A stretch of 64,000 nucleotides of DNA from Candidatus Eiseniibacteriota bacterium (GTDB lineage Bacteria; Eisenbacteria; RBG-16-71-46; SZUA-252): positions 335,878 to 399,877 of the forward strand of contig CAVUEC010000013.1 of NCBI GenBank assembly GCA_963740415.1, read 5' to 3'. This document shows positions 1 to 64,000 of this stretch, one piece after another. How positions within the stretch are numbered: the first letter of the stretch is position 1; each line of letters opens with the position of its first letter. Under the pieces are notes generated by a model, which worked only from the letters and a program-made list of their open reading frames with translations, was not told the origin of the DNA and searched no databases. Position numbers and translations under genes: made by a program.

Positions 1-541
1 AGTTGGGACTGGAGGCTGGGGACCTCGTTCAGCGGAGAGGTACCTTGCGCTTGCCGAGGAAGAACTCCGACGAACAAAGGACTGGGAGGATCTACCGGGG
101 GTCCAGATCGAAGCCCAGCTCCTTCGATTTCGGAAGGGCAGACCCCGACTTCAGTCTCGCGGAGGTTAGGCGACTCGCCGCTGAGGCTGATCGAGCCCGC
201 GCCTTGATCGTCTACCTCCACGGCGCCGTCGTCATTGGCGAGGTCGTAGCTTGACAGGCGGGATCGATGACGGGGAATTCCGAGACTTCCTGCTCGATGC
301 TCTGGCCCGTGCGGAAGGATCCGGGGCCGCGGAAATCTCTTGGCGACTCAGCTACGCCCTCGGTGAGATCGCGAGCAGGATGGGCGGACACGAGGGAGTC
401 GCCGCCAGATTTGCTCACGCTGTGAGAAGGATCACCGAGGTCGCGGATCGCCTGAAGCCGGAGCATCGCCGCTTTTATCTCAAGACCGCTCATGCTCGTC
501 GCCTCCTTGAACGTGCCACTGCGGTCGGTCGGATCGGCTAG
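1..541 (+). CDS. hypothetical protein, 5' partial at the window edge; ORFs 3..254 and 251..541 look like one gene split by a frame change near 250
   Basis: Two consecutive ORFs in different frames read through as ...GAVVIGEVVA / GGIDDGEFRDFLLDALARAEGSG... No recognisable family. Confidence 0.2.
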
Positions 542-548
542 TTACGGC

Positions 549-743
549 TTAACGTTGTTCCCGGCCGGCTTGACGTTGGTTCCCCGAATCACTCGCCACC
601 ACGTTGCTGTTCTGCGCGGTGTCGGTCGTCGAGGACGACGGCCCCATCAAGCTGTCGCAGCCGGTCGAAGCCAGCGCCGCCGCGAGGAAGACCACCGTCG
701 CTACCTTCTTGAGTCCCTGCTTCATTCCGCTCGTCCGTTCCAT
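549..743 (-). CDS. small lipoprotein (~64 aa)
   Basis: AAGGAGG 5 nt upstream of the ATG; signal peptide with lipobox LASTG-C (MKQGLKKVATVVFLAAALASTGC); Ser/Thr/Asn-rich mature part. Confidence 0.45.
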   Translation of the reverse strand: MERTSGMKQGLKKVATVVFLAAALASTGCDSLMGPSSSTTDTAQNSNVVASDSGNQRQAGREQR

Positions 744-874
744 TTGAGCCTCCTTGTTTCGGCACCTTCAGTGGTGCCCCCCAACTTCTGGCTTCCTGTA
801 GGGCAACCGAGGTGCCACGGAGGTGTCGGCGTGCCGCCTACACGCGCAAAAGTTGAATGCTGTAACTAATTGCT

Positions 875-886
875 AATCAATTGATT
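875..886. repeat. perfect 12-bp palindrome AATCAATTGATT inside a locally AT-rich intergenic region (744-1089), flanked by TAATTG/CAATTG half-site repeats; candidate operator
   Basis: Read directly: ...gtaactaattgctAATCAATTGATTgactgg...; self-complementary. Confidence 0.4.
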
Positions 887-1089
887 GACTGGATCGGTGA
901 TGACTGGATTTGGGACATGCGGCGGCCGGGCGGGCGGCCACCCGGAGACTGGGTGGTTGGACCTGAGGTCGGAAGCCGCCAGAGGCGGCAAAATCGTGGC
1001 TAACTAGTTGCGGCCGTTCAGATTAGTCAGAGATGGCTCGGGCGAGCCAGCGGGGGTGGATTTTCCCTCAAAGCTGGGAATGACTTAAC

Positions 1090-2280
1090 TTATTGCGAGT
1101 AAATCAGTTCCTGCGGAATTGGGTTCAGACCGGGGCGTCCTTTCGCTACCTGAGCGTAGGTTCGCAGGAACGCCTCGGGCCCCTCCTCGATCACCCGCCG
1201 GAGGGTCGCTCGGCCGTACGCCATCTCGATCCGGTACGCCGCGAACATCCCGCTGATCGCCCCGTACTTGCTCCAGAGGGGGCCGGTCCCGGCGAGCTGA
1301 AGAAGCTCCAGCTTGTCTCCCCGACTCGCGCCCGGCTGCCGGAGCCGTTTGCACGCGATCGAAAGCTGGGCAAACGCGTAGTTCTCGCGCGTGCCGGGCT
1401 GCCACGTGAACATCGAGTCGGCCCCGGGTCGCGTCCGCCAATCGATGTAGTGGGCCATGCCCTCGTCGATCATCACCTCCCGCACGTGCGCGAATTCCGT
1501 CTTGGGGGGACCCTGGTAGTCGTCCCATCCGGGGAGAGACGGCTCCACCTGGTGGAGGGCCGCGTGAAACGTCTCGTGCGCCAGCACATGGCGCAGGCTG
1601 CTGATCTGATCCTCGGTCGTCGGTCCGTAGTTGAGAACTTCGGTGAGATTGACCAGCACCACGGGCGCGGAGTCGCTTTCGGCGTTCCCGCCGAGCGTGG
1701 CCGCGTCAAACATCGTCTGGCTGCCGAGTACGCACCAGATCTGGACGGGCTTCCAGTATCGGTAGGCGGGCAGATAGGGTGCTACCTCGGAGGCGACGCG
1801 CGCTGAAATGGCTTCCTTCCGCTTGGCCAGATTGAACGCGAGCGTGACGATGGAATCGCGGGCCTGAAATGCGGGGTCCATGCCAAACCCGCACGCGCCG
1901 GAATCGGGAAGTTCCAGCGCGCGCGCCGCGTCGGCCTCGCTGGTCACGCAGCGGAATTGATCGCGCACGAAGCGTCGGAGGGTGCGGTAGGCCGGCATCG
2001 CGGCGACGCGCTTGGCCTCGGCGCGCGACCGGCCGTCTCCCGTTCCCTGGCGCCCTCCCATGTTCCAGAGCGAGAGAACGCGAGCGGTGGGCGAAACGTC
2101 GAGGACGATGTCGTGCGCGGCGAGGAGCGGCCGGGCGCCGGTGTTGCCGGCGGGCGGCTTGGGTGGGCGTTGCCGGCGCCGCTTTGGCGGGCGCTTGGCC
2201 GCCGCCGCGGCGCGCGAATGCATCGGCACCAGAGCGATCGCGATCACGATGAGGAGCAGCAGTTGTCGGGCCCGCGTCAT
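1090..2280 (-). CDS. secreted HExxH-motif protein, putative Zn-dependent peptidase (DUF2268-like)
   Basis: N-terminal signal peptide MTRARQLLLLIVIAIALVPMHSRAAAA; motif VLAHETFHAALHQ (HExxH) followed by downstream acidic residues; no closer family match recognised. Confidence 0.45.
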   Translation of the reverse strand: MTRARQLLLLIVIAIALVPMHSRAAAAAKRPPKRRRQRPPKPPAGNTGARPLLAAHDIVLDVSPTARVLSLWNMGGRQGTGDGRSRAEAKRVAAMPAYRTLRRFVRDQFRCVTSEADAARALELPDSGACGFGMDPAFQARDSIVTLAFNLAKRKEAISARVASEVAPYLPAYRYWKPVQIWCVLGSQTMFDAATLGGNAESDSAPVVLVNLTEVLNYGPTTEDQISSLRHVLAHETFHAALHQVEPSLPGWDDYQGPPKTEFAHVREVMIDEGMAHYIDWRTRPGADSMFTWQPGTRENYAFAQLSIACKRLRQPGASRGDKLELLQLAGTGPLWSKYGAISGMFAAYRIEMAYGRATLRRVIEEGPEAFLRTYAQVAKGRPGLNPIPQELIYSQ

Positions 2281-2305
2281 CCGGTCAATCTCGCAAAGTG
2301 GGTGG

Positions 2306-4072
2306 CTACGCGCCGGCAAAGAGGCGCGCGATGAGATCTTGATGTCGTTCGGCCACGACCCGGCGCTTCACCTTGAGGGACGGCGTGAGCGCCCCGTTCT
2401 CGACCGAGAGATCATCGGGAATCAGCTCGAAGCGCCTCACGCGCTCGAATTGAGCCAGGCCCGAGTTCACACGGTCCACTTCGGCCGACACCTCGTCGCG
2501 CGTGACGCCATTCTTGGGCACGATGAGGGCTGCGATGAACTTGTGCCCCTCGCCGAGCACGATCGCCTCCTGAATCTTGGGGGAGCTCTTCAGAGCGTCC
2601 TCGATGAGTTGAGGAGCCACCTTCTTGCCGCCCGACGTCGCGATGAGATCTTTCTTGCGGTCGGTGATCCGAAGATGGCCGTCCGGATCCACGACTCCAA
2701 TGTCTCCCGTGTGGAACCAGCCGTCCACCAGCGCTTCGGCCGTTTCCTTGGGCCGGTTCCAATAGCCCTTCATCACCACCGGCCCCCGTATCAGCACCTC
2801 GCTGTCGGGTGCGATCTTGATCTGGATGCCGTCGAACGCCGGGCCCACCGTTCCGATTCGATAGCTCTCGAAACGATTCACGGAGATGGCGGACGAGGTC
2901 TCGGTGAGGCCGTAGCCCTCGAAGATCGGCATCCCGGCCCCATAGAAGAAGAGGGCGGTCTCGCGATGGAGCGCGGCGCCGCCCGACACGCGGAGCCGCA
3001 GGCGGCCCCCGAGGCGGCTCTTCAAACGGGCGTACACCAGAAATCCCGCCAGCGCGTGCTGGAGCCCGAGCCACGCGGGCACGGGTTGGTGCGCATCTTT
3101 GAGTTCGGCCCACTTCATCGCGACGCTTCGGCCCCAGCGCGAGAGATTCGCGCGCGGAAATCCCATGGCCTCGGAGACCTGCGTCGCCTTCTCGAGCAGC
3201 TTCTCGTAGAACCGGGGCACCGCGAGCAGGATGGTGGGACGAACCTCCATCAGATTCACCGCCATCCGGTCGGGGGACTCGGCGTAGGCGACCGTCGATC
3301 CCGCCAGGAGCATCGTGTAGAGGCCGGAACAGCGCTCGAGCACGTGGCTCAGCGGGAGAAACGAAAGATAGCTGTCCCGCCTGGTGATGGACATCGCCTG
3401 CAGCGCGAGGCACGCCTCTGCGGTCAGATTTCCATGCGTCAGCATCACGCCCTTGGGCGTGCCGGTCGTTCCCGACGTGTAGATGATGCTCGCGAGTGTG
3501 TCGGGGCCGATCATGGTGTCGGCGGCGGTCGGCGCGCCCGCACCCGCCGCTCCGGGCCCCGGCAACGGCTCCTCGTCGAAGCACCAGATCCAGCGAATCT
3601 CCGGGGTGACCGCGCGGCCCGTCTCGATCTTGATCTTCTGGTCCCGGTTCGACACGAATACCCCGACGCAGCCCGCGTCGGCGAGGAGCGGGGCGATCTG
3701 GTTGGCGGGAAGCGTGGGGTAGATGGGCACCGTCACCGCGCCCAGGGTGAGGATTGCCATGTCGGCGAGCGCCCACTCCAGGCGACTCTCGCTCAGAATG
3801 GCGACCCGATCGCCTGAGGCGATCCCGCGAGCCTTCAGCGCGGCGCGGATCGCGTCGGCGCGCGCGAGCACCGTGGCCATGGCCACGGGCTCCCATCGGC
3901 CGTTCCTGCGAACCAGGAATGCGTCGCTCTTCTGGTTTCGCTCGAACGCCGCCTGCAGCAATTCGGGTATGGTGTGGACGTCCACTCGTTGACCTCCCCG
4001 AAGCACTGTGACACACTCCGCCGACCGGTGGCTACCTCCGACCGCAGCTCGCCACTCCTCTGAGCGCGCCAA
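2306..4072 (-). CDS. fadD: long-chain fatty acid--CoA ligase (AMP-dependent synthetase/ligase)
   Basis: AMP-binding signature IYTSGTTGTPKGVMLTHGNL; GYGLTE motif; 588-aa uninterrupted ORF. Confidence 0.9.
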   Translation of the reverse strand: MARSEEWRAAVGGSHRSAECVTVLRGGQRVDVHTIPELLQAAFERNQKSDAFLVRRNGRWEPVAMATVLARADAIRAALKARGIASGDRVAILSESRLEWALADMAILTLGAVTVPIYPTLPANQIAPLLADAGCVGVFVSNRDQKIKIETGRAVTPEIRWIWCFDEEPLPGPGAAGAGAPTAADTMIGPDTLASIIYTSGTTGTPKGVMLTHGNLTAEACLALQAMSITRRDSYLSFLPLSHVLERCSGLYTMLLAGSTVAYAESPDRMAVNLMEVRPTILLAVPRFYEKLLEKATQVSEAMGFPRANLSRWGRSVAMKWAELKDAHQPVPAWLGLQHALAGFLVYARLKSRLGGRLRLRVSGGAALHRETALFFYGAGMPIFEGYGLTETSSAISVNRFESYRIGTVGPAFDGIQIKIAPDSEVLIRGPVVMKGYWNRPKETAEALVDGWFHTGDIGVVDPDGHLRITDRKKDLIATSGGKKVAPQLIEDALKSSPKIQEAIVLGEGHKFIAALIVPKNGVTRDEVSAEVDRVNSGLAQFERVRRFELIPDDLSVENGALTPSLKVKRRVVAERHQDLIARLFAGA

Positions 4073-4074
4073 TC

Positions 4075-5361
4075 ATGCAGGAAGTGGTCCTCATGGATGG
4101 GTTCCGAACGCCGTTCGCAAAGGCGGGAACCGCGCTCGCGTCCACTCCGGCTCGAGAACTGGGCCGGATCGCCGTCTCCGAGCTTCTCGCGAGACACGGC
4201 GTGGATCCCAATCAGGTTGACGAAGTCATCCTCGGCAACGTGGCGCAGCCCTCCGATTCAATGAACATCGCCCGGGTCGTAGCGCTCCTCGCGGGCATTC
4301 CCGAGAGCGTGCCCGCCTACACCGTCCAGCGAAACTGCGCCTCCGGCATGGAGGCGATCGCGCAGGCCCACGACAAGATCGCCGCGGGCCACGCGGAGTT
4401 GATCGTCGCGGGCGGCACCGAATCGATGAGCCAGATCCCGCTCTACATGAGCGATCGCATGACGCATACGTTCGAGCGCCTCGCGCGCGCGCGCTCGCTC
4501 GGCCAGCGCGTGGCCGCGATCGCGGGCTCGCGGCTGGGAGACCTCAAGCCGCGCGTCGCGCTTCTCGAAGGGCTCACCGACCCGGTGTCCGGGCTCAACA
4601 TGGGACAGACCGCCGAGGTGCTGGCGAAGGAATTTGGAATCAGCCGCGAGGCTCAGGATGATTTCGCGCTCCAGAGTCACCGCCGCGCCGTGGCCGCCGG
4701 CGACTCGGGACGCTTCGCCGAGGAAATCGTTCCTGTTTTCGCGGCGCCCTACAAGGAAGCCGTCCTGGAAGACGTCGGACCCAGACGCAACCAATCGCTC
4801 GAGGCGCTGGCCAAGCTCCGGCCCTACTTCGACCGGAAGAACGGCACCGTCACTCCCGGCAATTCCTGCGGGATCACGGACGGCGCCTCGGCGATCATCG
4901 TCGCCTCCGCGGAGAAGGCGCGCTCGCTCGGGCTCAAGCCCATGGGCCGGATTCGCGGCATGGCGTTCGTGGGTCTCGATCCCGCCCGAATGGGGCTGGG
5001 GCCGACGCACGCGACCCCCGTGGCGCTCCGCCACGCGGGCGCCCGGTTCAGCGACATCGGACTCATCGAAATCAACGAGGCGTTCGCGGCCCAGGTGATC
5101 GCCAACGAGATCGCGATGGGATCCGCGAAGTACTGTCGCGAGAAGCTCGGACTGGAGGGCGCGATCGGCGAGATCGACCGCTCGCGGCTGAACGTGAACG
5201 GCGGGGCCATCGCGCTGGGCCATCCCGTGGGCGTGTCGGGCACGCGCCTCGTCGTGACGCTGCTCCGCGAGATGCGGCGCCGCGACGTGTCGATGGGGCT
5301 TGCGGCGCTATGCGTGGGCGGGGGACAAGGGGGAGCGATGGTTCTGGAGCGGGCCGCGTGA
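4075..5361 (+). CDS. fadA: acetyl-CoA C-acyltransferase / 3-ketoacyl-CoA thiolase
   Basis: Thiolase fold: N-terminal active Cys region (NCASGMEAI), C-terminal NVNGGAIALGHPVG...CVGGGQG; 428 aa. Confidence 0.9.
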   Translation: MQEVVLMDGFRTPFAKAGTALASTPARELGRIAVSELLARHGVDPNQVDEVILGNVAQPSDSMNIARVVALLAGIPESVPAYTVQRNCASGMEAIAQAHDKIAAGHAELIVAGGTESMSQIPLYMSDRMTHTFERLARARSLGQRVAAIAGSRLGDLKPRVALLEGLTDPVSGLNMGQTAEVLAKEFGISREAQDDFALQSHRRAVAAGDSGRFAEEIVPVFAAPYKEAVLEDVGPRRNQSLEALAKLRPYFDRKNGTVTPGNSCGITDGASAIIVASAEKARSLGLKPMGRIRGMAFVGLDPARMGLGPTHATPVALRHAGARFSDIGLIEINEAFAAQVIANEIAMGSAKYCREKLGLEGAIGEIDRSRLNVNGGAIALGHPVGVSGTRLVVTLLREMRRRDVSMGLAALCVGGGQGGAMVLERAA

Positions 5362-5363
5362 GC

Positions 5364-7514
5364 ATGGCCCTCTTCCAGTCCGATCAGGAGTCGGCGCCGT
5401 CGGCGTTTGGTTCCGTCCGCCTCGAGGCGCTGCCTTCCGGCATCGTCGTTCTCTGGCTCAACGATCCGGCGAGGAAGGTGAATCTCCTCGACTCACCCAC
5501 GCTCGAGGCACTCCGCCAGACGCTCGACTCCTTGAAGCAGCGGCCGTCGCCGCCGCGCGCGTTGATCGTGGCCTCCGGAAAAGAGGGGCAGTTCATCGCT
5601 GGCGCGGACATCACGGAGTTCGACCGACTCCAATCGCCCGCCGAAGCCGAGACCAAGGCCAAAGAGGCACAGCAGCTCTTCGAGGAGTACGCCCAGCTTC
5701 CATATCCCACCGTGGCCGCGATCGACGGACCTTGCCTGGGCGGCGGCACCGAGTTCGCCCTCGCGATGACGCATCGCATCGCGTCCGACCGGCGCTCCAC
5801 GACGATCGGTCTTCCGGAAGTGAAATTGGGAATTCTTCCGGGCTTTGGCGGGACGCAGCGGCTGCCCCGCCTGGTCGGGTTCGTGCCGGCGCTCACGTTG
5901 ATTCTCTCGGGGCGCGCGCTCGATCCCTACAAGGCGCGCTCGACGGGACTCGTCGCGGACATCCTTCCGCACGAGCGATTCGTCTCCCGTTGCGCGGAAT
6001 GGGCCGAGGGTGTTCTTGGAGGGGCGGGACGGCGTCGCCGCCGCCAGCCCGCGTTCGCGCTCCGCGTTCTTCAGGCGATTCCGTTCGTTCGCGGATTCGT
6101 CCTCGCGCAGGCGCGGAAGAACGTGGACCGGCAGACCGGAGGTCACTATCCGGCGCCCTACGAGATCATCCGCGTTCTCGGCGCGACGTGGGGCAAGCGG
6201 ATCGCGGACGGCCTTCGCATCGAGCGAAAGGCGGTCGCCAAGCTCCTCTTCACGCCGGAGTCCGTCAACCTCCGCCGCATCTTCCAGCTGGGCGAGGAAG
6301 CCAAGCGAACCCCCGTCGCGGCCGCCGCGCACGCCGTGGAATCGACGGCGGTGTTCGGCGCGGGCGTGATGGGAGGCGAGATCGCGTATCTCTTCAGCCA
6401 CAGCGACGTGCGCGTGCGCCTGCGGGACTTGAAGCCGGAGCCCATCCTTCATTCGATGGCGCACGCGAAGTCCCTGTTCGATCGCGAGGTCGCGCGCCGG
6501 AAGATGACGCCCGCCGAAGAGAGGCTGGCCCTGGCGCGGATCGAGCCCGTGCTCGACCTGAGCGGGCTCCAGCGCGTGGATCTGGTGCTGGAAGCGATCG
6601 TGGAGGATCTTTCGATCAAGCAGTCGCTGTTCCGGGATCTCGAAGGCCGGGTGCCCGAGACCTGCGTGCTCGCGACGAACACCTCCTCGCTGTCGGTCGA
6701 GGCGATCTCGCGCGGACTCAAGCGTCCGGGCCGTGTCGTGGGGATGCACTTCTTCAATCCGGCCACGCGAATGCCGCTGGTGGAGGTGATACGCACCGCC
6801 GCGAGCGACGCGGACGCCATCGACACCGTGATCGCGCTCGCGCGCAAGCTCAAGAAGACGCCCGTCCTCGTGAAGGACGCGCCGGGATTCCTGGTCAATC
6901 GCGTCCTGATGCCGTACCTGACCGAGGCCGTGGGCTTGGTGGAACGCGGACAGGGCATCGTGGCGATCGACCGCGAGCTTCGCAAATTCGGGATGCCGGT
7001 GGGTCCTCTGGAGCTGCTCGACGAGATCGGCCTCGACGTGGCGCGGAAGGTGGCGCACGTGCTTCACGACGCGTTTGGGGGCCGCATGAATCCGGTGGGG
7101 ATGGTGGACCGGCTCGTCTCGGGCGGGTCTCTCGGAAAGAAGTCGGGGCTCGGCTTCTACCTTTACGACAAGGGCGTGCGGCGCGGGATCAACCCCGCGC
7201 TTCGTGCCGCGAGCGCCTCGGCGCCGGTCCCGCCGGATGAAATCCGGGACCGGTTGATCGACGCGATGATCAACGAGGCGGCCCTCGCGCTCGACGAGGG
7301 CGTGGTGGAACGGCCCGACGATGTCGATCTCGCGATGGTCTACGGCACGGGCTTCCCGCCGTTCCGAGGCGGATTGCTGAAGCACGCGGACGCGGTGGGA
7401 GTGGGCACGGTCGTCGCGCGCTTGACGCGGAGGCAGCAGGAAGGCGCGCCGTCAGGGCCGTGCGGACGGCTGCAGCGCATGGGCCTCGGCAACGAGCGGT
7501 TCTATGCGGCTTGA
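5364..7514 (+). CDS. fadB: fatty-acid oxidation complex alpha subunit (enoyl-CoA hydratase / 3-hydroxyacyl-CoA dehydrogenase), FadB/FadJ type
   Basis: N-terminal crotonase domain (AAIDGPCLGGGTEFALA), central NAD-binding 3-HCDH domain (VFGAGVMGGEIAY); starts 3 nt after the thiolase stop. The thiolase-first order resembles fadIJ. Confidence 0.9.
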   Translation: MALFQSDQESAPSAFGSVRLEALPSGIVVLWLNDPARKVNLLDSPTLEALRQTLDSLKQRPSPPRALIVASGKEGQFIAGADITEFDRLQSPAEAETKAKEAQQLFEEYAQLPYPTVAAIDGPCLGGGTEFALAMTHRIASDRRSTTIGLPEVKLGILPGFGGTQRLPRLVGFVPALTLILSGRALDPYKARSTGLVADILPHERFVSRCAEWAEGVLGGAGRRRRRQPAFALRVLQAIPFVRGFVLAQARKNVDRQTGGHYPAPYEIIRVLGATWGKRIADGLRIERKAVAKLLFTPESVNLRRIFQLGEEAKRTPVAAAAHAVESTAVFGAGVMGGEIAYLFSHSDVRVRLRDLKPEPILHSMAHAKSLFDREVARRKMTPAEERLALARIEPVLDLSGLQRVDLVLEAIVEDLSIKQSLFRDLEGRVPETCVLATNTSSLSVEAISRGLKRPGRVVGMHFFNPATRMPLVEVIRTAASDADAIDTVIALARKLKKTPVLVKDAPGFLVNRVLMPYLTEAVGLVERGQGIVAIDRELRKFGMPVGPLELLDEIGLDVARKVAHVLHDAFGGRMNPVGMVDRLVSGGSLGKKSGLGFYLYDKGVRRGINPALRAASASAPVPPDEIRDRLIDAMINEAALALDEGVVERPDDVDLAMVYGTGFPPFRGGLLKHADAVGVGTVVARLTRRQQEGAPSGPCGRLQRMGLGNERFYAA

Positions 7515-7571
7515 GGGCGGGCAGAGGCCCGATCCGAATCCACGGACCAGGAGCTCGCGGCACCCTTCAGC

Positions 7572-8343
7572 GTGAACGACATCCGAGATCTGGTCCGGCG
7601 CCAATTCGGGGCGCACGCGGATCGCTACGTCAATAGCCCCGAGCATGCGAAAGGCGACAGCCTGGACCGGTTGATCGCACTGGCGGCGCCTCAGCCGACG
7701 TGGCGCGTCCTGGACGTGGCGACCGGCGGTGGGCACACCGCGCTCGCGGTGGCGCCACACGTCCGCGAGGTCGTGGCCACCGACCTCACCCCCGAGATGC
7801 TCCGCGCCGCGCGGCTCTTCATCGCTTCCAAGGGAATCACCAACGCCGTGTTTCGCGAGGCCGACGCGACCGCGCTTCCGTTCGCCGACGGCGAGTTCGA
7901 CATGGTGACGTGCCGCATCGCGCCGCATCATTTCCCCGACGTGCCGGGGTTTGTCCGCGAGGTGCATCGCGTATTGACGGCGTGGCGGGATCGGAATCGT
8001 CATCGACAACGTGGTGCCTGAGGAATCGGTGGCCGCGGAGTACATCAACCGGTTCGAGAAGGTGCGCGACCCAAGCCACAACTGGTCCCACAGCGAGTCC
8101 GATTGGCTGCGATTCTTCCGCGAGGCCGGTTTCGCGGATCTCCACGCGGAGTTCTTCCGGAAGGCGCGCGACTTCGAGGATTGGACGGGCCGGATGTCGG
8201 TGGACGAGGAGACAAAGACTAAGCTTCGCGCGATGCTCGCGGACGCGCCCCCGACCGCCCGATACGCGCTGGCGCCGGAGGAGCGAGCCGGGAAACTGCG
8301 GTTCTACCTCGACGAGATCCTGATTCGCGGCACGAAGGGCTGA
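7572..8343 (+). CDS. class I SAM-dependent methyltransferase (type 11 / UbiE-like), interrupted by a 1-nt frame change near 7975-7990
   Basis: VLDVATGGGHTALAVA (SAM motif I) in ORF 7572..8021; the +1 frame continues GGIGIVIDNVVPEESVAAEYINRFEKVRDPSHNW... in ORF 8011..8343. Confidence 0.7.
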
Positions 8344-8374
8344 GCCTGCCTGGGTGTGGCGGCCCGCGGGGCCG

Positions 8375-9170
8375 CTAGGGTGCGGCGGGCGGCGGAGCGA
8401 CTAAGGCGCCGCGGGATTCGAGCGCAAGCCACTTCACGTACGCCCACAGCGCGTCCACGTCTTCGTCGACAAGATGAGCCTTGTACGCCGGCATGTGGAG
8501 GCTGCCCCGGCGTAGGAAATACTGCGCGACGGCGTTGTGCCGGAAGCGCTCGCCCACTCCGTTTTCCACCCACTCGCCGAATTCCGCGCGGCTCTGGACC
8601 AAGTCGGGGAAATCCGGCCCATCCCAGGGCGGCACGTAGCCCTTGAGCGACCCCGGGTTGGGCCGAGCGAAGCGGCCTCCGGTGCCGTGGCACCCAAAGC
8701 AACCCAGCGCGTGCGCGCGATCCCGGCCCAGAACGACGACCGAATCCTCGGGCGCCGGAATTTCGGCGGACGCCAGGACGAACGCGACCAGGTCCTCAAT
8801 CTCGTGTCTTCGAAAGCCGATCGCCGAAGTCCGGCATTCGGAGAATTCCCTTCCGCCGCTCCTCCTGCCATGACGGGCTCTCGCGCCGCGCCTTCGGGGC
8901 GCCGTCGCGGATCCACTCGCGCACGTCTTCCGCGGTCTCGGCGAACATCATGAGCGATCCCTCGTAGTCGGGGACCTTGCCCTCGTCGCGGCCGGCGTTG
9001 GGCGCGCCGCGAATTCCCTCGGGCCCGTGACACCCGAAGCATCCGTTGGCCTCCGCGAGGCGGCGGCCGCGCTCGGGAGCGGTGAGATTGGGGCGAAAGA
9101 CGAAGAACGCCGCGGCCAGAACGCCCAGCAATGCGACGAGGACAGCGATGAGGAAGAGGCGGATCTTCAT
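8375..9170 (-). CDS. membrane-anchored diheme c-type cytochrome (two CFGCHG heme-binding motifs), interrupted by a frame change near 8800-8815
   Basis: MKIRLFLIAVLVALLGVLAAAF TM/signal; first domain ...ANGCFGCHGPEG...LRMPDFGDRLSK; second domain in the next frame HEIEDLVAFVL...HALGCFGCHGTGG...HMPAYKAHLVDEDVDALWAYVKWL. Architecture resembles CcoP/cytochrome c4. Confidence 0.65.
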
Positions 9171-9644
9171 GGAAGCAGGAACGCGCGCGGTTGGAGAGGC
9201 TCCATCCCGCGCGCGTCCAATTCGGTCGGTGCTAGCTCTTGGCGGCGGTGCCGCGGCGGCCTTGATCGAGGCGACCTCGATCGACTTCATGCCGCCCCGC
9301 TCGTGAACCATGCCGGTGATTTCGACTTTCTTGCCGGCCATCTCCTTCGCCTTGTTGAACGCGTCCTTGCTCTCGTGCGGCGCCGTCATGAGATAAACAA
9401 CGCCCTTGTCCGTGAGCAGGCCGATCGGGGAGCCGCCGGCGGCGCACATCGCGGCGCACTGCGCGTGCTTCTCGCCCATGGCGGCGTGGTCCATGTAGCA
9501 GCCCATGTCCACGATTTCCCCGCTCATCGTCGTCGGCGCCGGTTTCGCGGCCTCGGTCTTCTTCTCCTCGGCCGCGTTCGCGACCGCGAAGCCAACAAGC
9601 GCCACGATGGCCGCAAGCACCCACGCATTTCTGAAGCGCTTCAT
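9171..9644 (-). CDS. small secreted Cys/His/Met-rich protein (putative metal-binding); C-terminal end uncertain because no in-frame stop precedes the cytochrome c start at 9170
   Basis: Signal peptide MKRFRNAWVLAAIVALVGFAVANA; CYMDH and HAQCAAMC motifs; a +1 frame would terminate the protein at ~9240 (...KAAAAPRRGTAAKS*). Confidence 0.4.
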
Positions 9645-9686
9645 AGATCCTCCTTGATGTGATGCCGGGTCCGGTGGCCGTCCCGC

Positions 9687-11074
9687 TCACCCACCCGGCC
9701 GACTCTTTGGAACCTCTTGATGGTAACCACCGGGGGTGGCGGACGCAACGTCCGACTCGGGGGCCGCCAGCGAGAGATTCAGTTCCTCGTCGGAGAGAAT
9801 CTGCCGCCGGTTCAGGATCTGCGACGTGTCGTGCTCGAAGAAGAGATGGGTCAGGTGGTCCAGTCCAACCTCCAGCTGCTTCCGGAATCCGACCATCTTG
9901 ACGAGGTAGGCGCCCGCCCAGAGGAGCCAGGCGAGCTTTCCCGACAGCGGGATGCCGAACAGCTCGAGGACCGAGCTGTGCTTGCCCAGCGAGATGATGT
10001 AGCCGGCGTCTTTGAACTGGAACGCCTCCACTCGCCTTCCCTGCGCTTGCCGCACGAAGGCGGCGCCCAGGTAGCTTCCCATCGCGATGGCGGTCTGGGA
10101 TAGCGCCGGCTGAAACTTGCCGTCGGGCCGGATCGAGGCCGCGCAATCGCCCAGCACGTAGGTGCCGGGAACCGGCGCTCCCTCCCGATCGAGCGCGCAG
10201 CAAGTACTCGTTCACGCGGACCCGGCCGTCGGAACTATGCGAGAGCGGAAGCTCGCGGACCAGGTCCGGCGGGCAGACGCCGGCGGTCCAGATGATCGTG
10301 AACGCGTCGACGCACTTGCCGTCGGCGAGGAACACGCGCTTGGGCTCGACCCGCTTCACGAGCGCGCCCAGCCGGATCGCCACGCCCCTGCGCTCCAGGA
10401 ACTTGTGGACGTAGGCGGAGTGGGCGGGGAGCGCGGACGGCACGATACGGTTGCCGCCCTCGAGGATGGTGACGGAGAGGTCGGCCGCTCGAATGCTGGG
10501 GTAGCGGGGAAGCAGCGTCTCGCTCGCCATCTCGATCAGCTCCGCCGCCACTTCCACGCCCGTGACGCCGCCGCCGACGATGGCGAACGAGAGCAGGCGT
10601 CTCCGCTGCGCGGTCGATTCGGCCTGCTCCGCCATCTCGAACAGCTCCACCACCCGCGCGCGGAACGCCATGGCGTCGACGATGGTCTTGAAAGTCCGGG
10701 AGTTCTCCCTCGCGCCGGGCACGTCGTAGTAGTTCGTGACGCTTCCCATGGCGATGACGAGCGAGTCGTAGGTCTCCACCAGGTTGTTGTGGAGATGCAC
10801 CTCGTCGGCGCGAGAGGTCGATCCGCATCACCTTGTTCTTGTGGAAGCCGATGCGGCGATGCCGCGCCATTTCGCGGAGCGGATACACGATATGCCGCGT
10901 CTCCACCGATCCGACCGCGACGGCGGGGAGGAGCGGGTTGAACTGGAAGAAGTTCTCCTTGTCGACGAGCAGCGTGTCCCAGTAGGAGCGCGCCGCGCTC
11001 GAGCGCCCGACCGTGCGCGCGACGTCCAATCCGCCGAATCCGCCGCCCAGGATGAGGAGCTTTTGCTTCGCCAT
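9687..11074 (-). pseudogene. ndh: type II NADH:quinone oxidoreductase (NDH-2), split across three frames by two 1-nt frame changes (~10800 and ~10190)
   Basis: N-terminus MAKQKLLILGGGFGGLDVA...VDKENFFQFNPLLP (frame A); middle FAIVGGGVTGVEVAAELIE...FTIIWTAGV (ORF 9232..10800 frame); C-terminus LGDCAASIRPDGKF... (ORF 9687..10157). About 462 aa in total. Confidence 0.8.
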
Positions 11075-11106
11075 CGGCGTCAGAGTATCACCTTGCCGTG
11101 GAACCT

Positions 11107-11965
11107 CTAGGCCAGCGCGGCCCGGAGCGCCTCCTCCAGATTCGGATGCCGGTGGGAGAATCCGGATGCCAGCAAACGGGCGGGCTCGACCCTTTGGCTC
11201 GAGAGCAAGAGCTCGTCCGCCATTTCGCCGAGGAGCGCGCGCAGCGCGAAGGCCGGGACGGGAAACGGCGTCGGGCGATGAAGAGCGCGGCCCAATGCGG
11301 CGGTGAACTCCGCGTTCGTGACGGGCTCGGGTGAGACGGCGTTGATGGGCCCGCTCAAGTCCTCCCGATCGATCGCGTGAACGATCGCGTGGACCAGATC
11401 CTCGATCGAGATCCAGCTCATGTACTGGCGTCCGTCGCCCAGGATGCCGCCGAGTCCAAAGCGGAAGGGGCGAGCCATCACCGGGAGGGCGCCGCCCACG
11501 CCGCTCAGCACCATCCCGAAGCGCAGGGTCGCGAGGCGGATTCCGGCGTCGTCGGCCGGCGCGGCAGCGGACTCCCACGCGCGGCAGACCCCGGCGAGAA
11601 AGCCGCTGCCACCCGCGGACGTCTCGCGAAGCACCTCGTCGCCCCGGTTTCCGTAGTAGCCGACGCCCGACGCGGACACGAACACGCGCGGCTTTCGCGG
11701 GAGTGCGGCGACCGTTTCCGCGAGAAGGGAGGTGGAGCGAACGCGGCTCTCGAGAATCCGCCGCTTGTGCGCGGACGTCCATGGCCAGCGCGCGATGGAC
11801 GCGCCCGCGAGGTTCACGACGGCATCGACGTTCTGAAGGCGGCTCGGGTCGATCGAGCTTGAATAGGGACGGACGAGGCGAACGACGCTGGTGACCTTCG
11901 CGCTCGAGGTGCGCTGCGAGTGCCGTGCCGATGAGCCCGCTCGATCCGCTCATGAGAACGTTCAC
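11107..11965 (-). CDS. YfcH/TIGR01777-family NAD-dependent epimerase/dehydratase (DUF1731 C-terminus), one frame change near 11890
   Basis: N-terminus VNVLMSGSSGLIGTALAAHLEREGH, then the +1 frame VTSVVRLVRP...VDAVVNLAGASIARWPWTSAHKRRILESRV...; ~286 aa. Confidence 0.7.
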
Positions 11966-12058
11966 GCGCGGGATTGTAGCCGATCGCGCCGGTTGGCAGC
12001 CTCGCGCGTAGGCTTCGGGCCGCCAGGCCCGAGTTGGGGAGCGTGATATCCTCGCTGC

Positions 12059-13001
12059 ATGTCCCCACCAACCGAAAAAACAGCCACCGCGCAGGAATAT
12101 CGTGCCGCCCGAACCGCCGCGGCCGCCGTGGATCTGTCCGCGTGGACGGTGCTCCGCCTTCACGGCCCGGACACCCGCGCGTTTCTCCAGGGGCTCGCGA
12201 CGCAGGATCTGGAGAATCCCGGCGCGGCGGCCACCGCATCCAGCACCGGGGCCGCGCCCCTCAGCTTGTTCCTGAGCGAGAAGGGGCGACCCGTGGCGCT
12301 CGGCTGGGTATCGGTCGCGCCGGACGGGAAGAGCGCGTGGGTTCTCGCCGACGAAGGCTCGCTCGGCGCCCTGCGCGCCCACTTCGAGCGCTTCCGCGTG
12401 ATGGAGGACGTCGAGTTCGAGGGGCCGGAAGGAACGCCGCGAGTCATCGGCGTGATCGGACCTGAACGCGCCAATCTGTTGGGCCAGCTTGCCGCGCCAA
12501 TCTCGGGGGCGATCGCGATCGCCGCGGATCCCATTTCGTTCCTGCTCGTCCCGGGCGATCGCGCCTCCGTTCCGGGCCCTTTCGTTCACCCCGCGACATT
12601 CGAAGCGTGGCGCCTCGCGACAGGGATTCCCCGCGCCGGAATTGATTTCGACTCGGATCGGATCGCGACCGAGCTGAGCCTTCCCGAGCGCGATCTCCAT
12701 GACCAAGGGCTGCTACGTGGGGCAGGAAGTGGTGTCGCGGACTTCGAACCGCGGCCAGGTGAGGCGCCGCCGCGTGGGCTTTCGCTTCGCGTGGGGCGGA
12801 TCTCCAATTCCCGCGCGCGCCGAGATCCGCGCCGGGGAAGCCGTCGCGGGATACGTCACGAGCTCCGTTCAAGAGCCCGAGACCGAGTCCGGGCTCGGAA
12901 TGGGATACGTGACGACCGACGCGCTCACCGAGGGCGCCGCTCTCACGGTAGGCGACGGCCCTGCCTCAACCCGCCTCACCATCCACGACTGGCCACTCTA
13001 G
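12059..13001 (+). CDS. ygfZ: folate-binding tRNA-modifying protein YgfZ (GcvT-like fold), one frame change near 12690
   Basis: AVDLSAWTVLRLHGPDTRAFLQGLATQDL; the C-terminal KGCYVGQEVVSRT...GQVRRRRVG motif continues in ORF 12699..13001. Confidence 0.7.
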
Positions 13002-13285
13002 TCTCGAAGCCGTTGACTTAAGTCGCTATGTTTGATATACTTCCGGCTTCGCTGGCAGAAATTCGCCCAGAGGCCGACGGCGCCCGCCGTCCCCTCTCGA
13101 TTCGTAAACGCCGGCGGAATGGGCGCGCTCGAGTCCCAACCCCGCTCGAGAGCCCGCATAGGGGGTGAGTCTCTCGGGCCGCCCGCCACGCGGCCGGCAC
13201 CGGTAATTCGTTTTCTTCGCGCGCCCGCGTGAGTCCTACCCGGCCCCACATCGGCGCGCCCCCAAACCCAGAGGAGCGAATCCCA

Positions 13286-13891
13286 ATGCAACGTCTCTTC
13301 CGGAACACGACGCTCGCGTTCGCCGCGGCCGCGGTCTTGATCGCGGGCACCGCGACCGCCACCACCGTGCAGAAGTTCACGATGGGCGATCTCACGAAGC
13401 GCTCGGAATCGATCGTTCGCGCGAAGGTGGAAGGCCAATTCAGCCGGCGCGACGACATCAATCACGAGATCTACACGTACACGACGATCAGCGTCCTGGA
13501 GCCCGTGAAGGGGGCCGGGGGTGAGAAGCAGATCACCATCCGCCAGCTGGGCGGCGCCGTCGACCACCTCGTCTCCTACGTTCCGGGGATGCCCACGTTC
13601 CGGACAGGCGAGGAAGTGGTGCTCTTCCTGAGCGCGAGGGACCGGGAAGGATATCCGTGGGTGGTGGGGTTGCAGCAGGGCAAGTACACGGTCGTGACCG
13701 CTGACAACGGCCTGAAGAGCGTCCGCAACGAGCTCACCGGCCTGCGGCTGCTCACGCCCAACGGCACGACGACGGAGGGGACGACCTCGCGCGATCTGCC
13801 GCTCGCCGAGTTTCTCACCGGCATCCGAACCAACCTGAACGTGGACGGCCGGATCAAGGTCGACACCACTCATCCCACGCCGATCCACTGA
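13286..13891 (+). CDS. secreted protein of unknown family (cassette copy 1; paralog of 17026..17631)
   Basis: Signal peptide MQRLFRNTTLAFAAAAVLIAGTATA; shares the blocks TTVQKF..KSESIV..K..EIYTY.T.SV.E.VKGA.GEK..TIRQLGG...HL.S.VPGMP.F.TGEEVV.FL..RD.EGYPWV.GLQQGKY.VVT..NGLK.VRNEL.GL.LL.PNG with the second copy (~55-60% identity by eye). Confidence 0.6.
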   Translation: MQRLFRNTTLAFAAAAVLIAGTATATTVQKFTMGDLTKRSESIVRAKVEGQFSRRDDINHEIYTYTTISVLEPVKGAGGEKQITIRQLGGAVDHLVSYVPGMPTFRTGEEVVLFLSARDREGYPWVVGLQQGKYTVVTADNGLKSVRNELTGLRLLTPNGTTTEGTTSRDLPLAEFLTGIRTNLNVDGRIKVDTTHPTPIH

Positions 13892-13910
13892 GAAAGGAGG
13901 ACCCGCAGCC

Positions 13911-16648
13911 ATGAACCGTAAAGTCCATTCGCATTGCCGGCGCGCTCCTCCTCTTCGGAGCGATCGCCGCGCTTTCGTTCCATCCCGCGTTCGCGTTCAT
14001 CCGCATCTCGGGCCAGGGAACCGGAGCCTCTCCGGTTGTGCAGGCCCACTGGCTCGACTCCGAGCTGCCGCTGAAGAGCGTCATCGATCCGACCAACAAC
14101 GACGTGCCGCCCGCGGACGCGCTGGCCGCCATCCAGGCGGCGGCCCAGACGTGGCAGGACGTCAACACGAGCTACTTCACCATCAACGCACACCCGTTCG
14201 CCGGGGCGCCGGACGTTCAGCCGGCGCTGGCCTTCGACGGGCAGAACAGCGTCATCTTCCTCACCGACGACACGGGCACGGTGTTCGCGCCCGGCGTCAT
14301 CGAGTTCGTCCGCACCGTGTTCGAGTCGGATGACGGGACACAGTCTCGACGCGGACATGGTCTTCAACGATCGAGACTTCTTCGCATCGGTCTCGTCACC
14401 CGATCTCACGCCGGCTCCTCCGGGGCAGTTCTCGGTGGATCTCCAGTCGGTGGTCACGCACGAATACGGCCACTACCTGGGTCTCGACCACACCAGCATC
14501 ACGGGCGCGACGATGATTCCCTTCGTCGGGCCGGACACCAGCATGCGGACGATCGAGCTGGACGACCGGGCCGGCGTCTCGACCATCTATCCCGAGTCCG
14601 CGTCGCGGCCGGGCGGCCTGAGCCCGGGCGCGAGTCGACTTCGCGGCCAGCACGGGCACCGTCTCGGGAACCGTCGTGAGCGGGTTCAACGGATCGCCGA
14701 TCTTCGGCGCGCACGTGGAGGCATTCCTTCTCACCGCGCCCACGCCCGATCACCAGATCAGCGCCATTTCCGGCGAGCTGACGCTGAGGAACGGGCTGGG
14801 GGACTTCACCATCCGCGGGCTTCCGCCCGGGCCCTACGCCATCGCCATCGTCCCGCTCGACGGCGTGCACACCACCGCGTCGGATGCCAACATCGGGGGC
14901 GTGTACAACGGCCTCGACATCAACTTCGAGCCGGAGTTCTGGAACGGCGCGGGGGAGGGCGGGAACGGCTTCACCGACCTGGCCAATGACTATCGCCCCC
15001 GTGAGCGTCGGCCCCGGCGCGAACACGGCCGGCGTCAACTTCATCACGAACACGTTCCCCGGCCGCGTCGTGATGGCCCAATACGGTGAGTTCGAGAACA
15101 TCGTGACGTTCGCCAACACCGGATTCCTCGCGGTTCGCTTCGACCCGCCGTTCGACGCGCCGTTCACCATCTCGAGCGTGGAGTTCCCAAGCTTCACCTT
15201 CGACGGCGGACCGGCCGTCTTCCCGAGCGCGCGGCTCTGCCGGCTGGACAAGACGACCGGGCTTCCGGACATCGCCCATCCCATCGGGCAGATCGCGCCG
15301 CTCGTGGGGAGTCCGGGCGGGGTGAACGTGGTGCCGCTCAATTTCCCGATCCGACGTGATGACCGGACGCTCTTCTGGGTCCTCGAGTTCCCGGCCGCGG
15401 GGGCCGACTTCCCGAACAACTTCCCGTTCCTCTTCATGGACTTCGTGCAGATGGAGCGGGGCTCGTTCGCCAATACCTATTCGGTACCGTTGGGTGGCGT
15501 CAACGCGGGCATCCTGCTCGATCGCAACCTGATCGTGAGCATGACCTGCCAGATGTCCTCGCCGCGCGCGACGCCGATCTCGGCGCCGTCCAGCCTGGGC
15601 GGGAACCGGATCGACCACGCAATCGACTTCAGCTATCAACTGCCGGGCGACGTGCGCGCGGACGGGTTCGCGATGCCGCCGCGGTCGTTCGACCACGTGG
15701 AACTTCTCGTGCGGAGGCCGGGTCCCTCCGGGCACCTACACGACGGTCGGATTCGGCGGGCCGCGCGCGGATCACATCAAGCTCGACCGGGCGCCCTCGC
15801 CGGCGACGCCGCTCATCTGGTCCATGCAGGCGGTCGACCAGAACTGCCACAACAGTCTTCAATCAAACGTGACGGTGACGGGGCTGGCGGAGGACACGGA
15901 CGAGCCGAACGGCCGCCGCGCCGACGCGACGCTTCTGCCGATGCCCACCGTCAACCGCGCCGAGACGTATTCACCCGCCGGGGACCAGGATTTCTACCGC
16001 CTGTTCGCGAGACCCGGAGAGATGATCGACGTCAGCGCCACGCACGTGGGCGCAAACGACGGCGTCAACGATCCCGACTACGTCATGTTCCTCTATGACG
16101 GCGACGGCAACATCGTGGCGTACAACGACGATTTCACCGGATTGGATCCGCGCATCGTCTACAACGTTCCGCCCGCGGCCACGACATTCGGCTCGAAGTT
16201 CCCGCGGCGCTTCGCGGTTCAGATCACCGACTACTACGGTTCGCTCTTGAATCCGACCGGAGCGCCTCGCATTCCGACCCCGCTGGCCTACGCGGTGAAC
16301 GCTTCGGTGGGTGCGCCGCCGACGGTGGCCACGCCGGGCACGGACGCGGTGAATCCGAATCAGTACCAGTTCGTGAACAGCGGGCCGAATCCGGCCAACC
16401 CGCTGTCGAAATTCCTCTACATCATTCCGATGAATCAGGGGCCGCAGACTGTCCGGCTCCGAATCTACGATGTCGCGGGGCGGTTGGTGCGGACACTGGT
16501 GGACGCCACTCGCACGCCGGGACCGTACACGGCGGTCTGGGACGGGCGAGACGACCATTCGAGACCGGCCGCTTCGGGAAACTACTTCGCGCGGATGGAA
16601 ATCGGGACCGCGTTCACCAAGAACATGCAGGTCACGATCTTGAAGTAG
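13911..16648 (+). pseudogene. secreted matrixin-like metzincin (HEYGHYLGLDH + Met-turn) with CarbopepD_reg-like, PPC and C-terminal FlgD-Ig/T9SS-like sorting domains; cassette copy 1, at least 5 single-nt frame changes (~13928, 14335, 14633, 14990, 15715)
   Basis: The true frame is traced across ORFs 14038, 14330, 14676, 14884 and 15824. HExxHxxGxxH...TMIPF; GTVSGTVVSGFNGSPIFGAHVEAF; DQDFYRL; C-terminal ...LRIYDVAGRLVRTLV...AVWDGRDD...GNYFARMEIG...QVTILK. At 13926 an extra c in a cc run; at 14990 ccccc replaces the expected ccc. Confidence 0.8.
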
Positions 16649-16670
16649 GCAAGCGAAGGTAAGAGCGAAT

Positions 16671-16710
16671 CGGGGGCGGTGGATACCGACGCCGCCCCCG
16701 GTTTGTTTCG
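16671..16710 (+). terminator. Rho-independent terminator after metzincin copy 1
   Basis: CGGGGGCGGtggataccgacGCCGCCCCCG hairpin followed by GTTTGTTTC. Confidence 0.6.
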
Positions 16711-16741
16711 GCAGGAGATGGGCGGCGAGACCGTCAAGGCG

Positions 16742-16770
16742 ATTGATTGAACGCGGCGAGTATGGTAAAA
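16742..16770 (+). promoter_or_regulatory. sigma70-like promoter (-35 TTGATT, 17-nt spacer, -10 TAAAAT) ~255 nt upstream of the second cassette
   Basis: gaTTGATTgaacgcggcgagtatggTAAAATgcc; strongly AT-rich hexamers in a 70% GC background. Confidence 0.4.
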
Positions 16771-17025
16771 TGCCCGCCTCTCTCGGCAACGCTAGATCCT
16801 TTGCATCCCGGCGGCGCCCGCCGTCTGTCGCATCAAACGGACTGTCGACATCGCCGGCGAAATCTCGCCGCACTGTGTCTGGCCACCCTGGGCAAGGGGG
16901 TGATCGCCAGACCAGAGATTCTCGCCACGCCTTCACGCACCCGCGCTTATTCCCACGCGACGGATCGTGGGAATCCACCGTTTCCCGCCCGCCGCCGCAC
17001 GTTCCCACCAGTAGGAGAAACGGCG

Positions 17026-17631
17026 ATGAATCGCATGAGTCGTATCGCGACAGTAGCGCTCGCGGGGGTCGCACTTTTTGGCGCGAGCCTCGCCAACGCC
17101 ACAACGGTCCAGAAGTTCTCCCGCCAAGAGCTCGCCAAGAAATCGGAATCGATCGTCATTGGGAAGGTGCAGGACGTCTCCAGCCGGCAAGATGCGGCCA
17201 GCAAGGAGATCTACACCTACATCACCCTGAGCGTCTCGGAGTCGGTGAAGGGCGCGAAGGGAGAAAAGATGGTCACCATTCGCCAGCTCGGCGGCTCGGT
17301 CGGCCATCTCATCTCCGCGGTCCCCGGAATGCCCTCGTTCAAGACCGGCGAAGAAGTGGTGGTCTTCCTGACCGTGCGCGACAAGGAAGGCTATCCGTGG
17401 GTCATGGGACTTCAGCAGGGCAAGTATTCCGTCGTGACCGACGAGAACGGCCTCAAGCAGGTGCGGAACGAATTGGACGGGCTGCAACTGCTCTCGCCGA
17501 ACGGATCGGTGCAGGGCGGCAAGGCCTCCACCGAGCAGGCGCTCAACGCCTTCGTGGACGGCATCAAGACCGATCTGAACATCGATGGCAAGGTCAAGAT
17601 CGACACCAGCAATCCCACCCCACTCAAGTAG
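17026..17631 (+). CDS. secreted protein of unknown family (cassette copy 2; paralog of 13286..13891)
   Basis: GGAGA RBS; signal peptide MNRMSRIATVALAGVALFGASLANA; collinear similarity to copy 1 over the full length. Confidence 0.6.
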   Translation: MNRMSRIATVALAGVALFGASLANATTVQKFSRQELAKKSESIVIGKVQDVSSRQDAASKEIYTYITLSVSESVKGAKGEKMVTIRQLGGSVGHLISAVPGMPSFKTGEEVVVFLTVRDKEGYPWVMGLQQGKYSVVTDENGLKQVRNELDGLQLLSPNGSVQGGKASTEQALNAFVDGIKTDLNIDGKVKIDTSNPTPLK

Positions 17632-17646
17632 AGGAGGACGACCACC

Positions 17647-20400
17647 ATGCATCGCGATCGCATTCGCATCGTCGTCGCCGTCCTGCTCGTTGGGGCGGCC
17701 GTACTGTCGTTCGCGTCACCCGCTTCCGCATTCATCCGGATCGCGCGCCAGGAGACGCCGACGAGCCCCGTCGTGCAGGCGCACTGGCTGGATACGGATC
17801 TGCCGCTCAAGATCGTGATCGATCCGACGAACTCGGATCAGCCTTCCGGGACGGCCCTCACGGTCATCCTGGCGTCGTCGCAGGCCTGGGAGGACATCAA
17901 CTCCTCCTATTTCACCGAGAGTGCCCACGCTTTTGCGGGCGGGCCGGACCTTCCGCCCGCGCTCGCCAATGACGGGCAGAACAGCGTGCTCTTTGACCCG
18001 ACGGGCGTGAACTTCCCGACCGCCGGCGTCATCGCGTTTACGCGGTCGTTCATCGACGGGACCGACGGCCGGACGCTCGATTCGGATCTCGTCTTCAACG
18101 ATCGGGACTTCTTCTCCTCGGTGTCCACGCCGAACCTGACGCCGGCGCCGGCGGGGCAGACCTCGGTCGATCTCCAGGCGGTCATCACGCACGAATACGG
18201 TCACATGTTCGGACTCGATCACACCAGCATCGCGGGTTGCACCATGGTCCCGTTCATCTCGAACGACATCAGCCAGCGGACGCTGGAGCTGGACGATCGG
18301 GCGGGCAATTCCACGATCTATCCCGAGTCCGCCTCGCGGCCAGGCGGCCTCTCGCCGGGCGCCGTGGACTTTGGCTGCGACGACGGGGACCGTGTCGGGA
18401 ACCGTCGTGAGCGGATATGACGGATCGGCCCTCTTCGGGGCCCACGTGGAGGCCTTCAACCTCGCGGACCCGACGCCCGCGAACGAGATCAGCGCCATCT
18501 CGGGTGAGCTGACGCTGCGCAACGGCCAGGGCGAGTACATGATTCACGGCCTGCCGCCGGGCACGTACGCGATCGCCATCATCCCGCTGGACGGTGTTCA
18601 CACGGTCGCGGCGGACGCGAACATCGGCGGCCCGTACAGCGGGCTCGACATCAATTTCGAGCCTGAGTTCTGGAACGGCGCCAGCGAGAGTGCGGCAACG
18701 GGTTCAACGACAACGCGAACGACTACTCACCCGTCACGGTGTCCGCCGGAGCCAACGCGGGCGGCGTCAATTTCATCTCGAACACCTTCCCTGGCCGGGT
18801 CATCATTGCTCAGTACGGCGCGTTCGAGAACGTCGTGACCTTCCGGAGCACCGGCTATCTCGCGGTCCGCTTCGATCCGCCGTTCGACCCGCCGTATACG
18901 ATCACGAACATCGAATTCCCGTCCTTCACGTTCAACAACGTGCCGGCTCCGTTCCTGAGCGCGAAGTTCTGCGCCCTGAGCCAGGCGACCGGGCCTGCCC
19001 GGACATCGCGAATCCCGCTCTGTCAACCAGACTCCGTTCACTGGGAACTCCGAACGGCGTGAACACGGTCCCGCTCAACCTGAGTCGTCACCTCGGCTAA
19101 CCAGACGTTCTTCTGGGTCCTGGAATTCCCGTCCCAGACGACGTTGCCGGGATTCCCGAACAACTTCCCGTTCCTGCGCATGGACTTCGTGCAGATGGAG
19201 CGGGGACACTTCGCGAACTCGTATACGGTTCCGCTCAGCGGGCCGGGCGCGGGCATTCTGATCGACCGGAACATCGCGGTCAGCATGACCTGCCAGCTGT
19301 CGAGCCGCTTGCAAGACGCCCATCTGACGCCCACGTCGAATCTCGGCGCGAATCGCCGGCTCGACTTCACCGAGTTCTCGTACGAAGTGCCTCCCGGACA
19401 GTGCGGGCGGACGGGTTCGATCATGCCGTTGGGATCCGCTCAAGAAGGCGCACCTGATCGCGCGCTCGGTCGGGGCGCCGGGCACGTACACCACGGTGAT
19501 GCTTCGGAGACAAGAAGAAGGACACGTTCAAGCTCGATCCGCCGCCGCCGAGCAACGTGGTCACCATCTGGTCCAGCCAGGCGGACGACGCGAACCAGCA
19601 ATAGGAGCCTCCAGTCGAACGTCACGATCACGGGACTCAGCGAAGACGCGGACGAGCCGAACGGGAAAGCGAAGGGAGACCAGGCGACGTTGCTGACGAC
19701 GCCCGTCGCGAACCGGCCCGAAAGCTACTCGCCCGCCGGCGACCAGGACTTCTATGAGATCACCGCGACGATTGGCCAGGTGATCGACGCGAGCGCGGTC
19801 CATGTCGGAGCGCTCGACGGAAGGAACGATCCCGACTACGTGATGTTCCTCTACGACAAGAAGGGGAACATCGTGGCCTTCAATGACGACTTCACGGGTC
19901 TCGATCCCCGGATCGTCTACACGGTGCCGCCGCCCCAGAAAGGGAACGTGAACCAGAGTCAGGTATTCCGGATTCAGGTCACGGACTTCTACGGATCGCT
20001 CCTGAACCCGACGGGCGCGCCGCGGATTCCGAGCCCGCTGGCGTACAACCTGAACGCCTCGGTGACGACTCCGGCCGCTCCCGCGGCGGCCATGGCGGCT
20101 GGGGCTCGTCCGGACGTGTTTGACTTCGTGAACAGCGGACCGAATCCTGCCAATCCGATCTCGAAGCTGATGTTCATCATTCCCCAGAACCAGGGGGCGG
20201 TGAACGTGCACCTTCGGATCTACGACGTGAACGGGCGCTTGGTGCGGACGCTGGTCAGCGGCGTTCGCGAGCCGGGCCCGCACACGGCGGTTTGGAACGG
20301 CCGGGACGATCTGGGCCGCGGCGTTGCGTCCGGGAATTACTACGCCCGGATCGAGATGGGCCAATTCGTCAAGAACACGCAGCTCACCATCTTGAAGTAG
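17647..20400 (+). pseudogene. secreted matrixin-like metzincin with CarbopepD_reg-like, PPC and FlgD-Ig/T9SS-like C-terminal domains; cassette copy 2, frame changes at ~18375, ~18695, ~19030 and four more within 19390-19610
   Basis: HEYGHMFGLDH...TMVPF; AATTGTVSGTVVSGYDGSALFGAHVEAF; DQDFYEI; C-terminal HLRIYDVNGRLVRTLV...AVWNGRDD...GNYYARIEMG...QLTILK. About 65-70% identical to copy 1. Confidence 0.8.
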
Positions 20401-20419
20401 AAGCGTGCACATCGGATTC

Positions 20420-22835
20420 ATGGGGGGGCCGGCGAGGCACGCCGGCCCCCGTTTCATTCGACTCCTCGCGGTCGCGCTCTGGATTGGGATCGCGGCGACG
20501 CCGGCGCGCGCCTACAACTGGATCCCGCCGCGCGCGATCACCGCGGAGCTCCCCAGCGCCACGCTGGCGCCCAGTTCGACGCACGTGCTGCAGATGGTGG
20601 TGCGCTCCAACCAAACCCACGTGGACCTGTCGTGGACCGCTTCCTTTGCCGGAGAGTACCCGGTGGTCCTGTCCCCCACTTCGGGGATGCTGTCCATCGA
20701 GGCGGGCAACATCGGAACCGTGAATTTCACCGTGACCCTCTCCGACACGGCCCATGGGACGGGGTTCCTCTCCGTCGATCTCCGGTACCAGGCAACAGGC
20801 GGCCGGGCCTCGAAGGTGGCGAGCAACATCGTGGCGGCGATTCTCGGCATGCCGGAAGTAAAGCCGGTGCCCAATTCGCTGCTGGCGCCCGCCGGAACCG
20901 CGACGTCCATGAGCTACCAGGTTCACAGCACGATCGGGGTCGCTGAGGCCGTGGATCTCGTGGCGACACAGACGAATCCGGACCCGAACAACCTCAACGC
21001 GCTTTTCGCCATCGGCGCGCCGCCGGCCTCCGTGAACCTGCCGGCAGGGGGAACGGTCACCGTTTCCGTGCCGACCACGCTGTCCGCGAACGCGTACGCG
21101 GGGAATCTGAACGGGATCATCCTCAACGTGGTGAGTGACGCCGGGCTTTCGGTGGCGACCGGGAACGCAATCGTTTCCGCCACTTCGGGCTCGCTCCCCA
21201 CCGCACTGGTTCCCGTAGGGCTCACCGCCCTCGACGAGACTGCGGCGGACCGGGACGGCTCGGTGGCATTGCCCGCGCGCGGATATCGCCTGTTCACGAC
21301 CGGGATCGGCGGAGTCCGCGTCATGCGGGACGTCTCCACCGACTCGATCGGGCCCATCGACGCGGACGCAGATGGCGTGGATGACCGCGTTCTCGGCACG
21401 ATCCGTATCCCTGCGTACGCCGCAGCACTCGCGGTGATCCAGGGATTTGTGTCGGCTGCCGGCGAAACGCTGGACGTGGGCCTCGTCGCCGCCGGTAGGG
21501 GCGGACTCATGCTCGTCGATCTCCGAACGGTCGAGGATCCCACCTTCGGCACGTGGGAAGACTTCTTCGACGTCGACATGAACGGGATCGACGATCGCAT
21601 CCTGCGCATCATCCCGCTCTCGGGCTTCGCGACCGACGTCGCGTGGTTCCGGACGCCGTCGGGCCGGACCGTGGCACTGGTGGCCGACGCGGACAGCGGC
21701 TCGGTGCCCGTCTCCGCGACCTACAATCCGGCGCTCGTCACAGCGGGGACCGGGCAGGGAGTGGTCGCAATCGACGTCGGCGCCGCCCTCGACTTCATTG
21801 GCAATCCGCCATTCGCCGCCGGCACTTTGTCCACGCCGGGGAGCGCGCTGGATCTGGAATTGCGCGGAGGGAGTTCGCCTGACCTCGCGATCGCCGACGG
21901 TGCATCGGGGGTCTCCGTGTACGGTTTGACCGCGTCGGGCGGGATCCCCGCGACGGTGACGTTCACGCCGCGCGGGTCGGTGTCACTGTCGAACGCCTGG
22001 GGGACTCCGTACGCGCGCGATCTCGCGTGGGTCTCGAACACCAAGGACAGCAGCTACGTCGCGGTGGCCGCGTCGGCCGGCGGGATGCAGCTCGTGCGCG
22101 TTCCACCCGCTGGCGGTGGCGCGCCCAGCCTTGTCTTGGCGCAGCAGACTCTAGCGCCCGCGATCGGCATCGCGGGCGCATGGACCGGCACGCTCGCGCG
22201 TGGCGCAGGGCACCGGGGGCGTCGGCCTATTCGCAGCTCCCGGAGCGGGGTTCCTCGACCGGATCGCGCCCGCGGCCGCGGCGCCCTACACGGCGCCGGT
22301 GACGCTGGCTCGCGGCGCGCCCTGGGCCGCGACGGGGGCGGCCCTTGAAGTCGCGTCTCATCAAACGCCGTCCGGTATCGCGACAGCGCTGGTGTTTCAC
22401 CAGACGACGGGCCCGATTCCCGAGCTTCTCGTGAGCGACGGTGCTCGTCTTCTCGTGCTCCGACCCGGCACCGCGCCGATCACCGCCGTCGACATCGAGC
22501 CCAAGAGCCCGCCGGCTCGCCGCCTGTCCCTATCGGTCGCGCCCAATCCGGTCGAGCGGAACGCGTTGTTCGAGGTGCGGTCGGAGGCTAGCGGTCCGGG
22601 TGTGGGTGGGGCGGGATCCGCCGCGCCGCTGGCACGCATACGAATCGAGATCTTCGACGTGCACGGCCGGCTCATACGGCGGCTCAGCGTGGCGGGGACG
22701 GAGATCGGCGTGCGCGCCGCGTGGGACGGGATGGACGGGTCGCGGCGCCCGGTCAGCTCCGGGCGCTACTGGGCACGAGTCACCGGGCCCCCGGGAGGGG
22801 AAACGGCTATCGTGCGATTCGTCGTCCTGCGCTAG
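20420..22835 (+). CDS. secreted ~800-aa protein with LVIVD-like beta-propeller repeats and a C-terminal FlgD-Ig/T9SS-like sorting domain; one frame change near 22200
   Basis: Signal peptide MGGPARHAGPRFIRLLAVALWIGIAATPARA; repeats GGLMLVDL / GVVAIDVG / GVSVYGL / GMQLVRV; C-terminus in ORF 22200..22835 ...IRIEIFDVHGRLIRRLSV...AAWDGMDGSRRPVSSGRYWARV...IVRFVVLR. Confidence 0.6.
20423..20458 (+). terminator. GC-rich hairpin plus T-rich tail after metzincin copy 2, overlapping the start codon region of the next gene
   Basis: ATGGGGGGGGCCGGCGaggcaCGCCGGCCCCCGTTTCATTC; same design as the hairpin after copy 1. Confidence 0.45.
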
Positions 22836-22873
22836 CGGGCCGCGCCAGCAGGCGCGAACCGCGCCCCCGCCGG

Positions 22874-25097
22874 CTACCTCGCCGCGCGCATCGCCGCGGT
22901 GACGTGCGTCCAGGAGCCCCGGTCGTTGTAAGTCACGCCGTACTTCTCGCCCATGTACGCCTGGAACTGGGCCGTCGTGACCTTCTTCCAATCCCCGAAC
23001 GCCTCCGGATGCTCGGACAACAGCCAGTTGATGTCCTGCGTCATCTCGAGCCCCGCCGCGCCGTTCACGATATAGGTTGGAACGTCCGCGCAGTTTTTGC
23101 GCCAGAGATCGAGCTGGATCTTGAGCTTGTCGTAGATCGCGCGTCCGAGCGTCTTGTCGCCGTGTCCCAGCCTGGCCAGGTCGCCTGATTCCGCGGCCTT
23201 CACGGCCTCAACCAGCTTGTCGCCCACGATGCCGTAGGTCATCAGAAGCCCGCTGAAATCCGGATAGGCGTTGTAAAGCGGCTCGTATTTCCCGCCCGGC
23301 GTGCGCCCGATCAAGAGCCACTGCATCGCCTCGTCCGCGGAGACGTGCTTCACGCAGAAGTCGAGGTTGGGATTCCGCTCGAGGAACACGTTCGCCTCGA
23401 TCGGCCTGGACGTGCGGTCGTAGAGGAGATGGCCCCACGTGGGGTCGTAGAAGATCCGCTCGGGGAAGTAGTCGTGGGTGATACGGCCGAGCTGGTCGAT
23501 CGAGCGCGCTCCGCCGAAGTCCGCGGTCACGTTCTCCAAGATCGGCGTGTTCTCGGCGAGCACGAACTTGAGCCCGGGGAAGCCGCCGGTGCGCGCGTAC
23601 AGGCAACGCTCGGTGGACCAGAACACCCAGCCGCGCTTCTCGTCGCGCAGATATCTCGATCCAGTCCTCCTGGCAGAGAATGCCGACGTGGGGGAAGATG
23701 CGGTCGAGCTCGGACTCAAGCTCTCCGCCCGAGAGACCCTCCCGCTCGAGATCCGAACGATAGCGGCGCTTCAATTCGTCGCGACGATAACGCTCGTTCT
23801 TCTCCGCCCAGAACGCGCCGGCCGTCGTCTTGCCCGTGCCGGTGGGTCCGGTGAACGTGGTCGCGGTGCCCTTGCGATTCAGCACGGCGGCTCCCGCGTG
23901 CGCGGAGATGATGTCGACCTGGGACAGAATTGCCATGAGCGGCGAGAGGACGCCGCGGCTCTTCACCTCGCCGTGGTAGTCCGTGTTCACCGTGAGAATC
24001 GTGACCGTGTCGCCCAATTCCTTGAGCGGCGCGAAGTAGACGAAATTCGACGTGACGACGCCGTTCGAATCCGGATCCCAGAGGCGCGAGTCTTTGAGCT
24101 TCTTGGGGAGGCCCAGCTTCTCGGCCGAAACGCGGGCGCGCTTCAATTTCAGGAGGAACGAACGGTACTCCGCCTCGCTCCGCGGCACGCCCATCAGGGA
24201 GAGGATGGTGACGTGGGGCGCGCGCTTTCCGCCGCGGGCCTTGAATCGCTCGTCGATCGCCTTCGCGATGACGCGCATCTCCGCGTCGTCGGGCGGGAAG
24301 AAGTTCGTCTGTGAGGTCTTCTTTAGATACGGGACGTTCCCCTTCTGCGTGTACTGGACGCCGGCGCAGCAGAAGTGGGAGATCAACGTCTTCCGCTTCT
24401 CCACGGCCTCCAGCGCGCGCAGCCAGCCCTGCGCCTCCTTCACGTCCGCGCGGTGCTCGTCGTAGATCGTTCGCGTGACCAGGCGCTTCGCGCGGCCCGT
24501 GATGACCGTGTTGAACGAATTGAGGACCGGGCCCACCGTGGGGTCCTTCTCCTTCGGATCCCGGCGGAGCAGGATGTCGCCGCGGTCGTTCACGCCCAGC
24601 TCGCTGATGCCCGTGTCGAACTTGAGATAAAGCCCGTGGTCGTAGACCAGCTCGCCCAAGGGCAGCCTGAGGCCGTCAAAGTTCTTGGGATTCTCGCGGG
24701 AGCGGTGGATGACGTCGAACGGCGCGATCCATCGTTCCTGTTCGGTGATCCCGTCCGGTCCGAGCACGCGGAACCGGCGCCCGACGTTGTAGAGCGGAAT
24801 CCCGGCGGTACGAAATTCGGACAGGGCCAGAGCGTCTTCGCGGACAAAGACGACCTCCCCGGAGCGATCCCGGATCACGCGCTTCGATCCCTTTCGATCG
24901 CGCGCATTCAGAAACGGCTCCAGGTTGACGGTCGGATAGGGATGCTTGGTCACTTCGGCTCCTCGCGGTTCCTTCGTGGACGGTTTCGACGGCGCGTGGG
25001 ATATCGACCCGGCAGGAGCCTCCAACATGGCAGCGCCCCCCGGGCTGGCCAGCTTCTTCACTTCTCCCTCCCTCGGATTCTCCGGATTCTTGGTCAC
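22874..25097 (-). CDS. uncharacterised ~740-aa P-loop protein (Walker A GPTGTGKTT), one frame change near 23690; immediately downstream of nadE
   Basis: ORF 23208..25097 (...FTGPTGTGKTTAGAFWAEKNE...GILCQEDWIEI) continues in ORF 22874..23719 (RYLRDEKRGWVFWSTERCLYARTGGFPGLKFV...). PEPCK/HprK-like kinase fold suspected but not established. Confidence 0.45.
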
Positions 25098-25098
25098 G

Positions 25099-26877
25099 TC
25101 AGTCCCGCCATGGTTGGTGGCGGTTCGTGATGGGTAGACGGCGGTCCTTGCCTAGCGCCCGCGGCGTGATCCGGATGCCCGGCGGCGCCTGGCGGCGCTT
25201 GTATTCGGCCCGGTCGACCATTCGGATGACGCGCTGTACGAGGGCGCGATCGTATCCCATCGCGACGATTCGCTCCACCTCCCAGTCCTCCTCCACGTAC
25301 GCCTTGAGAATGGGATCGAGCACGTCGTACGGGGGGAGCGTGTCCGTATCCTTTTGGCCTGGGCGAAGTTCCGCCGTCGGCTCCCTCTCGATCGTCCGTC
25401 CCGGGATCCACGGCCGGGCGCTCGGGGCCCCGTTCCGGAAGCGAGCGACCTCGTAGACGAGGGTCTTCGGGACGTCCTTAAGGACCGCGAAACCGCCGGC
25501 CATGTCCCCGTACAAGGTGGTGTAACCCACCGAGTACTCGCTCTTGTTCCCGGTGGTGAGCACCAGCCATCCAAACTTGTTCGAAAGCGCCATGAGCAGG
25601 TTGCCCCGGACGCGCGACTGGATATTCTCCTCGGTCACGTCCTCCGGCTTGCCCGCGAACGCGTGCGCCAGCGTCTTCTTGTACGCGGCCACCTCGTCCT
25701 GGATCGGAAGGGTGATGTACTCGATCCCGAGATTCGCGGCGAGGCCCGAGGCGTCCTCCTCGCTGAGCGCCGAGGTAAACGGCGACGGCATGAAGACGCC
25801 CGTCACCGACGACGGACCCAGCGCGTCCACGGCGACCGAGGCGGTGAGCGCCGAGTCGATGCCGCCGCTCACGCCGAGCACGACGTGGTTGAACTCGTTC
25901 TTCCGGACGTAGTCGCGCGTGCCAAGGACCAGCGCCTCGTAGACCTCGCGCGGGCCGGCCGGCGTCTCGATGGGGCGAGGCTTCAGCGTCGGACGCGAAG
26001 GCTCCGGCACGGGCCGAAGCTCCACCACCGGGAACGCCGCTCCCGGTTCTTCACGCTGCGACATCTCGCGGCTGCGCGGATCTCTGAGCCTGGCGCTGAA
26101 GACGTCGTCGAGATCGATGTCGATAACCACAAGATCCTCTTCGAAGGCCTTGGCGCGCGCGAGGCATTCCCCTCGGGGGCCGAACACGCGGCTGTTTCCG
26201 TCGAAGACCAGCTCATCCTGGCCGCCCACCGTGTTGACGAACGCGACAAGCGAAACCCCGTCCATGGCGCGCGTCGCCAGCATCCGGTCGCGCGCGACGC
26301 TCTTGCCCATGTGGAACGGCGAAGAGGACAGGTTGATCACGAGCTCCGCGTCGCCGTACATCGCGAGCTGGGTTGGATTGGACGGGAGCCAGATGTCCTC
26401 GCAGATGTTCACCCCGAACGTGAGCGGGCCCCGCTTGCAGACGAAGGGATTGCGTCCGGGCCGGAAATATCGCAATTCGTCGAAGACCGCGTAGTTGGGC
26501 AGATGGCTCTTGTGATAGACGCCGGCGATCTCGCCGTCGTGCGCGATCGCCGCCGCGTTGTAGACGTCCTCCGCCCGCTGGGCGAAGCCGATGATCGCGG
26601 TGATGCCCTTTGTCGCCCGCGTCACCTCTTCGAGCGCCTCCTGATTCTGATCGAGGAACTCGGGGCGAAGCAGCAGGTCCTCCGGCGGGTAGCCGGTCAG
26701 GACCAGCTCCGGAAAGGCGACCACCTCCGCGCCCATGTCCCTTGCCCGGCCCATGAATTCAATGACCCGCTTGGCGTTCCCCGGAAGGTCGCCTACCGTT
26801 GGGTTGACTTGGGCTAGAGCGATTCGAACAACGCGGGACGAGCCGCCGCGGGGACGCGGCGCTTTGGTGGGACTCAT
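25099..26877 (-). CDS. nadE: glutamine-dependent NAD+ synthetase (N-terminal nitrilase/CN-hydrolase domain + NAD synthase domain)
   Basis: RIALAQVNPTVGDL...FPEL (CN hydrolase); VLGVSGGIDSALTASVA (PP-loop SGGxDS); 592 aa, no frame breaks. Confidence 0.9.
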   Translation of the reverse strand: MSPTKAPRPRGGSSRVVRIALAQVNPTVGDLPGNAKRVIEFMGRARDMGAEVVAFPELVLTGYPPEDLLLRPEFLDQNQEALEEVTRATKGITAIIGFAQRAEDVYNAAAIAHDGEIAGVYHKSHLPNYAVFDELRYFRPGRNPFVCKRGPLTFGVNICEDIWLPSNPTQLAMYGDAELVINLSSSPFHMGKSVARDRMLATRAMDGVSLVAFVNTVGGQDELVFDGNSRVFGPRGECLARAKAFEEDLVVIDIDLDDVFSARLRDPRSREMSQREEPGAAFPVVELRPVPEPSRPTLKPRPIETPAGPREVYEALVLGTRDYVRKNEFNHVVLGVSGGIDSALTASVAVDALGPSSVTGVFMPSPFTSALSEEDASGLAANLGIEYITLPIQDEVAAYKKTLAHAFAGKPEDVTEENIQSRVRGNLLMALSNKFGWLVLTTGNKSEYSVGYTTLYGDMAGGFAVLKDVPKTLVYEVARFRNGAPSARPWIPGRTIEREPTAELRPGQKDTDTLPPYDVLDPILKAYVEEDWEVERIVAMGYDRALVQRVIRMVDRAEYKRRQAPPGIRITPRALGKDRRLPITNRHQPWRD

Positions 26878-26948
26878 GGCCCCATGCTAGCACGGTGATG
26901 CCCCCCTCGCCACCGCCCGGGGACCAAGCCAGGGAGCCTCTACTTAGG

Positions 26949-26954
26949 TATAAT
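26949..26954 (+). promoter_or_regulatory. -10 element TATAAT 7 nt upstream of the LOG start codon (candidate leaderless transcript)
   Basis: cttaggTATAATtgacgcgATG; no SD sequence between them; -35 weak. Confidence 0.3.
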
Positions 26955-26961
26955 TGACGCG

Positions 26962-27501
26962 ATGACAACCAATTCCGTGGCGGTCTTCGGCAGCAGCCAG
27001 GCGTCGAGCGATTCCACCCACTACCGGCTCGCCGGCGATTTGGGCGCGGTCTTGGCCCGGCGCGGCGCCGAAGTGCGGTGCGGCGGCTATGGCGGGGTGA
27101 TGGAGGCGGTGGCGGCCGGCGCGAAGCGCGAGGGCGGCCAGGTTTTCGGCTGCACGCTGAAATGGTTCTCCGAGAGCCGAATCCCCAACCGCCATCTCGA
27201 TCAGGTTCACGAGGCCGCGAATCTCCACACCCGGATCGAGTGCCTGCTCCGCGGAGTTCGCGGCGCGGTGGTGCTTCCGGGCGGGGTCGGCACGATGAAC
27301 GAGCTGTTCTGGGTTTGGACGATGCTTCTTCTGGATCGCGAGGAAGGGCCGCAGGCCATCGCCCTCCTGGGCGAGCCCTGGTCGGAATTGATGAGCGTGC
27401 TCAGCCGAAGCTTCGAGTTCGACAGTCCGATCCGGTCCCTGGTGAGCCTGGCGGGGACTCCGGAAGAGGCGGCGGACATCGTGCTGGGTGCGAAGGCGTG
27501 A
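26962..27501 (+). CDS. LOG-family (TIGR00730) cytokinin riboside 5'-monophosphate phosphoribohydrolase-like protein
   Basis: VVLPGGVGTMNELFWVW (PGGxGTxxE LOG signature); 179 aa. Confidence 0.8.
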   Translation: MTTNSVAVFGSSQASSDSTHYRLAGDLGAVLARRGAEVRCGGYGGVMEAVAAGAKREGGQVFGCTLKWFSESRIPNRHLDQVHEAANLHTRIECLLRGVRGAVVLPGGVGTMNELFWVWTMLLLDREEGPQAIALLGEPWSELMSVLSRSFEFDSPIRSLVSLAGTPEEAADIVLGAKA

Positions 27502-28586
27502 GCGTGGCGCGCGTGCACCTTGATTCCCCGCGGTCCGATTTCGAATCCGCAGCCATTGCTGCCTTTCGAATCCAGGCGTCAGCAATCGCCGCATACGCCG
27601 AATACGTCCGCTACCTCGGAATCGACCCAAGGGGAATCAACGATTGGCGCGAGATTCCGCCCGTGCCGTCGTCGGCGTTCAAGTCGCATGATCTGAGCGC
27701 CGCGCCGGCAGGCAGCGAGGCCGCGATCTTCGAGACGAGCGGGACGACGATTTCGCGGCCTGGGCGCGTGCGGCTCGCCTCGACGGATCTCTACGAAGCT
27801 TCGCTCCTCGACAGCTTCGAATCGCATCTTCTTCCCGACGAGGCGCGGCTTCCGGCGATCGTATTTGGTCCAACCCGCGCGGAGGCTCCGCGTTCCTCGC
27901 TCTGGTTCATGGTCGATCGCATCGTCGACAAGCTCACGAGCGGCGGAAGCTGGATCGTCCGTGGGGGAGAGCCGCAGTGGGACGTGGCCGACCAAGTGCT
28001 TGCCCGCGCCGAGGCTGAAGGCACGCCCGTGCTCCTTCTCGGCACGACGCTCCTCTTCATGGCGTACTTCGACCGCCTCGCAGCGGCCAAACGAGGCTTC
28101 GCGCTTCCCCCGGGCTCGCGCGCCATGGACACCGGCGGCGCGAAGGGGCTGCGGACCGAATTCGCGCGCGCCGAAGTCGAAGCGGCGTTCGCCGCGCGTC
28201 TCGGCATTCCGCCCACTCACCTGGTCAACGAGTACGGTATGGCCGAGATGGGGAGCCAGTTCTACGATGACAATCTCGTCGCCGCGCACGAGAAGCGCGC
28301 GCCCTTTCCCGGGAAACAAATACCGCCCTGGGTGCGGACCCGCGTGCTTCATCCCGAAACCATGGAAGAGCAACCCGACGGAGAACGAGGCATCCTGGTT
28401 CACTACGACCTGGCGAATTTCGAGACGCCGCTTGCGATCCAGACCGAGGACATCGGAAGCCGCAGGGACGACCGCCTGATTCTCGAGGGCCGCCTCCTCG
28501 ACGCCGAGCCGCGCGGCTGCTCGCTCGCGTTCGAGCAATTCATCGGGCAGCACGACCGGGGCGACGCTCACGGGGCCCGACGATGA
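27498..28586 (+). CDS. acyl-protein synthetase, LuxE family
   Basis: GTG start overlaps the LOG stop (GTGA); IFETSGTTISRPGRVRL adenylation motif; LuxE-like length (~362 aa). Confidence 0.7.
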   Translation: MSVARVHLDSPRSDFESAAIAAFRIQASAIAAYAEYVRYLGIDPRGINDWREIPPVPSSAFKSHDLSAAPAGSEAAIFETSGTTISRPGRVRLASTDLYEASLLDSFESHLLPDEARLPAIVFGPTRAEAPRSSLWFMVDRIVDKLTSGGSWIVRGGEPQWDVADQVLARAEAEGTPVLLLGTTLLFMAYFDRLAAAKRGFALPPGSRAMDTGGAKGLRTEFARAEVEAAFAARLGIPPTHLVNEYGMAEMGSQFYDDNLVAAHEKRAPFPGKQIPPWVRTRVLHPETMEEQPDGERGILVHYDLANFETPLAIQTEDIGSRRDDRLILEGRLLDAEPRGCSLAFEQFIGQHDRGDAHGARR

Positions 28587-30124
28587 CCTCCGCCTTCTAC
28601 CTGCCACTCGGCCTTGAAGAGGGACTCGAGACCACGATCCAGCGCTTCGGGCCGCCGCACGACGCGCTGGAGCTGCATCTTCCGGTGGTCGGCCCCGACG
28701 ATCTGCTTCGATGGATCGAATCGCTCCGCGCCGCGCGCGAGGAGCATCTGGCGCGGCGGCCCATCGCGAAGACGATCCAGTCTCTCGACCGGGTGAGCCG
28801 GCGATTCCTGGATCCGGGGGACTCGGCGCGCCGCGAGGCGGTGGAGTCTCTCGCCCGCGCGGGACGCTTCACGGCGCCGATGCTCGAACGAGCGCTCGAC
28901 GATGCATTCCAGCCCGTCCTGCGCGGTGGACTCACGAAGTGGATTCAATCCGAGATCGGCGCGGTCCAAGCGCTCGACCGGCCCACGCCCGGACCGGGTG
29001 GAATGACGCGCCGGGCGCACGGGCCCGAATGGATGCTGCAGATCTACGCGGGAAACATCCCGACGCTTCCCGTCTGGCCGATCTACTCCGCGTTGATCCT
29101 CAAGTCGGCGCTGCTGGCCAAAACGTCAGCCCAGGAGCCGCTATTGGCTCCGCTTCTCGCGAAGACGATCGCCGAAGTCGACGAGACGCTGGGCGCGTGC
29201 CTGGCGGTTGTCTGGTGGAAGGGGGGAACGAGCGATCTCGATCGAACCGCGCTCTCGCTTGCCCCCGCGGTGCTCGCGTTCGGAGGCGAGGAAGCGATGG
29301 CGAGCATCGGCCGGCAGTCACCGCGCGACGCCGTCCGCGTGCTGCACGGTCCCAAGGTGAGCATCGGCTACGTCGAGCGACGGGCCTTGAGCTACGCGGC
29401 GCTCCGAAGCCTTGCCACGCGAGCCGCCCTCGACGTCTCGATTTTCGATCAGCAGGGCTGCCTCTCACCGCACGCGTTCTACGTGGAGCGTAGGGGTGAG
29501 GTGTCGCCGGCGAAATTCGCGGAGGCGCTCGCGGCGGCGCTCGAGTCGCAGGCACATCTGCTGCCCCGCGGCGCCATCGCGGTGAAGGATGCGGCGAGCG
29601 TGCAGCTCTTCCGCGCGCAGGCCCGGTTTGAGGCGGCGGGATCCGTCGCCGGTGGATCGGCCGCCGGGTCGCACACCGGCGGGCCAGGCACTCAGGTCCT
29701 CGAATCGCCCCGCGCCACGGTGTGGACCGTGGTGCTGGAGGCCGGCGCGAACTTTGAGCCCGGCCCCTCGCACCGAACGGTGCGGGTCCACGCGATCGAC
29801 GGATTCGACGAGCTCGCGCGCGGCCTTCGCGGCGCGGCCGGATTCATCGAGGCGGTGGGTCTCGAGGCTCGCGGCCCCGAGCGCGCGCGCCTCGCGGCGG
29901 CGTTCAGCGCTCTGGGAATTCCGCGCGTCGCGCCGATCGGCGGCCTGCAACGACCGTCGCCGCTCGGGACGCACGGCGGCGTGCGCCGGCTGCTTCCGTT
30001 CGTGACGTGGACGACCGTGGAGGAAAGTCGTGGGGCCGGGCCTAAGTCGCCAGCCCCCAAGTCGTCGACTTCCAAACCATCGCCACGAGGATCGCGTCGA
30101 AGCGCGCCAAAACGAAGTGGCTGA
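28583..30124 (+). CDS. acyl-CoA reductase, LuxC family (fatty aldehyde-forming); extreme C-terminus possibly overrun (no early stop)
   Basis: ATGA overlap with the LuxE-like gene; catalytic-Cys context IFDQQGCLSPHAFYVE; ALDH-like fold length. Confidence 0.7.
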   Translation: MTSAFYLPLGLEEGLETTIQRFGPPHDALELHLPVVGPDDLLRWIESLRAAREEHLARRPIAKTIQSLDRVSRRFLDPGDSARREAVESLARAGRFTAPMLERALDDAFQPVLRGGLTKWIQSEIGAVQALDRPTPGPGGMTRRAHGPEWMLQIYAGNIPTLPVWPIYSALILKSALLAKTSAQEPLLAPLLAKTIAEVDETLGACLAVVWWKGGTSDLDRTALSLAPAVLAFGGEEAMASIGRQSPRDAVRVLHGPKVSIGYVERRALSYAALRSLATRAALDVSIFDQQGCLSPHAFYVERRGEVSPAKFAEALAAALESQAHLLPRGAIAVKDAASVQLFRAQARFEAAGSVAGGSAAGSHTGGPGTQVLESPRATVWTVVLEAGANFEPGPSHRTVRVHAIDGFDELARGLRGAAGFIEAVGLEARGPERARLAAAFSALGIPRVAPIGGLQRPSPLGTHGGVRRLLPFVTWTTVEESRGAGPKSPAPKSSTSKPSPRGSRRSAPKRSG

Positions 30125-30163
30125 CCGCACCCCCGAGATGAAAGACCCGGAGCCGCGGGAAGA

Positions 30164-30544
30164 TTAAGGAATGACGACCAGCGTCGCGGTCATCGTGGGG
30201 TGAAAGCGACAGTGGTACGGGAACGAGCCTGCGGTACTCATCGTGATGGGCGCGCTCGTCACGCCCGCCGGGATGTCCACCGTCCATGCGCTCCCGTTAG
30301 CGGTCGATGAGTGCGTGATGGAGCGGTTGTTCTTCCACGAGACCGTTTGCCCCACCGTGACGGTGTCGGGGTCGGGGGAAAACGCGCCCGCTCCCATGTC
30401 GGCGACGATGTTGAGGGTCAGGTCGGCGCCACCGCCCCCTCCCGAGTTCATTGGATTCTTGTCGTCACTCCCACACCCATAGCTGAGCAGCACCCCGAGT
30501 CCCAAGCAAACGCCGAACAACACCCACCGATGCGGACTCCTCAT
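30164..30544 (-). CDS. blue-copper (cupredoxin, amicyanin/pseudoazurin-like) lipoprotein
   Basis: GGAGG RBS; signal peptide + Cys MRSPHRWVLFGVCLGLGVLLSYGC; type-1 Cu ligands ...H...YHCRFHPTMTATL (Cys-x2-His-x2-Met). Confidence 0.75.
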   Translation of the reverse strand: MRSPHRWVLFGVCLGLGVLLSYGCGSDDKNPMNSGGGGGADLTLNIVADMGAGAFSPDPDTVTVGQTVSWKNNRSITHSSTANGSAWTVDIPAGVTSAPITMSTAGSFPYHCRFHPTMTATLVVIP

Positions 30545-30786
30545 GGCAACCTCCAAGAGCGGACAAGGGACCGGCTTTTGACCTCCCGCCTCAGCCCGTC
30601 CCCTAGGCTCCTGACCCTATCCCCTAAGCATCGGCAGGATCATCGCACGTATGAACGGGCTAATCTATGTAACTACAGTCACTTATAATTGGGACTTGGC
30701 CCAGCCGCTAGGCTCTGCCGATGAATCCTCTAGACCCTGACGTATGCGTGAGGGTATGATCCGAACGAGGGCAGAGGTAACTCCCA

Positions 30787-31320
30787 ATGGAATCGACGAA
30801 TCCAAAGCCTCTCAAAGTCGGCGACCTGGCGCGCCGGACTGGAAAATCGGTCCGCGCGATCCGCCTCTATGAAGAGCTGGGCCTCCTGAATCCGAAGGCC
30901 CGCTCGCACGGCGGCTTTCGTCTTTATGACGAGGCCGGGGTCACGCGGATTCGGTGGATCGAGCTGCTGCAAGACAGCGGGTTCTCGCTCCACCAGATCC
31001 AGGACCTCCTCTCGGCCTGGCACGGCACGCGATACGGGCCGGACGCGATGGCGGTGGTTCGAGACATCTTTCAGAAGCGGCTCACGGAAACCCGTGATGC
31101 GATCCAGCGCTATCGCGCGCTGGAACGGGAGCTGGAAGGGTCCCTGGAGTATCTAAACACGTGCCAGCAGTGCCGGCCGCCGCGGACCACGTCCGACGAT
31201 TGCCCGCACTGCCCCGTGGATCACGGCATGAAGGGAGAGCCCGCGCTGGTCGCGGGCTTCCATACCGGCCCGCCTCCGGCGGGCTCGATACCGCTCCACG
31301 CGAGCGGGGAGGATTCATGA
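30787..31320 (+). CDS. MerR-family transcriptional regulator with a C-terminal Cys4/His cluster (CxxC-x9-CxHC); first gene of the suf operon
   Basis: HTH LKVGDLARRTGKSVRAIRLYEELGLL; dimerisation helix; C-terminal TCQQCRPPRTTSDDCPHCPVDH; stop overlaps the sufA ATG (ATGA). Confidence 0.8.
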   Translation: MESTNPKPLKVGDLARRTGKSVRAIRLYEELGLLNPKARSHGGFRLYDEAGVTRIRWIELLQDSGFSLHQIQDLLSAWHGTRYGPDAMAVVRDIFQKRLTETRDAIQRYRALERELEGSLEYLNTCQQCRPPRTTSDDCPHCPVDHGMKGEPALVAGFHTGPPPAGSIPLHASGEDS

Positions 31321-31691
31321 GCGAGCTTCAATCCCAGCCGGCGCCGGTGAACCCGGCGGCGTCGCGCACGATCGTCCTGACGCCTTCGGCGATCGAATGG
31401 GTGAAGCGGGTTCGCACCAAGGAAGGGCAGGAAGGGCAGGCGCTCCGTCTGGGAGTCAAGGCGGGCGGGTGCTCCGGCTACAGCTATTTCATGGGCTTCA
31501 CGACCGAGCAGCGCGCCAACGACCACGTGGTCCAGTACGACGGCCTGGCCGTCTACGTGGACCCGCGCTCGATGGAACTCCTCGACGGCACCACCGTCGA
31601 CTACGAACGGGGCCTGCTCGGAAGCGGAATCCAATTCAAGAATCCCCGCGTCAAGAAGTCGTGCGGCTGCGGGGAAAGCTTCAGTCTTTAG
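31317..31691 (+). CDS. sufA: Fe-S cluster insertion protein (A-type carrier, SufA/IscA/ErpA family)
   Basis: GCSGYSY ... CGCGESF conserved Cys motifs. Confidence 0.85.
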
Positions 31692-31704
31692 CGGAAAGGA
31701 CGAG

Positions 31705-32475
31705 ATGAGCACCAAACCGACGCTCGAGATCAAAGATCTGCACGTCGCCGTCGACGGGAAGGCGATTCTCAAGGGCCTCACGCTCGCGGTGCGGAAGGGC
31801 GAGATTCACGCGCTGATGGGACCCAACGGCTCGGGCAAGAGCACGTTGGCCAACGCGCTCATGGGAAATCCCAAGTACGAGATCACGAGCGGGCAGATTC
31901 TCCTGAACGGGGCGGACGTTCTGGAGCTGAGCGCGGACGAGCGCGCCCGGAAGGGGCTCTTCCTCGCGTTCCAGTATCCGATCGCGATCCCGGGGGTGAG
32001 CGTCGCGAATTTTCTCCGCATGGCGCTCAACGCGCGCCGCAAGGAGATGGGCGAGGAGAAACCGGTCCCGCCCAAGGAATTCCGCACGCTGATGAAGGAG
32101 AAGATGGCGCTCCTCAAGATGGACGACTCGTTCGCGGGCCGATACATCAACGACGGGTTCTCGGGCGGCGAGAAGAAGCGCGCCGAGATTCTCCAGATGG
32201 CGGTCCTTCGCCCGGAGATCGCGATCCTCGACGAGACCGACTCGGGTCTCGACATCGACGCGCTTCGGATCGTCTCCGAGGGCGTGAACGCGCTGTCCGG
32301 CCCGGAGCTGGGCGTGCTTCTGATCACGCACTACCAGCGGATTCTCAACTACATCAAGCCGCAATTCGTCCACGTGCTCGTGGACGGGCGGATCGTGAAG
32401 TCGGGCGGCCCGGAGCTGGCGCACGAGCTGGAGAAGCAGGGATACGACTGGATCCGCGAGGGGCAGGCGGCGTGA
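31705..32475 (+). CDS. sufC: Fe-S cluster assembly ATPase SufC
   Basis: Walker [11 protein letters not shown]; ABC signature FSGGEKKR; LDETDSGLD. Confidence 0.9.
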
Positions 32476-32503
32476 CGCGCCGCGATAGAAAAGGAGTGAA
32501 GCC

Positions 32504-33913
32504 ATGACGCAGCCGCAGGCGCTCGACATACGGGAAGGCTACAAGGAGAAGTTCGGTTTCCACGACGACATCAAGCCGATCTTCAAGTCGCGCAGGGGTC
32601 TCGACAGCGACGTCGTGGCTCAGATCTCGGAGATGAAGGGCGAGCCGGCCTGGATGCGCGACTTCCGCCTCAAGGCGTACAAGGAATTCGAGAAGAAGAA
32701 GCTGCCCCTCTGGGGCGGCAACGTGGCCGAGATCGACTTCCAGAACATCTTCTACTACCTGAAGCCGATGGACGAGCAGGGAAAGACCTGGGACGACGTG
32801 CCGGCCGACATCAAGCGGACCTTCGACAAGCTCGGCATTCCCGAGGCGGAGCAGAAGTTTCTGTCCGGCGTCGGCGCCCAGTACGATTCCGAGGTCGTCT
32901 ATCACAAGATCAAGGAGAGCCTCACGAATCAGGGCGTGATCTTCACGGACACCGACTCCGCGCTGCGCGAGCACCCGGAGCTATTCAAGGAGTACTTCGG
33001 CACACTCATTCCGCCGACCGACAACAAGTTCGCGGCGCTCAACACGGCCGTGTGGAGCGGCGGCTCGTTCATCTACGTGCCGAAGGGCGTCCACATCGAC
33101 ATGCCGCTTCAGGCCTACTTCCGCATCAACGCCCAGAACATGGGCCAGTTCGAGCGGACGCTCATCATCGTGGACGAGGGCGCGTGGGTCCATTACGTCG
33201 AAGGCTGCACCGCGCCGATCTACGCCAGCGATTCGCTTCATTCGGCGGTGGTCGAGATCATCGTCAAGAAGGGCGCCCGCTGCCGGTACACGACCATCCA
33301 GAACTGGTCGAACAACGTCTACAACCTGGTCACCAAGCGCGCCGCGGCCTACCGCGACGCGACGATGGAGTGGGTGGACGCCAATCTCGGCTCCAAGCTC
33401 ACGATGAAGTACCCGAGCGTGTATCTCATGGAGCCCGGCGCGCACGCCGAGATCCTCTCGATCGCGTTCGCCGGGAAGGGCCAGCACCAGGACGCCGGCG
33501 GCAAGGCGATCCACGCCGCGTCCAACACCACCTCGAGCATCGTCTCCAAGTCGATCAGCAAGGACGGCGGCCGCGCCGGCTACCGCGGTCTCATCAAGGT
33601 GGCCAAGGGCGCCAAGGACTGCAAGTCGACGGTGCGGTGCGACGCGTTGCTCCTGGACGAGCAGTCGCGGTCGGACACGTATCCGTACATGGAGATCGAA
33701 GAGGACAAGGTGACGATCGGTCACGAGGCCACGGTCTCCAAGATCGGCGACGAGCAGCTCTTCTATCTCATGAGCCGCGGAATTCCCGAGGCCGAGGCGG
33801 CCGCGATGATCGTGAGCGGATTCATCGAGCCGATCATCAAGGAGCTGCCGATGGAGTACGCGGTCGAGATGAACCGGCTGATCCAACTTCAGATGGAGGG
33901 ATCGGTCGGCTAG
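32504..33913 (+). CDS. sufB: Fe-S cluster assembly protein SufB
   Basis: 469 aa; characteristic SufB C-terminal beta-helix region (...[10 protein letters not shown]..., [16 protein letters not shown]). Confidence 0.9.
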
Positions 33914-33954
33914 ACCGTCCATCCCTCGCTTCCATTACGAATCGGAGAACAGAC

Positions 33955-35318
33955 GTGAACCCAACCGAAACCTTGGCGCCCGACCAGGGCCTGGAGCCGC
34001 TCCGCATGGGCGCGCTGTCGAAAGACGCCGTCGCGCGGATTTCCTCGCTCACCGGCGAGCCCGAATTTCTTCAACGCCGCCGCGAGGCGGCATGGGCGTA
34101 TTGCGAGAAGACGCCCTTTCCCGACGCCGGCTCGAGGAGCTCTGGCGGCGGACCGACATCAGCGGGCTCAAGTGGGACGCGATCGCGGCGATCTCGCCGG
34201 CGCCGCCGGCGATCCGGTCGCTCGACGATCTTCCCGCGTCGCTTCGCGGGGAAATCGGCCCCGCCTCCGAGCGCTCGGCCCTCCTGATCCAAGTTGATTC
34301 CAGCATCATTTGGAGCGAGGTCGATCCCGAGCTGGCCAAGCTTGGGGTCACGGTGCTTCCGCTCGCGGAGGCGGCGCGTAGGGTCCCTTCCCTGGTGGAC
34401 CGATACCTCGGCGAGACGGTCCGATTCGATGAGAGCCGGTTCACGGGTCTGAACACTGCGCTCCTCGCGGGGGGCGCCTTCGTGCACGTCCCGGCGGGCG
34501 TATCGGTGCCTCGCCCCATCCGGATCCTGATTTCGCGTGAGCGGCCCGACAGCGCGACCTTCCCGCACGTCGTGGTGGCCCTGGAGAAGGGAAGCTCGGC
34601 CACGGTCATCGAGGATTACTTCTCGCCGGGCGAGTCCGGCGTCGGCGTGAACGTCGGCGTGAGCGAGATCATGGTGGGCGAGGACGCAAATCTCCACCTG
34701 GCCACGCTCCAGCGCTGGGGACCGACCGTCTACCACTTCGGCGTCGAGCGCGTGCGCATCGCGCGGGACGCGCGGTTCCACTGGACGTTCGCGGGGCTGG
34801 GCGGAAAGCTCACCAAGCTCGACATGGAAATGCACCTGGACGGCGAGGGAAGCGAGGGCAAGTTCTCGGGCTGCTACTTCGGGAACGAGACCCAGCACTT
34901 CGACTTCCACACGTTCCAGAATCACATCGTGGGACATTCGCTGAGCGACCTGCTCTTCAAGGGCGCTCTTCGCGGCCGCGCGCGCACCGTGTACCAGGGC
35001 CTCATCAAGGTCCACAAGAACGCCCAGCGTTCGGACGCCTACCAGGCGAACCGGAACCTGATTCTCTCCGACAAGGCGCGGGCCGACTCGATCCCGAGTC
35101 TCGAGATCGAGGCGAACGACGTCCGCTGCACCCACGGCGCGACGGTGGGCCAGGTGGACGACGAGCAGCTCTTCTACCTCATGGCCCGCGGGCTCAACCG
35201 GAACGAGGCCGAGCGGTTGATCATCGCCGGATTCTTCGAGCCGGTGCTGGAGCGCATCCCGGCCGAGTCCCTGCGCGCGCTGGTGACCGAGGCCGTCGAG
35301 CGGAAAGCGGCGGTCTAG
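33955..35318 (+). CDS. sufD: Fe-S cluster assembly protein SufD, one frame change near 34115
   Basis: GTG start; N-terminus ...AAWAYCEKTPFP then FPTRRLEELWRRTDISGL in the ORF 34092..35318 frame; SufB/D beta-helix. Confidence 0.8.
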
Positions 35319-35320
35319 CC

Positions 35321-36568
35321 GTGAAGGCCGTCGCCCCCGAGCGGCGCGTCGACTTCGCCGCGATCCGGAAGGAATTCCCGATCTTCGAGCGGAAGATCTC
35401 GGGGAAACCGCTCATCTATCTCGACTCCACCGCCACCACCCAGAAGCCGGAGGCGGTGCTCCAGAGCCTCGAGCGCTATTACCGAACGTACAACGCGAAC
35501 ATCCATCGCGGCGTCTACACGATCGCCGAAGAGGCGACCGCCGCCTACGAGGCGGCGCGCGGGAAGGTCGCCAAGTTCCTGAACGCGCGCTCCAACCAGG
35601 AGATCATCTTCACGCGCGGGACCACCGAGTCGGTGAACCTCGTCGCGTACTCGTGGGGCCGGGCCAACGTGAACGCCGGCGACGTCATCGTGCTCACCGA
35701 GATGGAGCATCACTCGAATCTTGTTCCATGGCAGATCCTCGCCAAGGAGCGCGGCGCCACGATCCGCTACATCCCCGTCGATCCCCAAGGACGCCTGGAT
35801 CTGAGCGGCCTGGACCGGCTTCTCTCGGGGCCCGTCAAGCTTCTCTCCATGGCCCACGTCTCGAACGTGCTCGGCACGATCAACCCGGTGGCGGAGGTGG
35901 CGCGCAAGGCCCACGCGGCCGGAGCGGTCGTGATGGTGGACGGCGCGCAGAGCGCGCCCCACATGCCGGTCGACGTGCGCGCGCTCGATTGCGACTTCCT
36001 CGCCCTCTCGGGGCACAAGATGCTCGCCCCGACGGGAATCGGCGCGCTCTACGGAAAGCGGGCGATCCTCGACGCGATGCCGCCCTTCTTCGGCGGCGGC
36101 GAGATGATCCGGGAAGTCCGCCTCGAGGGATCCACCTGGAACGACCTGCCCTTCAAGTTCGAGGCGGGCACCATGAACATCGCGGACACCATCGCGTTCG
36201 GCGCCGCGATCGACTACCTGAACGCGATCGGAATGGACGCGATCCACGCGCACGGCACGGAGCTGATCGAAGAGGCGGCGCGGGTGCTGGGAGCGATCCC
36301 CGGGGTCAAGATGTACGGCCCGCCGCCCTCCGAGCGCGGCGCGATCGTCTCGTTCACGGTCGACGACATTCACGCCCACGACGTGGCCGCGGTCCTGGAT
36401 TCGGAAGGAATCGCCGTCCGCGCGGGACACCACTGCGCGATGCCGCTCCACACCAAGCTCGGGCTCACCGCGACGGCGCGGGCGAGCTTCTACGTCTATA
36501 ACCTCCTCTCCGACGTCGAGCGGCTTGGAGAGGGCATTCGCAAGGCCAAGCAAGTCTTCCACCGATGA
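35321..36568 (+). CDS. sufS: cysteine desulfurase SufS (class V aminotransferase)
   Basis: PLP-Lys context ALSGHKM; active Cys RAGHHCAMPL; 415 aa. Confidence 0.9.
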   Translation: MKAVAPERRVDFAAIRKEFPIFERKISGKPLIYLDSTATTQKPEAVLQSLERYYRTYNANIHRGVYTIAEEATAAYEAARGKVAKFLNARSNQEIIFTRGTTESVNLVAYSWGRANVNAGDVIVLTEMEHHSNLVPWQILAKERGATIRYIPVDPQGRLDLSGLDRLLSGPVKLLSMAHVSNVLGTINPVAEVARKAHAAGAVVMVDGAQSAPHMPVDVRALDCDFLALSGHKMLAPTGIGALYGKRAILDAMPPFFGGGEMIREVRLEGSTWNDLPFKFEAGTMNIADTIAFGAAIDYLNAIGMDAIHAHGTELIEEAARVLGAIPGVKMYGPPPSERGAIVSFTVDDIHAHDVAAVLDSEGIAVRAGHHCAMPLHTKLGLTATARASFYVYNLLSDVERLGEGIRKAKQVFHR

Positions 36569-36969
36569 GCTTCGACGACCTCTACCGCCAGAACATCCTC
36601 GATCACTACCAGACCCCGCGCAATTTCGGCACGCTCGACCATCCCGAAATCAGCGCGGAGGACGCGAACCCGCTCTGCGGCGACAAGATCCGGATCGATC
36701 TGCGCGTCAAGGACGGCGTGATCGCGGACGTCAAATTCTCCGGCAAGGGTTGCGCCATCAGCCAGGCGGCGGCCTCCATGCTGACCGAGGAAATCCGGGG
36801 CAAGTCGCTGGAAGAGGTCAAGCGGATCGGCAAGGACGAGGTCTTGGAGATGCTCGGCATCGAGCTGGGGCCGGTGCGGCTCAAATGCGCCCTGCTTGCG
36901 CTGAAGACGCTGAAAGTGGGAGTCTATGGGATCCAGGGCTGGCCCCACGAGGACGGGGAGGGCGAGTGA
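36565..36969 (+). CDS. sufU: SufU/IscU-like sulfur-transfer scaffold protein
   Basis: NPLCGD ... GKGCAISQA conserved Cys motifs; ATGA overlap with sufS. Confidence 0.85.
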   Translation: MSFDDLYRQNILDHYQTPRNFGTLDHPEISAEDANPLCGDKIRIDLRVKDGVIADVKFSGKGCAISQAAASMLTEEIRGKSLEEVKRIGKDEVLEMLGIELGPVRLKCALLALKTLKVGVYGIQGWPHEDGEGE

Positions 36970-37292
36970 GCGGAGTGACGGCGCGGTTCGTCCGGGTGGG
37001 CCGGGTGGGAGACGTTCCCCAGGGCCGGGCCGAGGTCTTCGACGTGGAAGAGCGTAAGATCGCCGTCTATCGTCTTCCGGACGGATTCTTCGCCATCGAC
37101 GACATCTGCACGCACGACGGCGGACCGCTCGCCGACGGCGACGTGGATGGGGATCAGGTGATCTGCCCCAGGCACGGGGCGAGGTTCAGCATCAAGACCG
37201 GCGCCGCGCTCACCTTCCCGGCGGTCACGCCGGTGGAGAGCTATCCGGTGCGCGTCGAGGGCGAAGAGCTTCTCATCGGCATTCCCGAGTAG
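36964..37292 (+). CDS. Rieske [2Fe-2S] ferredoxin-like protein
   Basis: CTHDGGPL ... CPRHGARF (Cys-x-His ... Cys-x2-His); GTGA overlap with sufU. Confidence 0.75.
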
Positions 37293-37306
37293 CGAGAGGA
37301 ACGATC

Positions 37307-37594
37307 ATGGCAACCGACGCCGAAATTCGAACCGCCCTCGAAGAGGTCGTGGATCCGGAGATTCACCTCAGCATCATCGAGCTCGGTTTGGTGCGCGAGA
37401 TCGATCAATCGGTCGAGCCGCTCGTGGTCCGCATGCTTCTCACCACGCCGTTCTGTCCGTACGCTCCGCAGATCGTGGCGCAGGTCAAGGAAGCCGTGAC
37501 GCGCGTGACCGGAAAGCCGGCGGAGGTGGAGATCATGGCCGAGCAGTGGACGCCGGAGATGATGCCCGACCCCGGGCTTTTGGGGCGCTGGTAG
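37307..37594 (+). CDS. sufT: DUF59 / SufT-like Fe-S assembly factor (MIP18 family)
   Basis: ALEEVVDPEIHLSIIELGLVREI ... TTPFCPYA. Confidence 0.75.
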   Translation: MATDAEIRTALEEVVDPEIHLSIIELGLVREIDQSVEPLVVRMLLTTPFCPYAPQIVAQVKEAVTRVTGKPAEVEIMAEQWTPEMMPDPGLLGRW

Positions 37595-37603
37595 GAGGGT
37601 GAC

Positions 37604-37903
37604 ATGGCCAAGCTTACCGAGTCCGAGATCCGAGAGGCTGTTCAGGAACTTCCCGGTTGGGTGCACCAGGACGGCATGCTGAAGAAGACGTTCTCCCACG
37701 CCTCGTTTCCCGAGGCCGTCGTCTTCGTCAACGCCGTGGCCCATCTGGCGGAACTCGCCAATCATCATCCGGACATCGACGTTCGCTACTCCAACATCAC
37801 GCTCTCGCTCGTGACGCACGATCAGAAGGGAATCACCAACAAGGACGTCGCCTTGGCCAAGCAGGTGGAGGCGATCCGCAAGAAGGCCGGCGTCCCGGCC
37901 TGA
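37604..37903 (+). CDS. phhB: pterin-4a-carbinolamine dehydratase (PCD/DCoH)
   Basis: EAVVFVNAVAHLAELANHHPDIDVRYSNITLSLVTHD (signature [EH]HHP...TH). Confidence 0.8.
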   Translation: MAKLTESEIREAVQELPGWVHQDGMLKKTFSHASFPEAVVFVNAVAHLAELANHHPDIDVRYSNITLSLVTHDQKGITNKDVALAKQVEAIRKKAGVPA

Positions 37904-37911
37904 CCGATATC

Positions 37912-40194
37912 GTGTCGCAATCGATCGAGCCGCTCCTCAGGCCGCGCTCCATCGCCGTGATCGGCGCGTCGCGCCACCGCGACGCGATCGGCGGCGCCAT
38001 CCTCCATAACCTGCTCGAGATGGGCTTCCAGGGCCCGGTCTATCCGGTCAACCCCAGCGCGGACCACATTCAGTCGGTGGCGGCGTATCCCGACGTGGCC
38101 TCGATTCCCGGCCCCGTGGATCTCGCGATCGTCGTCGTGCCCGCGGCGAAGGTGCTGGAGGTGGCCGAGGCGTGCGGTGCCAAGGGCATCCGCGCGCTCG
38201 TCGTGATCTCCGCCGGATTCAAGGAGACGGGCCCCGAAGGGCAGAAGCGCGAGCAGGACCTCCGGGCCGTGGTCCTCCGGCACGGGATGCGGCTGGTGGG
38301 CCCCAACTGTCTCGGAATCTTGAACACGGACCCCGCGGTATCGATGAACGCGACCTTCTCGCCGGTCCAGGCGCCCCCCGGCCGGGTGGCGTTCTCGTCC
38401 CAGAGCGGGGCGCTGGGCCTCGCCATCCTGGACCACGCGAAGCAGCTCGATCTGGGCATTTCCCAATTCGTGAGCATTGGAAACAAGGCCGACGTCTCGG
38501 GAAACGATCTGATCGAGTTCTGGGAGCAGGATCCCGGCACCGATGTGATCCTGCTTTATCTGGAGTCCTTCGGAAATCCGGCCAAGTTCACGCAGATCGC
38601 CCGCCGCGTCGCGCGCAAGAAGCCGATCGTCGCGGTGAAGAGCGGACGCACGAAGAGCGGCGCGCGCGCCGCATCGTCGCACACGGGATCGCTCGCCGGC
38701 TCGGACGTCGCGGTGGACGCGCTCTTCCGGCAGAGCGGCGTGATCCGCACCGACACCATCGAAGAGCTGTTCGACACGGCCCTTCTGCTGGCCTATCAGC
38801 CCGTGCCCACCGGAAATCGCGTGGCGATTCTCACCAACGCGGGCGGCCCCGCGATCATGGCGGCGGACGCGTGCGAGTCGAATGGACTGTCGCTGCCGTC
38901 CCTGGAATCGAAAACCGTGAAGGCGCTGCGCGGATTCCTCGCCCCCGAGGCGAGCGTGAAGAACCCCGTCGACATGATCGCCTCGGCGGACGCGGCCTCC
39001 TACGAGCAGGCGCTCCGGCTCCTGCTCGCGGACAAGAACGTGGACGCGGTGATCGTGATCTTCGTGCCGCCTCTCGTGACCGGGGCGCAGGAGGTGGCGC
39101 GCTCGATTCTCGCCGCGGGCGCGGGTTCCAAGAAGCCGATCCTCTCCTGCTTCATGGGCTCTCACGGCGTGCCGGAGAGCCTGCGGTCGCTCAACGAGGG
39201 GCACATCCCGTCGTACGCGTTTCCCGAGGCGGCCGCGCGGACGCTGGCGCGCGCGGTGCACTACGGCGTCTGGCGCGGAACGCCCGCCGGCAAGGTTCCC
39301 ACGCTCTCGGGGATCAACGCGGCGAGGGGGCGGGCGGTGATCGATCGCGCGCTCTCGACGGCGCCGAGCGCAGGCGTAACCGCGGCCGGCGCACCCGTGG
39401 CCGGCGCCGCGGGCTCCGGAGAGGGATGGCTCCCGCCCGAGGAACTCGCCGAGCTGATGGCCGCCTACGGCATCCGGTCGGCGGGCGCGCGTTCCGCGGC
39501 CAACCGCGGCGAGGCGGCCGTGGTCGCGAAGAACGTCGGATTCCCGGTGGTCCTGAAGGTCAAGTCGCAGGACGTGATCCACAAGACGGACGTCGGCGGC
39601 GTGAAGCTCGGGATCAAGACGGAGGAGGAGGCGGCGCGCGCGTTCGACGAGATCCGCGCGAGCCTCGCGAAGGCGAAGCCGGGAGCGCGATTCGAGGGCG
39701 TCACCGTGGAACGCATGGTCGCGGGAGGAATCGAGACCATCGTCGGCATGACCCGCGATCCCATGTTCGGGCCGGTGGTGCTCTTCGGACTCGGCGGCGT
39801 CGCCGTGGAGCTCCTGCACGACGTCTCGGTCCGCGTGGCGCCGCTCACCGACCGCGACGCCGACGAAATGATCCGGAGCATCCGCGGCTTTCCGCTGCTC
39901 GATGGCTATCGCGGCGCGGCGCCGGCCAATATCAGCTCGCTTCTCGACGTGCTGCACCGGGTGTCCCGCCTGGCGATCGACATGCCGGAGATTCTCGAGC
40001 TGGACCTGAACCCGGTGCTCGCGTTCCCGGGGGACACGCCGTGCCTCGCGCTGGACGCGCGGGTCAAGGTGGGTCGCGTCCCGCCGGTCCCAGCGGTCGC
40101 GGGAGGGCCGGATTCGGCGGCGGGCGCCAAGACCGCGGATCCAAATTCCAAGTCGGCCCGCGTTCCGGCGGCTTCGGCCGCCACCCGCCGATGA
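37912..40194 (+). CDS. acetate--CoA ligase (ADP-forming), fused alpha/beta (CoA-binding + succinyl-CoA-synthetase-like + ATP-grasp domains)
   Basis: SIAVIGASRHRDAIGGAIL...YPVNP; VSQSGALGLAI; ATP-grasp segment ...VVLKVKSQDVIHKTDVGGVKLGI; no GNAT domain. Confidence 0.8.
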   Translation: MSQSIEPLLRPRSIAVIGASRHRDAIGGAILHNLLEMGFQGPVYPVNPSADHIQSVAAYPDVASIPGPVDLAIVVVPAAKVLEVAEACGAKGIRALVVISAGFKETGPEGQKREQDLRAVVLRHGMRLVGPNCLGILNTDPAVSMNATFSPVQAPPGRVAFSSQSGALGLAILDHAKQLDLGISQFVSIGNKADVSGNDLIEFWEQDPGTDVILLYLESFGNPAKFTQIARRVARKKPIVAVKSGRTKSGARAASSHTGSLAGSDVAVDALFRQSGVIRTDTIEELFDTALLLAYQPVPTGNRVAILTNAGGPAIMAADACESNGLSLPSLESKTVKALRGFLAPEASVKNPVDMIASADAASYEQALRLLLADKNVDAVIVIFVPPLVTGAQEVARSILAAGAGSKKPILSCFMGSHGVPESLRSLNEGHIPSYAFPEAAARTLARAVHYGVWRGTPAGKVPTLSGINAARGRAVIDRALSTAPSAGVTAAGAPVAGAAGSGEGWLPPEELAELMAAYGIRSAGARSAANRGEAAVVAKNVGFPVVLKVKSQDVIHKTDVGGVKLGIKTEEEAARAFDEIRASLAKAKPGARFEGVTVERMVAGGIETIVGMTRDPMFGPVVLFGLGGVAVELLHDVSVRVAPLTDRDADEMIRSIRGFPLLDGYRGAAPANISSLLDVLHRVSRLAIDMPEILELDLNPVLAFPGDTPCLALDARVKVGRVPPVPAVAGGPDSAAGAKTADPNSKSARVPAASAATRR

Positions 40195-41228
40195 ACACCA
40201 CCTCGAGCCGCGCGCCGAGGACCACCACCTCGAGCCGCGCGCCGCGGCTTCGCCCCGAAGAAGCGATCGCGTTCGCCATCTTCATTCCCATGGCGTACGC
40301 GCTCGCGCGGATGATCGGCGTGCCGCCCGACGTCGGCGGTCCCGCGGCCGGCTACCCGAGCTCCCTGACGCGCCTCATCGCGCTCCTCGGGGTCGCCTCG
40401 CTCTTCTTCTGGCTCCTCTTCTTCCGTCCGCAGTGGGAGCTGGCGCGCGACGCGATGCCGTTTCTCTTCTGCGCGAACGTGTACGCCAACCTCCACGACC
40501 TGATCCGCTTCTACGGCGCGCCCAGCATCACGCCGATACTTTACTGGTGGGACGTCCGCCTGTTCGGTGTCGAGCCGAGCGTGTGGGCGGAGCAATTCAT
40601 CCGCCCGCTTCTCACCGATTCCTTCACGTTCTGCTATTGGCTCTTCTACGTCCTCGGTCCGCTCCTCGGGCTTCTGCTCTACCTGAAACGGGATCGAACG
40701 GGATTTCGATACACGATGGTGAGCGTGGTGTTGTGCCTCTTCATTGGGTACATCGGATACGTCGCGTGGCCCGCGACGGCGCCGCGGCTGGCGATTCCGT
40801 GGGCCTATTCGGTTCCGCTCCATGGATGGTCGCCGTTCCTCGACTACTCTCGCGCCGCGGTAGCGGCCGTGCCCCTCACCACCCAGGGCGCGTTTCCCTC
40901 GCTCCACTGCGCGATCGCGCTCCTCACGCTGCTGCTCGCGTGGAAGCACCTGCGCTGGTTCTTCTGGGCGCAGCTGCCCTTCTGCGTCGGACTTGTTGTC
41001 GGGACGGTCTACCTACGGCACCACTGGGTGGTCGATATCCTCGTGGGATTCGTGCTGGCGATCGCGGCGCACTGGGCGGGTCCGCGGATCGAGAACGCGT
41101 GGAACCGCGCGGCAGGCATCGGGATTGAGCCTGCCGCGCGGACAATCGATTCGGCCGTGCCTACTTCCGAACGTAGCCCTGAGCCACGGCGCGAGGTGGC
41201 GGCCCGTACCAATGCCGGCGGTAGTTGA
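40192..41228 (+). CDS. PAP2-family membrane phosphatase
   Basis: ATGA overlap with the preceding gene; multiple TM helices; PAP2 motifs SFPSLHCAIALL and YLRHHWVVDILVG. Confidence 0.75.
40195..40250 (+). repeat. 27-bp in-frame tandem duplication in the PAP2 N-terminal tail (TTSSRAPR x2)
   Basis: acaccacctcgagccgcgcgccgagg / accaccacctcgagccgcgcgccgcgg. Confidence 0.6.
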
Positions 41229-41562
41229 GCGGAACCGTCCGCACCGATTTCGGAACCGACGTGGCGTTTAGATGTAAGAACGGCCCCTGCCACGTGCGCG
41301 AGCGGTACCACCGCTCGTTTTCCACGAAATACCAGTAGCGCCCGTAGCGGTAGAGATCGCACTCGCGATCGCGGACATAGTAGACCTTGGTCGTCGGGAC
41401 CAGCACGACCGCGGGCTCCTCATTGAATTCAAGCGAAGCTCCCCGGTACGGATCGCCCACACGAACGCGGGCTTCCACGTTCGTTTCGGCGGCGCCCCGG
41501 GACGGGACCCAGCTCAGCAGCGCGACGAGGGCGGCGACCACCCATAGCTCCCCACGTTTCAT
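41161..41562 (-). CDS. secreted hypothetical protein (Tyr/Arg/Trp-rich)
   Basis: Signal peptide MKRGELWVVAALVALLSWVPSRGAA; no family recognised; 3' end overlaps the PAP2 gene convergently. Confidence 0.4.
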   Translation of the reverse strand: MKRGELWVVAALVALLSWVPSRGAAETNVEARVRVGDPYRGASLEFNEEPAVVLVPTTKVYYVRDRECDLYRYGRYWYFVENERWYRSRTWQGPFLHLNATSVPKSVRTVPLNYRRHWYGPPPRAVAQGYVRK

Positions 41563-41633
41563 GGCGTGATCCTCCTTCCGTGGCCGCCCCGGAAAGGAGG
41601 CTCGGCCTCGAATCACGCCCCGGAAAACTGCAA

Positions 41634-41657
41634 CCGGCGTGCCATTTCAGCACGCCG
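41634..41657 (-). terminator. Rho-independent terminator downstream of the GH1 gene (minus strand)
   Basis: On the minus strand CGGCGTGCtgaaatgGCACGCCG followed by GTTGCAGTTTTCC; preceded by an AT-rich stretch (ttatttatatatagttaa) right after the GH1 stop. Confidence 0.45.
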
Positions 41658-41685
41658 AAATCCAGGTTAACTATATATAAATAAA

Positions 41686-43003
41686 TTACTTATGTGGTTG
41701 GCCGGGGCCGGCCATGGGACGGGTCGTGCGCATCGCCACCTGCTCTGCATAAATCCTCGCGGAGGTCCGGGGCCTTCGCGGAGTCCCCGCGTGGTCGAAA
41801 TCGACCACGAAGAGACCGAAGCGTCCTTCGTAGCCTTCCATCCATTCGAAGTTGTCCATCAGGGACCAGTGGAAGTAGCCGCGGACGTCGGTCCCGGAGG
41901 ACTTCGCGCGGTCGACCGCGGCGAGGCTGGCCCGGATGAAGTCGGGCCGCCACCGATCGGCCGCGTCCGCGATGCCGTTCTCCGTCACGATCATCGGCAA
42001 TCCGTATTCCGCGCACTCGCGCAGCGCGCGCTCCAGGCCCTCGGGATAGATCTCCCAGCCCAGGTCGTTGACCGCGGAGCCGCGGCGCGCCGATCGGGGC
42101 TCGCCGGCCAAGGAGCGAGACCATCCAACGGGTGTAGTAGTTCACGCCGAGAAAATCCGAGGATCCTGAAAGCGAGTCCACGGTTCTCCGGACCGGCTTG
42201 GCGCCCGGAATCGAAAGCTCGATGGGACCGCCCGCCAGCGCGCGCACGACGGCCTGGTTGAAAACGCGATGCTGGACGGCGGCGGCGAAGCGGTCGATGG
42301 GGGACCAGCGCGTTCGCGGCTCGAGGAGCACCCAATGCTTCGCCGCGCCGATCAGGGCCGCCGCTCCGTCGCCGTCGGCGTCGACGCGGTCCGTCTCCCG
42401 AAGCGCGCGCGACGCGAGGCCGTGGGCCTCGAGCAGGTTCGCGATGACCGCGAGCGCGCGCGAGCGGTCGTGCAGCCCGGGAGGGAAGATCCCGGCGTCG
42501 TATCCGTAGAATCCGAGGACCTCCGGCTCGTTCACGGTGATCCACCGGTCCACGAGATCCCCGTAGCGCTCTCCGGCGAGGCGCGCGTAGCGCTCGAAGT
42601 ACGCGAGGTTGGCGAGCTCTTCCCATCCGCCGCGATCCGCGAACCACGCAGGATTCGTGAAATGGTGGAGCGTGAGGAGAGGGTCGATCCCGCGCGCGCG
42701 GCAGCCCTCCAGAATCGCGCGGTACCGCCCGATCGCGGCTTCGTCGAAGCGCCCTTCCTCTGGCTCGATTCGGCTCCACTCCAGCGACAAGCGGTACGCG
42801 TTGAGGCCGAGTTCGCGAATGAGGTCCAGGTCCTCTTCCCAACGGTCCCAGCTCCCGCACGCCACGCCGGAGCGCGCGTCGCCTCGTATTTTTCCGGGGA
42901 TCGCCTCCCAGCGCGACCAGTCGTTCCGGTCGTTGCCTCCTTCGATCTGGTGGGCGGAGGTCGCGACGCCCCAGAGAAAGCGATCCTGACGCAGAGGCGT
43001 CAT
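41686..43003 (-). CDS. bglA: beta-glucosidase, glycoside hydrolase family 1; one frame change near 42110
   Basis: WGVATSAHQIEGG; TVNEP (acid/base); GVNYYTR; C-terminus in ORF 41686..42111 ...ITENG (nucleophile)...WSLMDNFEWMEGYEGRFGL. Confidence 0.8.
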
Positions 43004-44400
43004 TCCGCGAGAAACCGCGCGGCCATCGCCGCGGCCTGCTCGCGAATTTCCGGCACCGCGAGCGTTTCCCAGAGGACTCCGCGGAGCGGCGGGCCGAGGG
43101 TGACCAGGAAGGGAGACGGCACGCCCTTCGCGTCGAGGAGAAGGCCCTCGGGCGTCGCGTCGAGGCCAAAGCCGTGCGGTCCGGGCCGCACCCAACCTTC
43201 GCGCATCAGGCTTTGCACCAGTGGAGACTCGATCTTCCCGAAATCCCCCTCCGGGCCCGTCGCGTTGATGACGCGCGCGACCCGGATCGTTTCCGCGGCG
43301 GACCGGCCGCGGGGGAGAATCGAGACGTCCACGGCCGGGCCCGATCGCCGAAAATCTTGAATCCTCCCCGCGCGGACGATCAGCCGGCCGCTCGCGCGCA
43401 TCGCGTCGATGTCCACCATGTTGCCGGGCGCGGTCCTATGGCGATGGATTTCCCAGTAGGCGCGCACGTGAAGCAGGAATCTCCGCTGTTCCTCGGGCGG
43501 CAGATCCCGCCAGAGACGCTGCGAGTGCGGCCGGAGCGAGTCGACGACCGAGCGCCAGTCCACGCCCCGGGCCGCGGCGCGCTCCGCCTCCTCGCGCATC
43601 ATCCGAACCAGCGCGCGCATGGTCCGCGGAAGCGAGGCGTACTCGATCGACCACGCGGCGGTGGATCGCGGCGCGTTGGGATGGCCCACAAGGCCCCGGC
43701 GGGAGACCGCCGTTATCGGTCCCCGGTGGCCCGAGCGCGCGAGGGACACCGCCACGTCGATCATCGTGAGCCCGCATCCGACGATGAGAACGGAAGAATC
43801 GGCGTCCATTCCGCCGAGGGCGCCGTCCGACCACGGATCGTGGACGTAGGCGTCCGTTCCGTAGAACGCGTCCTGGGCCGCCGTCGGGTGGGGCGGAAGC
43901 GGATTCCCGAGCGCGAGCACGACGCGTGAGCCCTCGACGGTTCCTCCCCCCTTGAGATGAACCGCGGCGCCGCCCGGGACCCGCGCGACGCCGGTCGCGG
44001 TGTCCCGCACGTGGTGGAGCGTTGAGCCGGTCGCCCGGCCCGCCGTCACGGCGTCCTCGAGCACCGAGTGGATGTATTCCGCGTAGAGCCCTCGCGGGAG
44101 AAACGCTTCCGGGTCCGCGGCCGCCTTCCATCGCGCGGCGGCCTCGCGCCCCGGGCCCGAGAGCCACCGTGCGAGATGGTCCGGATCGCCGGCGACGCCG
44201 CTCATCACTTTCACGCGCACGTTCAGGAAGTGCTCCGGATGACGCGTGCGGTACGCGACGCCTTCCCCGATGCGTTGAGAGGGGTCGATCACGGACACCT
44301 GAACCGGCGCGCGCGCCTGGGAGAGGACGTGCGCTGCCACGAGCGTGCCGCTCCACCCTCCGCCGACGACGACGATGGATCGAGGCGAATTCGGATACAT
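43000..44400 (-). CDS. FAD/NAD(P)-binding oxidoreductase (PF13454-like)
   Basis: IVVVGGGWSGTLVAAHV dinucleotide-binding motif; second Rossmann-like VLIVGCGLTMIDV; stop overlaps the GH1 start (ATGA). Confidence 0.6.
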   Translation of the reverse strand: MYPNSPRSIVVVGGGWSGTLVAAHVLSQARAPVQVSVIDPSQRIGEGVAYRTRHPEHFLNVRVKVMSGVAGDPDHLARWLSGPGREAAARWKAAADPEAFLPRGLYAEYIHSVLEDAVTAGRATGSTLHHVRDTATGVARVPGGAAVHLKGGGTVEGSRVVLALGNPLPPHPTAAQDAFYGTDAYVHDPWSDGALGGMDADSSVLIVGCGLTMIDVAVSLARSGHRGPITAVSRRGLVGHPNAPRSTAAWSIEYASLPRTMRALVRMMREEAERAAARGVDWRSVVDSLRPHSQRLWRDLPPEEQRRFLLHVRAYWEIHRHRTAPGNMVDIDAMRASGRLIVRAGRIQDFRRSGPAVDVSILPRGRSAAETIRVARVINATGPEGDFGKIESPLVQSLMREGWVRPGPHGFGLDATPEGLLLDAKGVPSPFLVTLGPPLRGVLWETLAVPEIREQAAAMAARFLAE

Positions 44401-44450
44401 CGCCCCATCTTACCAGCGCCCGAGGCTCCCTTCTGCTAGGATGCGCGGCC

Positions 44451-45515
44451 ATGCCCGCCCCGGATCCAATCCGCGTCCTCCTCCTAGGCACCGGTTTCGG
44501 CGGCCTGGTGCACGCCCCCGGCTTTGCCTCAGACCCCTCGTTTCGCCTCGTCGGAGTGGCCAGCGCCCGGCTCGAGCGGGCGCAACAAGCCGCGCAGGCA
44601 CATGGGATTCCCTACGCAACGGACGACTGGAAGAAGATGCTCGAGGAGGTCGACGCGGACCTCGTCGCGGTGGTCACGCCGGTCGATCTCCACTATCCGA
44701 TGGCCCGCGCGGCGCTCGAGAAGCGCCGGCACGTAATCTTGGAGAAACCGTTCGCGCTGAACGTGGCGCAGGCGAAGGAGCTGGCGGCGCTCGCGAAGTC
44801 GCAGGGGGTGGTCGCGATCGTGAACCACGAATTCCGGCACCAGCCCGGCCGGGCCGCGCTGACCCAGTGGATCGCCGATGGGAAGTTGGGGCGGGTGGAG
44901 CATCTGGTGATGCGGACGCGGCTGCCCGGATGGGCGAGGTCACCGGAGCGGCGACTCACCTGGCTCACCGAGAAGGAGCGGGGCGGCGGCTTTCTCGGCG
45001 CGCTTGGCTCTCACGACGTGGATCAGATTCTCCTCTGGGGTGGGCCGATCCGGCGCGTGTTCGGCAGGCTTCGCCTCCTCGCGCCGAGCGCGCCTGGGGT
45101 GAGCGCGGCCCACAGGGCGATCACCGCGGAGGACTGCTACACACTGCTACTCGAATTCGAGAGCGGGGCCACTGGGGTCATCGATCTCTTCGGCGGATCC
45201 AAGGTGCGCCAGGAATACTACGAGGCGATCGGCTCCGAGGACGTTTTCGTTGTCGTGGGCGGGAACAAGATCGGTAGGCCGAATCCGGAAGGGGGATTCG
45301 AAGAGCTTCCCGTCCCCGCGGACCTTAGGCTCGAGCCCACGCCCGAGATGGCCCTCCTGGCGCCGTTCCGCGTCAAGCTGGCCCTCCTCCGCGACGCGAT
45401 CCGCGAGGGCAAGCCCGCCTCGCCCACGTTTGCGGAGGCGGTGGAAGTCCAGAAGGTGCTCGACGCGGCCCGGAAGAGCGACCAAACCGGGACGTGGGTG
45501 GAGGTCGGGGAGTAG
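44451..45515 (+). CDS. Gfo/Idh/MocA-family NAD(P)-dependent oxidoreductase
   Basis: IRVLLLGTGFGGLVHAPGF Rossmann N-terminus; EKPFALN motif. Confidence 0.8.
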   Translation: MPAPDPIRVLLLGTGFGGLVHAPGFASDPSFRLVGVASARLERAQQAAQAHGIPYATDDWKKMLEEVDADLVAVVTPVDLHYPMARAALEKRRHVILEKPFALNVAQAKELAALAKSQGVVAIVNHEFRHQPGRAALTQWIADGKLGRVEHLVMRTRLPGWARSPERRLTWLTEKERGGGFLGALGSHDVDQILLWGGPIRRVFGRLRLLAPSAPGVSAAHRAITAEDCYTLLLEFESGATGVIDLFGGSKVRQEYYEAIGSEDVFVVVGGNKIGRPNPEGGFEELPVPADLRLEPTPEMALLAPFRVKLALLRDAIREGKPASPTFAEAVEVQKVLDAARKSDQTGTWVEVGE

Positions 45516-45733
45516 TCCGCGGGAGGCCGCGCTCCGAGTGCGGTCACGCCGCTCCCGTCCCTAAACGCAGCGCGCCGCTCGGGCGCCCGGCTAACAGCCG
45601 AGCATCCAGAGCGGCGCGAGCAACAGCAGCACGAAGATTAAGAACAGTACGATCGGATTGTGAGGGCTCACCGCCCCCTATCCTACCGCAGTCTCAGAGG
45701 GCGATCCGCCCCCCGTTGCTTCCCTCGGCGATA

Positions 45734-46651
45734 CTAGTCGTCTTCCCCGTGCATCTCGTCGCGGTCGCAGTGCCCATTGTGATTCCGATCCATTCCCATC
45801 TTGAGGGAGCGGATGATCGCATTGCGGATCGGCAGGCCGTTCTCGCCGTCGCGGGGATCGAGGAACCTCCCGCCCGGCCCGCGCAGCCACTGCGAAATGT
45901 CGAACGTGATGAACGCCGTGGCCGGCGTTGGCGCCTCCACCACGAACTCGCCCTTGATCTTGAAGACGTGATAGATCTTGGCCCGGTACGTGAACGTGTC
46001 CCCGCCGGGGCCGTCCACCGTCCCCTGCAAGTAAACCGTTCCGCCGATCAGATACTCAAACGAAGAGGCGTTCCAGTCGTCGGCGAGGAGGGGCCGGATG
46101 TGTCCCATGGTGTTCTTGTAGGTACCGGGCTCCACGATCTGGGTGTCCAGGCTGTCGGCCGTCTGGCTGAGCAGGTCGACCACGAAAGGCCCGACGAATC
46201 GGATGTTCACAACGGAGTCTTCGTCCCCGTCGCCGCCGTGGTGGCCCCAGCCGTGGTTCTCCACTTCCTGCGCGTAGGCTTCGTCCAGGGAGTGCGGAGT
46301 GGCGGTGGTATCGGTCCCGCCGCCGGTGGAATCGGTCTCGCCGCTGGAGATCATGTGGAAGCGAATGTCATGCACGACCAGGAGCGCCTTCGTGAAGGTG
46401 ACCGGGATCGTGTCGTCCGTGGTCGAGGCGAAGGACGCGCCGATCGACCGGGCCATCGCCGCGGGCTGTCTGCCGCTTGCGGTCCCGAGCCCGATGGCCT
46501 TCAGGGTCATGGGGACCGTCCCGTTCCCGGCTCCGGCGATGTTCTTGGCGTTGTCGCTGCTGCACCCGGCCGCGACGATGAGGCAGGCTGCAGCCAGGGC
46601 AACGGAGCGAATGTGGCGCGGCAGACTACGTCCTAACTTGATCTGGAACAT
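45734..46651 (-). CDS. lipoprotein of unknown function with His/Asp-rich segments
   Basis: GGGAGGA RBS; lipobox LIVAAGC; GHHGGDGDED and DRNHNGHCDRDEMHGEDD motifs. Confidence 0.5.
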   Translation of the reverse strand: MFQIKLGRSLPRHIRSVALAAACLIVAAGCSSDNAKNIAGAGNGTVPMTLKAIGLGTASGRQPAAMARSIGASFASTTDDTIPVTFTKALLVVHDIRFHMISSGETDSTGGGTDTTATPHSLDEAYAQEVENHGWGHHGGDGDEDSVVNIRFVGPFVVDLLSQTADSLDTQIVEPGTYKNTMGHIRPLLADDWNASSFEYLIGGTVYLQGTVDGPGGDTFTYRAKIYHVFKIKGEFVVEAPTPATAFITFDISQWLRGPGGRFLDPRDGENGLPIRNAIIRSLKMGMDRNHNGHCDRDEMHGEDD

Positions 46652-46891
46652 GGCCTTGGATCCTCCCACACAAGTGATGTTGGCCACGTCTGGGTGCGGC
46701 AGGTCTGCTGGGGGTGCTGATCTGGCCGAGCTCGGACGTGCACGAACGGGAGCCTTCTGCCACACTCCCGAACACCGTCCCACGTGACGCGTATTTTGAC
46801 AGAAGCACTGTTTCGGATCAACCCTATAAGGTACTCGCGTCGCCGGCGACCGATCGGCGATCCAACGCCCTCAACGTCCCAGGGAGACCCC

Positions 46892-49576
46892 ATGACCGCT
46901 GCGTCCGCATCCCGAATCGCGATCGCCCTGCTCGTCCTCGGCTGCCTGGTGCGCGACACCCGCGCTCGCCGAGCCCTCGGCCGGCCGGCTCCCGACCGAC
47001 GTCCAGCCCACGTTCGAGGCCATCCACCTGAACCTCGATCCGGCGAAGATGGACTACACGGGCTCGGCCCGGATCGATCTCACGGTGTCCCAGCCGACGG
47101 CCACGATTCAGTTTCACGCGCAGGAGATGAAGCTCACCAAGGTGATCCTCAAGGCGAAGTCCGGGGAACGCGCGCTCCAGATTCAGGAAGGCGAGCAGGG
47201 GCTGATCACCGCGGTCTCGGCGACCCAGATCAAACCGGGCGCGTACACCCTCGAGATCAACTTCTCGAACGAGTTCGACCAGCGCGCCACCAGCCTCTAC
47301 CGCCTGGAGAGCGGGGGACACGCCTATTGCTTCACGCAGTTCGAGGCCTGCGACGCGAGGCTCGCCTTCCCGTGCTGGGACGAGCCCTCGTTCAAGTTCC
47401 CGTATCAGATCACGCTCACGGTTCCCAAGGCGGACGAGACGGTGACCAACACGCCGATCGAGCGGCAGACGGCGACCGGCGCCCAGAAGACGGTCGTGTT
47501 CCGGCGCACCAAGCCGCTCCCCTCGTATCTCCTCTGCATCGCGATCGGCCCGTTCGACTTCGTGCCGGTCCCCGGGACCTCGATTCCGTCCCGCATCGTG
47601 ACGCCGAAGGGAAGCGCCGCGCTGGCGGGCGAGGCGAAGAAGGTGCTGCCTCCGATCCTGGCCGCGCTCGAGAAGTACTTTGGCCAGCCCTATCCCTACG
47701 AGAAGCTCGATCTCATCGCGGTCCCCGAGTTCACGCCGGGCGCGATGGAGAATCCGGGCGCCATCACCTACGGCGACCGTTTCCTCCTCTACGATCCCAG
47801 CACGATGAGCGTCTCTCAGCGCCGGACGCTCAGCCAGTTCACGGCGCACGAGCTGGCCCACATGTGGTTCGGCGACATGGTCACGATGAAGTGGTGGGAC
47901 GACCTCTGGCTCAACGAGTCGTTCGCCGAGTGGATGGGGAACAAGATCGCGGAGGAGACCTACCCGAATCTCCAGGTCGAGGTGACCGCGCTCTTCGAGC
48001 TTCAGGGCGCGATGTTCCGCGACACCCAGCTCGCCACGCGGTCCATCCGCCAGCCGGTCGATTCCTACACCAATATTCTCTCGGCGGCCGACCCTCTCAC
48101 CTACAAGAAGGGACAGGCGACGCTCGCGATGTTCGAGCAGTGGATGGGCCCGGAGACGTTTCGTAAGGGCGTCCTCGACTACCTGAAGGCCCACCAGTGG
48201 AGCACCGCGACGGCAGGCGATCTCTGGGAGGCGCTCTCCAAGGCCTCTGGGAAAGACATCCGCGCGTCCATGGCCACGTTCATCGATCAGCCGGGCATCC
48301 CGCTCGTGCGGGTGGAGAGCCTGGGTAACGGGCAGGTCCGCCTGTCGCAGCGCCGCGCTCTCAACTACGGCGCGACGCCGCCCACGCCCCAGCTCTGGCA
48401 GATTCCGATCACGCTCAAGTACTCGGACGGGTCGGCGGTGAAGACGTATTCGCTGCTCCTCTCCGACGCGACCGCGACCGTCACGCTCCCAGACCTCGCG
48501 GGCAAGAATCCGGCGTGGATCTATCCGAACGCCGGCTCCCGCGGATACTACCGATGGAGCGTCGATCCGCACGGATCTCCAGACTCTCGCCGGCGTCCCG
48601 CCCGAGACCCTGACGCCCGTCGAGCGGATCGGCCTGATCCTGAACCTGAGCTCTCTTCTGGACGCGGGCGCCATTCACGGTGACGACTTTTGCCGCCTCC
48701 TCCTCGCCTACGCGAATGACCCGCGGCCCGAGGTCACGCGCGCGGTCACGACGGCGCTCGGGACCGTGAAGGGCTCGTTCGTGACGCCCGCGCTGGAGGC
48801 GAACTTCGCCAACTACGTTCGCCGGGTTCTCGGCCCGGCGGCGAAGCGGTACGGATACGAGCGCACCACCGGGGAAGAGGAGTCCGTCTCGCTGCTCCGC
48901 CCGGCCCTGCTCGGGTGGCTGGCCGACGAGGGTCGCGACGACGAGGCACGATCCGTGGCCGAACGGCTCGGCAAATCGTTCTTCGCGGACCGGAACTCGG
49001 TCGATCCCTCGCTGGTGCGCCAGGCGGTGGTCCTCTCCGCGATTCGCGGTGACGCGACGCTCTTTGCCGATTATCAGCACCGGTTTGAGACGACCACGTT
49101 CCCGACCGACCGGGACAACTACCTGGACGGGATCGGAAGCTTCCGGGATCAGAAGCTTCGCACGCAGGCGCTCGCCTACACGCTGTCGGGTCCGCTTCGG
49201 CCGAACGAGCTCTTCTCGATTCCGTCCGCGGTCGGCTCGACGATCGGACAGGAGAAGGAAGTGTTCGATTGGCTCGTCCAGAACTACGACGTGTTCGTGA
49301 AGAAGCTTCCTCCCGCGTACATGATCTACATGCCGTACTTCGGGGCGAGCTGTGATCGCGAGATGCTCGCGAGGGCGCAAGGCGTTCTTCTCGGCGCCGG
49401 AGCATTCCGCGCCGGGCATGGCTCCCGAGCTCGAACGGGTGCTGGAGGGCGGAAACGACTGCGCCGGGCTCAGGGACCGGGAAGGCAAGTCGGTGGAGAG
49501 CTACCTGGCCGAGCTGGCCCAATCGAAGGGCTCGGTTGCGGCCCCGGCCGCCGCGAGTCCGGGAGCGTCCAAGTAG
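46892..49576 (+). pseudogene. pepN: aminopeptidase N (M1 family), three frame changes (~46948, ~48575, ~49385)
   Basis: Signal peptide MTAASASRIAIALLVLGCLV; GAMENPG exopeptidase motif; HELAHMWFGDMVTMKWWDDLWLNESFAEW (HExxH-x18-E); ERAP-like C-terminal domain in ORFs 48766 and 49352. Confidence 0.8.
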
Positions 49577-49608
49577 CGGCTCGATCGCGAAATTGGCGAC
49601 AAAAATCA

Positions 49609-49645
49609 GGGGTTAGGGAGCGATCCCTAACCCCTTTGATTTTAT
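49609..49645. terminator. bidirectional Rho-independent terminator between pepN and the tRNA gene
   Basis: aaaaatcaGGGGTTAGGGAgcgaTCCCTAACCCCtttgattttatt (A-tract / hairpin / T-tract). Confidence 0.55.
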
Positions 49646-49722
<77 letters not shown>

Positions 49723-49888
49723 GCGTGATATTCTCCCATCACTTCCGGTTTGTAAAGGGCCTTCTCCCCGCTCCGGGGGCGTGATCGCGCGCTCGACGCA
49801 CTTCGCGACGCCGATCGGCCGCGCCGCGCATCTTAATAGGGATGAGCCGGAGCGGCTCCGGCGGGGCCGCGCGTCGGGGGGCAGGATC

Positions 49889-52164
49889 TTGAAGTTGCAG
49901 CGCATTTCCCGATACCAACTTCTCGAAGAGATCGGCAAGGGCGGCATGGGCGTCGTCTATCGCGCCCGCGACGAGCACCTGGGCCGCGACGTCGCGCTCA
50001 AGGTCCTGAACGCCGGATCCGGGAGCGACGAGTCCACCCGGAAGCGCTTCCGCCAGGAGGCGCACGCCCTCTCGCTCCTCAACCACCCCGGGATCAGCAC
50101 GGTCTTCGACTTCGACAACCAGAACGGGACGGACTTCCTGGTCATGGAGTTCGTCGACGGGCAGCGCCTCGAGGATCTTCTGCGGTCGGGGCCCCTTCCC
50201 GAGAGCCGCCTGGCCGAGGTGGGCGCCCAGATCGCGGCCGCCCTGGCCGCCGCCCACGAGCAGGGCGTCATCCACCGCGATCTCAAGCCGGGCAACGTGA
50301 TCCTGACCTCGCGCGGTCAGATCAAGCTGCTCGACTTCGGTCTCGCGCTCCTCTGCCCGAGCGCCGCGGCGCACACCGAGACCCGAAGCGTCGCCGACTC
50401 CGGGCCGCCTCGTGGGGACGGTTCCGTACATGTCCCCCGAGCAGATCCTGGGCCGGGAGGTGGACGAGCGCAGCGACATCTATTCGCTGGGGGTCATCCT
50501 CTTCGAGATGGCGACGGGGCGAAGACCGTTCGCCGCGACGGTGTCGACCGCGCTCATGAACGAAATCTTGCATAGACCCGCGCCGAGCCCGGGCGTGCAC
50601 GGCGTGCGGCTCACGCCGGCGCTCGAAGCGCTCATCGTGTCGATGCTGGAGAAGGACCCGAAGAAGCGGCCCGAATCCGCGGCGCGCGTGGAAGCGGCGC
50701 TGCGGAGCCGGGATGGCGCGCGCCGCGTCCGCGGCGGTGCCCCCGTCCGCGTCAGCGCCGTTCGCCTCGATCCCGGGGGGACGAATCGAGTCGATCGTCG
50801 TTTTGCCGCTCGAGAACCTGTCCCACGATCCGGAGCAGGAGTATTTCGCGGACGGGATGACCGAGGCCCTGATCACGAACCTCGCCCAGATCCGCGCGCT
50901 CCGGGTCGTGTCGCGCACGTCGGCCATGCAGTTCAAGGGCGTGCGGAAGCCACTCCCGGAAATCGCGCGCGCGCTTCAAGTAGACTCGGTCGTAGAGGGA
51001 ACCGTGGCGCGCTTTGGAAACCGCGTGCGCATCACCGCGCAGCTGATCGAGGCGGCCACCGACCGGCACCTCTGGGCCCAGAGCTACGAGCGCGACCTGA
51101 GCGACGTGCTTGCGCTCCAGGGAGAGGTAGCGCGCGCGATCGCCGACGAGGTCCGGGTCCAGCTGAGCGGGGAGGAGCAGGCGCGGCTCAAACAGGAGCG
51201 CCGCGTCGATCCGGAGGCGTACGAGCTATACCTGCGCGGCCGTCATCACTGGAACCGACGGACGAGCGCCGAGACGCGGAAGGGCATCGAGTACTTCCAT
51301 CAGGCGATCCAAAGGGATCCGCAGTACGCGGCGGCCTACGCCGGCCTGGCCCGCGCGTACGACACGATGGGGACCTACAATTTCATCGCTCCCTCCGAGG
51401 CCTTCTCGCAGGCCGCGACCGCCGCGGCGCGCGCCCTGGAGCTGGACCCCGCGCTCCCCGAGGCCCACACGGCGCTCGGCGGGGTGCTCTTCACCCACAG
51501 TTGGGATTGGCCGCGCGCCGAGGCGGAGTACCGTCGCGCCCTCGCCCTCGACCCGAACTCCGCGGACGCCTATCACTGGTACAGCGATTTCCTGTCCGCC
51601 ATGGGTCGCTCGGAGGAGGCGATCGCGTCCATACAGCGCGCCCACTCGCTCGAGCCCCTGTCGCTGACGATCAACATGAGCGTGGCGGTCTGCTACTTCT
51701 ACGCGCGGCGTTACGACGATGCGATCGCGCAGCAGAAGCGGACGCTCGAGCTGGATCCCACCTTCGCGCCCGCGCTTCGAAACCTCGGTGGCGCGTACGA
51801 AGAGAAGGGAATGTGGAACGAGGCGATCGACGCGTTCATGAAAGCTGGATCGCTCTCTCCGGGAGATCTCACCGCGACCGGGCTCCTGGCTCATGCCTAC
51901 GCGGTGTCCGGCCGGCCGGATGAAGCGAAGCACCTGGTCAACGAGCTCATGGAGCAGTCAAAGACGCGATACGTGTCTCCGTACACGATGGCGGCGATCC
52001 ACGTCGGGATGGGGGACACGGAGAAAGCCTTTGAGAACCTGGAGCAGGCGTTCGCTTCGCGCGACCGCGGGATGGTGTGGATCAAGGTGGCGCCGAGGCT
52101 GGATGCCTTGCGGTCCGACCCGAGGTTCAGCGACATCCTGCGCCGGATGAAGCTACCGGGCTAG
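49889..52164 (+). pseudogene. Ser/Thr protein kinase with TolB-N-like region and TPR repeats; two frame changes (~50410, ~50715)
   Basis: GKGGMGVVYRARD ... HRDLKPGNVIL ... DFGLA in ORF 49781; PYMSPEQ in ORF 50412; IVVLPLENLSHDPEQEYFADGMTEALITNL + TPRs in ORF 50713. Confidence 0.75.
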
Positions 52165-52532
52165 CGCGCGGAGTCTCCGCCGGCGGAGTACCGGTAGAGG
52201 AGCTCGTCCTTCTTCACGAGATGAAAGCGCTCGCGCGCGACGCGCTCTTCCAGCAGCGGGTCGTTGGCCTGCTGCTTCCGGCGCGTCTCGAGGTCGTTCA
52301 CGCGAACGGCCAGGTCCACCTTCTGGCGGCGCAGGGTCTCGTTCTCTTTCCGAAGAGCGGTGATTCTCAGCAGTCCCGTGTCGCTCAGGACGAACGTGTA
52401 CGCCAGGTAGGCCACAACCACCCCGACGCCCGCGAGGAGGAGCCGGTGCTTCTTCCCGCCTTCCGCCGGGCGGCGGCGCAGAAAACGCTGTTCGGGCGGC
52501 TTCTTTGGACTTTGATACGGCGATCGCATCAT
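52161..52532 (-). CDS. ftsB: septum formation initiator FtsB/DivIC family
   Basis: Short cytoplasmic tail, one TM (LLLAGVGVVVAYLAYTFVL), coiled coil (LRKENETLRRQKVDLAVRVNDLE), ...HLVKKDELLYRY. Confidence 0.7.
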   Translation of the reverse strand: MMRSPYQSPKKPPEQRFLRRRPAEGGKKHRLLLAGVGVVVAYLAYTFVLSDTGLLRITALRKENETLRRQKVDLAVRVNDLETRRKQQANDPLLEERVARERFHLVKKDELLYRYSAGGDSAR

Positions 52533-52557
52533 GACTCCCCCACCTCCCCCGGCCGCG

Positions 52558-54625
<2,068 letters not shown>

Positions 54626-54629
<4 letters not shown>

Positions 54630-55264
54630 AGACAAACCGGACATGCGAGGCCTGCGAGCGGGAGCTGAGCGCCTATGTGGACGGCGCCCTGTCCGCGGCG
54701 GATTTGCGCGCCGTCGACTCGCACCTCGAGACCTGCGCCGGTTGCCGGCTTCGACTCGCCGAGTACCGCGAGGTGGCGGCCGCGCTCGCCGGGCTTCCCG
54801 AGATCAAAGCACCCTTGTGGCTCGAGAGCCGCGTGCTCGAGACCGTGGCCGCGCGGGCGGAGCGCGGGCGGTTCTGGTCCCGCGGATTCGCCCTGGCGGG
54901 AGCGCTTTCCTTCGCCCTGGGCATCGGGCTCATCGCGTACGCCCCGCGTATCGCGCGGACGTTCCATCTTCCCGACCCCGCGACGTGGCCCTGGCTCCTG
55001 TGCCAGACGGTGATCAACGCGGTCGTGTCGGTTACCAAGCGGCTGGCCGTCGACGTGACGTTCTACCAGCCCATCGCGAAGCAACTCTTGTTGGCCGTCT
55101 CGGCGCTGGGAGCTCTTCCACGAGCCGCGCTGCTCACGATGCGCACGACGGAAGCGCAGGTGGTGGTGGCCGTCGCGTTCACACTGGGGGTCGCGCTCTA
55201 CTTCACGCTGCGGCCTTCCCGCACCCATCAAGGAGGTGTCGGCCATGCGTGCCTCTCTTTGTAA
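54626..55264 (+). CDS. anti-sigma factor, zf-HC2 type, membrane-anchored
   Basis: GTGA overlap with the sigma gene; CEACERE...H...CAGC putative zinc finger; C-terminal TM segments. Confidence 0.7.
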
Positions 55265-56666
55265 GACATGGGCGCGGACTGCGCCGATTGCGATTGGGGC
55301 GCTGATGCTCCTCATGCTTGGGACCTTCCTGGCCCTCTCGGCGGGGAGAGCGGCCGGTCAGACCAAGTCGTCGACCGGCACGACGCCGCCCGATACGACG
55401 AGCGACGGGGGGTTCCGGGTGCGCGTGGTCGAGGAGGGCGGAACGTCGTCCACCAGCGCCGCGGATCAGGAGCGGATCCGCCGGAAGGTGGAGCGCGAGA
55501 TCAAAGAGGCGGAGCGGAAGCAGGCCAAGCTCGACAAGCTCGACAAGCCCGATACGCCGGAGCCTCCCGAGCCGCCGGATCTGGAGCTCAAATACGACAA
55601 CAGCGACAACAATCTCGTCCGGTTCGGGGAGGACATCACGATCCCCGAGGGCAAGGTGATCGACGGAGACGTGGTCGCGATCGGCGGATCGGTGACCGTG
55701 CTCGGCCGCGTGAAGGGCGACTGCGTGTCCGTGGGCGGAGCCGTCCACGTCAAAGGGAAGGGAGTCGTCGAGGGCGACGCCGTCTCGATGGGCGGGGGCG
55801 TCACGACCAGCGACTCCGGCTCGGTCGCGGGGAGCAACGTCTCCCTGGGCAACATTCCGTCGGCGAACAGCGAGCACTTCTGGCCGACCGTCGGCCTCTT
55901 TGGAGCCGTCGGAACCGGGATCTGGCTCCTCAAGTGCATCGTCCAGCTTTTGCTCACGCTGTTCTTCGCGTGGCTTGCGCTGCTCCTCATGCGGGAGCGG
56001 ATGCTTCTCGCGGTCCAGACAATGACGGATCGGTTTGGGAAGTCGTTCCTGTGGGGTCTTCTGGGATGGGCCGCCATGGTCATCGCGGTCCCCACCGGAA
56101 TCATCATGCTGATCCTGGTCAGCGTCATCGCGATCGTGATCCTCGCGATCACGATCATCGGGATTCCGCTCGCGATCCTGCTCGCGATCGCCCTGGTCCT
56201 GGGCATCATCGCGATCTGCGTGGGGTCGATGGTGGCGATCTTCATCGGATTCCTGAACGGCGCGATGTTCCTGGGCCAGCGGATTCTCGGCCGGGACACG
56301 CCGCGCGCGGGGAAGCCGATCGTCGCTATCCTGGTGGGCATGGCGCTGCTCTTCGTGCTGAGTTTCGTGGGCCATCTGCTCCAGCTGGTCGGCATGCTGG
56401 TCTTCCACCCGATCGCGATCGCGCTGGGAATCGCTTCGGGGGCCTTGGCCGCGATCGTGACGACGGCGGGATTCGGCGCGATGATCCTCACGCGGTTCGG
56501 AATCGGGGCCCGCATCTCGTGGTCCGGCGGATCTCAGTGGTGGCCGCCTTCGAGGCGCGCGCGCCCGGTGCAGGAAGCGCCCGCATCCGAGACGCCGCCT
56601 TCAGCCGCCGCGCCGCCCCCTTCCTCCACGGCGCCGCCGCCCGACGGCACGTCAGACGCGCCGTAG
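55245..56666 (+). CDS. membrane protein with an N-terminal bactofilin-like (polymer-forming, DUF583-type) beta-helical repeat region and a polytopic C-terminal half; Pro/Ala/Ser-rich tail
   Basis: VIDGDVVAIGGSVTVLGRVKGDCVSVGGAVHVKGKGVVEGDAVSMGGGVTT repeats; then >6 hydrophobic helices. Confidence 0.5.
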   Translation: MRASLCKTWARTAPIAIGALMLLMLGTFLALSAGRAAGQTKSSTGTTPPDTTSDGGFRVRVVEEGGTSSTSAADQERIRRKVEREIKEAERKQAKLDKLDKPDTPEPPEPPDLELKYDNSDNNLVRFGEDITIPEGKVIDGDVVAIGGSVTVLGRVKGDCVSVGGAVHVKGKGVVEGDAVSMGGGVTTSDSGSVAGSNVSLGNIPSANSEHFWPTVGLFGAVGTGIWLLKCIVQLLLTLFFAWLALLLMRERMLLAVQTMTDRFGKSFLWGLLGWAAMVIAVPTGIIMLILVSVIAIVILAITIIGIPLAILLAIALVLGIIAICVGSMVAIFIGFLNGAMFLGQRILGRDTPRAGKPIVAILVGMALLFVLSFVGHLLQLVGMLVFHPIAIALGIASGALAAIVTTAGFGAMILTRFGIGARISWSGGSQWWPPSRRARPVQEAPASETPPSAAAPPPSSTAPPPDGTSDAP

Positions 56667-56686
56667 CGGGCGAAGCCTAGAACTCC

Positions 56687-57367
56687 CTACCGATCGAGCG
56701 GTGCTCCGGCGGACTCAAGGTCCGCCGGGGTGAACCGCTCGCTTCGTTCGAGGGCGGTTCGTTCTCCCAGTCCCGACAGATTGACCGCGAGCCCCAGCAG
56801 GTAGCTGGGAAGCCCGCGCTCCCGGCCCGGCGATTCGCCCGCGAGCCAGCTCTCGATCTCTCCCAGGTCCTCGACCTCGACCGGCCGGATCGTGATCCGC
56901 ACCGAGACGTAATAGGTCCCCGTCGAATCGAGCGCGGTCTCCGCGGCGACCGGGATCCGGTGCGCGGTGAAGAGAAGCGTCCGCAGGGAATCCAGATCGG
57001 CCGCGACCCGGCTCCTCGGCGGATTCACGCCGGATCGGACGCGGAACGACTTGGCCCACTCGTCGTAGACCACCTTGTGTTCGCTCTTCATCGCCACCAC
57101 GAGCTTGTCGAACCACAGGCTGCGGTGTTTCCAGAGGCCCACCTCGAAACTGACGGTCGCCGGCATGCCCTGCATCAGGACTTCCTCGAGCTGCGGGGTC
57201 AGCGGCCGGTCGGCCCGGTAGCTCACGCAGATCGCCCCCGCGAGGCGCTCCATCGGCCCCACCGAGAGGAGCATGTCGTTCCCGGCCCGCGCGGGCGGAG
57301 GCGCGGCGGCGAGATACGTCGCAGCGACCAAAACGAGGAGCGCGCCCAAGGCGCGACGGGCGGCCAT
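56687..57367 (-). CDS. DUF4390-domain secreted protein
   Basis: Signal peptide MAARRALGALLVLVAATYLAAA; TVSFEVGLWKHR motif typical of DUF4390; last gene of the two-component operon. Confidence 0.5.
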   Translation of the reverse strand: MAARRALGALLVLVAATYLAAAPPPARAGNDMLLSVGPMERLAGAICVSYRADRPLTPQLEEVLMQGMPATVSFEVGLWKHRSLWFDKLVVAMKSEHKVVYDEWAKSFRVRSGVNPPRSRVAADLDSLRTLLFTAHRIPVAAETALDSTGTYYVSVRITIRPVEVEDLGEIESWLAGESPGRERGLPSYLLGLAVNLSGLGERTALERSERFTPADLESAGAPLDR

Positions 57368-57374
57368 CGGCTTC

Positions 57375-58707
57375 CTAGAAAGACCCGCCGAGGCGAACCC
57401 CGACCAGGAACGGGGCGTGGGAGTCCTGGAGGTTGTGGGCGACGGTGATGGCCGCGGGCCCGGGGCCGAGCCGGATGCCGGCGCCGCCGTCGAGCGCGAA
57501 ATGCTGGCCGTCGATCGCGCCGCGGCCGAACCACGCCGCGCCCCAGTCGAGGAATCCGAACACCCACACGTTCTTCCTCGCGAGCAGGTAGTACTCGGCG
57601 TTCGCGAGGAGGAACTGGTCGCCGTCGTACTTCTTGTACTCGTGCCCGCGCAGCGTTCCGATTCCGCCGACGTGCCATTGCTTTTGTAACGGGAGATCCC
57701 CGTCCACCGTGCTCCCGCCGATCACCCGCGCGCGGGCTTCCTGCTTCGGCGAGAGGCGCGCCTTCCACCGGCCCTCGCCGCGAACGCGGCCGTATTCGAA
57801 GTCGCCGTCGATGGGCGATCCCGCGCGCTCGTAGACGAGGAGCGCGTTCGAGCCGCCGTCGGATGGGATCGTCTCGGGGCCCACCCGCGCGCTCGCCGAG
57901 ACGACGCCGTCCCGGCCCTCGGCGATCGCGGGATTGTCCCGGAAGTGATCCTTGTTCCCGAAGACCGAGAAGGTCACCTCGGTCTGGAGCGAGCGCACGT
58001 CCTCGATCGACCCGCCCGCGCGGAGCGCGAAATCGCTGCCCGGCTCCCATTGCGCGAAGGCGTTCCATCCCTCCGCTTCGTAGTGGTCGCGATAGTCGGT
58101 CCGGGCGAAGAGGGCAAAGAGGGTGTTTTCGGTCTCGCCCACGATCCATCCGTCTTCGGTCGCCGTTCGGCGGTAGACAGCGCCGCCCACCCGGAAGCGC
58201 GACGGATCGCCGATCGGCGCCTCGGCGCCCACGTCGTAGAGGAAGCGCTCGCGCGAGAACGCGTATCCGGCCTTGGCGTAGAGGAGCGGCCGGGGCTCGC
58301 GCTCGCTCTTCACCGCCGCCCCCAGGAGCACCGCCGGTCCGTCGACGCGGTTGTAGCGGGCGTTGACGAGCGGCTCCACGCGCGCTGCTTCCGGAAGTCC
58401 CGACTGACAGGGTCTCCCATTCCGCGGGGCGAAACGGCGCGGGCGGGGGCGCTACGGCAAGGGTGTCGGGGGGCGGAGGCGCGGGGAGCGTGTCGGCCGG
58501 CGAAGGCGCCGCGCCGAGGCTGTCCGCGGGCGGAGGCGCTATGGCGACGCTGTCCGCCGGCGCGGACCACGCGGCGCTTGGAGAAAGGGCGACGCCCACG
58601 ACGAGCGCCGCCAAGAGCGCGGCCGCGAGCGCTGCCAAGAACGCGGCCGCGAACGGGGCGAGGCTTAGCCTCGCGCTAGGAGCCGGCGGTCTCGCGAGCC
58701 AGCCCAT
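57375..58707 (-). CDS. outer-membrane beta-barrel protein with N-terminal signal peptide and Pro/Ala-rich repeat linker; one frame change near 58380
   Basis: N-terminus MGWLARPP...FAAAFLAALAAALL, repeats APPPADSLGAAPSPADTLPAPPPPDTLAVAPPPAP (ORF 57223..58707 frame), then ...VEPLVNARYNRVDG...; alternating beta-strand pattern and C-terminal ...GVRLGGSF (terminal Phe). Confidence 0.5.
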
Positions 58708-60040
58708 ACCGCTTGATCTTCCGGTGGAGATAGCCGCGATCCATGCCGAGCCGCCTCGACGCCTCCGTCACGTTCCACTGGCACTGCTTGAGCGTCGTTA
58801 GAATGGTGTCGCGCTCGGCCTTCTCGCGCGCCACCTTGATCTCGCTGGGTGGTCCGTCGTCCGCGTTCGCGGGGAGCACCGCCTCTACCTCATCCAGGTC
58901 CACGGTCTCGCCATCGGTCATGATCAGGATTCGCTCGATCAAATTGCGAAGCTCGCGGATGTTGCCGGGCCATCCGTATGAGGAAAGCCGCTCGAGCCCC
59001 TCCTTGCTGAACGCGCGCGGAGGGCGTCCGTGCTCGGCGGAGAGTCGCGCCGCGAAATGCGCCGCCAGGAGCGGAATGTCCTCGCGCCGCTGGCGAAGCG
59101 CCGGCAGGTGGATCGGGACGACGTTCAGCCGGTAAAAGAGATCTTCGCGGAAGCGGCCGGCCTGAATCTCCGCGGCCAGGTCCTTGTTCGTCGCGGCGAC
59201 GATCCTCGTGTCCACCGAGATCGTGCGCGTCGCGCCGAGCCGCTCGATCTCCCCCGTCTCGATCGCGCGCAGAAACTTGGCCTGGGTCTCGAGGCTCATG
59301 TCGCCGACCTCGTCGAGGAAGAGCGTGCCGCCGTCGGCCAGCTCCAGCCGTCCGCGTTTCATCTGGGTCGCACCCGTGAACGCGCCCTTCTCGTACCCAA
59401 AGAGCTCGCTCTCGACCAGGTCCTTGGGAAGCGCGGCGCAATTCAGCTTCTCGAACGGGCCGCGGGCCCGCTGGCTCCCCTTGTGGATGGCGCGGGCCGC
59501 CAGCTCCTTGCCGGTTCCGCTCTCGCCCGTGATCAGCACCTTGGCGTCGGTGCGCGCCACCTTCGCGATCTCGGCGCGAACCTGGTCCAGTCCGGCGCTC
59601 TTCCCGACCATCTCGTCCATGCCGCCGGCCAGGGCGCGGAGCCGCTCGTTCTCGCGCTGGAGCGCGCGGATCTCGAGCGCGCGCTCCACGGTGACCTGGA
59701 GCCGGTCCGGCCCGAACGGCTTCTCGATGAAATCGGCCGCCCCGAGGCGGATCGCCTTCACCGCTTCCTCGATGGATCCGTGGCCGGACATCATGACGAC
59801 GGGAAGATCGGGGTGCAGCGCCTTGGCGTGCTCCAGGAGCGCGAGCCCGTCTTTCCCGGGGAGCTTGAGGTCGGTGAGGAGAAGGTCCACTTTCTGCTGC
59901 GCGAGGAGGCGCTCGGCTTCCTCGGCGTTCGGCGCCGTGAGAGGGTCGTAGTGCCGCTTCAACGCGGCCGCGGTCTCGAGGAGGACCGAGGGCTCGTCGT
60001 CGACGATCAGGACGCGGATCCTGGCGCCGCCCTGGCTCAC
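58676..60040 (-). CDS. sigma-54-dependent response regulator (NtrC family: REC + AAA+ + Fis-type HTH)
   Basis: IRVLIVDDEPS...TDLKLPG (receiver); ESGTGKE; GAFTGA; ...LNVVPIHLPALRQRREDI; C-terminal HTH ...NVTEASRRLGMDRGYLHRKIKRYGL. Confidence 0.85.
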   Translation of the reverse strand: MSQGGARIRVLIVDDEPSVLLETAAALKRHYDPLTAPNAEEAERLLAQQKVDLLLTDLKLPGKDGLALLEHAKALHPDLPVVMMSGHGSIEEAVKAIRLGAADFIEKPFGPDRLQVTVERALEIRALQRENERLRALAGGMDEMVGKSAGLDQVRAEIAKVARTDAKVLITGESGTGKELAARAIHKGSQRARGPFEKLNCAALPKDLVESELFGYEKGAFTGATQMKRGRLELADGGTLFLDEVGDMSLETQAKFLRAIETGEIERLGATRTISVDTRIVAATNKDLAAEIQAGRFREDLFYRLNVVPIHLPALRQRREDIPLLAAHFAARLSAEHGRPPRAFSKEGLERLSSYGWPGNIRELRNLIERILIMTDGETVDLDEVEAVLPANADDGPPSEIKVAREKAERDTILTTLKQCQWNVTEASRRLGMDRGYLHRKIKRYGLARETAGS

Positions 60041-61557
60041 GACGCCGCCTTCGCGGAGTCGGCGGACGGCAGCGTGAGCCACGCGCGGGTTCCCACGCCG
60101 GGGCTCGACTCGATGCCGAACCGGCCGCCGTGCTGCTCGACAATGCGCTGGACCAGGGTCAGGCCCAGACCGCTCCCGGTCGACTTGGTCGTGAACCCCG
60201 GATGGGTCGCGCGCTCCAGGGTGGCCGCGTCCATCCCCGGTCCGTTGTCCTCGACCTCGAGCGTGACGCCCTCCATGTCGCCGTCCGGCGAGCGATGGAC
60301 GCGCAGCGTGACCGCGCCCCGGTCGCCCATCATCTCCACTGAATTCTTGATCAGATTCACGAGCACCCGCTGGATTTGACCCGCATCGGCCCAGGCTAAG
60401 GGAACGGGTCGCTCCACCTCAACGCGGAATTCCACTCGAGACGATCCCGAGTAGAGCCGGGCCGCGTCCTCGGCGAGCGCGGCCAGGTCGCATTCCTGAA
60501 AGCGCGGCTCCGGAAGCTGCGCCACCGCGGAGAACGCGGTCGCGAATTCCTGGAGCGAATGCACCTCGCGGAGGATCGCCTCGGCGTTCTCGGCCACCAC
60601 CTCCGCGCGCGGCGCCCCGGGACCCCGCGCTTCGTCCTTGAGGCGCTGGAGGGCGAATTGAATCGGCGTGAGCGGGTTTCGAATCTCGTGGGCCACGGCG
60701 CGCGCCACCTCGCGCCACGCCGCGAGCCGCTCCGCGCGAAGGAGCGCGCGGCGGGAGGTTTGAAGCTCCTCGACCATGCGGTTGAACGAGGCGGCGAGGT
60801 AGCGGACCTCGCTCGTGCCGGAGGGCTTGACCCGGTGCGTGAGATCTCCCTGCGACGCGAGGGCCATGCCCGCGCGGAGCGCCACGATCGGCTGCGCGAT
60901 TCCGCGGGCGACGAAGTAGGCAAGGCCGAAACAGACGGCGCCGAGCACCAGGCTCCAGAGCACCGCGAAGATCCAGAGGCTCCGCTGCGAGAGCCACGTG
61001 TAGACGCCGAGGCGCCGGTACATCGAGAGGTTCTTCTGGAGCGTCACGATCTCGGTGGAGATCTCCGGATCGAGCTGATAGCCGGCGAGGATCACGCGCG
61101 TGGAGTCGAGCGAGGCCACGCCGCTCACCTGCCTGGGCGCGTCGTCGCCCGACACCAGTCCTCCATGCTCCAGCGCCTCGAGGAGCGAGGAGCGCTCGGG
61201 CTGGGGGAGGGTGATGCGCGGGCCCAGTCGGGCGCCGAAGATCCGCTCCGCGGCGTCGGGGCTAATTCGATAGAGGGCGATGTAGTCGAGCCCGCGGCTT
61301 CGCGCCTCGTCCCTTAAGTGCCGCTCCAGCTCCGCGCTCCGCTCGGGAGCCATGAGGCGGACCGTCGCGGCATCGAGGGCCATCACCTCCGCGTGCTGCC
61401 TCGCGTCGCTCGCCAGCCGCTCGATGCCGCCCCGGATGACCTCGAGCGATTGGCCGAGGGCGCGCTCGGTTTCCGGATTCTTCAGTGCGGCCAGGCTCCG
61501 CGCGAGGTACTGGGTGACGATGAAGGTGAGCCCGACGGACGGAACCAGGGCCACCAC
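60037..61557 (-). CDS. sensor histidine kinase (HAMP, HisKA, HATPase_c); true start possibly further upstream
   Basis: TM helix, HAMP (...ALRAGMALASQGDLTHRVK), H-box ARAVAHEIRNPLTPI, N/G boxes VNLIKNSVE...DNGPGM...GSGLGLTLV. The upstream in-frame stretch (GGPFGTLRGRLLALFF) lacks a canonical start. Confidence 0.85.
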   Translation of the reverse strand: MVALVPSVGLTFIVTQYLARSLAALKNPETERALGQSLEVIRGGIERLASDARQHAEVMALDAATVRLMAPERSAELERHLRDEARSRGLDYIALYRISPDAAERIFGARLGPRITLPQPERSSLLEALEHGGLVSGDDAPRQVSGVASLDSTRVILAGYQLDPEISTEIVTLQKNLSMYRRLGVYTWLSQRSLWIFAVLWSLVLGAVCFGLAYFVARGIAQPIVALRAGMALASQGDLTHRVKPSGTSEVRYLAASFNRMVEELQTSRRALLRAERLAAWREVARAVAHEIRNPLTPIQFALQRLKDEARGPGAPRAEVVAENAEAILREVHSLQEFATAFSAVAQLPEPRFQECDLAALAEDAARLYSGSSRVEFRVEVERPVPLAWADAGQIQRVLVNLIKNSVEMMGDRGAVTLRVHRSPDGDMEGVTLEVEDNGPGMDAATLERATHPGFTTKSTGSGLGLTLVQRIVEQHGGRFGIESSPGVGTRAWLTLPSADSAKAAS

Positions 61558-61621
61558 GAAGAAGAGCGCCAGGAGCCGCCCGCGCAGGGTGCCGAACGGG
61601 CCGCCCCGGCGATCCGCGCGG

Positions 61622-62728
61622 CTAACGGGAGCCGCCTTCGACCTCGCCCGCGAGTTGCCCGCACGCCGCGCCGATCTCCACGCCCTGGCTGTAGCGCACG
61701 GTGACCGCCGTGACGCGCGGCGCCAGGTAATCGACGAAGCGTTGAATCCTCTCGGGCGATGGCCTCTTGAATCGTCCCGGGCCGATCGGGTTGTAGGGGA
61801 TGAGATTGATGCGGCACGGTAGCTGGCCCACCAGGCGGACCAGCTTGGCCGCGTCGCGCACGGTGTCGTTGATCTCCTCGATCAGGATGTACTCGAACGT
61901 GACCCGCTGCTTGACCGTCGCGATGTGATGCTCCACGGCGCGGATCAAGGGCTCGAGCGGGAAGCGGCGGTTCACGGGCATGAGCTTCGAGCGCAGCTCG
62001 TCGGTGGCCGCGTGGAGCGAGATCGCGAGCCGGTACTTGCGGCGCTCCTCGGCGAGGCGAAGAATCTGCGGCACCAATCCGACCGTGGAAATCGTGATCC
62101 GCTTGGACGGGACGGCCATGCCCTTGGGGTCGGTCATTCGCCCGAGCGCGGCCATGACCGCGTCGTAGTTCTCGAGCGGCTCTCCCATGCCCATCATCAC
62201 CACGTTGAAATCCCGGAACGCGGGGGGCAGTTCCCGGCGAAGGCGCATCACCTGGTCCAGGATCTCCGCGGCGGAGAGGTTCCGGCCGCGCCCCATTCGG
62301 CCCGTGGCGCAAAATCGGCAAGCGAAACCGCAGCCGTGCTGCGACGAAAGGCAGAACGTGACCCGGCGCGCCGTGGACATGTAGACCGACTCGACCAGCC
62401 CTCCACCGGGGATCGCGAAGGCGATCTTCCGCGTCTTTCGGTCCGGTGTTTCCTTTCGGGCCTGCTCCACCAGCGACCCAACTCGGAACTCCTCGGCCAT
62501 CCTGGCGCGGAGCGGCTGGGGGAGGTTGGTCATCGCTGAAAAGTCGGAAACGCCCCGCGGATAGATCCATTCGGTGACCTGGGTACCCCGAAAGGCCTTC
62601 TCTCCCATGGCCATGAGGGCTCGCACGATGTCGTCGAGGTTCAAGTCCAGGAGGTCGACCCGCGGGTCGGGCGGGGTCAGATGACGGCCATTTTGTGGCC
62701 TGATAACGGTTTCCGTCTTTACATCCAT
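61622..62728 (-). CDS. rlmN: 23S rRNA (adenine2503-C2)/tRNA methyltransferase RlmN (radical SAM)
   Basis: CGFACRFCATG radical-SAM Cys triad; ...MGMGEPLEN; 368 aa. Confidence 0.9.
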   Translation of the reverse strand: MDVKTETVIRPQNGRHLTPPDPRVDLLDLNLDDIVRALMAMGEKAFRGTQVTEWIYPRGVSDFSAMTNLPQPLRARMAEEFRVGSLVEQARKETPDRKTRKIAFAIPGGGLVESVYMSTARRVTFCLSSQHGCGFACRFCATGRMGRGRNLSAAEILDQVMRLRRELPPAFRDFNVVMMGMGEPLENYDAVMAALGRMTDPKGMAVPSKRITISTVGLVPQILRLAEERRKYRLAISLHAATDELRSKLMPVNRRFPLEPLIRAVEHHIATVKQRVTFEYILIEEINDTVRDAAKLVRLVGQLPCRINLIPYNPIGPGRFKRPSPERIQRFVDYLAPRVTAVTVRYSQGVEIGAACGQLAGEVEGGSR

Positions 62729-63794
62729 GACCTCATATGGTACGTTTCATGAGATTGTCGAGTCAACACATAGGGGGAATTACGCCGCCATTCGCGCCTT
62801 CTCCGGGGGGCGAGCCGTCCTAACGTCCACGGAGTCCACAGTACGGATCGGTGCCGTCGATATCGGCACCAACTCGGTCCGGCTCCTTGTTGCCGACGTC
62901 GATGAGCGCGAGCGCCTCCGCACCGCCCACCGCATGGGGGAGATTTCTCGCCTCGGCGAGGGGCTCGACCGGACGGGCGCCATCGATCCCGCCGCCGCCG
63001 CGCGCACCCTCGAATGCCTCGAACGCTTCGTCCACGAGGCGGAATACAGCGGCGCCAGCCAGATCCGGGTCGCCGGTACCAACGCCTTCCGGGTTGCTTC
63101 CAACGGCCGCGAGGTCGCTGAATCCTTCGCGGAGCGGATCGGCTATCCCGTCGAAATCCTCTCCGGCGAAGAAGAGGCGCGGCTCGTTTTCCTCGCCGTT
63201 CTGAGCGGTCTCGGCGCGGCCCGCGGCCCCTCGGTCGTGGTCGACATCGGGGGCGGAAGCACCGAGATCATCAGCGGCGAAGGAGAAGAGGGGACCCAGG
63301 TCATCAGCCTCGAGCTTGGCTGCGTCCGGCTGACCGAGCGGCTGGTCCCCAGCGACCCGCCCTCGGCGGACGAGCTGGAAGCGGTCCGGCGCCATGTCCT
63401 CGACGTGTTCGAAGAAAAGCTGGGCTCCTTCAAGCTGAACGGCGTCGAGCGGGCGATCGGGGTCGGCGGAACGGTCACCGCCTTCGGCGCCCTGGACCTG
63501 GGCCTCGCCAAGTACGACCCCTCGCGGATCGAGAATCATCACCTGACGAGGGAACACATCTCAAATATTGGCAAGCAGTTGTGCTCAATCCCCCTCTCCC
63601 AGAGGCGGGATCTCGCGGGGGTCAGCCGGGGTCGCGCTGACATCATCCCGGCCGGCGCCATCATCCTCTGCGAGTTCGTGGATCGGTTCGCTGTGAACGG
63701 AGTCTACGTGTCCACGCGCGGGCTCCGTTACGGCCTGGTCCTGAGCGAGGCCCGCAAGTCGGCCCGCTCCTCCGGGCAGCCCGCCCGGGCGTAA
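62727..63794 (+). CDS. ppx: Ppx/GppA-family phosphatase (exopolyphosphatase / pppGpp phosphohydrolase); true start may be internal
   Basis: IGAVDIGTNSVRLLVADV (ASKHA phosphate-1 motif); VVVDIGGGSTEI; divergent from rlmN with start codons overlapping. Confidence 0.8.
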   Translation: MTSYGTFHEIVESTHRGNYAAIRAFSGGRAVLTSTESTVRIGAVDIGTNSVRLLVADVDERERLRTAHRMGEISRLGEGLDRTGAIDPAAAARTLECLERFVHEAEYSGASQIRVAGTNAFRVASNGREVAESFAERIGYPVEILSGEEEARLVFLAVLSGLGAARGPSVVVDIGGGSTEIISGEGEEGTQVISLELGCVRLTERLVPSDPPSADELEAVRRHVLDVFEEKLGSFKLNGVERAIGVGGTVTAFGALDLGLAKYDPSRIENHHLTREHISNIGKQLCSIPLSQRRDLAGVSRGRADIIPAGAIILCEFVDRFAVNGVYVSTRGLRYGLVLSEARKSARSSGQPARA

Positions 63795-63819
63795 GAAACG
63801 CCTTTCTAGGACAAATCCC

Positions 63820-63848
63820 TTGACGGGGTCATAGGTCGAAGCTATGAT
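63820..63848 (+). promoter_or_regulatory. near-consensus sigma70 promoter (-35 TTGACG, 17-nt spacer, -10 TATGAT); no ORF in the following ~150 nt before the window ends
   Basis: cccTTGACGgggtcataggtcgaagcTATGATtagtag. Confidence 0.45.
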
Positions 63849-64000
63849 TAGTAGTTAGAGGCAGTGTTCGTCAACGGGCGACTGCTCCATCGCGGAGCAT
63901 CCCTCTCGACCGCGGCTACGCAGCAGCGGCGAAACCGCCTACTGACGAACTGCCGGCAAATCGCCACACGAAGCGACTGATGCGCCGGGTGTCGCTTCGT

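Follow-up and report, generated by a model that had tools for sequence, protein, structure and literature searches.

The 64-kb window analyzed here (by which we mean the whole stretch of DNA) comes from a soil bacterium, Candidatus Eisenbacteria. It carries a cluster of five genes on the forward strand, embedded among housekeeping genes in a chromosomal context. Two of these, s1 (13286–13891) and s2 (17026–17631), are intact ORFs that each encode a 201-aa secreted protein with a predicted TIMP/NTR fold. Each is followed 15–20 nt downstream by the start of a large protease gene with an AGGAGG Shine-Dalgarno site ahead of it: p1 (13911–16648) encodes a matrixin (M10) of ~910 aa, as identified by tblastn against the relative L001 and by Pfam, and its paralogue p2 (17647–20400) encodes a matrixin of ~911 aa. 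The fifth gene, c3 (20420–22835), was delimited by tblastn, Pfam and comparison with the relatives L001 and L002, and encodes a secreted protein of ~805 aa. Alignment of 13308–16655 with 17048–20405 gave 70.6% nucleotide identity over 3413 columns. This bears out a tandem, collinear duplication of a two-gene unit, which a preliminary description of this DNA had claimed together with the order and spacing of the small signal-peptide gene and the protease in both units. In L001 the s1 and s2 orthologs are 62% identical to each other, and s2 of the window is 89% identical to its L001 counterpart. We propose that in this lineage an ancestral s-p-c3 cluster gained, on its upstream side, a copy of the s-p pair duplicated as a single block.

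The intergenic regions contain candidate signals on the same strand. A promoter-like site lies 5' of unit 1 (13013–13041; TTGACT, 17 nt, TG-TATACT), assigned by consensus match only, with 10 of 12 positions matching and an extended -10; a consensus scan placed another 5' of unit 2 (16743–16771; TTGATT, 17 nt, TG-TAAAAT). Both segments are conserved in L001. The GC-rich hairpin that had been described at the end of each unit is present with a T-rich tract in both cases. At 16672–16700, 3' of p1, a terminator-like hairpin followed by GGTTTGTTTC was read from the sequence, having been missed by the consensus scan because the T-run rule of the scan was unmet. At 20424–20450, directly 3' of p2 and within the first codons of c3, there is an 11-bp all-GC hairpin with a T-rich tail. 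The ~250-nt leaders matched nothing in Rfam and have ordinary folding energies (z of -0.55 and -0.90). Each unit is probably a two-gene operon in which s and p are co-transcribed.

The large genes had been read as continuous ORFs, and the preliminary description did not notice that p1, p2 and c3 are all frameshifted in the window. Five single-base insertions interrupt p1 (at 13924, 14332, 14633, 14994 and 15726), ~18 inserted bases interrupt p2 (at 18374, 18691, six in 18993–19085, seven in 19307–19439, and at 19599), and the frame of c3 is broken at 22198–22235. The truncated 257-aa p2 product is deposited at NCBI/ENA (P0270, 100% identical), and the indels therefore belong to the deposited assembly. 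The five insertions in p1 and ~18 inserted bases in p2, their position outside homopolymers and their clustering in p2 would all be expected if the frameshifts were real, that is, if the locus were decaying and the proteases, at least p2, were pseudogenes in this genome. However, the housekeeping genes ygfZ, PEPCK and NAD synthase (at its C-terminus) are likewise shifted, PEPCK keeping 94% identity before and after its shift, and amino-acid identity to intact orthologs holds at 75–95% across the shifts. Furthermore, all five genes are intact in the relatives L001 and L002 (201, 909, 201, 911 and 807–814 aa). We consider true pseudogenisation very improbable, given the same kind of insertion in housekeeping genes; because such genes are broken too and the five genes are intact in relatives, assembly errors are most likely the cause of the breaks in p1, p2 and c3.

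In spite of these breaks, p1 could be followed by tblastn over residues 6–909 of the 909-aa L001 ortholog in four frame segments with 89–95% identity. Its zinc motif HEYGHYLGLDH (14459–14491) is accompanied by the Met-turn ATMIP, and the corresponding elements of p2 are HEYGHMFGLDH (18190–18222) and CTMVP. Peptidase_M10 (PF00413) scored 49.9 and 38.2 bits for the intact L001 orthologs and 46.1 bits for a fragment from the window, against a cutoff of 24, and NCBI names the homologs of these proteins 'matrixin family metalloprotease'. The proteases are thus matrixin-like metzincins, as had been claimed from the HExxHxxGxxH motif and Met-turn. Neither p1 nor p2 has a prodomain, and the cysteine-switch motif PRCGxPD was not found in them. 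In p1, whose signal peptide is ~28 residues long, the Pfam M10 match begins at residue 57, and distant partner proteases are alike in this respect. Beyond the catalytic domain, p1 contains a CarboxypepD_reg-like region, ~450 aa without a domain match, and a FlgD_ig/T9SS-like C-terminal domain. Two of the accessory domains listed previously did not hold up in Pfam: the CarboxypepD_reg region stays under threshold (21.6–23.4 bits for intact L001 orthologs and 29.4 for the window fragment, cutoff 32.3), and the proposed PPC domain (PF04151), for which a DQDFY motif is seen by eye only, gave no match in the intact orthologs even at E≤1.

The C-terminal domains lie at ~16310–16645 in p1 and ~20060–20397 in p2. 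In the L001 orthologs they match FlgD_ig (PF13860) at 31.4 and 37.9 bits, above the cutoff of 27, but reach only 16.3 and 20.8 bits with the sorting-domain model TIGR04183 (cutoff 23), and PF18962 is non-significant. The FlgD_ig part of the tail assignment therefore stands for p1 and p2 and its T9SS part falls below cutoff. Local similarity to PorU and PorZ C-termini was also seen. No porU, porV, sprA or gldKLMN gene was found within the 64-kb window, and we found no paper linking Eisenbacteria with T9SS. Export by a C-terminal-domain pathway may apply to these proteins. As previously noted, c3 ends in a domain of the same type: its C-terminus is homologous to those of p1 and p2 by tblastn (33–49% identity, E ~1e-8), with FlgD_ig scores of 14–22 bits that are under the cutoff. 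The body of c3 is repeat-rich and without a domain match; the LVIVD-like repeats reported there amount to GGLMLVD-type motifs seen by eye only, as LVIVD (PF08309) did not match the intact orthologs at E≤1. Wherever the contig of an Eisenbacteria locus extends far enough, a c3 gene is found downstream of the protease, and c3 is a conserved member of the cluster, more than another cargo.

The small proteins were said to belong to no recognisable family, and indeed neither s1 nor s2 matched any model in Pfam or NCBIfam. Residues 1–25 of s1 form a signal peptide with predicted cleavage at ATA|TTVQKF, the mature N-terminus of s2 is also TTVQKF, and s1 contains zero cysteines. An AF2 model of s1 (pLDDT 82, pTM 0.74) was assigned by structure search to the TIMP/NTR fold, an NTR/OB fold, with agrin NtA and the PCOLCE NTR among the top structural matches. 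At the sequence level, hhalign of the family profile gave E 0.012 against TIMP-1 and 0.0084 against a TIMP-1/2/3 alignment, with a probability below 5%. The alignment pairs G34–G79 of the window protein with TIMP Q9–A51, which places T26, the first mature residue, on TIMP Cys1. A residue-for-residue match is seen between the motif RSESIVRAKVEG of s1 and NSDLVIRAKFVG of TIMP-1, the TIMP sequences having been checked against the PDB. Among 127 diverse family members, position -1 is Ala in 100, position +1 is Thr in 90, Ser in 22 and Ala in 11, position +2 is T/V/I and position +3 is V/M/I; the window reference has zero insertions from the cleavage site to the fold. Pfam NtA gave faint matches in two of these 127 members, the family profile matched no PDB sequence, and a search of BFVD viral folds returned generic OB folds only. 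A JGI label of one family member (P0008) as 'flavin-binding protein dodecin' was rejected as a stray annotation since it is unsupported by any family model.

The family is large, comprising 14,122 clusters at 50% identity, and has no Pfam model. We surveyed gene linkage in 79 loci from species-level genomes, which contain 88 occurrences of the small domain. A metzincin motif lies beside the small domain in 72 of the 88: in 68 an ORF with HExxHxxGxxH is found 430–1340 nt downstream on the same strand, and in 4 the motif is upstream. The stop and start codons of the two genes frequently overlap. For 10 diverse partner proteases from at least eight phyla, Matrixin was the best Pfam match in all 10 and scored above cutoff in nine. 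In addition, more than 100 natural single-chain fusions of the small domain with a matrixin were found. Three of these (P0149, P0166 and P0213) consist of a signal peptide, the TIMP-like domain and the matrixin without a second signal peptide; P0166 has more than 100 full-length homologs and its AF2 model (pLDDT 90.8) shows a disordered linker at 201–211. This linkage and the fusions lend strong support to the idea of the small protein as a dedicated partner of the protease. Among the roles listed for it earlier (inhibitor, chaperone, propeptide-like or substrate), an inhibitor or propeptide-like function agrees best with the predicted TIMP/NTR fold. Four family members (L063, L072, L076 and L080) stand alone with no protease nearby.

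Building on the duplication, the matrixin identity of the partner, the predicted fold, the register and conservation of the N-terminus, the gene linkage and the fusions, we lean, with reserve, toward the view that s, which lacks cysteines, acts in TIMP-like fashion as an inhibitor or latency factor of the prodomain-less matrixin p. Both s and p would be exported by Sec. Signal peptidase would cleave s after AxA and free a near-invariant Thr-Thr-Val N-terminus, located at the position in the NTR/OB fold that equals Cys1-Thr2-Cys3 of animal TIMPs, where it may chelate the catalytic zinc. Since the catalytic domain of p begins ~20 residues past its signal peptide without a cysteine-switch prodomain, p would be active in the periplasm, the probable site of action of s. 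There s may bind p 1:1 and silence it until either p is exported by way of its FlgD_ig/T9SS-like C-terminal domain or s is removed. Elsewhere among the phyla the TIMP-like domain is fused ahead of the catalytic domain, where it would stand in for a prodomain.

This last arrangement also bears on a different role, which we regard as rather unlikely, in which s is a detached prodomain or a folding or secretion chaperone that keeps the matrixin foldable or export-competent, with any inhibition incidental and without N-terminal zinc chelation. The fused domain occupies the exact prodomain site, the protease lacks a prodomain of its own, and the tight spacing and overlapping stop and start codons suggest stoichiometric co-production. 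Such a role leaves unexplained, however, why a near-invariant residue in a TIMP-like register directly follows the signal-peptidase site, and we know of no prodomain chaperone with an NTR fold.

Animal TIMPs (MEROPS I35) and their MMP targets (M10A) are a close parallel for the inhibitor reading. The mature N-terminus of s is in Cys1 register, a VIRAK-like strand and a Y-x-Y-x-I...KG strand of TIMPs align with s, the N-domain is predicted to share the NTR/OB fold, and the partner enzyme is a matrixin. In TIMPs the inhibitory N-terminus is kept rigid by the Cys1–Cys70 and Cys3–Cys99 disulfides, and its extension by a single residue abolishes activity. In contrast, residue 1 of s is Thr/Ser rather than Cys, the CxC motif is missing, and s1 and s2 have no cysteines and hence none of the three N-domain disulfides. 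Also unlike TIMPs, s has no TIMP C-terminal domain and no Pfam match to TIMP (PF00965) or NTR, shares an operon or a polypeptide chain with its protease, has a partner without a cysteine-switch prodomain, and is a predicted inhibitor. The lack of cysteines, the weak sequence-level similarity to TIMPs and the existence of protease-less members all count against a TIMP-like inhibitor.

Binding rather than inhibition is the function of most NTR modules (agrin NtA, PCOLCE, C345C), and PCOLCE enhances BMP-1. In this manner s could serve to target the protease or to recruit substrate, by attaching to a polymer or surface component to which the protease is then directed, a role we think has little probability. 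That agrin NtA and the PCOLCE NTR rank among the top structural matches is in keeping with it, as is the conserved third surface protein, c3, that accompanies the pair. However, s lacks a C-terminal sorting domain and would therefore reach the surface with the protease only if bound to it, and a conserved free N-terminus would be left unaccounted for by a binding role.

Two bacterial systems precede the one described here, so the suggestion that it was previously undescribed is only partly right. In Listeria monocytogenes, the adjacent mtz and tim genes encode a secreted metzincin and a protein that Phyre2 predicts to resemble TIMPs; the protease cleaves the latter, inhibition is undemonstrated, and Tim (AEO06250.1) is a lipoprotein encoded in a cI/cro phage remnant (PMC8235301). 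The adjacency of metzincin and TIMP-like genes is shared with the Eisenbacteria pairs. In contrast to Listeria, the small gene comes first in the window, s is a substrate of signal peptidase I and not a lipoprotein, the context is chromosomal housekeeping, and p is a 910-aa multidomain protein; the likeness of s to Tim lies in the predicted fold and the gene adjacency. Firmicutes members of our family share the lipobox, N-terminal linker and gene order with Listeria: L076 and L080 have a lipobox and a ~50-aa linker preceding the domain, and in the Paenibacillus pair L079, which had no tblastn match in phage databases, the protease gene is first. These features and the mtz-tim study itself (PMC8235301) speak for s as a substrate or pro-effector, as proposed for Tim, from which the matrixin would free an active NTR-fold fragment acting on the envelope or on other cells. 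The cleavage of Tim by its protease, like the binding function of most NTR modules, counts against an inhibitor. We nonetheless hold the substrate role to be unlikely: Gram-negative members are already freed by signal peptidase and have no linker to cut, and cleavage of Tim makes a new N-terminus immediately ahead of the TIMP-like fold, as would be expected equally if an inhibitor were being activated.

The second precedent is in Tannerella forsythia, where small genes upstream of T9SS (KLIKK) proteases encode inhibitors termed potempins; Potempin A (PotA), which has an OB fold, inhibits the MMP-like T9SS protease karilysin, and its gene lies directly ahead of that of karilysin (PMC9890683). 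In both systems a small ORF directly precedes the gene of a protease with a C-terminal sorting domain, a putative one in the case of p, PotA has the OB fold, inhibitory function and MMP-like target that are predicted for s, and protection of the producer's own envelope is a role we propose for s as well. Potempins differ in that they are outer-membrane lipoproteins of 98–132 residues that inhibit through loops, by a 'bilobal' or standard mechanism, and not through the N-terminus (PMC9890683), whereas s has an AxA signal peptidase I site in place of a lipobox Cys. No potempin matched the s family in the PDB sequence search and none was among the top 50–60 structural matches listed. The same paper reports that PotA made no contribution to karilysin secretion or maturation (PMC9890683), which is a further point against s as a chaperone. 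A periplasmic inhibitor encoded beside an M10 protease is also known from the serralysin inhibitors Inh, AprI and SmaPI (MEROPS I38). These inhibitors insert N-terminal residues into the cleft, with the N-terminal amine bound to the zinc; they differ from s in that their partner is an M10B serralysin with type I export.

To our knowledge, karilysin is the sole bacterial MMP-like enzyme characterized both structurally and functionally. TIMPs are regarded as an animal family. They have been called the only endogenous protein inhibitors of MMPs (PMC9890683). Because the pairing, sometimes fused, recurs across many phyla, an inhibitor/enzyme couple thought typical of animals appears to be widespread and almost undescribed in bacteria. 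We tentatively suggest, as a possibility short of an even chance, that s proteins are true ancient homologs of animal TIMPs. The couple would have been born in bacteria as an operon whose inhibitor works without disulfides, its free Thr/Ser N-terminus chelating the catalytic zinc, and would have been fused in many lineages into a new zymogen. Bacterial matrixins would be under endogenous control mainly by this family, from which the metazoan system could plausibly derive. If so, it would represent a general control mechanism for bacterial matrixins, have implications for how the animal TIMP/MMP system originated, and establish a zymogen architecture that is new in having a TIMP-like domain instead of a prodomain. 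It would also provide cysteine-free, easily expressed scaffolds for engineering metalloprotease inhibitors. With the predicted fold, a family of more than 14,000 clusters without a Pfam model gains a testable function.

The two units lie in a single collinear block (13308–16655 versus 17048–20405) of 70.6% nucleotide identity, and each starts with an intact 201-codon ORF with a signal peptide (s1, 13286–13891; s2, 17026–17631), behind which an AGGAGG site and, 15–20 nt on, a large protease gene (p1 and p2) are found. The block and this gene order confirm the tandem two-gene cassette of the preliminary description, and a GC hairpin with a T-rich tail 3′ of each unit bears out its terminators. 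Upstream of each unit is a promoter-like site with an extended −10, leaving leaders of ∼250 nt each (13042–13285 and 16772–17025) that have no Rfam match and ordinary folding energy. The second of these hairpins (20424–20450), whose 11-bp stem is all GC, stands 24 nt past the p2 stop and within codons 2–10 of the third gene, and could attenuate read-through into that gene. Among the related loci, two small-gene/protease pairs occur only in the lineage of the window, L001, L002 and L004. Single-copy orthologs are slightly nearer s2, so that the pair adjoining the third gene holds the ancestral place. Two tandem pairs are likewise found in an unrelated uncultured bacterium (L069, 798–4370), whose proteases carry HEFGHNLxLxD without the third-histidine pattern; there the pair was duplicated independently, and the zinc site has diverged.

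Neither p1 nor p2 is open in the window, as translated matches switch frames. The preliminary description, largely right in what it observed, missed these frameshifts, and three of its domain calls were left unconfirmed. With Logan contig L001, from a close relative, as reference (87% nucleotide identity, same gene order), extra single bases map to 13924, 14332, 14633, 14994 and 15726 in p1 and to 18374, 18691, six sites in 18993–19085, seven sites in 19307–19439, and 19599 in p2; the third gene has extra bases at 22198–22235. The p2 insertions are clustered (six in 92 nt, seven in 132 nt), with each cluster bringing translation back into frame. L001 and L002, the latter a 390-kb ENA contig, have all five genes uninterrupted (201, 909, 201, 911 and 807–814 aa), the same kind of shift affects ygfZ, PEPCK (94% identity on either side) and the NAD synthase C-terminus in the window, and NCBI/ENA already list p2 as a truncated 257-aa product (P0270), encoded on a 630-kb contig. 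On these grounds we attributed the frameshifts to faults in the assembly as deposited. Their pattern resembles an artefact of consensus building or polishing, in which reads of the two paralogs were perhaps mixed; that the locus is instead decaying, with p2 truly being lost, strikes us as very improbable given the intact genes in relatives and the shifted housekeeping genes. Further gene-breaking single-base insertions are present at 10200, 12689, ∼23650 and ∼25430; like those in p1, p2 and the third gene, they are not in homopolymers. In a 316-aa protein on a 2.14-Mb ENA contig (P0114), an s2 ortholog continues into the out-of-frame read-through peptide of window ORF 16743–17972, so that the assembly of a very close relative has a similar indel.

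The proteases carry the HEYGHxxGLDH zinc motif and a Met-turn, and their intact L001 orthologs score 49.9 and 38.2 bits with Pfam Peptidase_M10 (matrixin; cutoff 24) and 31.4 and 37.9 bits with C-terminal FlgD_ig (cutoff 27), in agreement with the metzincin and FlgD-Ig calls made from the DNA. On the same orthologs the proposed CarbopepD_reg-like domain stayed below threshold (23.4 and 21.6 bits versus 32.3 for CarboxypepD_reg) and the proposed PPC (DQDFY) domain had no Pfam match. The M10 model begins at residue 57, after a ∼28-residue signal peptide, and a cysteine switch is absent, together indicating an enzyme without a prodomain. TIGR04183 (T9SS type A sorting domain) reached 16–21 bits on the protease tails against a cutoff of 23, so that by sequence they may be termed T9SS-like, a label that is not certified; the 64-kb window holds no T9SS genes. 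An 851-aa Eisenbacteria ortholog (L025, 10526–13081), alike in N-terminus and downstream domains, is missing HExxH, which points either to inactivation of the enzyme or to one more fault of assembly.

As the preliminary description had supposed, the small protein belongs to no recognisable family: no Pfam or NCBIfam model matched it. A word-indexed search returned 307 relatives, the named ones being Candidatus Eisenbacteria, and when a profile was run against 1.84 billion cluster representatives, 14,122 clusters passed E≤1e-3, of which 5,862 also passed E≤1e-10. Among 127 diverse members, Pfam gave only two faint agrin NtA, three faint DUF4131 and one stray WD40 match. An AlphaFold model from 52 sequences (pLDDT 82, pTM 0.74) had agrin NtA, PCOLCE NTR and TIMP-1, -2 and -3 as its first Foldseek matches in the PDB, a ranking that makes its predicted fold that of the TIMP/NTR module. 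Like other NTR proteins, it might conceivably serve in targeting, though we consider this unlikely.

Its linkage to matrixins was surveyed by scanning one genome per species, which gave 79 loci with 88 small-domain matches. About 24 loci are from Eisenbacteria; the others, at 25–38% identity, are from Latescibacterota, Gemmatimonadota, Acidobacteriota, Myxococcota, Planctomycetota, Sumerlaeia, Verrucomicrobiota and Firmicutes. In 68 of the 88 matches an HExxHxx[GN]xx[HD] ORF on the same strand follows after 430–1340 nt, in many cases with an ATGA overlap; four have the motif upstream, three are at contig ends, and 13 have no strict motif (six with HExxH variants downstream, four standing alone). 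Matrixin was the best Pfam match for all ten diverse partner proteases, above cutoff in nine, and all ten start directly behind the signal peptide. Natural fusions (P0149, P0166 and P0213) consist of a signal peptide, a TIMP-like domain with an S/T-V/T-V start, a linker and a matrixin, and have no second signal peptide; P0166 has >100 full-length homologs and an AlphaFold model (pLDDT 90.8, pTM 0.71) in which linker 201–211 is disordered. The adjacency and the fusions uphold the core of the earlier interpretation, that the small protein is a partner of the protease. A rival reading, to which we give a minor share of the probability, makes the small protein a detached folding or secretion chaperone. 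Two consecutive TIMP-like domains ahead of a matrixin (L056, 3612–4621), and a matrixin motif and TIMP-like domain in one frame with the protease first (L037, 9065–10453), may be further fusion architectures or artefacts of simple ORF-finder gene calling.

In TIMPs the catalytic zinc is bound by the alpha-amino group of Cys1 (PMC9890683). The Eisenbacteria alignment shows little or no variation in AxA|TTVQKF around the predicted signal-peptidase site. Of the 127 diverse members, 100 have Ala at −1; at +1 Thr (90) outnumbers Ser (22) and Ala (11), T, V or I prevails at +2, and V, M or I stands at +3. The cleavage site of the window reference is contiguous with the first strand, with no insertion, and distant members in other phyla share this N-terminal arrangement. 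When numbering starts at Thr26, the stretch S15-E16-S17-I18-V19-R20-A21-K22-V23-E24-G25 of the window protein parallels S15-D16-L17-V18-I19-R20-A21-K22-F23-V24-G25 of TIMP-1. Alignment of the family profile by hhalign to TIMP-1 and to TIMP-1/-2/-3 (sequences checked against the PDB) gave an identical register extending through the Y-x-Y-x-I...KG strand, with pairwise E values of 0.012 and 0.008 and low probabilities. The register would place the free N-terminus at the TIMP Cys1 position, which we take as supporting evidence and not proof. The small protein has no cysteines, so that the TIMP disulfides are absent.

The simplest reading, which we somewhat favor, is that the small protein is an inhibitor or latency factor of the matrixin. 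Lacking a prodomain, the matrixin would become active on folding in the periplasm; the co-translated TIMP-like protein, whose N-terminus is conserved and would be free, would hold it in check until it is exported or released. In fused forms the TIMP-like domain occupies the prodomain position. That the N-terminus mediates the inhibition is the key step and is inferred. Our full-text literature search found one bacterial precedent, the mtz-tim pair of Listeria monocytogenes. Tim is a lipoprotein, TIMP-like by Phyre2 prediction, that the adjacent metzincin cleaves ∼50 residues from its N-terminus; inhibition was not shown there (PMC8235301). Firmicutes family members resemble Tim in lipobox and linker, and in L079 also in gene order. 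The role proposed for Tim, that of a substrate or pro-effector, seems doubtful for our protein beside inhibition. In Tannerella forsythia, genes for T9SS proteases are directly preceded by those for potempins, which are small inhibitory lipoproteins, and PotA, an OB-fold inhibitor of MMP-like karilysin, works through loops (PMC9890683); it has no detectable similarity to the window protein. Reviews of TIMP evolution regard the family as metazoan. New here are the predicted TIMP/NTR fold, the putative N-terminal register shared with TIMPs, the finding that the family is large, widespread and specifically linked and fused to prodomain-less matrixins, and the conserved third gene.

This third gene (20420–22835, ∼805 aa) lies 3′ of the protease in every Eisenbacteria locus with a contig reaching far enough (L001–L029). 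It is thus a conserved third component of an ancestral cluster of small gene, protease and third gene. Its C-terminal tail is homologous to the protease tails, as the preliminary description had proposed; the LVIVD-like repeats also proposed found no support, with neither LVIVD nor any other Pfam match. In L001 a beta-carbonic anhydrase gene (Pro_CA, 11729–12460) lies between the third gene and PEPCK and is missing from the window (22836–22880) and from L002. The window also encodes two more peptidases, a DUF5700 putative zinc peptidase (1093–2367, minus strand) and an M1 aminopeptidase (46896–48680, plus strand), and its remaining genes are housekeeping (SUF system, enolase, acetyl-CoA ligase, a sigma-54 two-component pair and a tRNA at 49649–49722).

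What the first reader, a model, noticed from the sequence alone, without database searches (positions are those of the whole stretch)
30557..31691. MerR-family regulator with a Cys4/His C-terminal cluster as the first, translationally coupled gene of the suf operon, divergent from a cupredoxin gene
The suf Fe-S assembly operon here begins with a MerR-type HTH protein whose stop overlaps the sufA start (ATGA). Its C-terminus carries C-x2-C-x9-C-x-H-C, reminiscent of the [2Fe-2S] cluster of SoxR or the metal sites of CueR/ZntR. Known suf regulators are IscR, SufR (ArsR/DeoR types), Fur and OxyR. A MerR-type redox/Fe-S- or metal-sensing regulator embedded in the operon would be an unusual control architecture. 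The 230-bp upstream intergenic region is AT-enriched and contains TTGACC and an exact TATAAT (cacTTATAATtggg). It is shared with a divergently transcribed lipoprotein cupredoxin, hinting at coordinated Cu/Fe-S stress control.
Basis: partly seen in the sequence, partly recalled or inferred. Interest (0 to 1): 0.6.

Follow-up and report, generated by a model that had tools for sequence, protein, structure and literature searches.

The report
MerR-type regulator of iron-sulfur assembly operons

Summary
A 177-aa MerR-family protein (30787-31320) is the first gene of a sufA-C-B-D-S-U-Rieske-sufT operon. Its stop overlaps the sufA start (ATGA). It carries C126-x2-C129-x9-C139-x2-C142.

Tools added four things:
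1. The four Cys are invariant across a large family, down to about 32% identity. The His is not conserved.
2. In 84 of 84 related loci the gene sits directly upstream of sufA or sufC. More distant members sit upstream of iscS-iscU-iscA-hscB-hscA-fdx, including cultured Sorangium and Minicystis, or next to a cysteine desulfurase or an A-type carrier.
3. A 22-bp dyad (window 30734-30755, ACCCTGACGTATGCGTGAGGGT) lies upstream of the regulator gene in both suf- and isc-linked loci. It resembles the SoxR box.

The cupredoxin neighbour is lineage-specific synteny.

Best reading: an autoregulating, SoxR-related sensor of Fe-S status, probably cluster-binding. It plays the role that IscR or SufR plays elsewhere. 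Cluster binding and the sign of regulation are inferred, not shown. No published description was found.

The parts
30787..31320 (+). MerR-family regulator gene, 177 aa. HTH and wing cover residues 10-77, the dimerisation helix 84-126, and the C-terminal sensor 126-160.
   Evidence: Pfam MerR_1, MerR and MerR-DNA-bind. AlphaFold2 model with pLDDT 92.8. Foldseek matches CadR, NmlR, CueR and SoxR.
31162..31212 (+). Cys4 motif C126-x2-C129-x9-C139-x2-C142, placed immediately after the dimerisation helix. This is the proposed Fe-S or metal ligand set.
   Evidence: All four Cys are invariant in 84 family members down to 32% identity. At least 4 Cys are present in 121 of 134 representatives that cover the region. 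hhalign aligns C126, C129 and C139 with SoxR C119, C122 and C130.
31240..31257 (+). Conserved P-x-L-V-x-G motif (P152-G157), a short helix that follows the Cys4 site.
   Evidence: P152 is present in 75 of 84 sequences, L154 in 69 of 84 and G157 in 57 of 84. AlphaFold2 predicts a helix at 153-159.
30734..30755 (.). 22-bp dyad operator ACCCTGACGTATGCGTGAGGGT, with 8 of 10 symmetric pairs.
   Evidence: It is the only such site in the 64-kb window. It occurs at least once, upstream of the regulator gene, in 87 loci, including isc-linked ones. The background rate is 5e-7 per base.
30731..30760 (+). Promoter TAGACC-18 bp-TATGAT, with the dyad filling the spacer.
   Evidence: It is the only sigma-70-like site found in 30450-30850. 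The hexamers T[AG]GAC[TC] and TA[ACT]GAT are conserved in most of the 51 unique loci of this clade.
31317..31691 (+). sufA (A-type Fe-S carrier). Its start overlaps the regulator's stop (ATGA).
   Evidence: Pfam Fe-S_biosyn 6.9e-18 and TIGR00049 116.7 bits. The overlap is conserved.
31705..37594 (+). Rest of the controlled operon: sufC, sufB, sufD, sufS, sufU, a Rieske ferredoxin and SufT/DUF59.
   Evidence: Pfam hits for sufC, sufU, Rieske and SufT. sufB, sufD and sufS were named from the translations and from tblastn synteny in related loci.
30164..30556 (-). Divergent cupredoxin-like lipoprotein gene. It is a neighbour and not shown to belong to the system.
   Evidence: Weak cupredoxin, plastocyanin and amicyanin hits. 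It is syntenic only in the clade at 62% identity or more.

Best explanation
The gene encodes a member of a large, unnamed MerR subfamily that acts as the dedicated, autoregulating transcription factor of Fe-S cluster biogenesis operons. In this window the operon is suf; in other lineages it is isc.

**DNA binding.** A dimer binds the 22-bp SoxR-box-like dyad at 30734-30755. That dyad fills the 18-bp spacer of the operon's own promoter.

**Sensing.** The sensor is the invariant C-x2-C-x9-11-C-x2-C site at the end of the dimerisation helix. This is the position of the metal or cluster loop in MerR, CueR and SoxR. I infer that the site holds an Fe-S cluster supplied by the machinery the protein controls, possibly through the co-translated A-type carrier SufA. 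Cluster occupancy would then report Fe-S supply against demand.

**Direction of control.** The most likely logic is that the cluster-loaded form holds the promoter off. Loss or oxidation of the cluster, through iron limitation, oxidants or high demand, would then relieve repression. At this MerR-type promoter it might instead switch the protein to an activator.

**Shown:** family membership, Cys4 invariance, operon linkage, and conservation and position of the operator.

**Inferred:** that this protein binds the dyad, that the Cys4 site holds an Fe-S cluster, and the sign of regulation.
For: **MerR fold and domains**
- Pfam domain hits, a confident AlphaFold2 model and Foldseek matches all agree.

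**Linkage to Fe-S biogenesis**
- In 84 of 84 loci at 50-86% identity the gene lies directly upstream of sufA or sufC.
- Members sampled beyond those loci (36-54% identical to the window protein) lie upstream of:
  - iscS-iscU-iscA-hscB-hscA-fdx: P0305, P0283, P0212, Sorangium sp. So ce118 and Minicystis rosea;
  - a cysteine desulfurase: P0165 and P0172;
  - an A-type carrier: P0206.
- One member lies at the end of sufS-sufU-sufT: P0229.

**Cys4 conservation**
- The four Cys are invariant, and at least 4 Cys occur in 121 of 134 representatives covering the region.

**Operator**
- The dyad sits upstream of the regulator gene in 87 loci, against a chance rate of 5e-7 per base.
- The Minicystis isc operator ACCCTCACGCATACGTGAGGGT differs by 1 nt from the reverse complement of the window's suf operator.

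**Resemblance to SoxR**
- hhalign gives 98.7% probability and aligns three Cys with SoxR cluster ligands.
- The L098 operator CCTCACGTATACGTGAGG matches the soxS box in 14 of 18 positions.

**Operator position in other clades**
- In 22 of 24 Limnocylindria-like loci the dyad starts 37 nt after the start of TTGACn (TTGACn-17-TAnnTT), which puts it at about +2 to +23.
- It overlaps the -10 in L098 and lies just after the -10 in Sorangium.
- These are repressor positions.
Against: - No experiment was done. Cys4 with two CxxC knuckles is equally typical of structural Zn or rubredoxin-type Fe sites.
- The best-scoring curated models are CueR, ZntR and CadR, not SoxR.
- The fourth SoxR ligand is not aligned.
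- The coordinates of the AlphaFold2 model could not be inspected, so the Cys geometry is unverified.
- One Cys4-bearing relative (P0233, a tandem MerR) has no Fe-S neighbours.
- The operator sits in different positions relative to the promoter in different clades, so a single sign of regulation may not hold.
- The 18-bp spacer is shorter than the 19-20 bp of classical MerR activators.
Confidence: 0.6

Rival explanations
1. Metal or thiol-redox sensor. The Cys4 site binds Zn(II), Cu(I), Cd(II) or Co(II), or forms disulfides. It would induce Fe-S biogenesis when thiophilic metals or oxidants damage clusters. The protein would not carry a cluster itself.
For: The highest curated-model scores are CueR 68.5, ZntR 60.3/56.4 and CadR 52.7 bits, against 36.1 for SoxR. 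Paired CxxC motifs are classic Zn or redox switches (general knowledge). A cupredoxin gene is adjacent in this clade.
Against: All curated metal-sensor models score far below their cut-offs. No efflux or detoxification gene is linked in any of the 100 related loci fetched. The linkage is always to Fe-S assembly genes. The cupredoxin is absent outside one clade.
Confidence: 0.2
2. The Cys4 site is a purely structural Zn knuckle or a mononuclear Fe(Cys)4 site. The regulator would then respond to another signal, for example direct contact with apo or holo SufA, IscU or another Fe-S factor, or to Fe(II) itself.
For: The CxxC...CPxC spacing resembles zinc-ribbon and rubredoxin knuckles (sequence; general knowledge). 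The AlphaFold2 model folds the region confidently without a cofactor, with pLDDT 84-94. The tight pairing and translational coupling with the A-type carrier would fit protein-protein signalling.
Against: The site sits exactly where MerR-family effectors bind, and three of the Cys align with SoxR cluster ligands. Other families of Fe-S biogenesis regulators (IscR, RisR, SufR) use a cluster as the signal (PMC9973013; 10.64898/2025.12.26.696629).
Confidence: 0.15
3. The MerR gene is an unrelated passenger at the head of the operon, and the dyad is bound by a different factor.
For: No binding experiment was done. A second conserved element (TGCCGATCAA; ATCGGCAG...CTGCCGAT) exists in the same intergenic region.
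Against: Regulator and dyad co-occur across suf, isc and desulfurase contexts and across phyla. The dyad is a MerR- or SoxR-type palindrome.
Confidence: 0.03

Closest known systems
SoxR ([2Fe-2S] MerR-family redox sensor, E. coli)
   Same: - MerR fold, with a Cys4 site directly after the dimerisation helix.
- hhalign gives 98.7% probability, with C126, C129 and C139 aligned to SoxR C119, C122 and C130, including the shared D-C-P.
- The operator is a SoxR-box-like palindrome lying between -35 and -10. It matches the soxS box in 14 of 18 positions in L098 and 12 of 18 in the window.
   Different: - The motif is C-x2-C-x9-11-C-x2-C rather than C-x2-C-x-C-x5-C.
- The TIGR01950 score is 36.1, against a cut-off of 116.9.
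- The spacer is 18 bp rather than 19 bp.
- The target is the protein's own Fe-S biogenesis operon, not soxS or redox-cycling defence genes.
- In several clades the operator lies downstream of a canonical 17-bp-spacer promoter.
IscR / RisR (Rrf2 family) and SufR (COG2345): Fe-S-cluster-containing regulators of isc and suf
   Same: - First gene of, or adjacent to, the isc or suf operon.
- Autoregulatory, with conserved Cys ligands.
- Predicted homeostatic feedback on Fe-S supply. Roles are as described in PMC9973013 and 10.64898/2025.12.26.696629.
- In Sorangium and Minicystis the gene occupies the position that iscR holds in E. coli (the E. coli gene order is from general knowledge).
   Different: - Unrelated fold: MerR rather than an Rrf2 winged helix or COG2345.
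- Different operator and a different Cys motif.
CueR / ZntR / CadR / PbrR / MerR metal sensors
   Same: - These are the best-scoring curated models and PDB relatives over the DNA-binding and dimerisation regions.
- The dyad overlaps the 3' end of the -35 hexamer. Its outer bases ACTCT...AGGGT resemble the ZntR and PbrR sites (from memory).
   Different: - All scores are far below the equivalog cut-offs.
- The ligand set is different.
- No metal efflux or detoxification genes are linked.
[quoted passage not shown]
   Same: A MerR-superfamily protein tied to iron homeostasis.
   Different: MliR lacks an effector domain and has no cysteines. It is a different subfamily with different targets.

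Membership tests
MerR family transcription factors | N-terminal winged HTH (Pfam MerR/MerR_1) followed by a long antiparallel coiled-coil dimerisation helix | tested here: met
   PF13411 at 57.5 bits (cut-off 21.6), PF00376 at 40.9 and PF09278 at 35.6. AlphaFold2 predicts a helix at 84-126. Foldseek matches to CadR, NmlR, CueR and SoxR have E about 1e-5 to 1e-6.
MerR family transcription factors | Palindromic operator inside an over-long (19-20 bp) -35/-10 spacer | tested here: inconclusive
   The dyad fills the spacer of TAGACC-18-TATGAT, so the spacer is 18 bp, not 19-20. In other clades the dyad lies downstream of a 17-bp-spacer promoter.
SoxR (TIGR01950) | Score above the curated equivalog cut-off | tested here: not met
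   36.1 bits against a cut-off of 116.9.
SoxR (TIGR01950) | C-x2-C-x-C-x5-C [2Fe-2S] ligand motif | tested here: not met
   The motif here is C-x2-C-x9-C-x2-C. Only three Cys align with SoxR ligands.
SoxR (TIGR01950) | Binds a [2Fe-2S] cluster | not testable with these tools
   This needs anaerobic purification with UV-vis, EPR or Mossbauer spectroscopy.
CueR / ZntR / CadR-PbrR / MerR metal sensors | Score above the curated equivalog cut-offs | tested here: not met
   CueR 68.5 against 147.4; ZntR 56.4 against 167.95; CadR-PbrR 52.7 against 151.45; MerR 52.8 against 150.85.
IscR/Rrf2 or SufR (COG2345) Fe-S biogenesis regulators | Rrf2 or SufR-type DNA-binding fold | tested here: not met
   Only MerR-family domains were found. 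The fold search returned MerR-family structures throughout the top 50 listed.
IscR/Rrf2 or SufR (COG2345) Fe-S biogenesis regulators | Encoded with, and autoregulating, an isc or suf operon | tested here: met
   Genomic linkage is shown, and the operator lies upstream of the regulator's own gene. Regulation itself is inferred.
SUF Fe-S assembly operon | SufB, SufC and SufD scaffold plus a SufS desulfurase and a sulfur acceptor or carrier | tested here: met
   SufA, SufC, SufU and SufT have Pfam or NCBIfam hits. sufB, sufD and sufS were named from the translations and from tblastn synteny in related loci.
Cupredoxin (type-1 copper protein) | Cupredoxin domain with His...Cys-x2-His-x2-Met ligands | tested here: inconclusive
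   Pfam Cupredoxin_1 scores 20.9 bits, below the 27 cut-off. NCBIfam plastocyanin and amicyanin hits have E about 1e-4. The ligand-like HCRFHPTM is visible in the translation.

The most novel reading that the evidence does not exclude
This would be a third, phylum-spanning class of Fe-S-cluster-sensing master regulators of Fe-S biogenesis. It is MerR-type, evolutionarily related to SoxR, and functionally equivalent to IscR/RisR and SufR. It controls either suf or isc through one conserved operator. It may receive its cluster through the co-translated A-type carrier.
Probability: 0.5. Interest if true: 0.8.

Novelty: new variant of a known kind. Interest (0 to 1): 0.72.

Why it matters
**Current picture.** Control of Fe-S cluster biogenesis is understood mainly through IscR and RisR (Rrf2 family), SufR, Fur and OxyR.

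**What this would add.** A MerR-type regulator heads the suf operon in Eisenbacteria-like and Limnocylindria-like (Chloroflexota) lineages. It heads the isc operon in Polyangiales myxobacteria. That would be an independent evolutionary solution to the same homeostatic problem.

**Scale.** The family is large. At least 3,605 clusters at 90% identity have E ≤ 1e-10, and 884 representatives at 50% identity do so.

**Relation to SoxR.** It would also extend the known uses of the SoxR-like sensor beyond responses to redox-cycling drugs.

**Testability.** The regulator and operator pair is sharply defined here. It also occurs in cultured organisms: Sorangium, Minicystis rosea and Polyangium spumosum. 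The hypothesis can therefore be tested directly.

**Annotation.** Current labels for family members, such as 'copper efflux regulator' and 'TipA', are probably wrong.

Tried and rejected
**Searches and scans that were limited or failed**
- The genome-contig scan with the single protein returned only 4 loci.
- The search for related loci with the 84-sequence alignment failed because the alignment was too diverse. A 12-sequence alignment worked.
- The afdb50 fold library was unavailable.
- Taxon names for distant clusters could not be obtained.

**Ideas tested and set aside**
TTGACC (30578) and TATAAT (30684) are 100 bp apart, and TATAAT is not conserved.
- No further operator copies, and so no wider regulon, were found in the 64-kb window or in the flanks of any locus.
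- An RNA-level role for the conserved element was considered because it is transcribed in the Limnocylindria-like clade. It was set aside for two reasons. The element is a DNA palindrome of MerR or SoxR type. In this window it also lies upstream of the predicted transcription start.
- P0233, a tandem-MerR relative, has no Fe-S context.
- P0263's contig was too short to show context.

**Literature**
- Eight searches found no MerR-type Fe-S biogenesis regulator.
- RisR is Rrf2-type.
- MliR has no cysteines.
- The SufR preprint does not mention MerR.
- Subscription-only papers were not searchable.

Full report
**1. What is in the window**

ORF 30787..31320 (+) encodes a 177-aa protein with MerR_1, MerR and MerR-DNA-bind domains. 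Its TGA overlaps the ATG of sufA (ATGA at 31317-31320), and a GGGGAGG ribosome-binding site lies at 31306.

The genes downstream are sufA, sufC, sufB, sufD, sufS, sufU, a Rieske ferredoxin, SufT/DUF59 and a pterin-4a-carbinolamine dehydratase.

The C-terminus carries C126-x2-C129-x9-C139-P-H-C142.

The divergent ORF 30164..30556 (-) is a cupredoxin-like protein with a Cys-containing signal peptide. It has an amicyanin-type C-x2-H-x2-M, but its database hits are below cut-off.

The 230-bp intergenic region is 56.5% GC, against 66.9% for the window.

**2. The family**

No curated equivalog model claims the protein. Scores are CueR 68.5, ZntR 60.3/56.4, CadR 52.7, MerR 52.8 and SoxR 36.1 bits, all far below their cut-offs.

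It belongs to a large unnamed family:
- 322 proteins with E ≤ 1e-5 in the first search; the 120 listed are 63-95% identical.
- 884 representatives at 50% identity with E ≤ 1e-10.
- At least 3,605 clusters at 90% identity with E ≤ 1e-10 in the profile search.

The four Cys are invariant in an 84-sequence alignment reaching 32% identity. In an unfiltered alignment of the best 150 representatives, 121 of the 134 that cover the region have at least 4 Cys. The exceptions look like frameshifted or truncated fragments.

H141 is not conserved; that column is mostly S, T or A. A P-x-L-V-x-G motif follows the Cys site.

The AlphaFold2 model is confident, with pLDDT 92.8, and matches MerR-family structures. 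The Cys4 region has no sequence match in the PDB. It begins at the end of the dimerisation helix, which is the effector-site position in MerR, CueR and SoxR.

**3. Genomic context**

The four genome loci are three Eisenbacteria and one Limnocylindria. The metagenome scan added 80 loci. In all 84 loci (50-86% identity), wherever downstream sequence exists, the gene is followed directly by sufA, or by sufC in L071 and L080.

The ATGA overlap with sufA recurs in 40 of 45 unique junctions at 62% identity or more, and in 44 of 73 overall.

The cupredoxin and an upstream LuxC gene are present only in the clade at 62% identity or more. That pattern is ordinary local synteny.

Members sampled beyond those loci, 36-54% identical to the window protein, show these contexts:

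| Member(s) | Neighbouring genes |
|---|---|
| P0305, P0283 (Polyangiaceae), P0212, Sorangium sp. So ce118, Minicystis rosea CP016211.1 | directly upstream of iscS-iscU-iscA-hscB-hscA-fdx (fdx not seen downstream of P0212) |
| P0165, P0172 | directly upstream of a class-V aminotransferase (cysteine desulfurase) at the contig end |
| P0206 | paired with an A-type carrier |
| P0229 | follows sufS-sufU-sufT |
| P0233 (tandem MerR) | no Fe-S neighbours |

**4. Operator and promoter**

A 22-bp dyad, A[C/A][T/C]CT-N-AC-N6-GTAAGGGT, lies just upstream of the regulator gene in 87 loci. It usually occurs once per locus, and it matches on both strands.
- The random rate for this match quality is 5e-7 per base.
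- The window copy, ACCCTGACGTATGCGTGAGGGT (30734-30755), is the only one in 64 kb.

The same dyad precedes isc-linked and other distant members:

| Locus | Sequence |
|---|---|
| Sorangium | ACCCTCACGCATACGTAAGGGT |
| Minicystis | ACCCTCACGCATACGTGAGGGT (1 nt from the reverse complement of the window site) |
| L090 | 15 of 15 specified positions match |
| L098 | perfect palindrome CCTCACGTATACGTGAGG |
| L096, L097 | L097 has two sites |
| L099 | related palindrome |

In the window's clade the dyad fills the spacer of T[AG]GAC[TC]-18 bp-TA[ACT]GAT (51 unique loci). An independent scan finds TAGACC-18-TATGAT (30731-30760) as the only sigma-70-like site in the region.

In the Limnocylindria-like clade, a canonical TTGACn-17-TAnnTT promoter starts 37 nt upstream of the dyad in 22 of 24 loci. 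That places the dyad at about +2 to +23.

In L098 the dyad overlaps the -10. In Sorangium it starts 7 nt after the -10.

**5. Relation to SoxR**

A profile comparison of the family with E. coli SoxR gives 98.7% probability. It aligns C126, C129 and C139 with SoxR C119, C122 and C130, including a shared D-C-P. The fourth ligand does not align.

The soxS promoter box CCTCAAGTTAACTTGAGG matches the L098 operator in 14 of 18 positions and the window core in 12 of 18.

The family therefore looks like a SoxR relative in both sensor position and DNA site. It fails the SoxR membership tests on score, motif and spacer.

**6. Mechanism**

- Shown: a MerR-family protein with an invariant Cys4 site is encoded with Fe-S biogenesis operons across phyla. 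A MerR- or SoxR-type dyad sits at its own promoter.
- Inferred (high confidence, about 0.85): the protein binds that dyad and autoregulates the operon.
- Inferred (moderate, about 0.55): the Cys4 site carries an Fe-S cluster and reports Fe-S status. This rests on analogy with IscR, RisR and SufR (PMC9973013; 10.64898/2025.12.26.696629) and on the alignment with SoxR ligands.
- Inferred (low, about 0.4): the holo form is the repressing, DNA-bound form. The reason is that in several clades the operator lies over or downstream of a canonical promoter. Here the operator sits inside an 18-bp spacer, so a MerR-style switch to activation remains possible.
- Speculation: the tight coupling to an A-type carrier suggests carrier-dependent maturation of the regulator.

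**7. Rivals**

- A thiophilic-metal or thiol-redox sensor.
- A structural Zn or mononuclear Fe site, with another signal doing the sensing.
- A passenger gene.

The first two cannot be excluded from sequence alone. The third is very unlikely, given the co-conservation of regulator and operator.

**8. Novelty**

Eight full-text searches found no description of a MerR-type regulator of isc or suf. RisR is Rrf2-type, and MliR lacks cysteines. Source annotations say only 'MerR family', 'copper efflux regulator' or 'TipA'.

Subscription-only literature could not be searched, so prior description cannot be fully excluded.

I rate it a new variant of a known kind. Cluster-sensing Fe-S biogenesis regulators are known, and so are MerR or SoxR sensors. 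The combination, the motif and the operator are new.

Noticed in passing
window 30630-30637 and 30715-30722: ATCGGCAG and CTGCCGAT form an 8-nt inverted repeat 77 bp apart. It brackets the AT-rich core of the intergenic region. The right arm (TGCCGAT[C/G]AA) is conserved in all close relatives, and the left arm as ATCG[G/A]C. It may be a site for a second regulator or for control of the cupredoxin promoter.
   Followed up: partly
It is conserved only in the closest relative, L001, and not in 7 other close loci. It is unlikely to be the suf promoter.
   Followed up: yes
L070 2877-3934: The sufB match is split into two pieces, about 1 kb apart. This could be an intein or another insertion in sufB.
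   Followed up: no
L088 5926-5990: In this isc-linked locus the dyad variant AACCTCACGTGCACGTTAGACT is followed by further tandem copies of GCACGT[T/C]AGAC (three in all).
   Followed up: no
L097 about 4876-4897 and 4948-4969: This isc-linked locus has two operators. One ends 6 nt before the -35 (TTGACG). The other starts 15 nt after the -10 (TAGATT).
   Followed up: partly
window 27078-30124: A LuxC acyl-CoA reductase (28583-30124, Pfam 6.6e-63) is preceded by a possibly LuxE-like ORF (a guess from the translation, not scanned against any library). LuxC is syntenic with the cupredoxin in the Eisenbacteria-like clade.
   Followed up: no
window 36990-37903: The tail of the suf operon carries a Rieske [2Fe-2S] ferredoxin, SufT/DUF59 and a pterin-4a-carbinolamine dehydratase. 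The Rieske gene is also conserved after sufU in the Limnocylindria locus L004.
   Followed up: partly
P0424 (Minicystis rosea CP016211.1, L101 7001-7594) and JGI entries: Family members are annotated as 'transcriptional activator TipA' or 'copper efflux regulator'. Given their isc or suf context, these labels are probably wrong.
   Followed up: partly
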